A stretch of 43,597 bases of DNA from Conidiobolus incongruus B7586. Lineage: Eukaryota. Positions 1-43,597 of this stretch are shown here, one piece after another (position 1 is the stretch's first letter; each line of letters starts with the position of its first letter). The stretch spans positions 1 to 43,597 of the forward strand of contig JNEM01013603.1 of the NCBI GenBank assembly GCA_000697335.1. The letters run 5' to 3'. The position numbers and the translations under genes are program-made. The notes beneath the pieces are model-generated. The model ran no database searches. It was not told where the DNA came from and saw only the letters and a list, made by a program, of their open reading frames with translations.

Positions 1-1011
1 AATATTTTATAATAAATATAATTATATAATTAAAATAATTAAATGAATTTTGAAATAATATTAAAACTATTAACTATAAGCTATTCTATTTAAATTTAAT
101 ATAAAACTTATTATTAATTATTTTTCCATTAATAATTGAATTAAAGTTTAATATTACTATAAAATTAGAAAATTAGGAAATTTTTTAATTTTTGATTTTT
201 TAAACATATTATTAGTTAAAAATAAAAATATATATATAAAACAAATAGGAAAATAAATAGTTTTGAATTATATATATATATATATATTAATTTTTTTGAT
301 TAAAAAATTTATTTTTTAAAATTAGTTGTTTAATTTAATTATAATTAAACAAAATAATAACCATTAAAAGTTTTTTATTTTAATATTAGTAAAACTTAAC
401 CACAAATCCTCTAAAATTATTTAAAATTTATAAGCAACTTTTGGTAATAAAGTATTATTTAAATCAATAATTTATTATTAGATAAATTATATTAAAACTA
501 AAAGAAAAATTATTTAAAACTTGTTAAAATTTAAAAGATTAATTTCAACTATTATTTTTCTAATTATTAATAAAGTGAATAATTATATTAAAAAACATCT
601 ATTTATTTTAGCTAAAAAATTATCAAGACATTTTAATATTAATTACATAAGTATTTTATATATATTAAAGTTTAAATTAAAATTAATAAATAAAAATATA
701 AAATAGGTACCATATAATTTAACTAAAGCTTAAAAAAATTAGAGTAGCTATTGTTAAATAAAATTTACTAAGGTATAACTAGAAACTAAAGCTTTTACAT
801 CAAATTATAATAATTAATAAATCTTAAATTATTTTGTATAATCTTTTTTTAAAATATAAATGAAATTGTTAGATTAAATTAAATCAACTTTTTTTATAAA
901 TTCCTTTAAATAAATAGTATATTGATAAGTGAATGTTAATTGTTATAATAGATTATAATAGCATATGCTATTTTTATTTAGTTCTTAAAGGAAAATCAAT
1001 TAATAATAAAC

Positions 1012-1360
1012 TATATTATCCTAGTGCTAGAAACTAGGATAATTGTATTGAATTAAGTTAGAGTGTGGATAAGTTATAGGATTAGGATATAGTTATATAG
1101 AGTTTTATTGGAAGTTCTTGACAAAGACTTAGAGTTAGTTTCCTTCAGATAGATAGATAGATAGATAGTTGGATAGATGGATGAGTGAATAGATAGATAA
1201 CTGGATAAATAAATAGATAGATAGATCCCTGTTGTATTTCCCCTTTTTGATATTAGGATAAGAATAGATCAATTTAAGGGAAAGTAGAATAAGAGATAAA
1301 TTATAGGTAAACTGATATTAAAGGTAAATATATATGGACTAATTGGGTAGATACATAACA
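1012..1360. mobile_element. Solo LTR (second family) inserted in mariner copy 1
   Basis: 349-bp block absent from mariner copy 2. Flanked by 5-bp direct repeat TAAAC (1007-1011, 1361-1365). Ends TA..CA (TG..CA with G>A). Confidence 0.75.
1148..1225 (+). repeat. Imperfect (GATA)n microsatellite inside the solo LTR
   Basis: gatagatagatagatagata...gatagatagatagat with ggat/gaat variants. Confidence 0.85.
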
Positions 1361-1819
1361 TAAACTTTACACTTTTTTTTTAAATAAAACTATTTCTAAT
1401 TGGTATTTTTAATATAATTTAAGAAGATTTATTATTCTGTATAATAATTGCAAAATATATTAATTTAAAGTTATAAAAAACTTTCTAATTAAAAATAACT
1501 GGAAAAAACTACTATATCTAGTATATTCTTTAGATTATAACCTATGTAATTATAATTGTTTTAGGTAATTAAAAAACTAGCTTATAGGAAAGAAAATTTC
1601 TACAAAAAAATTTAATTGGTTTATAAAACATCAAATTTCAATCTTTAATAAAAAACTATTTTTTAAATATTATATATTTACTAATAATATAGCAAAAAGT
1701 TATTAGAAATAAAAGAAATTATTAAATCTATTTTATATATTTATTTTTATTTTTTATATATTATAATATTTATTTTTATTAATTATAAAAAATTCCCATT
1801 ATTTAAATTATAAAGTAAT

Positions 1820-2219
1820 TGTTAAAAGATTAATTCTTTAAATTCTTATATATACTTTCATATAATCCAATTAACTATAAATTATATGATTAATTTATAC
1901 TTATATAGTTAAATTAATTGTATAAATAGTATTAAATCATCTAATAAACAAGGTTCCTCTTTTTTCCTCTCAATTCTTACTATTTTTTACTTTTACACTA
2001 TTTCTAAAATTGAGACTATATTCTATTGATATTATAGGATATTGGTACTACCTAATATAAATCTTAATATATTGGTGACTCATCTTAGTTTGAAGCTTAA
2101 TTAAACTTTGTTTACACTTGCATGCTACAGCCACATTATATTACTATATTCTACACCACACTACTTTTATATTAAGTTTTCCTCTACACTATATTAGTTT
2201 AACTACTACTATATTTATA
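1820..2219 (+). repeat. 5' LTR
   Basis: Starts TGTTAA, ends ...TTATA (CA>TA). Aligns gap-free with 7138-7537. Confidence 0.95.
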
Positions 2220-2230
2220 TGGTAGCAACA
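2220..2230 (+). other. Primer-binding site, probably initiator tRNA-Met
   Basis: TGGTAGC directly after the 5' LTR is complementary to the ...GCUACCA 3' end of eukaryotic tRNAiMet. Confidence 0.65.
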
Positions 2231-2345
2231 ATAAAACTATTAAAAACCTACTAGAAATTAATAATTATCTGTATCAAACCTAATTATTACTATTTTAAAT
2301 TTTATTTATAATTTATTTCATTTAAATTTAATACTATACACTATA

Positions 2346-5300
2346 ATACCACTAAAAAAAGAGATATCTTTATATTATTTTAATAATGATAACAGCTTAA
2401 TTACTGAGTGAATCTAAGACTTTAGTCTCTAAAAGCTTACTACCCTCTAAGAAGCTTATATTAGACAACTTTGGATTGAAAAAAATATGTCTCAAAAAGC
2501 TTAAATCTAATAAACCAGCTACTTCACTATAGTTAATATATTAAACCACCTCTTTAGTGTTTTTAAAGACAAATTAACTACTTATGATAGTTTAAAAAAC
2601 CTTTACAAGCTTGAAAACTACTTTAAAAACATGAAGAATTACTTTAATTTGATTCTTGATGAAGATCTAGAGAATATCCTTAAATTAGCTACTTCTTTTT
2701 TAGAAAAATCTACTTTTACTTGGTAGTTAACTTATTACAAGCTTAATCCTAAAGAATCTTCAAGAGGATAACTTACTACAAAAATATAAACTTTTAAACA
2801 ATTAGAAAAAGCTTTTAAAGAGAGGTATTACCTAAAAGATTAAATTTGATTAACAAGAGAAAAGCTTTCCTAGCTTAAATAAAAAACTTCTACAAGATAA
2901 TTAATTGAGAAATTTAATGAGATATACTTAAATATATTAAATATCACTGAAGAAGAATAAATCTACAAACTATTATAATACTTTAACTTTTAAGTGAAGC
3001 TTTAATTAGTTAGTAGGGAATACTTTGATAATATATCTTTTTCTAACATTTGTGATGCAGCAATTATAATTGATGATATTTTTTACTTTATAACTAAATT
3101 TTCCCACCTTAAAAATTAATCTTTTAAACCTTACTCTAACCTACTTAAGTTTTAAATGATAAATGTTTCTACTTTAAAGCTTTATGAGAAAACCTTTAGT
3201 GAAGAAGTTAAAGCCTACTTGAGAACAAACAAAGGTTGTTATTACTGCTAAAAAACTTAAGTTAACTATAAAGCTAATAAATACCCTTTAAAGAAGCAAT
3301 ATCTGTTTAATTCTCAATAATCCCAACCTACCAACCATAAATCAAACCTGAATAATATTAATATAACCCTAGAATTACCCTTTTTATAATTAGTTAGTAA
3401 ATTTTAATTTAATCCACAAAAGTTCTAATAAACCAATGATTCCACAAATTAAACTATGTATACTAGAGAAATCTAACTGATTAAACCACTAGAAACTAGA
3501 AATATTCTAGTAACTAATCTACCTTATAATTCTTTACCTTTAACTATCACCCTATTGTTTATATTAACTAGTTCTTTTATAAATATACTTGTTAGTGTTT
3601 TAATTAACTCTGGTTGTTTTAATTATATTATCTCTTCTTTTATTGTTGTAAAGCTATCTTTACCTACTTAAAAAAGTAACTTGATAATTAAATATGCTAA
3701 CAACTTAATAGAATAAATATTTGGTACTGTATTTAAATACCTATTATTATTTCTTAACTATTCCCAATATATTAAATTCTTAGTTGGCAACATTAGTTAT
3801 AATTTTATACTAGGTTAAAATTAGTTTGAATATCATAGTTTTATATCTATAGATATTACCCTAAAAAGTTACAAATCTATTTCTTTCACATTCTAAAAGA
3901 AATTAGTGGAATTAATCTTAAAAAATCTATATTACCCTACTATAAAATTATTAAATACTTTACCTAACACTAACTCTACAATTGTAGCAAATAATTCTAT
4001 TATTATAAGTAAAAATCAATGTAAAAAGCTAATCAAAAACCTAAATAATTTATAGGGATATATATTTGTTTATTATTTATCTATCAACATTTCATCTGTT
4101 GATTTTAATAAAGTTATATCTAATAACCACTTCCTATACAATACAATAAGTTAATTTGCTAATGTTTTTGAACCTATAAATAAATTACCACTTAAATATA
4201 ATATTGAACACAAAATTAAATTAATCCCTGGTATACAATTATACTTAAAACTTACCTACCATTTATCTCTTGAACAATATCAAACCTTAAAAGAAGAAAT
4301 CTAAAAACTACTTGAAAATAAATACATTAGACCTTTTTCCTCACTATAAAAATCTCTAATCCTCTTTATATAAAAGGTTGATGGTGGTTAGAGATTATAT
4401 ATTGATAACTGTGTTTTAAACTCTAAAACTATCAAGGATAAAACCCTATTACTAAACCTATATAATGTTAAGGATAAACTACTTAGATCAACTATATTTA
4501 TTAAACTAGATGTTAAGAATAAATATTACAACATTAGAGTTGAAGAAAACTTTATCCTTTTAATTGTTTTCAACACTCTTTTAAGCTACTATAAATTTAC
4601 TATCATAAACTTTAGATTGTGTAATGCCCCTATAATTTTCACTTAATTTATCAATTCCCTTTTCAACCTTGTTTTTAATAACTTTATTATCACCTACCTT
4701 AATAATATCTTAATCTATTCAAAAACTAAAGAAGAATATATTTAACATGTTAATTAAATTTTACAAATTATCCAAAAATATAAATTACCTTTAAAACTAT
4801 TAAAATACATCTTTAGTGCCTCTTCTATCTTTTTCTATAGTTATATTGTTTCCTCTTAAAGAATTAGTATTGATCTAACTAAACTCAATAGTGTTAAAGC
4901 TTTTACTATACTTATAAACAAAAATTAACTTATGTTTATACTTAGATTATTGAATTACTTTAAAGATTTTATTGATTTTTTTGTTGAACTTATTACTCTT
5001 CTTACTAATCTCTTAAAGAAAGACTCTCTTTTTAAATAAACCCCACTATATACTTTTTGTATAAATGCTTTGATTTTCTATATTACCAATGCTTTTGCTT
5101 TATTTATCTTCAATTTAAAACTACCTACTATTATTTTTACTAACTCTAATTCTTTTATAATTAGTGGATAATTAACTTAGTTTGAATTTAATTTATATTT
5201 TACCCTATAACTATAGGATAAAATAATAAATAAGGGAGAACAAGTTGAGTTTAACCCTACAAATGTTATTTTAAAACTAATAACATTCTAGTTAAGAAAA

Positions 5301-7151
5301 ATAAAACCAGCTGAATTGAAATACCTAGTTGATAAACAAAAACTTTTTGCTTTAGTAGAAATAATCAAAAATCACTTATATTTCTTATCCTACAACTTTT
5401 TCTTAATACTTACAGATTATAAATTACTTATCTACTTAAATACTTAGAAGCATTTATTAAGAAAATAAGTTAGATAGATTAAAACTATCCAAGCTTATTT
5501 TTTCTTTATTTAATATCTTTTAGGTTAATAAAACTATGCTGTAGATACTTTGTTAAGAAATCTTACATACTTACCCTTTTGTTCTAATTGTAAAAATCCA
5601 GCAAATATTAACTCAATGATTATTAATGAAGGAAATAAAGAATTTATTAAACTACTTTAAGAAACACTATTAAATAATAATTTCTTTATTTCAGTTAAAG
5701 AAGAACTCTTTAAACTATTAGAAAACTAACTAAAATATGTCAAAAGATTTAAAATTATCAATAACTTACTATATTATAATGATTGTCTATATAATCCTAA
5801 TATCCCCAAGATCTAACAAATAATATTTGATGAATGCTATAACTTACTTGTTAGAGAACATTAAAACTAGTTAAAAACTGTTGAGAGAATTAAAACAAAG
5901 TATTACTAGCTTTCCCTAGTTAAATCAATTTAGAAATACACTAATACTTGTAATATATACTAAAAAACTAAATATAATTCTCAACTAAAATATAATAAAC
6001 TTATTCCCTTACAAGTCCCTAATGAAATTTAACAACAAATCCAACTTGATTTCATAGAAATCTTTAAATCAACAAATGGTTATAATAACTTACTAATTGT
6101 AATTGATTTATTTTCCAAATATGTTTATTTTATTCCTTGTTTCAAAACTTCTACAGCTAAAGATATTATATAATAGTTATTCTTTAATATCTTTAACTAC
6201 TATAAAATTCTACAAACTATTATATTTGATAAAGATATACAATTCAACTCTTAATTTTAAAAGTTACTATCTTTTTCCTTTAAGATTAACCTAACTATAT
6301 CTACTACTAATCATTATTAAACCAATAAACTTGTTGAAAAAACTATTAAAACCTTAAAGTAAATAATTAAAGCCTATATTAACACTAATCAGTTAAATTA
6401 AAATACCTATATCTACCAACTCTAATATTTATTCAACATTTTTATCAATAAATCAACAGGTTTTAACCCTTATTTCATCAATTATAATAAACATCCTAAC
6501 TTAATAATTACTCTAAAACTTCAAATCAACTTACCTTTAAACATTGTTGAATTTTAATCTAATATCAAACATATCAATTCTCTTGTTAAATTTAACTTAG
6601 AAGAAAATTAAAGGATTATAGAACAATAATACTTAAAGTTATCTAGAAACCCTTTTAAATATAAAACTAGTATGTTTATATACTTAGAATAATCTACCCT
6701 TAAACCTACCTTATTTAAATCTAGCTTAAATCCCAAATACTTACTATTATATTATAGTCCCTATAAAATTTAATCTATTAATTCAAATTTTGAAAATATT
6801 ACCTTAGAATTACCTCTAACCTTGAGGATCAACCCTACCTTTTACATATCTAAAATTAAACCATACTTTAAAGATTTTAACACTTTTCTTAATTAATTAA
6901 AAACCCCAAAACTAGATCTAATTATTAATTAAGATGGAGAAGAAAAATACTATGTTGATTATATAATTAAGTCTAAATCTATTAGGAATAAGTTTTATTT
7001 TTATATAAAATAGATGGGTTATCCTATTAAAAAAGCTACATAAGAACCTCTAGAAAATATTAAGAATATTTTAGCTTATTATACCTATTTGTAAAAAATT
7101 AAGGAATGTGTCTTCTCTAAAAAACCTACTAGGGGAGTATTAAGAGACTAG
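2346..7151 (+). pseudogene. gag-pol polyprotein pseudogene (single frame, many nonsense codons)
   Basis: All motifs lie in one frame: start-like ata cca cta aaa (MPPK, ~2346), gag 'REKLS*LK*' (~2856), Zn knuckle 'GCYYC*KT*VNYKANKYP' (~3234), protease 'LINSG' (=LIDSG, 3600-3614), RT 'G*RLYIDN', 'FRLCNAP', 'YLNN' (=YLDD, 4695-4706), RNase H 'LTDYKLL', 'VDTLLR', integrase 'TC..Y*K', 'I*QQIQLDF', 'SPYKI', chromodomain 'YYVDYII...YIK*MGYP...AT*EPLEN' (~6948-7060). Confidence 0.92.
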
Positions 7152-7537
7152 TTCTTTAAATTCTTATATATACTTTCATATAATCCAATTAACTATAAAT
7201 TATATGATTAATTTATACTTATATAATTAAATTAATTGTATAAATAGTATTAAATCATCTAATAAATGAGGTTCCTCTTTTTTCCTCTTAATTCTTACTA
7301 TTTCTTACTTTTACATTATTTCTAAAATTAAGACTATATTCTGTTAATATTGTAGGATATTGGCACTACCTAATATAAATCTTAATATATCAGTGACTCA
7401 TCCTAGTTTGAAGCTTAATTAAACTTTGTTTACACTTGCACACTACAGCCACATTATATTACCACATTCTACACCACACTACTTTTATATTAAGTCTTCC
7501 TCTGCACTATATTAGTTTAACTACCACTACACTTACA
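7138..7537 (+). repeat. 3' LTR
   Basis: Starts TATTAA (TG>TA) right after the PPT, ends CTTACA, followed by TSD GTAAT. Confidence 0.95.
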
Positions 7538-9543
7538 GTAATATATATTAATATATTAATATATTAATTAATGTTTACTTATAATTTAATATATATTAAA
7601 TTATAATTAATAAATATGATTATATCATTTTAATTTTGAAATTTAATATATTTTAATCATAGAATTATATAATATGATTTAAAAATCTTTAATTAATTAA
7701 AATTATTTTAAATTCTTTAATATTTAATTACAATTTAGTAAGCTTTTTTTTATTATAGATTTTTTAGCTTATTTTATTTTTAGTTAATAATAACAAGTTT
7801 ATTATATATTTTTATTGATTAATATAGGCTTTATTTTATTTATTAGATATTATTTTTTAGATAATATCGATAAACTATTATAATAATATATTTAAAATAT
7901 AATGATATTTTAATATATTAAATAATATATTAATTTATAAAAATTAAAAATAAAACTTATATTTTTATGTTAAAAAAATATTTATTAGTTTTTCTTTTAG
8001 TTTTGAAAAATTTATTTAGCAATAGATAATCAATATTAATAAAACATTATTTTTATAAATCATTAATAAAATTTAAATAATTTCAAAAATTATATTGCTA
8101 AGTTTTACTAATATTAAAATAACAAATTTTTGTTAACTATTATTTAATCTAAATATGATTAATTTTAATAATATATTTTTAAAAGTTAATTTCTTAATAA
8201 AAAACTTATATTATATATATTTAGTTTAAAGCTATAAATTTTTATATTCATTTTGAATTTATTTGTTTCTTTGAAAATTCAAAAATTAAGAAATTTCAAA
8301 TTTTTGCAATTCCTAGGTAATAATAAAATTAAAATATACTTAAAATGGAGCTTTGATAATTTATAGTTTTCTCAATTATATTATACTATTATAACTCAGG
8401 TTTATATAATTTTAGTAATGAATATAATAAATTACTAAATTAACAAATAAAAGCCTTATAATATAATCTAGATTTTGGAAATATATATATTTGTTGCTAA
8501 AAAATTATTATTATTATTATTTGCAAAAATATTCTATAATTAGATATTATAAATCAAATTTCATAAAAAACATCAAAGAATTATAACAATATATGAGAAA
8601 ACAATTTATTATTAAAAAAATATCATTTTTTTCAAGGAACTAAAGAATCCAATAGATAGTTTCGCATAATATTATAAATATTTATTAAGGTTTTAAAGTA
8701 TTAAAGTATTAAAATTAAAAATTAAATCATTTCAAAATAATGTATTTAAAATTTGAAAAATTAATTTCAGATTTTTCTATGTACTGTTTTTTGAAACGTT
8801 TGCATCAAATATTGAATAATCGGTTTATATTAAGCAAATGATCAAATATAAATATAATGACTAACAACTCATATTTTCTAAACAGACTATTCCATTATCA
8901 ACAATACCTAATCTATAATCATTAAATTTAATTTAAATTTTTAAAGAATTATAAAAACTTGAATATTTTTTGTTGAAAATACAAATAATTAGGACTTGGC
9001 GTTCTTAAGTTCAAATTCAGAAAAATCCAATTCTAAAATTGTTAATAATATCCAATTTTTTCAAAAGTTTATATAATCTGTTTAGAATTATATTTTTCTT
9101 TAAAATTTATATTAATAAGAGAATTTTACAAGTATTTCAGTCATAATAATTTCAATTATCAATGGAGAAATTTACTAAGAATAGTTGATTGCAATAAAGA
9201 GCACGTCAAATATTTTTAGCCATATTTTTATATATTTATTATGATATTGGATAAAAAATTGAAGGTTATATAATATCAAGAGTTGAAATTAAAAATAAGT
9301 AGCAAATTATCATTGTTCAAATAGAATTGAATTTAGCTGGAACGCGATATTATTAAAAATACTATATACTTAATACAATTGACTCTATTGTGGATATTTT
9401 GTTTTAGAATTTGTTTTTCCAAGTCAAAAATAAATATGAATTCGGTCAAATTACTCAATTTAAGACAAATTGATTCATTGCAACTAAAATTAGAATTCAA
9501 TTTCATTTAGATTAATCCCAAATTGAGAGAGAATTTGGTCGAG

Positions 9544-9550
9544 TATAAAT
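9544..9550 (+). promoter_or_regulatory. Putative TATA box of the Zn2Cys6 gene
   Basis: TATAAAT ~55 nt upstream of ATG 9602. Weak evidence in AT-rich DNA. Confidence 0.3.
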
Positions 9551-9601
9551 AACCCTCGTATTCCTCTGGAATCTTTAAATTAATAATTAAATGAATTTAT
9601 A

Positions 9602-11304
9602 ATGACAACTGATATTATTTTAATAAATCAACAAATCTCTAACATTCATTGTACGCTATGTAGAAAGAAAAAATTAAAATGTGACAGGAAGTTACCCCAG
9701 TGTGGCAGGTGCGTTATGAATAATATTCAATGTGAATATGTTAAAAAGAGTAGATTTTATAAATTTCAATTTAAAATTGAAAATCCTAAAGATTTAAAAG
9801 CTTACCATAATCAAGGTAGTCCTATAATCATATATTAAAGATCAGTTTTAAATGATATTATATTCATTTAGTCTGTTATCAACTTACAAAATCCTTATCT
9901 TTTTCAAATAAGAGTTGGAGCGACAGTAACGATACGTTACTGTCACCTTTACATAGGGCAACTTCAGTGGATGAAATTATTAGATTCGCATTTAACTACC
10001 CATATACCAATTATTACCAGATCGGAAATAATCTAAGTACTGACCAATATCTTAATCGCAAAATCCAATACAGTTTGGACAAGTATCCCATCGAAGTAAT
10101 TGGTAAAGATAATAGCAAACAATTTATTATTTATTCACTCTCACCAACCGCTCGCCCACTCTATTTATTGACCCAGAAGACTTTTTGGAATGAGTTGATT
10201 GAGTTATATGTACAAAATTTTCACCTTATGTTTCCCGTATTTAGTTTAAGATACTTTGACCCAGATACCGCTCCAAATCATCTTTTAGCTGCTATTTATT
10301 TAGCAGGATATTTGTATCGCGCAGAACGACCAATATGTGTGACCGATTACTTGGAAAAGTATACAGAGATTGCTACCAAGCGATGTGCCTATCATCCAAG
10401 TATATCGTCACTTCAAACGCTCTATATTATGGCGCAATATAGTCACTTTACTAATAATACTAGCAAACGTCGCATGTACCAGAGTTGTCTTACGCGATTG
10501 GCATATACTCTGGGACTTCATCATCCTTTAAAGAATAATAATCCATTACTACGTTATGAAGCAGATCTTATATGGAGTAGAATCACTCTACTTAACCTCA
10601 ATTTCTCAGGTGTATCGTTCGAACCTAATTATATTGTGAATTACCCCAGGTTTTTAACCGGCCTGAACCCCAGTTATCAATTACCGCACCCCAACTACAA
10701 TTTCGATCCCCAGAATGTGACAATTTCGGATGTAATCGCATTGTGCATTACGTACAACGTCATGTCTATTGACATCATCCTCCAGTACTATTGGGATAAT
10801 ATCAGGACTGCGAATCATGTCGAACGCATTTCGCACAAGTTGGAAACTAGGTGCGACAAGGGAGATGTGGAATTCCTCAGAGCGTGTCAATTTTACGACG
10901 ATTTGATCGAAAAGCACCCTAACTACAAGGATTCCATACTGACTTTCAAGACCAAGCTCAGTATTTACTGCAGCATTATGGACATTCACTACTTTAACGC
11001 AGATCCCGAAGACCCTACCGAAATCAACCGAGAAAAAATCGACAAGTTGATACAAAGCTGTCACGCACTGATCACCATTATGACCAATAATCCAGGATCA
11101 GCGAAACTCTATACTACTGGATTCTTAATAGCAGCTGGATTGGCATATTTAAAAGGACTAAAATTTGCTAATAAGTCACAAACCAATTTAATTTTAGCAG
11201 ATTTAGATTTTTTAATTGACTGGATTTTAAAGTATGGGGATGATTCTGCGAAATTGCCCTTGGTGATTTTGAAGTATGGGAGGAAAGATTGGCTAATGCA
11301 TTGA
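9602..11304 (+). CDS. Zn(II)2Cys6 fungal transcription factor, 2 exons: join(9602..9815,9872..11304), ~548 aa
   Basis: CTLCRKKKLKCDRKLPQCGRCVMNNIQC binuclear cluster. A 56-nt GT..AG intron joins ORF 9602 in frame to ORF 9967. Fungal_trans-like region 'ELIELYVQNFHLMFPVFS'. Confidence 0.92.
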
Positions 11305-11495
11305 TTGCATCTGTAATATTAATAAATCATAATTTAATATTTGATTATTATTTATTTGGAACAATTATATTATAAATAATAAATTAAGTTATAAAATACA
11401 GTGAATAAGAAACTTGAAATCATTACGAATGACGTAATGCCAGTCACACCAACAATGGAGAGTACATCGCTCTTGGACACATTGGATGAAGTAGG

Positions 11496-11933
11496 TTATG
11501 ATGAGGATCTTGCACCTGCACTGCTAGCCATTGTCTCACCGGGTTTACACAGCATATTTCCCATTGTTGATGCAGCATCTTTACTTCCGGATCCTCCAGC
11601 AGTTCCTGTAACACATAGTGCACCTCCATTGCTACTTTCACCTGAGCCTGGAGCACCTTCAGAGGCATCTGCTGTACCGTCACTACCACTAGCACCAGAT
11701 GCCCCTCCTGCACCACCAGCACTAGGGGTGCCTCCTGTACCAGCATCAGCAGTGCCAGGAGCAACACCGGTAGAACCGCCATCAACACCCGGAGCGTCTG
11801 AAGTACCATCGAGAGGGCCACCATCAAAACCAGGAATGCCGCTTGATGTACCGTTGACACCATTTGTATTCTGAGAACTTGTGAAACTAAGAGACAAAAT
11901 AGCAGTTAAAGTAATCGAATTAAGCAATTTCAT
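11496..11933 (-). CDS. Secreted Gly/Ala/Ser-rich protein, 145 aa; paralog of 13220-13852 whose GPI-type tail (11370-11495) lies behind an in-frame TAA (truncated gene or young pseudogene)
   Basis: Signal peptide MKLLNSITLTAILSLSFTSSQ. After the TAA the frame continues PTSSNVSKSDVLSIVGVTGITSFVMISSFLFTVFYN, homologous to the paralog's C-terminus. Confidence 0.8.
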   Translation of the reverse strand: MKLLNSITLTAILSLSFTSSQNTNGVNGTSSGIPGFDGGPLDGTSDAPGVDGGSTGVAPGTADAGTGGTPSAGGAGGASGASGSDGTADASEGAPGSGESSNGGALCVTGTAGGSGSKDAASTMGNMLCKPGETMASSAGARSSS

Positions 11934-25610: not shown

Positions 25611-27494
25611 ATGTTTGATATTCATTCTTTAATTATAACGGATTCACCTAAAATAGCTCGAAATGAAAAGAGTCATGATTTATCTAAACAAAATAAGAGC
25701 CATATAAGTTGCATTCCCTGCAGGCAAAAAAGACAGAAATGCGATAGAACTTTACCTCAGTGCAATCGTTGCCAAAGATCAATATACAATTGTGAATATC
25801 GCACTAGGAAGCCGCTTAAATTTAAGCATCTATCGATCGGACCAGAGTCAAAAACTATTACTTATCAGGCTTCGAAAAATAAGAAAAATCTATGGATAGT
25901 AGAGAATTTGGATCTTATCAAACCTACACAGAATATGTCACTGGATGACACAACCACTAAAATCAAATCAAAGACGAAAAAGCAGCAGGAACGCTTTAGT
26001 GAATATGAGCCATCTAAACCTAATGATGTACTCACCATTCACAAGGGTAAATTGGCTATTGTGACTAAATCTCATGCACCCATATTACTTTCAACCATTC
26101 TGTCCTACTTTAAATTATCCGGTAAATTCGTATTCACTACACGGGAGGATTTAATTCGATATCTTTTGTTTTTCCCACTTGTGGATTATTCCCAATTTTA
26201 TTACGACGTTATAACCCAGTTGTCATCAAATCCCGCGGTTACCAAACTCTTCCATCCTGGCCCAATTCAAGGTCTGCCGTCACCGTGTAAATCACCAACA
26301 GTAAAATCCATTAACAAGACATTTAATTCCAAGCTAGATATTGTTCCAGATCCGGCATTTTGGGATGAATTAACTAAAGAGTATTTCCATCATTTTCATG
26401 CTACAACACCGCTTTTCAGTTTGCGCACCTTTGATAATACCAAACTTCCAAGTTATCTCCTTTTCACAATCCAGTGGGCAGGATTCACACTATCTTCAGT
26501 GCACTATGATTCAGTAATCGCACTCAGCATCAACGAGTATATGGAGAGTCAGTTAATTAAGTACCGAAATCATTGCAAACTTTCAGTTCTACAAATGATG
26601 ATCATTTATTATTCTATCAAATTTAGTCAAAGTTGCAGTGTTAAAAATCGGGCATATTTGGGGCATATCACCCGTTTAAGCTGGACTTTGGGTTTACACT
26701 TCAATAAGCCTAAATTAAGAAATGAAGATTTGGAATATGAATGTAAGATGGCTTATCTTTTTGTAGTGAATTTAAATATGATGCATAGTGGAAGGGTATA
26801 TCGTATGAATTTTGTGACGGCTGAGCCTATTCCAATACCCTTTTGTAATCCCAAATTCCAAAGGAGTCCAGATTCACTTGATGATGATATAAGAGATATT
26901 GTGAAAGCTTGGAGCGTTAGCATTGCCACGTCATTTACCTATGATATCTGCTCTAAGGGCTGGGATCTCAAAATTGTATTTCCTAATATCAAGGACAATT
27001 CCATTGATATCAAACGGGAGCAAGATTTGATCCAATCCCAGTTAGCCAGAGTGAAGACGCAATATGAATATTTGATCCGATGCTATCCAGATCATAAAGA
27101 TATTCCTCAGCCCTTTATTCTCTTGTGCACTTTTTATTCTCAATCCATTATGCTCTACAATCACTGTAATCCTTTGACAGGACTTTCGCAGTTAAGCCAT
27201 GAACAAATGGAGTTTTCGGTAAACAACTGTGATAAAATGCTGAATATAGTAGACGAAATGTTCATCAAGGGATCCAATGGCTGGAGTCGATGCTATAAAA
27301 TTATTGGAATGTTCTGCCTAAAGTTACTGCCTTACCTTGATGAAAAGCTCAGACCAGCAGGCTTTCAAATGATGAATGATATTTTGAATAATCTTAAAGA
27401 TGCATCAAATCTAACAAATCCTTTAGCTCCTTTACCTTTCGAAATCAGATTGCTGGATGAGGGTTTTAACTGGATTAAACAAAATTGTTTATAA
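25611..27494 (+). CDS. Zn(II)2Cys6 fungal transcription factor, ~627 aa (first ATG 25611; an upstream exon is not excluded)
   Basis: CIPCRQKRQKCDRTLPQCNRCQRSIYNC cluster. 'FWDELTKEYFHHFHATTPLFS' and 'ITRLSWTLGLH' parallel the 9602 paralog. Confidence 0.93.
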   Translation: MFDIHSLIITDSPKIARNEKSHDLSKQNKSHISCIPCRQKRQKCDRTLPQCNRCQRSIYNCEYRTRKPLKFKHLSIGPESKTITYQASKNKKNLWIVENLDLIKPTQNMSLDDTTTKIKSKTKKQQERFSEYEPSKPNDVLTIHKGKLAIVTKSHAPILLSTILSYFKLSGKFVFTTREDLIRYLLFFPLVDYSQFYYDVITQLSSNPAVTKLFHPGPIQGLPSPCKSPTVKSINKTFNSKLDIVPDPAFWDELTKEYFHHFHATTPLFSLRTFDNTKLPSYLLFTIQWAGFTLSSVHYDSVIALSINEYMESQLIKYRNHCKLSVLQMMIIYYSIKFSQSCSVKNRAYLGHITRLSWTLGLHFNKPKLRNEDLEYECKMAYLFVVNLNMMHSGRVYRMNFVTAEPIPIPFCNPKFQRSPDSLDDDIRDIVKAWSVSIATSFTYDICSKGWDLKIVFPNIKDNSIDIKREQDLIQSQLARVKTQYEYLIRCYPDHKDIPQPFILLCTFYSQSIMLYNHCNPLTGLSQLSHEQMEFSVNNCDKMLNIVDEMFIKGSNGWSRCYKIIGMFCLKLLPYLDEKLRPAGFQMMNDILNNLKDASNLTNPLAPLPFEIRLLDEGFNWIKQNCL

Positions 27495-30099
27495 TTATTT
27501 GCTAATAAATATATTTTAATTCACTTTAAAATTAATATTATTAAAATTCTCAAACGCGTTAACTGATAATTGGTATATTACTATTAGCTAATTACAATTA
27601 ATGAAGGTAATATTTTTGAATAAATTTAAATGAATTACAAAATATAACTATTGAATTATAATTTCTTTTCTCTAAGTTTCTTATAATCCTAATTTTTACA
27701 ATCCCATTAACTATATTTTTAAATTTATTTTTATCATGTGCATAATTTAGTCCGATAGTACTTGATTTTTAATTGTTATTATTTTTCAATATATTCAATT
27801 TTATATTCTAATAAATGGATGAATCATATGGTATATCCATTATATTTCCTAAATAAATTTGATTAAAATGTTTAGGTGGCAAAATAAAACCTTTATGGAA
27901 TATTATTATTTTCATAATCTGATGTATTTACATACATTATCTAAAAATAAAACAAAATGATATCAAAATAAAGGAGAATACCTTCTTATCACAAAACGAT
28001 GATGTTTCGATATTATAAGAGTACATTTAAATATATTTGACTAATAAATTAATATCTTTTCAATCATTCAAAGAATTGACATAGTAATTCTGAGCTATTC
28101 CAAGTTAAATCCGGTTATATATTATCATATTTATAAAAAAAACATACCAATACCTCTTTATTAAATATCGCAAAATTAAAATTTTACTAATAAAACTGAT
28201 ATAATTTGTTGAATTGCTTATTAAAAATATCAACAAAAATTACTATCAAATTTACTTCAAATGTAAATAATTTGGTCGATTATAAATTTACATCAAGTTA
28301 ACATGTAAAACTAATTGCATCCAAGTGACTTTTTGTTATACTAAATTATTATGAAAATCTAAAAATTCATATTTAACTTTATAAATACTACAACCTTTCT
28401 TACATGATTTATTTTTAACAATTCCTAAATGTTTTTATAAAAAATTTAGTTGACTAATATATTTTATATATAATACTGATCAATCTCATAAATGGAGAAT
28501 GATACAGATTATTATTGCTATTGTTTATTTACATTCTACAATATATATTATTTTAATTTTCAATACCTTAGGATAATATTACTATTCTATTTTGGCTTTG
28601 CAATTAGATTTATAGTAAATTAAATTATAGAATACTATAATACATTTATTTCAATTATATATTCATTCAAATATAATGTTATAATCATGATTTTATCAAA
28701 ATATATAGATCTTCAGAGGTTGTTATAATTATAAATAATCTTTATTTTGATGTATTAAATACCACAACTTCTCTATCAATAAATATTACTTCCTTTAAAC
28801 CTTGTTTGGAAAGTATGTATAAACACCTTATAAAGATACACAAATCAAATTAATATATAAATATCGAAAACTAGAAAATAATAAATAACGGAATTTATAT
28901 TTTTTGTTTGATATTTTAAGTCATCTATCAATTTTTAAAATTAGAACTGTAGTAAAATCATACTACTTGTAAATGGATTTATAAGAACTTATGATGGATA
29001 TATAAATATAATTAATCTCCCAGTCAAATATTATCAATTTCAAAAAAGGGTATTGAAATCAAATTCTATTCAAATATCCCCAATTTAACTCTGAAATGGT
29101 CACATTATATATTTGAGTCAATAATATATATTTATTGGCTTATTCAAAATTTGAACTATCAAGATTATTCTGTAATATGATCAAATTATATTTAAAAAAA
29201 TGAACTTTATCACAATACAATTTCATAATATTTCATTTTTATATCAATAGTTAAAAACTTTTAAAATCTATATACTTTTATATTAATTAACATTATAATA
29301 TTTCATTAAATATATTATTAATAGTTTATTAAAAATTATATTATTCCATATTATTCGATTTTGAATAGATTCTATTTATCGTTATTAGTAAGGTTGATCA
29401 TATTTTATCAATAATAGTTTCAATTATTGTATACATTTAAAAGTCAATAATTAACCACATTATGTTTGATTATGTTTATGTATATACAAAATACAAAATA
29501 TAAAATTAACTAAATCATTATTAATTGATGTTATTATCTTTTGAAAGTAGAAAATAATATATAAAGTAAAATTAATGGAATAAATCGGTATTGTTCTTGC
29601 TATTTATAATTATTATTAAAAACTAATATGAATGATTGTTAAAATAGTGATTTTTGGGATTTTCAAAATAGAATAAATTCTATTTCCATATCAAACAAAT
29701 GTAATATAAATATAAAGTGGATCATTATATATAATAACTGTTATCCTGATTACTTAATTTAAAATAGTAACATTAATCTAAGTTTTTATCGAGCTTTTCC
29801 AAAAGTAAATTGTATTTGTAAAAATTTGACTCCTTTTTGCACAATATTTCTTAATCATTCGAATTTTGCTTCCTAATTAGTCAGAATTTTATTACCGATT
29901 TTAATTTTAATATGATTATAATCTTTATTAAATTAATATATAAATTATAAATATATAACTAACAGCTTGATATAAAATATAAAAAATATCTTTAACTAAT
30001 CTTTAAACATCATTTATTTCCATAGTTTTTTTCCTATTTGTAATTAATTTTTTACATTTTCAAATGTTATAACTCTGAAATAAATTTTTTACATGTCAG

Positions 30100-30312
30100 A
30101 ACTTTATCGAATTTCCATATACCACAGTGATCTAATTCAACTTCAATTATTATTTAATTCACTTCCCAGAAAACTTCGTTCGAGAGTCGGGGTCCCGAAT
30201 CATAAATAAAATATGGTATTTTCTCATTCCTGAAATTTATTGCTCATCCTCGCTATAAGGCTTGGAGCTTCAAATTTCATCAAAAACAATGATTTTATTT
30301 TTTTGCAGCTTA
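30100..30312 (+). pseudogene. Possible trypsin-like (S1) serine-protease relic
   Basis: Across frameshifts: 'EFPY', 'VR..GSR', 'KFIAHPRY', 'NDFIFLQL', resembling the HPxY...NDIALLKL segment. Locally GC/CpG-rich. Confidence 0.3.
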
Positions 30313-30465
30313 TATTTTACCATAAAATAAAAACGGCAATTTAAAAATAGTTTTTAAACTCTCAAAGATTTTTGATTTTATTACTTAAAAAATATGGTTA
30401 AAGTTATGAATGATTTACAAATAAGATTAATTTTAACTAATTCTATTCCAAATAGATTACTTGAT

Positions 30466-31443
30466 TTATTCATAAAATATTTGATGAATTCTTCTTAATT
30501 TGTTAATTATCCTTATTTTAAAAGGAATTGATTGGTTGAATTGAATAAGGGAGGAATTGGTTGTTAAATCACTAATGTCTTCTTTTAGAAACGGTTTTTC
30601 ATCGTTAACAGATTCTTTGAATGATGAGGAAATTGAGGGGTTACCATGAGCAATACAATATAGTAAACCTTCTTTCAATTGGAATTTGCTCTTAATTTGA
30701 ATATTACATACAGTACAAGTTAAACATTGTAAATGAAATGTTCTTTTGGAATTTCCTCGACCTATTCTAATACCGTCTTTATAATTGTCTATATTCTTTT
30801 TGCACTTAGCGCACTTTAATTCGGTGGCTTCTTTAGATGGTTCTTGACAATAATTCAAGGTAGAGTCTGTGGATGGTTGCGATCGGTGGGATTTTTTATG
30901 AGGGGAATGGGTGGATGATATTTGGGGATAAAATTTAGCAAAGTTTTTATAGTCTTCAATACAATAAACATTATTTTCTAGCAATTTGTAATCACATGAG
31001 TCATATAACGATTTTCCACATTTGGCACATTTCAAATGTCCTGGATGCCAGCAGAGGTTGGATAGTTGTATGACACTATCTTTGATGGGGAGGTGGCAAT
31101 GGTAACAGACAGGATATGAAGACGAGTTACTGGTTTGGCTAGTGCAGTTGGCAGTGTTTGTAGCATTATCATCTAGTTTGCTCGGATCGATATGGCTATG
31201 AAAATCAGATTCAATCGATTTGTAATATTTAGTTATCGAGTTGATTTCTTCAAGCACTTCATCTAAGAATCCTTCGATAATAGAGCTTCTAGTATGTATG
31301 CTTAATACATCAGTGGGATCAAATACTCCAGAGTCTTTATGTATTTTATCCACTTGAGATGAGTCAAGAAGTTTTCGATTAATGTCTGACGATTTTTCAA
31401 ACTCAGATTTTAGCGGTAAGCAAGAATGTAATACAGTTATCAT
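30466..31443 (-). CDS. Two-LIM-domain (paxillin-like) zinc-finger protein, ~325 aa; may have an upstream exon
   Basis: LIM1 CYHC...WHPGHLKCAKC...YCIEDY. LIM2 CAKC...FHLQCLTCTVC...YCIAH. Acceptor-like TTTGCTAG one base before the ATG. Confidence 0.88.
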   Translation of the reverse strand: MITVLHSCLPLKSEFEKSSDINRKLLDSSQVDKIHKDSGVFDPTDVLSIHTRSSIIEGFLDEVLEEINSITKYYKSIESDFHSHIDPSKLDDNATNTANCTSQTSNSSSYPVCYHCHLPIKDSVIQLSNLCWHPGHLKCAKCGKSLYDSCDYKLLENNVYCIEDYKNFAKFYPQISSTHSPHKKSHRSQPSTDSTLNYCQEPSKEATELKCAKCKKNIDNYKDGIRIGRGNSKRTFHLQCLTCTVCNIQIKSKFQLKEGLLYCIAHGNPSISSSFKESVNDEKPFLKEDISDLTTNSSLIQFNQSIPFKIRIINKLRRIHQIFYE

Positions 31444-32585
31444 CCTAGCAAAATATCAAACTCAATTTTCATATAGAATTAACCCTTATATATTCCAACT
31501 CAAACACGGATTATTATCCCTTTTTAATATAAATAATTAACTAATTTAGGAAATTGATAATTATTTTATTTTTCGTTTTCTCCTCAAATAAATGATTCAA
31601 TTTCAGTTAATTCATTTAAAAGAATTGATGTCAAGTATAGTTAAGATAGCGTACATCAATTAGTTCTTTACCATATGAAGGATAGATGCTTGTTATAACT
31701 GAAAATCATTTAATACAATTTAATCAGTTTTTTCTTAAATATAAAGTAATTACAATCTAGGTTTACTATATCATTTGAGTATAGCAAATTCAATCAATTC
31801 TTTGTTATTGCAATCAAAACATGATTAAATCATAGGTTTATTTGTATTGTCACAAATTTCAATTACCATAAAAATAATAAAAAATTTCAAATAACTAAAC
31901 ATGAAAATTCAGGGTTTTATAATGATCATATTCAAAGTAGTATAAAATATTGGTACAAATATCACTAACATTTAGTTAATTAATGACGTTGAAATACTTT
32001 GATTCAATAAACAATTATCAGTGGCAAATATATACATGAAAATTTGTATAAGTTAATCTAAACATTATTCTTTTAACAAATAAACTTTCACATTATTTGT
32101 AAAATCGAAATTATAATAAAGAAAATTCAACAGTCTAAATTAAAATTTATCAAGTCCATTTTATTTCAAACAAAGATTTTCCTATATTAAAATGATCCAG
32201 ATTATTATTTAATTAGTATTTTAAATGTTGTATACATATTACTCTAAACTTGTTGATATTAGAATACCAATTAATAGTATACTATAATATAATAATAAAA
32301 CATTATATGGTTTACAATGATAAATATGATTAATTTGAGATTTTAATCAAGAATTTCATGATTTGATTATCTATGTAAATTTTGATAATTAACTAAATAT
32401 GTATATATAATTAAATTTCAATATATAACATTATAAATTTAAAAATAATATATAAATATTTTGAGATTGATTATAAACACTGATGTTAATTTATGAATTC
32501 ATATTATTAACAATAATTTTTTAGATAGCTAGCTTCAATATACAATGTCCTTAATGTATTTTGATAAAATAATATTAATATACAT

Positions 32586-32883
32586 GTTGTAAAATTCTGT
32601 TGTTTACATTTCCATAGGTTTCAGAATGGTTTGAAATGTTATTGGGATTAGCATCGTTGGAAGTCATTTTTTTCAGATTCAAGTCGTCAAGAATTAATTA
32701 GGATATGCTTACAATAAAGTACAGAGCTCAGAGATGATTATTACCACAAAAAATTTACATGTATTGATAATATAGAAAATGCAACTAAAAATATTAGTTG
32801 CAGTCATCAAAGCATTATCTGTTAACATGCACATGCCTGATTTTATGACTCATATATACAACAATACATATTTCAATCTATAA
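32586..32883. repeat. Diverged ~300-bp direct repeat, copy A (partner 39769-40077)
   Basis: Shared blocks tgttgtaaaa, gtttaca, tccata(g/a)gtttcag, attgggattag, gaagtcat, atcaaagcat, ttaacatg(c/a)acatgc, actcata. Confidence 0.75.
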
Positions 32884-34522
32884 TTGGTATTTTTTATCAT
32901 AATTTATCAATTGTTATATCAAGAAATTATGCTATATGGAGTATTCTAATAATCTAGGTACCAGTTAATTAATCTAGAAAATATCTTATATTTTGATAGC
33001 AACAATTATATTGATGAAATATATATTATAGGTTTGAAATAAATATCATATTAAACTTTATTATATATTCAGAATTACTAATATATCATTAATGAATATA
33101 GCATGATTTATTTTTCTATCAATCAAACTGATTAGAGACATCCACTTATTAATGGAATAGATTTTTACTTATAAAAAGTTCATTAGAATATAAAATCTGT
33201 ATTGTAATATTTTTTTAATGTATCTGAAATCCATGAATAATTGAATGAAACCAATATAATTAAAAAAATTCGTTGTATATTAATACAATAATGTATAATA
33301 CAAATCCAAATACCCATATTTCAATATTTGATAGTATTATTTTTTATGATTTAACTTTAGATATTAATTTGATAAATTTTTGAAATTTTCAAGTCATTTT
33401 TAGTTTAAATTCTCAAATATCTAATGAATTTTGAATCATATTTAAAAATGTTATAGTTATTAATATTCAGATTTTTATTCAAACGATTAGTTGATTAAAA
33501 AAATTGATATTAAAAATAAAATCAAAGTTCAATAAAAATATAATCAAGTAAAAAATTTTGTTACGATGATATATTAATAACAATAGACTAATTTGATTAA
33601 ATTTATTTTTAAATTAATTTTCATTATATCAATTTAAGAAGTGTTTCCACCTAAATATATATAGGTATATAATGGCAATTGGGCAAATTTTAACGATTGA
33701 TTGAAAGTAGGTGATACATTTAATAATATCAATGTGCGAAAACAAATATATTATTTTCCAAATTGTTTAAATATACTGAACTGAATAATATTTTAAAATA
33801 TTATTAGTATACTCCGAGATATATTATAAAATTAATTCACAACGCAACTTGATAAATTACTGATTTTCACTAAATTATATCTTTTCAAAATTCTTAAATC
33901 CCGAGATTGATAGTTAACATATTGATCAGAAAATTAGACCACCTTACAACAATTTTCACATATGTCATATGAATAAAACATATTAGAAAGAGCAAAGAGG
34001 ATTTTACAAATCATAAAATTATAAACTATTCAAGTTAATGCTTCATCATAATATAAATTTGTGAGTTGTAAATTCTTCAATAGTATATTCCACTTATTAT
34101 CTTAGTTACAAAAATTAATTTGAAATATTTCTTTCAAATTTTAATAACCATTAAACCAGTCTCAGAAATAAACAGCTGTAGATTCAAATTAATATTTTAA
34201 ATGTATAAACTGCATCCATTTTTGTAAATAGGTAATTTCCAAATAGTTTTGTAATAATTCATAATAGTCATTAAATATTTTGTTATATTAGGTTTACTAT
34301 TTGATTGAGAAAATATCAATACACATGATAAGTATGTATTATTATATGTAATTGAATAAAATGTAGAGTGTATTCAAATAAATTCTTTCAAAAACGATAA
34401 TATTTAGACATTATAGATGATCATTATATAAAAATTAATTAATATTCAAGATAAAAATGATAATTAGAAGATATTTATTAAATATCTTGAAATTCTAACA
34501 TTGGTTAAATAAATAAATAATT

Positions 34523-36394
34523 TTAACATTCAACGGGCTTCTTGAAACCATCAATATGCTTGCTATTTTCTAATTTGGCGTCAATACCCAAACCTCTCTT
34601 AGCGAAACCTCTCCACAATTCACACTTGAAGTTTCCACCAGTCAAGTGCTTTTCAGCTAAGATGATGGCATCACGAGCTTGAATGAAGGTAGGGTTACAG
34701 GGTTGCAACTTCATACCATCGATGAGGAGACGAGCCAAAAGGGTGTTGCCGTGAGTGTAGTCACCAGACAAAAGATCGTTAGTGAAGGAAGTGCGATCGC
34801 GCAAATTCCAGTAGACTTCGTAAAGGATTTCGGCCCAGACAGCGCCGACAGGGTGAACACCTCGGAAGTCGGGACCATCAATGCTCGAGTATTTCTCAGG
34901 GTTGACATCGAAGCTGGTGGAATAGGGGTAGTGGCGGATAGTCTTGCCATTGTAAACGTAACTACCCATCAATAAGTTGGTGCTGCGGTTGTAGGATTCC
35001 TTTTGACGGATCAGGTTGGCAAAAGTATCAGACCAACCTTCACCCATACCTCCGGCTTCCCAGGTTTGGAGACAGTTGGAGTTGGAAGGACCACCAGTCA
35101 ATCTGTTGGAGACACCATGAGTGTATTCGTGAATGATGATGCCGTTATCGAAGTCGCCATCACGTTCGGGAGAGTTTCTGTTCCAAGTGTACATTCTCAT
35201 ACGGGGTTGGTAACCATCAGGAGGAGTGGCAAAGTTGGCATTATTCTTACCAGCACCATCTTGAGCTTGAGCACGGACAGGGTCACCGCCGAGACCACCC
35301 TTACCAAAGTTGTTTTGTTGGAAGTTACCAGCAACTTCGTTAAAACCGTGAGCATAAAGGTAATCGTGATACCAGTTGTTGACATAGAACAAATTGGTAA
35401 GAGCAGCATTGATATATTCACCAGGTTGCTTCGAGAAATCGACAGGGAAGTCGAATTTCAAATCTTTACCACCTTCAGCTCTGGGTTGTTCGGTCCAGGG
35501 TCTGGTAAGATTGCGGTTATCTAAAGCAATGACGTTGTTACCGGTGGTAGTGGTGAAGGTCTTACCATCACCTTGATCGTGCCAACCTAAGGGAGAGGCG
35601 AGCTTGGTACCTTGAGTAGTAACAATTTTACGGGGACCTTCTTCAGGATCATTGGTAGGGGGAACATAAACATTGTAGGTGGCTTCATGAACCCAGTCGT
35701 AAAGGGCAACAACTTGCTTAGTGTTGGCATCAACGTAAGCGGAGAACCAGTTGTCTTCCAATTCAACTTGAACGTTCCAGGTCAAAGCAATTTCGTTGTT
35801 CTTTTGAATGTAGGATTGGGATGCAGTAATGCCATTCTTAGCAGCAGGAACATTATTGATCTTGACAGGTTCATCAACGCTACGAGGTTCAATGACAACA
35901 ATCTTATCCTTGGGAACGCCTAAATCCAATTTAATGTGGCTGAATAAAGTTTCAACTGCATCAACGACATTTCCAGCGTTTTCTTCAGCAAAGCTGGCAG
36001 ATCTACCAAGGTTGGCAGGAGTGAAGGAGTTACCATAAGAGATAACATTGCCATTCTTATCAACGTTGATATTGATATCACCGTTGGCAACTTCTTTACC
36101 ATTAATGATTTGCTTGAGGTAAGTGTGAGTGATACCATTGGCAGATGTGTAGGAATCCTTGACAATGTAGTCTTGACCATCAAAATAGTTCAATTCCTTA
36201 GCAACAAATTGCTTGGCAATTTCCAAAGCAGGGAGGTTATTGTCGGCTCTACGGGCAAGAGAGCCATGCTCAACGACCTTGTAAGTAGCATGGCTTAACT
36301 GAGGAACAATTCTGTCAACATTTATTCTCTCAGCAGAAGCATGGCCTGAGAGACAGAGGGAGATAATTACAGATGCTAAAGTATTGAACTTCAT
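34523..36394 (-). CDS. MEP: Fungalysin (M36) extracellular zinc metalloprotease precursor, ~623 aa, intronless
   Basis: Signal peptide MKFNTLASVIISLCLSGHASA. FTP/PepSY propeptide ('GITHTYLKQIINGKEVANGDININV'). 'GFNEVAGNFQQNN', HEYTH, 'GGMGEGWSD', 'HPVGAVWA', 'KLQPCNPTFIQARDAI', 'WRGFAKRGLG'. Confidence 0.97.
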   Translation of the reverse strand: MKFNTLASVIISLCLSGHASAERINVDRIVPQLSHATYKVVEHGSLARRADNNLPALEIAKQFVAKELNYFDGQDYIVKDSYTSANGITHTYLKQIINGKEVANGDININVDKNGNVISYGNSFTPANLGRSASFAEENAGNVVDAVETLFSHIKLDLGVPKDKIVVIEPRSVDEPVKINNVPAAKNGITASQSYIQKNNEIALTWNVQVELEDNWFSAYVDANTKQVVALYDWVHEATYNVYVPPTNDPEEGPRKIVTTQGTKLASPLGWHDQGDGKTFTTTTGNNVIALDNRNLTRPWTEQPRAEGGKDLKFDFPVDFSKQPGEYINAALTNLFYVNNWYHDYLYAHGFNEVAGNFQQNNFGKGGLGGDPVRAQAQDGAGKNNANFATPPDGYQPRMRMYTWNRNSPERDGDFDNGIIIHEYTHGVSNRLTGGPSNSNCLQTWEAGGMGEGWSDTFANLIRQKESYNRSTNLLMGSYVYNGKTIRHYPYSTSFDVNPEKYSSIDGPDFRGVHPVGAVWAEILYEVYWNLRDRTSFTNDLLSGDYTHGNTLLARLLIDGMKLQPCNPTFIQARDAIILAEKHLTGGNFKCELWRGFAKRGLGIDAKLENSKHIDGFKKPVEC

Positions 36395-36476
36395 AATGGA
36401 TAATAAATAATGAGATATTAAATTATTATACAAATAGTTAGTAGTTATATAATTTGCAGCCTGATGCTCAAGATAC

Positions 36477-36484
36477 TTTATATA
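36477..36484 (-). promoter_or_regulatory. Putative TATA box of the fungalysin gene
   Basis: TATATAAA on the minus strand ~85 nt upstream of the ATG. Confidence 0.3.
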
Positions 36485-39400
36485 TTAGTGACATCTCCAT
36501 CTGATGTTATCTTCTCAACCGCCAAATTCTCAAAATTCTGAAATTCCTGATAAAAATTGTACATGTGATTCGAAGAACATATTTAATTAATTAAATGATT
36601 AACGTTCAACTGATTGTAAATATTGGTTTAAAACTTAAAAACTTGTTCAAGTACAACAATATAGAATATCTTTGAATCAATAGCACTGCATATAATAGAT
36701 ATAATGTATTTTATTATACAATAAAATTAATTTCATTGAGACTAAAAATTATTAAATAACATATCTACATACTGTAAGCTATATTTATTTATCAGAAATC
36801 AATATTGTACTAAGAAATTCGATAATTAACTAAATATAACCATATTATCCACTTAATAGATTGCTACTTTATCAAGAAAATTGATTGAGAAGAATGTTCA
36901 AGTTTAGCACAAGATGAGTAATCTTTGATAAATTCAAAAGTCCAAACTGAGGAAATCAATCACGCTATTTGGGTTCTGAAATGAATAATATCTTTGCAAG
37001 ATTCCACTGAAATTATCAGATACTAATAAGATACTATTCAAACAAGAGGATATAAGACCCCTTTATCAATGAATCTAGCGAATATTAAAAACCAAAATAA
37101 ATAATTCTTGATATATTAAAAAATTAATAATTCGAAACTAACAGTTTTAATTTAATAAAAATATTTAATTAGAAATTAAGTATTTGTCCAATATAAAAAA
37201 ATTACCAAAGTTATGACTTAATTTTCAATTAAAAATATTGATCATAAGACGAGATGATCACGCTATAAGACGTATAAAACATCACTCATATTTGGAAATA
37301 ATCATCATTTTTTACACATACATTAACTATTTCGCATTTTCATTGTGATATTAAACCGAGATAATTAAGAATATTAAAGAACTTAATCCGGTTTAATCCA
37401 CAATTCATTTTCATTTTAATTAAATTTTTAATTATTTAAAGTGAAAATTTTTGATTATTAAATTTTTAAATCTTAATATTAGTGTGAAAAATTAATTTTA
37501 TAATCGTGTTTTATTTATACAATATTAATGTTCAAAATAAAAATTAATAGCAATTCTATCATGATTTGTGAATTAACTATTATTGGAAAATCACTTTTCA
37601 TTTTATTATATTTCAGGTTTCTGATAAGTAATAATATTAAAAGATTGCGAAATTTATTCTAGACTATCTTGATGTTGATTAAAAATAATTATTCAATAAC
37701 ACTTTGAAAATATGATCATTGTTATTTTAAAATTTATAAAAATGAATCCATAAGGATATATAAAATACTTATCGAAACTTTATATACCTATTACTATTAA
37801 ATATATTATATTATAAGAAAATACCAGATCAAATATTCTAAAGAATTATTTTATTAAACTTTTAATATTATCAGATTTGATCCTAAAAGTCAAATAATAG
37901 AACTACTTTATCTTCTCATTATTTTATATTGAAATAACAAAATTATTAGCCATTGAATATTAGAATAAATAATAATATACTTGAGAGGGATCTTCAATAA
38001 TTATATATGGTGCTTATATATTCTACTTTGTTAAATCACTTAATCATTTTTGCAACAATTATTTTTTATCGTAATAGACAAAGATTTGACAAATTTAAGA
38101 AAATATTTTCATTTTATATTTTTAGAACCTGTTATTATTATAATCAGATAATAATACATTTTTTAATATCGAAATATAAATTTTTCAAATTGTGGTATTA
38201 ATATAAGCTAAAGAAAAGAATATTTTAATTAAACTATTGTTAAATATAATAAGTTAAATTGTAATTAAATATCAGTAGTTAGCATAAAAAGGTTTTACAA
38301 GATTTTCACCAAGGGTAATGAAATTCATTTAAAAATTTTTTAATTTAAGGATATAATCAACAATTTCAAAAAAATCAATCGACATAGAAGCATATATTAA
38401 TCAAAATATTTTTGCTACTACAATATAATTAATACAATACGAAATTGGAAATATAATTTTTATAAATGGTGTGACAAAGATACATTGAATTTAGTAAATA
38501 TATGAGCCTATTATTAGACTAAACTTTCAGAATAAATTATTTTTATTAGTTTCACGATTTTGCGCAACTCAACGTTCCATATTAACATATAGAATAATTG
38601 TTTTTTTAGCACAAATAATTTCTACTATCTAAAATTTCAAGTATTCTTATTATTTATTATTATTTATCAATATTGTTCGAAATGATTGTATTCATACTGA
38701 ATTATAAAATGTGAAAAATATACACTTGATCAATTTATAAAATATAAAAAGATAGTTTAGTGATATGATAGTATAAAAGCTAAGATTATTTCAAAAATTT
38801 TAAAAGCTAAAAATTATATTCAATTAACAACAGCTAGAATAGTATCATAGAAAAGCATTAAATAATAATGATAACTAAGAAATACATTAAAACCCACCTT
38901 AAATGTGAAAATTTATAAAATATATCTGTACAATATATATTATCTTTTTTAATTAAATATTATATAATAATTTATCACTATTTAATCCATTTTGGAAAAA
39001 TTATTTAACGAATTTATATCAAAGTTTTATATTTTAGCAAATAATTGAAGTTTCAAAAATTGCAAAATAATATCAAGTTTCATTTTGTTTAGATATATTG
39101 AAAATTATATAAAAACAACTATAATATTGAGATAATTATATATAATCAGAACTTTTTATTTCATTTTAGAATAATTTCCAACTCATAAAATTAGTAATTA
39201 TAGCATTTATACGAGAGTAATATGAGCATTACTTTGGAAATTGGAGCAGCTCATATTTACTCAAATGTCTCAGTTCTTGAAAGTTATTAATTTCTATAAA
39301 ATTTTAGAGTATTTTTGTTATATCCATTATTAATTCTTATATCCAGGAAGTTAAAATTCAATTAAATAATGATCTTTACATTATTATATAATTCCATATT

Positions 39401-39768
39401 CTTTAAAATTGGCAAAAAATTCAATATCATTAGCATGTAAATGAGAGTGCAATACTATTTAATTATCTGGATATCGTAATTAAATAGAATTGCTATTATG
39501 AATAACATATCATCATTCAAATAACTATAAGAGTAACTGTAAATAAAATAAATATATTACGTATTACTATCTATAACAGAATTACCTATTCTTTAGGTTT
39601 TATAAAACCATTGTTATTAAAATTTATTATTTCTTATCATTATTCATACTATTCTCATCAAGAAATTTTGATACTTGGAATAATTATCAACTTTGATATA
39701 CCAATAACTTGATAAAATTATAATTTTCAAATTTATATTTTAAATTTCTACTTTTATTTTTTATAGTT

Positions 39769-40077
39769 TGTTGTAAAACTCAATCGTTTACAGCTCCATA
39801 AGTTTCAGGATGGTAGAAATTATCATTGGGATTAGTGTCGTGTGAAGTCATCCTTTTCAAAATATAAACACTGTTAAATAATATTATGAACTTGATTGAA
39901 AATAAGTATAAAACCTAGAAGGGATCTTTCTTTATTGTTCAAATATAAAAAAATGCTTTTATATTGTAGAGAAACACAACTATAATATCAGATGCTTTTA
40001 TCAAAGCATCGTTTATTAACATGAACATGCTTAAATATAATACTCATAAATGTAACATAGTTTATTTGAATTTAAAA
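39769..40077. repeat. Diverged ~300-bp direct repeat, copy B (partner 32586-32883)
   Basis: Same blocks, order and orientation as copy A. Confidence 0.75.
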
Positions 40078-40656
40078 TATATTATTAGATCATATTATAA
40101 ATAAAATATATTACCTAATATAATAATCTGTTGATTATTTAATGTATTAAGGAATATAAAGTATTTATAAACTATCTTGTAAATTAATATTTAATAAGAT
40201 AAAAATCAAAATTTTTATCTATAACTAAGGGATGATTTTGGTGTTAATATATAATCTTTTTTTGAATATATTAGTTCAAAACAAAAAATTGATAAATTTT
40301 TCAATTTTTGACTTTTCAAATATATTGTAATCTTTGAAAAATTAATTATATATAAAAAATATAAAAAATTAATATTTTTTAAACATATATTATTTATAGT
40401 TATTTTTTCTATAAATATTTTTAATTAAAATTTCAAAATTTAATTAAAAATAAATTAAATATTGATTATCAAAAGTTTTTTACTTTGGTATTTTTAAAAC
40501 TCAACTATAGATCTTTTAAAATCTGTAGATAATTTATAAAAATAATTCTGTATTTATAACTATTATTTATTATTATTATTATTATTTACTCTAATAGTTA
40601 AATAGGATATTAATTAATATTTACTTAAATTAGAAATCTAATTAATATTTTTATTA

Positions 40657-41949
40657 TTACTTTGTAATTTAAATAATGGGAATTTTTTGCAATTAAAAAA
40701 AATATACATTTTAATATTTACAAAGTAAAAATAAATATATAATATAAAATTAATAATTTCCTTTATTTTTAATAACTTTTTGCCTTACTTTTAGCAAAGA
40801 TCTAATACCTAAAAAACAATTCTTTTTATTAAGGACTGAAATTTGATATTTCACAAACCAATTAAATTTTCCTGTAGAAATTTTCTTTACTACAAGTTGG
40901 TTTTTTAATTACCTAAAACAATTATAATTATATAGGTTATATTCTGGGGAATATACTAAATATGGTAATTATTTCTTGTTATTTTTAATTAGAAAGTTTT
41001 TTATAGCTTTAGATTTATATATTTTGTAATTATCATGCAAAATAATAGCTTTTTTCAAATTATATTGAGAATACCAATTTGAAATAGTTTTATTTAAAAA
41101 AGAAATATAAAGTTTACTATTAATTGATTTTCTTTTAAGAAATAAATATAAATAATATATGTTATTATAATCTATTGTAATAATTAACATTTATTTATTA
41201 ATAAAGTATTTATTTAAAGTAATTTGTAGAAAAGGTTAATTTAACTTAATCTAACACTTTGATTTATATTTTGATAAAAGATTATATAAAAGAACCTAGG
41301 ATTTATTAATTATAGTAATTCATTGTAAAAGCCTTGGTTTCTAGCTATACCTTAGTAAGTTTTATTTAGCAATAACTACTCTAGCTTTTTTTAAGCTTTA
41401 GTTAAATTATAAGGTACCTATTTTGTATTTTTATTAATTAATTTTAATTTAAACTTTAATATATATAAAATACTTATATGACCAATATTAAAATATCTTG
41501 ATAATTCTCTAGTTGAAATAAAAGGGTGCTTTTTAATATAGTTTTTCACTTTATTAATAATTAAAAAAATCATAGTTAAAATTAGTTTTTTAGATTTTAA
41601 TAGGTTTTGGGTAATTTTTCTCCTAATTTTAAAGTAATTTACCTAGCAATAAATTATAAATTTAGATAATACTTTATTACCAAAAGTTGTTTATAAATTT
41701 TAAATAATTTTAAAAAATTTAAGGTTAAGTTTTATTAATATTAAAATAAAAAACTTTTGATAGTTACTATTTAGTTTAAGTATAATTAAATTAAACAACT
41801 AATTTTAAAAAATTATTATATATATATATATATAATTCAAAATTATTTATTTTCTTATTTATTTTGTATATATTTTTTTATTTGAAACTAATAATATATT
41901 TGCAAAATCAGAAATTAAAACATTTCCCATTTCTTTGATTTTATGGTAA
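40657..41949 (-). mobile_element. Degenerate full-length (1293 bp) Tc1/mariner DD34D transposon, copy 2
   Basis: TA on both sides (40655-56, 41950-51). Imperfect TIRs TTAC...AATGGGAA. Minus-strand relic: '*VPYNLTKA*KKARV', 'ITIINKS*V', 'MLIITIDY', 'IILHDN', 'LPYLVYSPEYNLYNY', with 34 residues between the 2nd D and the (mutated) 3rd D. Confidence 0.9.
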
Positions 41950-42725
41950 TATTTATTATAAAAGAAAGAAATATATTATACTATATCTTTTTATTTTTAC
42001 TTAAAAGTCTATTAAATAATTTAATATTGATAGTATTTATATAATAATTATAAATAATCTTAAATTTAAAATAATTATAAGAATATAAAATTAATATCCT
42101 ATAATTTAATAAAAATTTAAAAAATATAAAATAATTATAGCTAAATAATACTTATTAAAATATAACTAAAAGTATAGGTACTTTAAATAAATTAATATAA
42201 TCAATTAATCTTAAATTGCTTTATATAAACTTTTTTTTGAAAAATAAACAAAATATTAAGTTAAAATATCTTTTTAATTAAATTTCCATTAATAAATATT
42301 TGATTAATAACAAATATTAAATAAAATAATTAATTATAATTAAATATAGTTTTCTTATTTGGTTTTTAATAATATATCACTTAATGTTAAGTTATATATT
42401 GTTTTATTTATAATAACTTTTAATCCATATATTTATTATATTTAATTATAAAATATATTAAGTTATAGTAATATAATATTTTCCATATAAAAAATTCAGA
42501 ATAAACCTATCTAATCTAATATTTTTAGTTTGTTATATCTTATATATAAATATATATATATATATAATTTTATTCAGTAAATAAAAAACACATTTATTAA
42601 AAAAAATTTATAAAAATAAATTAATTAATATAATTTCTAATTTCATATTTTTTCAAAAAAGCTATTTTTAAAAGTTAAAAGCTTATCAAATTATAGTAAT
42701 AAGTTTTTGATAGTATTATAATATT

Positions 42726-43123
42726 TGTTAAAAGACTAGTTCTCTAAATTCTTATATATACTTTCATATAATTCAATTAACTATAAATTATATGATTAAT
42801 TTATACTTTTATAGCTAAATTAATTATATAAATAGCATTGAATTATTTAATAAACTAGGTTCCTCTTTTTCCTCTCAATATTTATTTTTTCTTATCCTTT
42901 CCACTATTTCTAAGTTTGAGACTACATCCTGTCAATATTACAGTATATTGGCACTACCTAATATAAATCTTAATATATCAGTGACTCATCCCAGTTCGAA
43001 GCTTAATTAAACTTTGTTTACATTTGCACGCTACAGCCACGTTATAATACCATGTTCCGTGTCACGCTACTCTTATATTAAGTCTTCCTCTGCACTTTAT
43101 TGGTACTTACCACCACGCTTACA
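42726..43123 (+). mobile_element. Solo LTR of the same Gypsy family as 1820-7537
   Basis: TGTTAA...CTTACA, 398 bp, TSD ATATT (42721-25, 43124-28). Aligns with both LTRs. Confidence 0.95.
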
Positions 43124-43597
43124 ATATTAATAAATTTTATTATTTATTCTCTATAAATATAAAATATTTATAATTTTATTAAATTTTAATTTTTAAATTT
43201 TGTATTATATAATTTTTATATAGATATCATATATATTTAAATAAAAATCATAAGCTGAATATTTGAAAAGATATATATGAAATTATTTAAATATATTAAT
43301 ATATTATCCTAATATCAAATAAAAGAAATTAATATTTTTTTTATTTAATTAAATATAATATTTTTTTTTAAATTTTATAAAATCAATTATATAATAATTA
43401 AATAATTATCATCAAAAATTTTTAATTATATTATTATTAAAACTTAACTATAAGCCTTTTGAAATAGAAATAATATTTTATTTAGATTTTTTATTCATAA
43501 TTAGATAAATTTTTTTAAACTAAAAAAATATTAAAAATTTATTAAATTTTAAAAATTTAACTTTAATTTCTATTTTTATAGTTATTGATAAATAAAT

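Follow-up and report, generated by a model that had tools for sequence, protein, structure and literature searches.

Here, we report that a dead Ty3/Gypsy retrotransposon in the window (the whole 43,597-nucleotide stretch of DNA analysed here) was altered after its insertion by C:G to T:A change on both strands, with the order of targets CpG > CpA > CpT > CpC. Within this window, the C>T/G>A change is confined to transposon-derived DNA. This pattern probably records a genome defence that is linked to methylation and resembles repeat-induced point mutation (RIP). We suggest a methyltransferase model, in which cytosines of transposon DNA are marked by an enzyme of the DNMT1/DIM-2 type and then change rapidly to T, and we give this model a probability of roughly 0.55.

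C:G to T:A change in a Ty3/Gypsy insertion

The insertion and a related solo LTR comprise the following features:

1815..1819, + strand: left copy of the target-site duplication, GTAAT, 5 bp
1820..2219, + strand: 5' LTR, 400 nt, starting with TG and with TATA as its last bases (C>T at 2218)
2220..2230, + strand: motif starting with TGG that abuts the 3' side of the 5' LTR, which we take to be primer-binding-site-like
2223..7136, + strand: dead Ty3/Gypsy gag-pol in one frame
7131..7137, + strand: polypurine tract upstream of the 3' LTR
7138..7537, + strand: 3' LTR, 400 nt, starting with TA (G>A at 7139) and ending with CA
7538..7542, + strand: right copy of the target-site duplication, GTAAT, 5 bp
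42726..43123, + strand: solo LTR of the same family as the paired LTRs

Because the 5-bp GTAAT duplication is present on either flank, both LTRs belong to a single insertion. The TG...CA LTRs, the 5-bp duplication and the order RT-RNase H-integrase are those of a Ty3/Gypsy (chromovirus-like) element. In gag-pol, the domains follow each other as gag, RT, RNase H, integrase and chromodomain, with RVT_1, RT_RNaseH and Integrase_H2C2 scoring above the Pfam cut-offs and gag, rve and Chromo below them. The RT motif at 4695-4706 reads YLNN, and the frame contains 90 stops (72 TAA, 16 TAG and 2 TGA) and 0 frameshifts.

As the initial annotation had described, the two LTRs, at 1820-2219 and 7138-7537, show 28 differences in a gap-free alignment of 400 nt, all of which are C/T (16) or G/A (12), and the three reciprocally resolved CpGs that it named are present at 1949, 2073 and 2123. 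The finding of 0/28 transversions in the LTR pair differs from the 536 transitions and 303 transversions in the host stretch 19600-39500 (Fisher p=7e-6), a control made up of selected paralogues and short chance matches (64-65% of the pieces continue unlike) and not of neutral unique DNA. The CpA and CpT sites previously listed as additional targets are indeed mutated: by context, changes were found at 9/13 CpG (saturated), 10/27 CpA, 8/46 CpT and 1/19 CpC sites, counts that derive from one LTR pair and 28 events. CpA was hit more often than CpT and CpC together (10/27 versus 9/65, Fisher p=0.02), and 19 of the 28 differences lie outside CpG. None of the 11 CpGs inferred in the LTR survives in either paired copy. 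The base 5' to a hit C in the 5' LTR (AC 10/41, CC 8/20, GC 11/26 and TC 11/39) shows no preference for T.

The solo LTR, which is flanked by its own duplication ATATT (42721-42725 and 43124-43128) and retains 6 CpG, served as the outgroup for the changes in the paired LTRs. Of the 28 differing sites, it has C/G at 22 and a third base at one; the other five, three of them within reconstructed CpGs, show T/A. The T/A state is present at 19/28 sites in the 5' LTR and at 9/28 in the 3' LTR, giving C>T plus G>A counts of 13+6 and 3+6, respectively. Among 126 C/G sites, 40 and 31 are mutated in the paired LTRs and 15 in the solo LTR. The hit rate per non-CpG C is at least 0.10, which exceeds the transversion rate (0 in 800, taken at its 95% upper bound) by a factor of 28. 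The description of the change as transition-only holds for the paired LTRs and fails for the other repeat pairs in the window. Between the solo and paired LTRs, there are 10 transversions and 3 gap events alongside 42-49 transitions (4.2-4.9 transitions per transversion), and a pair of Tc1-like relics differs by 132 transitions and 46 transversions (2.9 transitions per transversion). We count the transversions in these other pairs against our best explanation.

The same type of change is evident in pol and in the family. In alignment columns with a conservation of 80% or more across 30 relatives taken from 150 listed, 80/114 differences in pol are explicable by C>T/G>A alone and 0 by the reverse alone, while the shuffled null has a mean of 23.5 and a maximum of 36. 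Compared with 8 distant relatives, the numbers are 48/90 and 1, with a null mean of 18.5. With the dead pol as query, a word-based search found 8 matches at 21-25%, and a full HMMER search found a relative at 35%. Scanning contigs for the pol of an intact relative gave 23 pattern matches and 0 relatives, and the LTR motif had 0 matches in metagenome contigs. In the sequencing-run contigs, the family of the element has a very high copy depth. Its variable places in the contigs of run X2 comprise 1563 transitions versus 60 transversions, a ratio inflated upward because changes private to single copies of so abundant a family fall below the 1% threshold and because some differences are uncounted; the 40 listed family-wide differences include 7 transversions. 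C>T was found at 621/763 C and G>A at 350/411 G. Runs X5 and X7 contain almost nothing of the window.

Composition of repeats and host genes

CpG is absent from positions 1-7867 and first occurs at 7868, in agreement with the earlier estimate of a CpG-free stretch up to ~7860. In 1820-7537, ~63 CpG are expected from base content, or 44 from the host intergenic o/e of ~0.7, and the Poisson probability of their absence is about 5e-20. CpA is depleted as well, with an o/e of 0.71 in the element versus 1.09-1.31 in five intergenic stretches; for (CA+TG):(CT+AG), the difference between element and intergenic DNA has a Fisher p of 8e-37. This depletion argues against pure CpG decay, which would raise CpA, and the lack of transversions and indels in the LTR pair likewise speaks against passive decay of methylated CpG. 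General AT drift is ruled out by the AT-rich intergenic DNA, which keeps a CpG o/e of 0.54-0.88 and a CpA o/e >1. In 1-kb bins, the composite RIP index lies above zero in 8/8 over 1-8000 and below zero in 32/32 over 8001-40000.

The host genes lie in one region:

9856..36484: host gene region taken as the control, encoding fungal transcription factors, a mitochondrial carrier, SAC1, a LIM protein and fungalysin

The five host genes measured in this region have a CpG o/e of 0.63-0.99, a CpA o/e of 1.06-1.25 and a negative RIP index, and the genes of the window keep their open frames. Host gene sequence also occurs in a second copy of ~94% identity and equal depth, and the listed differences go in both directions and include transversions. 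Pairs of host paralogues within the window have transition/transversion ratios of 0.7-2.4 and, at 60-68% identity, are too diverged for a fair control.

Relics of a second repeat family flank the insertion and recur close to the end of the window:

141..1819: CpG-free relic of the second family (Tc1/mariner-like, weak), left of the insertion
7539..8333: another second-family relic, AT-rich, on the right-hand side of the insertion
40268..42416: nest of CpG-free second-family relics

The left relic carries a 334-nt insert at ~1016-1349. A DDE_3 match in the nest (E=2.4e-4, 21.4 bits) is under the cut-off of 28.6, and Pfam searches of 12 frames of the family gave this one weak DDE_3 and one chance match. 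The second family, likely a DNA transposon, has lost CpG and CpA as the Ty3/Gypsy element has. The solo LTR with its 6 CpG sits within the CpG-free relic nest, an arrangement that fits targeting by chromatin only if the solo LTR is younger.

Host and candidate mechanisms

The proposal of a host outside Dikarya, in the entomophthoralean lineage, was borne out by two genes. SAC1 forms a clade with Neoconidiobolus and Entomophthora (support 100/98) in a tree of 31 rows, 30 of them chosen from 120 matches among which C. coronatus SAC1 is absent. Fungalysin (61% to C. coronatus) falls into a clade with C. coronatus genes (SH-aLRT 100). Judged by these groupings, the host belongs to Conidiobolus-like Entomophthorales (Zoopagomycota), outside Dikarya, and a Pezizomycotina host is ruled out.

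In the methyltransferase model, C:G would be converted to T:A throughout the retrotransposon after insertion, on both strands and at a rate far above that of any other change. A DNMT1/DIM-2-type enzyme would methylate transposon cytosines whether or not they lie in CpG, and deamination of the methylated bases would go unrepaired. Targeting would probably occur via transposon chromatin and not via pairing of any duplicate, and the changes may have built up over a long series of rounds, probably mitotic ones. Double hits, in which CG became TA, point to such repetition, as do W codons, which appear as TAG/TAA and rarely as TGA. In Zymoseptoria, Dim2-dependent mitotic mutation with >95% C>T occurs in 5mC regions (PMC8016269); Phycomyces has CG and CHH methylation of transposons together with DIM2 and DNMT1 (PMC11258239), and DNA_methylase genes are reported for every entomophthoralean set examined in PMC11105155. 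By contrast, 5mC is described as generally scarce in Zoopagomycota, which counts against a methylation reading. The repeat-targeted cytosine mutator originally proposed is supported: the change is confined to repeats, took place after insertion on both strands and follows the order CpG>CpA>CpT>CpC. Its identity with RIP as a homology-triggered, premeiotic and RID-dependent process is unsupported; the host second copies show an ordinary spectrum, and a mitotic mutator of the Dim2 type gives the same near-pure C>T outcome (PMC8016269).

An equivalent of RIP, in which duplicates are recognized by homology in a sexual/zygospore stage and mutated in a burst by a non-RID or distant-RID enzyme, would nonetheless account for the same mutation class on both strands, the lead of CpA among the non-CpG contexts and the switch in index sign between 1-8000 and 8001-40000. 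It would also fit the heavier mutation of the full-length element with linked LTRs compared with the 400-nt solo LTR, as expected of RIP that depends on length or linkage. Moreover, 24.2% of windows in Z. radicans are index-positive (Stajich et al. 2024, PMC11105155). Set against this are the ranking of CpG above CpA, the very high copy depth that the transposon family attained, the open frames of the genes in the window, and the ordinary spectrum of the host second copies and fungalysin paralogues, although unlinked copies or copies in separate nuclei could escape. Furthermore, in the available part of PMC5751038, Masc1/RID is reported only in Dikarya, except for a bacterial-like gene in Batrachochytrium. 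Classical RIP is, therefore, less likely than a methylation-linked mutator, and we regard it as doubtful that Zoopagomycota possess a homology-sensing, RIP-equivalent defence with a broad CpG > CpA > CpT target and an enzyme other than RID. If they do, RIP-type defence is older than Dikarya or evolved at least twice, and it has been missed by kingdom-wide screens in AT-rich genomes.

Slow spontaneous deamination of 5-methylcytosine, with dense non-CpG methylation, a very low background and no special mutator, appears unlikely to us. In its favour, the hottest context, CpG, is wholly erased, the older repeat pairs contain transversions and gaps, and a CpG-only excess in Agaricomycotina has been interpreted in this way (PMC3318451). 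However, two-thirds of the post-insertion changes are non-CpG and CpA is depleted, no transversion or indel occurred in 800 site-lineages despite saturation of CpG, and no frameshift is found across 4.9 kb of dead gene. Even the non-CpG cytosines change at a rate that exceeds the transversion bound by a factor of 28 or more; in the human germline, a 30-fold ratio is roughly reached by fully methylated CpG alone. Less probable still is that the pattern reflects editing of cDNA before insertion, by an APOBEC-like deaminase or a bias of reverse transcriptase, or a mosaic assembly of multiple copies, even though the family is very high-copy, no run contig spans the element and C exceeds G in the internal region (696 versus 386). 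Each LTR contains C>T as well as G>A changes and the two resolve CpGs in opposite ways, which requires double-stranded DNA after insertion; pre-insertion editing is, therefore, rejected and this alternative as a whole largely refuted. The target duplication is identical at both sides, a mosaic of real copies still implies a transition-only family, and the CpG-free second family, likely a DNA transposon, shows the same loss of CpG and CpA.

Comparison with known systems

The Dim2 mutator of Zymoseptoria tritici (PMC8016269; Möller et al. 2021) is a close parallel to the methyltransferase model. Both systems have near-pure, repeat-confined C>T change, CA depletion and transposon genes ruined by missense and nonsense transitions, and the >95% C>T in repeats typical of a Dim2-type mutator is seen here in 28/28 LTR differences and in 1563/1623 places of the family, the latter value being biased upward. 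However, >98% of C>T in Zymoseptoria falls on CA, with CG spared (PMC8016269), while here CpG is hit hardest (0/11 inferred CpGs survive) and CpT is clearly hit; this difference counts against our best explanation. Also, enzyme and mitotic timing have been demonstrated in Zymoseptoria, an ascomycete (PMC8016269), whereas in this member of Zoopagomycota we infer both.

RIP in Neurospora crassa and other Pezizomycotina (RID, DIM-2) shares with the element near-exclusive C:G to T:A change on both strands and in both copies of double-stranded DNA, confinement to repeats (in this window), a positive index, the absence of indels and CpA as the top non-CpG target. There, however, CpA is the preferred target, while here CpG (9/13) exceeds CpA (10/27) and host gene duplicates are apparently spared. 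The TpCpG hypermutation of Pucciniomycotina (Horns et al. 2012, PMC3318451) likewise targets repeats with C>T changes that fall most heavily on CpG; here, a preference for a 5' T is absent, inferred CpGs preceded by A, C, G or T are all lost, and two-thirds of the changes are non-CpG. The context order is unlike Neurospora RIP, the Zymoseptoria Dim2 mutator or the rust TpCpG pattern.

The novelty implied by the initial annotation is reduced, since Stajich et al. (2024, PMC11105155) have already proposed RIP outside Dikarya for the same order, Entomophthorales; their 1-kb composite dinucleotide indices, with values for Z. radicans, E. muscae, M. cicadina and E. maimaiga, are presented with "major caveats". 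By contrast, a survey by Badet and Croll (2025) detected RIP in no phylum but Ascomycota, with C. coronatus scored as "no_rip"; repeat-directed mutagenesis outside Dikarya is openly disputed. While the previous proposal is based on indices and, in the text available, presents neither aligned copies nor a mutation spectrum or sequence context (PMC11105155), the mutations are seen directly here in a Conidiobolus-like lineage, and our data thus add direct mutation-level evidence for C-to-T repeat mutation in Entomophthorales. The LTR pair with its intact target duplication serves as an internal clock and shows the process directly. Many Conidiobolus-like fungi are culturable, so that enzyme and timing are testable. 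In such genomes, dating by LTR divergence and k-mer RIP screens may mislead.

Structure and decay of the element

The two LTRs of a retrotransposon are identical at the time of insertion. Because GTAAT lies on both flanks of the dead Ty3/Gypsy element (1820-7537) and its LTRs adjoin a TGG motif and a purine tract, the paired LTRs represent one insertion and started out identical. The following features, all in forward-strand positions, are used here:

1820-2219: 5' LTR, 400 nt
7138-7537: 3' LTR, 400 nt
Both ends of the element: target duplication GTAAT, 5 bases, identical left and right
Directly 3' of the 5' LTR: TGG motif
Directly 5' of the 3' LTR: purine tract
2223-7136: interior, a single frame with 90 stops (72 TAA, 16 TAG, 2 TGA) and no frameshift
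42726-43123: solo LTR of the same family with its own intact target duplication, ATATT, used as outgroup

Along the interior, Pfam domains follow the Ty3/Gypsy order; RT, RNase H and the integrase zinc finger exceed their cut-offs, whereas gag, integrase core and a chromodomain fall short of theirs. Trp accounts for 2 of 1638 codons.

The paired LTRs align without gaps over 400 nt and differ at 28 positions (16 C/T, 12 G/A, no transversions), and each shows C>T and G>A alike. The first CpG in the window is at position 7868, and the element has none where 44-63 are expected. These counts confirm the initial annotation, which had reported about 28 ungapped differences, all C/T or G/A, and no CpG from 1 to ~7860. 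At the 28 sites, the solo LTR has the C/G state at 22, the T/A state at five (three within reconstructed CpGs, two ambiguous) and a third base at one. None of the 11 CpGs inferred for the ancestral LTR survives in either paired LTR, while six survive in the solo LTR. With the solo LTR as outgroup, 9/13 CpG, 10/27 CpA, 8/46 CpT and 1/19 CpC sites changed, and the paired LTRs alone give 6/6, 13/34, 9/51 and 0/14; these rates are lower bounds because sites mutated in all three copies are invisible. The rate of change at non-CpG cytosines is no less than 0.10 per site and exceeds the 95% upper bound for transversions by a factor of at least 28.

The pol frame was compared with 30 single-stretch relatives out of 150 listed, giving 224 columns at least 80% conserved. 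The window differs at 114 of these; C>T/G>A alone suffices for 80 (shuffled control: mean 23.5, maximum 36), and the reverse change is the sole explanation for none. Eleven stops at conserved columns face Trp (8), Gln (2) or Glu (1). Against only the closest relative among those listed, C>T/G>A accounts for 179 of 574 differences (null mean 99) and the reverse for 21.

Family-wide change and host DNA

Family and host spectra came from contigs of DNA sequencing runs, four of which, from one sample, contain the window. Over 2230-7545, transition and transversion places numbered 1563 vs 60 in run X2 and 1517 vs 52 in run X1. In the family-wide count, which is incomplete and biased toward recurrent changes by its 1% threshold, 621/763 window C sites have T in some family copy and 350/411 G sites have A. 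At a further 592 sites the window has T/A and other copies C/G; thus, up to one third of C/G has been lost, and GC content, now 22%, was formerly up to 33%. Summed depth over the element, 13,000-34,000 versus 8-10.5 for single-copy contigs (X2), is not itself a copy number; it points to a family of hundreds of copies or more.

In the host control (19600-39500), transition and transversion places numbered 536 vs 303 and 561 vs 335; this stretch is not neutral because duplicate host-gene copies and numerous short chance matches contribute to it. One contig of a host-gene second copy has 28 differences over ~500 nt, at a depth of 27.3 vs 28.9 for the identical copy; the control does show that duplicated genes have not been stripped of C. 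In the same runs, SAC1, a Zn2Cys6 factor and a LIM gene of this stretch have an apparent second copy, ~94% alike where measurable, and its intergenic DNA is single-copy. This pattern suggests a hybrid or an old duplication of the genome. The intact fungalysin (M36) gene at 34523-36484 belongs to a multi-copy family with raised run depth, which points to several close paralogues free of hypermutation.

The absence of transversions claimed initially holds for the paired LTRs but not for every repeat pair. Between the solo LTR and the paired LTRs there are 10 transversions and three gap events, and a relic pair of the second, AT-rich repeat family shows 132 transitions and 46 transversions. Family-wide, the run contigs gave a transition-rich spectrum, but seven of 40 listed differences are transversions. 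Only one of the seven is dated: the one at 7268 is older than the insertion, as the corresponding base of the 5' LTR traces back to the same G. Transversions and gaps in other repeat pairs imply that ordinary changes also build up, either as repeats age or while their lineages are active.

The solo LTR is mutated at 15/126 C/G sites, versus 40/126 and 31/126 in the paired LTRs, and sits with its CpGs in a nest of CpG-free relics. Its light mutation may reflect younger age or a process tied to repeat length or linkage, for which it offers a natural contrast. The relics of the second family (nested at 141-1819, 7539-8333 and 40268-42416; GC ~15%; weak DDE_3 match) are probably Tc1/mariner-like; both copies measured have zero CpG and a CpA o/e of 0.67-0.75. 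Within the left relic, a G-rich insert of 334 nt (1016-1349) contains a GATA microsatellite; the insert is missing from the partner copy.

Mechanism and known systems

The mutation signature in the element is real and well controlled. C-to-T change took place after insertion, on double-stranded DNA, was confined to transposons and ran far over background in the order CpG > CpA > CpT > CpC, in line with the broad, CpG-led preference proposed initially. We suggest, with a probability of about 0.55, that a DNMT1/DIM-2-type enzyme methylates transposon cytosines, that these would deaminate fast and stay unrepaired, that transposon chromatin would guide the targeting, and that the load would build through repeated rounds. 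The repeat-confined signature agrees with the RIP-like mutator of the initial annotation, and homology-triggered RIP is a possible, distinctly less probable source of it. Passive decay is unlikely: the element's CpA o/e of 0.71 lies below the 1.09-1.31 measured for five intergenic stretches comparable in GC, the reverse of the outcome expected from CpG decay alone. We consider editing before insertion, or an assembly mosaic, very improbable.

In the portions of the literature considered here, Stajich et al. 2024 (PMC11105155) describe RIP-index-positive windows in Z. radicans (24.2%), E. maimaiga, M. cicadina and E. muscae, and methyltransferases which, in their words, "cannot be interpreted as homologs of RID"; in Badet and Croll 2025 (PMC12543289), RIP-like signatures occur in Ascomycota only and C. 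coronatus is scored "no_rip"; and Muszewska et al. 2017 (PMC5751038) detected RID only in Dikarya. Methylation of Phycomyces transposons in CG and CHH contexts is described by Lax et al. 2024 (PMC11258239); Horns et al. 2012 (PMC3318451) report TpCpG hypermutation, and Möller et al. 2021 (PMC8016269) a mitotic, Dim2-dependent mutator that is directed at CA, unlike the graded preference here. Among titles and abstract beginnings outside subscription papers, we found no alignment-level mutation spectrum for entomophthoralean transposons. Repeat-directed C-to-T mutagenesis, known elsewhere, here appears with a context order of its own, in fungi for which its occurrence is contested.

Host placement and neighbouring loci

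In a SAC1 tree using 30 of 120 matches, the window's gene shares a clade with those of Neoconidiobolus thromboides and Entomophthora muscae and with two more sequences (support 100/98), as the first branch inside this group under midpoint rooting. The best fungalysin match among those listed is from C. coronatus (61%), and the fungalysin clade (support 100; 22 of 120 matches) holds four C. coronatus genes and two further sequences. Both trees agree with the suspected entomophthoralean, non-Dikarya host, which is, judged by sequence, Conidiobolus-like and distinct from the C. coronatus reference strain.

On the minus strand, two paralogous genes in tandem (11384-11939 and 13219-13924; DNA ~60% alike) encode small proteins that are Gly-rich and probably secreted. 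A 91-nt repeat at 32585-32675 and 39769-39859 (78% alike), with raised run depth at the first copy, is a small dispersed element.

What the first reader, a model, noticed from the sequence alone, without database searches (positions are those of the whole stretch)
2346..7151. 4.8-kb gag-pol keeps one reading frame but is saturated with nonsense and D>N/C>Y/H>Y changes
Seen: gag (2850), protease (3591), RT (4695), integrase (6000) and chromodomain (6933) motifs all sit in the same frame, so there is no net frameshift. Stops repeatedly occupy Gln (CAA>TAA) and Trp (TGG>TAG/TAA) positions, and catalytic motifs read LINSG and YLNN. Both C>T and G>A occur, so both strands were mutated. Inference: inactivation was rapid and acted on double-stranded chromosomal DNA over several rounds. 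It does not look like ordinary ageing or one-strand APOBEC-type editing of cDNA. The ancestral element is reconstructable, including an unusual CX2CX5HX4C-like knuckle.
Basis: partly seen in the sequence, partly recalled or inferred. Interest (0 to 1): 0.7.

Follow-up and report, generated by a model that had tools for sequence, protein, structure and literature searches.

The report
RIP-like decay of Conidiobolus-type retrotransposon
A full-length jumping gene in a Conidiobolus-like fungus has been killed almost entirely by C-to-T changes on both DNA strands that spare neighbouring unique DNA, likely through a methylation-linked genome defence resembling RIP, in a fungal group where RIP is still disputed.

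Summary
Confirmed and extended. The ORF belongs to a complete chromodomain-bearing Ty3/gypsy element (1820-7537; 400-bp LTRs, 5-bp target duplication) in a Conidiobolus-like fungus (Zoopagomycota). It holds 85 internal stops in one unshifted frame. The two LTRs differ by 28 transitions, 0 transversions and 0 indels. The element has 0 CpG (63 expected). At conserved residues, 86 of 102 changes need only C>T/G>A (null 18), and none needs only the reverse change. Across the family in two runs of one sample, 96-97% of variable places are transitions, on both strands. Loss follows CpG > CpA > CpT > CpC. A neighbouring Tc1/mariner DNA transposon shows the same bias, so this is not cDNA editing. Best reading: repeat-directed, methyltransferase-linked C>T mutation (RIP-like), likely cumulative. 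True pairing-based premeiotic RIP is not shown. Correction: the knuckle spacing is CX2CX6HX4C and is shared by intact relatives. Published evidence for RIP in this subphylum that I found is index-level only, and one kingdom survey scores C. coronatus 'no_rip'. This scan noted similar decay before on other DNA (Dimargaris, Jimgerdemannia).

The parts
1820..2219 (+). 5' LTR, 400 bp, starts TG, terminal CA now reads TA; 0 CpG
7138..7537 (+). 3' LTR, 400 bp, terminal TG now reads TA, ends CA; differs from the 5' LTR by 28 transitions, 0 transversions, 0 gaps
1815..1819 (+). left copy of 5-bp target-site duplication GTAAT
7538..7542 (+). right copy of target-site duplication GTAAT
2220..2227 (+). 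likely primer-binding site (starts TGG directly after the LTR); likeness to an initiator-Met tRNA site is recalled, not tested
   Evidence: no tRNA gene in the window
2346..7151 (+). single gag-pol frame, 1601 codons, 85 internal stops, no frameshift found
2688..2972 (+). Retrotrans_gag match (E 0.0014, below cut-off)
3237..3284 (+). degenerate zinc knuckle, spacing CX2CX6[H]X4[C], with His and last Cys positions read as Tyr
3600..3614 (+). aspartic protease motif, catalytic Asp position reads Asn (LINSG)
4461..4838 (+). reverse transcriptase (RVT_1, E 1e-11); first Asp kept, YxDD position reads YLNN at 4695
5136..5498 (+). RNase H; first acidic residue reads Asn
5817..6338 (+). integrase: H2C2 zinc domain (degenerate) and core; the D, D, E triad is still intact (6048, 6228, 6336)
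6948..7070 (+). chromodomain (E 0.003 here; E 3e-10 in sister P0311)
7131..7137 (+). purine tract directly before the 3' LTR
42726..43123 (+). solo LTR of the same family (other subfamily: 10 transversions, 3 gaps), TSD ATATT; keeps 6 CpG (6.8 expected); internal control
150..1819 (+). Tc1/mariner-type DNA transposon remnant directly left of the gypsy element; same mutation bias, 0 CpG
40655..41953 (-). second Tc1/mariner remnant (DDE_3 match 40891-41178, E 3e-4, below cut-off); 0 CpG

Best explanation
This is a complete Ty3/gypsy element with a chromodomain, in a Conidiobolus-like fungus, whose gag-pol has been destroyed by C-to-T changes on both strands of repeated chromosomal DNA, likely caused by a repeat-directed cytosine methyltransferase whose targets are then deaminated (a RIP-like process). 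Shown: full LTR structure; transition-only LTR divergence; direction C>T/G>A; both strands; context order CpG > CpA > CpT > CpC; restriction to repeats; the same bias in a DNA transposon; a many-copy family. Inferred: (1) the element inserted and was recognised as repeat; (2) a DNMT1/DIM-2-class enzyme, not RID, methylated CpG strongly and non-CpG sites more weakly; (3) methylated or enzyme-bound cytosines became T and were fixed at replication, hit after hit, so TGG went to TAG and then TAA; (4) this ran far faster than the ordinary mutation clock and cumulatively, probably in vegetative growth as for Dim2 in Zymoseptoria. The enzyme, the methylation and the life stage were not observed.
For: LTR pair 28 transitions, 0 transversions, 0 gaps in 400 nt. 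0 CpG in 5718 nt, 63.4 expected; unique DNA 8700-40000 keeps 406 of 548 expected. CpA o/e is 0.71 in the ORF against 1.06-1.31 in ten unique regions, some equally AT-rich; composite RIP index +0.61 against -0.30 to -0.83. Conserved residues: 86 of 102 changes reachable by C>T/G>A alone, null mean 17.8 and max 30 of 2000 draws; 48 G>A, 35 C>T, 3 both, 0 reverse-only, 16 need a transversion; K 10/10, N 5/5, I 6/6 kept, W 0/9, Q 0/4, G 4/22 kept. Trp codons: 14 of 15 are stops, 8 TAA, 6 TAG, 0 TGA, as a CpA-before-CpC order predicts. Three-way LTR loss: CpG 25/40, CpA 24/66, CpT 16/92, CpC 3/36; LTR pair CpA 13/34 v CpC 0/14, p 0.01. Family: 37,387 and 32,855 contig pieces laid; 1409 of 1461 and 1367 of 1412 variable places are transitions, 3 indel places listed (both runs are one sample). 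Tc1 pair 132 transitions v 46 transversions, CpA 50/74, CpT 62/109, CpC 12/42. RT branch 1.92 v 0.43 for its sister. Precedent for non-CpG, methyltransferase-dependent mitotic C>T: PMC8016269. 5mC in repeats of a zoopagomycete is cited in PMC11258239. RID/Masc1 reported only from Pezizomycotina: PMC5751038.
Against: No genome is held, so no methyltransferase gene was looked for and no methylation measured. PMC11258239 says 5mC is scarce in Zoopagomycota. In Zymoseptoria the Dim2-linked mutator hits CpA and spares CpG, unlike here. The solo LTR keeps all its expected CpG (6 v 6.8) between CpG-free flanks; regional methylation should have reached it unless it is young, and escape of a 398-bp repeat suits a length-dependent pairing process better. 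16 of 102 conserved-site changes need transversions and the Tc1 pair has a transition:transversion ratio of only 2.9, so ordinary divergence contributes. The two LTRs share more losses than a single rate predicts (22 both lost, 22 one lost, 66 both kept at sites where the solo has C/G), so some changes may predate this insertion. Context counts rest on about 120 sites.
Confidence: 0.62

Rival explanations
1. True RIP: duplicated DNA is recognised by direct homologous pairing around the sexual stage (zygospore formation) and mutated in bursts by a RID-like or convergent enzyme.
For: All the spectrum evidence above fits. Non-CpG sites are hit hard, CpA above CpT. The 398-bp solo LTR largely escaped (13 of 117 sites lost v 39 and 29 for the paired LTRs). 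Boundaries to unique DNA are sharp. Stajich et al. found RIP indices up to 24.2% and methyltransferases of RID-like domain layout in related Entomophthorales (PMC11105155).
Against: CpG is the most complete loss, unlike Neurospora RIP (CpA-preferring; PMC4352252). No strand-coherent tracts: runs test p 0.07 and 0.66 on the two Tc1 copies. A second, 349-bp solo LTR-like insert has 0 CpG of 4.9 expected. RID/Masc1 reported only in Pezizomycotina; the eLife authors say their candidates cannot be read as RID homologues. C. coronatus scored no_rip.
Confidence: 0.22
2. Much of the damage is inherited: already-mutated, non-autonomous copies were re-copied in trans by an active partner (or homogenised by conversion), and only about the 28 LTR differences' worth of change arose after this insertion. 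The mutator is the same; the history differs.
For: LTR-LTR divergence is 7% while 102 of 212 conserved residues are changed. Shared losses in both LTRs are frequent. Most family pieces are 90-99% alike to this copy.
Against: Saturation of hot contexts gives shared losses without shared descent; the solo LTR is of another subfamily, which inflates 'both lost'. Three CpG sites read TG in one LTR and CA in the other, so they were intact at insertion. The longest unique pieces differ by 14-20% (table 8).
Confidence: 0.1
3. Ordinary ageing under a genome-wide AT-biased mutation pressure.
For: The whole window is AT-rich; unique intergenic DNA is about 20% GC. Six private transversions and 7 places where this copy has C and nearly all others T exist among the 40 listed.
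Against: 0 transversions and 0 indels in the LTR pair; no frameshift in 1157 aligned codons; equally AT-rich unique DNA keeps CpG (85 of 113 expected) and has CpA/TpG in excess (z +3.6, +3.4) while the ORF has CG z -8.5 and CA z -9.8. A paralogous host gene pair shows 32 transitions v 20 transversions in 203 nt.
Confidence: 0.04
4. APOBEC-type deamination of the minus-strand cDNA during reverse transcription.
For: G>A changes slightly outnumber C>T at conserved residues (48 v 35), and the element has a negative GC skew.
Against: Both directions are abundant; C>T places 555 of 674 C and G>A places 319 of 372 G vary in the family. The LTRs of one insertion differ in both directions. A DNA transposon without a cDNA stage shows the same bias. 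The preference lies in the 3' base, with no 5' T or C preference.
Confidence: 0.02

Closest known systems
Repeat-induced point mutation (RIP) of Neurospora and other Pezizomycotina (RID-dependent, premeiotic)
   Same: C:G>T:A transitions confined to repeats, both strands, few indels, positive composite index, strong CpA loss, retro- and DNA transposons alike.
   Different: Host lies outside Dikarya; CpG is lost completely and ahead of CpA; RID, pairing dependence and sexual timing are not shown; no strand tracts detected.
Dim2-dependent mitotic C>T mutator of Zymoseptoria tritici (PMC8016269, passages read)
   Same: Repeat-confined, over 95% transitions, non-CpG targets, would need no sexual cycle.
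   Different: There more than 98% of changes are at CpA and CpG is spared; here CpG, CpA and CpT are all hit.
CpG/TpCpG hypermutation of transposons in Pucciniomycotina and CpG+CpA in Tuber (PMC3318451 abstract; PMC4352252 passages)
   Same: CpG is the top target; tied in print to DNMT1/Masc2-type methylation followed by deamination. Tuber has CpG first, CpA second.
   Different: No 5' T preference here; CpA/TpG is depleted rather than built up, so non-CpG loss is heavy.
RIP-index signal in Entomophthorales (PMC11105155, passages read)
   Same: Same subphylum; Ty3 elements dominate the repeats; RIP-like signal proposed.
   Different: That work used dinucleotide indices in windows only; here the mutations are counted between copies, with direction and context, in a Conidiobolus-like host.
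Chromodomain-bearing Ty3/gypsy elements (chromoviruses)
   Same: LTRs with TG..CA ends, 5-bp TSD, gag-PR-RT-RH-IN-chromodomain order.
   Different: Closest relatives are unnamed metagenome proteins (35% to P0161/P0311); a small clade with a CX2CX6HX4C knuckle; not assigned to a named clade.

Membership tests
Ty3/gypsy LTR retrotransposon | direct LTRs with TG..CA ends and 4-6 bp target duplication | tested here: met
   400-bp LTRs, TSD GTAAT; one terminal base of each LTR has itself changed by transition
Ty3/gypsy LTR retrotransposon | domain order PR-RT-RNaseH-IN | tested here: met
Chromovirus | chromodomain at the integrase C-terminus | tested here: met
   Chromo E 0.003, below cut-off in the damaged copy; E 3e-10 in sister P0311, aligned through the domain
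Chromovirus | RT groups with named chromovirus clades (Tcn1, Tf1, Maggy, Pyret and others) | tested here: inconclusive
   Quick IQ-TREE, 48 rows: sister to P0311 (99), in a 7-row clade (95) with the three X6-knuckle elements; no named fungal references were available; long branch and odd composition flagged
RIP (Neurospora type) | C:G>T:A transitions far above other changes | tested here: met
RIP (Neurospora type) | confined to repeated DNA | tested here: met
   one window only
RIP (Neurospora type) | CpA is the preferred target | tested here: not met
   CpG 25/40 > CpA 24/66 > CpT 16/92 > CpC 3/36; CpA leads only among non-CpG sites
RIP (Neurospora type) | strand-coherent tracts from single passages | tested here: inconclusive
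   runs test p 0.07 and 0.66; many passages would blur tracts
RIP (Neurospora type) | dependence on repeat length and identity (pairing) | tested here: inconclusive
   398-bp solo LTR mostly spared, 349-bp solo LTR-like insert not
RIP (Neurospora type) | RID/Masc1 methyltransferase required | not testable with these tools
   no genome held
RIP (Neurospora type) | acts between fertilisation and meiosis | not testable with these tools
   needs crosses
Methylation-linked deamination of repeats | 5mC on the repeats, in the contexts that mutate | not testable with these tools
   needs methylome; context order is only suggestive
APOBEC-type cDNA editing | one-strand G>A, limited to elements with a cDNA stage | tested here: not met

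The most novel reading that the evidence does not exclude
Entomophthoromycotina run a true homology-sensing RIP without RID, with its own target order (CpG > CpA > CpT > CpC). RIP would then predate the Dikarya split or have evolved twice, and current k-mer screens miss it because the host background is itself AT-rich or the genome was not sampled.
Probability: 0.22. Interest if true: 0.82.

Novelty: new variant of a known kind. Interest (0 to 1): 0.5.

Why it matters
Whether RIP-like genome defence exists outside Dikarya is open. One 2024 paper proposes it for Entomophthorales from indices alone, with stated caveats; a 2025 kingdom-wide screen finds it only in ascomycetes and scores the one entomophthoralean it holds as no_rip. 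This locus gives copy-level evidence (direction, both strands, context, repeat restriction, retro- and DNA transposon) in a Conidiobolus-like fungus, and so a concrete target for methylome and knockout tests. Practical side: LTR-divergence dating and RT trees are distorted here (7% LTR divergence with no transversion; a 4.5-fold longer RT branch). The element itself is an ordinary dead chromodomain-bearing gypsy.

Tried and rejected
Whole genome: none held, so no methyltransferase search and no full-length copy alignment. Metagenome scan for DNA of intact relatives with P0311: 23 pattern matches, none confirmed. Sequencing runs: no RNA holder listed; runs X5 and X6 laid nothing, which is no proof of absence. 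Copy number from summed depth: not used, the tool says it is no copy number. Strand-tract test: not significant. 5' base preference (TpCpG or APOBEC type): none seen; loss 0.20-0.38 across the four bases, lowest after A. Self-priming complement of the primer site inside the LTR: the transition-tolerant scan was too loose to tell. tRNA genes in the window: 0. Careful RT tree did not finish; the quick tree is reported. Pfam on six frames of 40200-42725: 1 of 6 frames hit (DDE_3, below cut-off). Earlier notes for this genome: none; sequence look-up gave one unrelated hit. 'Unusual CX2CX5HX4C knuckle' rejected as miscounted and shared. Stop-codon reassignment as cause of the stops rejected: long host ORFs are open under the standard code and the stops go with missense changes of the same chemistry.
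Full report
Observation. The frame 2346-7151 holds 85 internal stops and a terminal TAG; the five other frames hold 129-261. Read with X at the stops, it matches Retrotrans_gag, RVT_1, RT_RNaseH, Integrase_H2C2, rve and Chromo in that order; gag, rve and Chromo are below Pfam's curated cut-offs. The closest intact relative among 1.84 billion representatives is P0161 (35% identity), with a longer cluster member P0311; both are unnamed JGI proteins. P0311 aligns as one tblastn match of 1157 columns in one frame over 3645-7091, and its 8 gaps are whole codons. So pol has no frameshift; for gag the evidence is the Pfam match and knuckle in the same frame. LINSG (3600) and YLNN (4695) face D in 89% and 97-100% of 35 relatives.

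The element. The ORF is the inside of a complete LTR element, 1820-7537: two 400-bp LTRs, TSD GTAAT, a TGG-starting primer site at 2220 and a purine tract before 7138. A solo LTR of the family lies at 42726-43123 with TSD ATATT. In a quick RT-RNase H tree of 48 rows the element is sister to P0311 (SH-aLRT 99) within a 7-row clade (95); its branch is 1.92 against 0.43, and the tool flags it as long and compositionally odd. No named fungal chromovirus references were on hand, so no named clade is assigned. The knuckle has six residues between the second Cys and the His position, not five; P0163, P0170 and P0190 have an intact CX2CX6HX4C and all three fall in the same clade.

Host. The window's fungalysin has Conidiobolus coronatus as best hit (61%) and nests among C. 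coronatus paralogues with Entomophthora as sister (FastTree support 96-99, 36 of 121 sequences used). The host is therefore a Conidiobolus-like member of Entomophthoromycotina, not C. coronatus NRRL 28638 itself. This rests on one gene. No genome is held.

Mutation spectrum. The LTRs, identical at insertion by established retrotransposon biology, differ at 28 of 400 sites, all transitions, with no gap; the 5' LTR lost 19 C/G and the 3' LTR 9; 16 are C/T and 12 G/A on the plus strand. The element has 0 CpG against 63.4 expected, while unique DNA 8700-40000 keeps 406 of 548. CpA is also depleted (o/e 0.71; unique regions 1.06-1.31), and the composite RIP index is +0.61 against -0.30 to -0.83. 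Pure CpG decay would raise TpG/CpA, so non-CpG cytosines are hit too. Equally AT-rich unique DNA (10.9 kb, 20% GC) shows CpA and TpG in excess. At 212 columns conserved in at least 75% of 35 relatives and in P0311, 102 are changed; 86 are reachable from the conserved residue by C>T/G>A alone (48 G>A, 35 C>T, 3 both), 0 by the reverse alone, 16 need a transversion; random codons from the same ORF give 17.8 on average and at most 30. All 13 stops at such columns face Trp or Gln. Against P0311 alone, 22 of 54 aligned stops face W or Q and 3 face R; the rest face variable residues, where the element's own ancestor is unknown. Of 15 Trp in P0311, 14 are stops here: 8 TAA, 6 TAG, 0 TGA, as expected if the G whose partner C lies in CpA goes first. 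With the solo LTR as third copy, loss in the paired LTRs is CpG 25/40, CpA 24/66, CpT 16/92, CpC 3/36; the solo lost 13 of 117. There is no 5' T or C preference.

Family. Four runs of one sample hold the element. Laid on 2350-7100, two of them gave 37,387 and 32,855 contig pieces; 1409 of 1461 and 1367 of 1412 variable places are transitions and 3 indel places are listed (the tool warns that not all differences were counted). 555 of this copy's 674 C and 319 of 372 G are read as T or A in at least 1% of the depth; 316 T and 219 A are read as C or G, which puts the earlier GC content at 33% or more against 22% now, if those are ancestral. Among the 40 listed best-supported places, 27 are this copy's own T/A where most pieces keep C/G (17 CpT, 10 CpA), 7 are the reverse and 6 are transversions; 1439 rows were not shown. 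Ordinary change is present but small beside C>T loss. Two runs under the same species label laid nothing.

Control by a DNA transposon. The repeat left of the element and its inverted copy at 40655-41953 are Tc1/mariner remnants (DDE_3, E 3e-4; matching frames in the left copy). Both have 0 CpG, and they differ by 132 transitions and 46 transversions, CpA 50/74, CpT 62/109, CpC 12/42. No cDNA stage is needed, which excludes editing during reverse transcription. A paralogous host gene pair shows 32 transitions and 20 transversions in 203 aligned bases.

Results against a simple story. No strand-coherent tracts (runs test p 0.07 and 0.66). The solo LTR keeps 6 CpG of 6.8 expected inside CpG-free surroundings, but another 349-bp solo LTR-like insert has none of 4.9. 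Where the solo has C/G, both LTRs have lost 22 sites, one has lost 22 and both keep 66; by hand, one uniform rate would give about 10 double losses. Hot contexts and subfamily divergence can explain this, as can damage inherited before insertion.

Mechanism. I commit to repeat-directed, methyltransferase-linked C>T mutation acting cumulatively (0.62), ahead of true pairing-based premeiotic RIP (0.22), inherited damage re-copied in trans (0.10), ageing (0.04) and cDNA editing (0.02). The CpG-first order points to a DNMT1/DIM-2-class enzyme (inference from PMC4352252 and PMC7862722, passages). The enzyme, methylation and timing are unobserved.

What is known. [quoted passage not shown] PMC12543289 (abstract, sections 8 and 9, supplement rows) finds RIP-like signatures only in ascomycetes and scores C. 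coronatus no_rip; supplementary files 13-19 were not searched. PMC5751038 (passages) places RID/Masc1 in Pezizomycotina. PMC8016269 (passages) shows a Dim2-dependent mitotic mutator at CpA that spares CpG. PMC3318451 (abstract) gives TpCpG for Pucciniomycotina. PMC11258239 (passages) notes repeat 5mC in Linderina but scarce 5mC in Zoopagomycota generally. PMC13297926 (passages) and 10.1101/2023.12.22.573025 (one passage) added nothing on RIP in this group. Six searches listed no paper with a copy-level mutation spectrum for Conidiobolus; subscription papers are not covered, and the primary fungal methylome survey these papers cite was not read. Earlier notes of this scan describe similar decay in Dimargaris and Jimgerdemannia; they are unchecked AI notes, they agree with the reading I had already recorded, and they are not counted as support.

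Verdict. Real and well supported as an observation. The element is an ordinary dead chromodomain-bearing gypsy. The process is a RIP-like variant in a lineage where it is disputed: it works like RIP in outcome, but is not filed as Neurospora-type RIP, since the CpA-first feature was tested and not met and RID and timing could not be tested. Interest 0.5.

Noticed in passing
window 42726-43123: Solo LTR of the same family keeps 6 CpG (6.8 expected) although 40011-42725 has 0 of 11.9 expected; young insertion or escape by size.
   Followed up: partly
window 1012-1360: 349-bp insert in the left Tc1 remnant with 5-bp TSD TAAAC, likely a solo LTR of another family; 0 CpG of 4.9 expected; contains a GATA-type microsatellite.
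   Followed up: partly
window 150-1819, 7539-8333, 40245-43597: Several nested, very AT-rich remnants of one Tc1/mariner family at 66-85% identity form both ends of the window.
   Followed up: partly
window 11496-11939 and 13220-13924 (minus strand): Two paralogous small Gly/Pro-rich ORFs with hydrophobic N-termini, likely secreted or GPI-anchored; they keep CpG and show no transition-only pattern.
   Followed up: partly
window 9587-11304 and 25524-27494: Two Zn2Cys6-type transcription factor genes (Fungal_trans and Zn_clus hits).
   Followed up: no
window 34523-36484 (minus strand): Intact fungalysin M36 protease, nested among C. coronatus paralogues in the tree; used to place the host.
   Followed up: yes
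window 18500-21000 and 30466-31455: Intron-rich SacI phosphatase gene and a LIM-domain gene.
   Followed up: no
P0170 residues 394-486: An intact relative with the X6 knuckle has a weak Dam adenine-methyltransferase match between gag and protease (E 3.5e-4, below cut-off).
   Followed up: no
window 6048, 6228, 6336 and 4509: Integrase D, D, E and the first RT Asp survive while the protease, YxDD and RNase H Asp positions read Asn; probably chance plus context.
   Followed up: no
window 4256, 4604, 4772, 5111, 5539, 5692, 6821: Seven places where this copy has C and nearly all family pieces T; 5 of 7 are third codon positions, perhaps subfamily differences from the active phase.
   Followed up: partly
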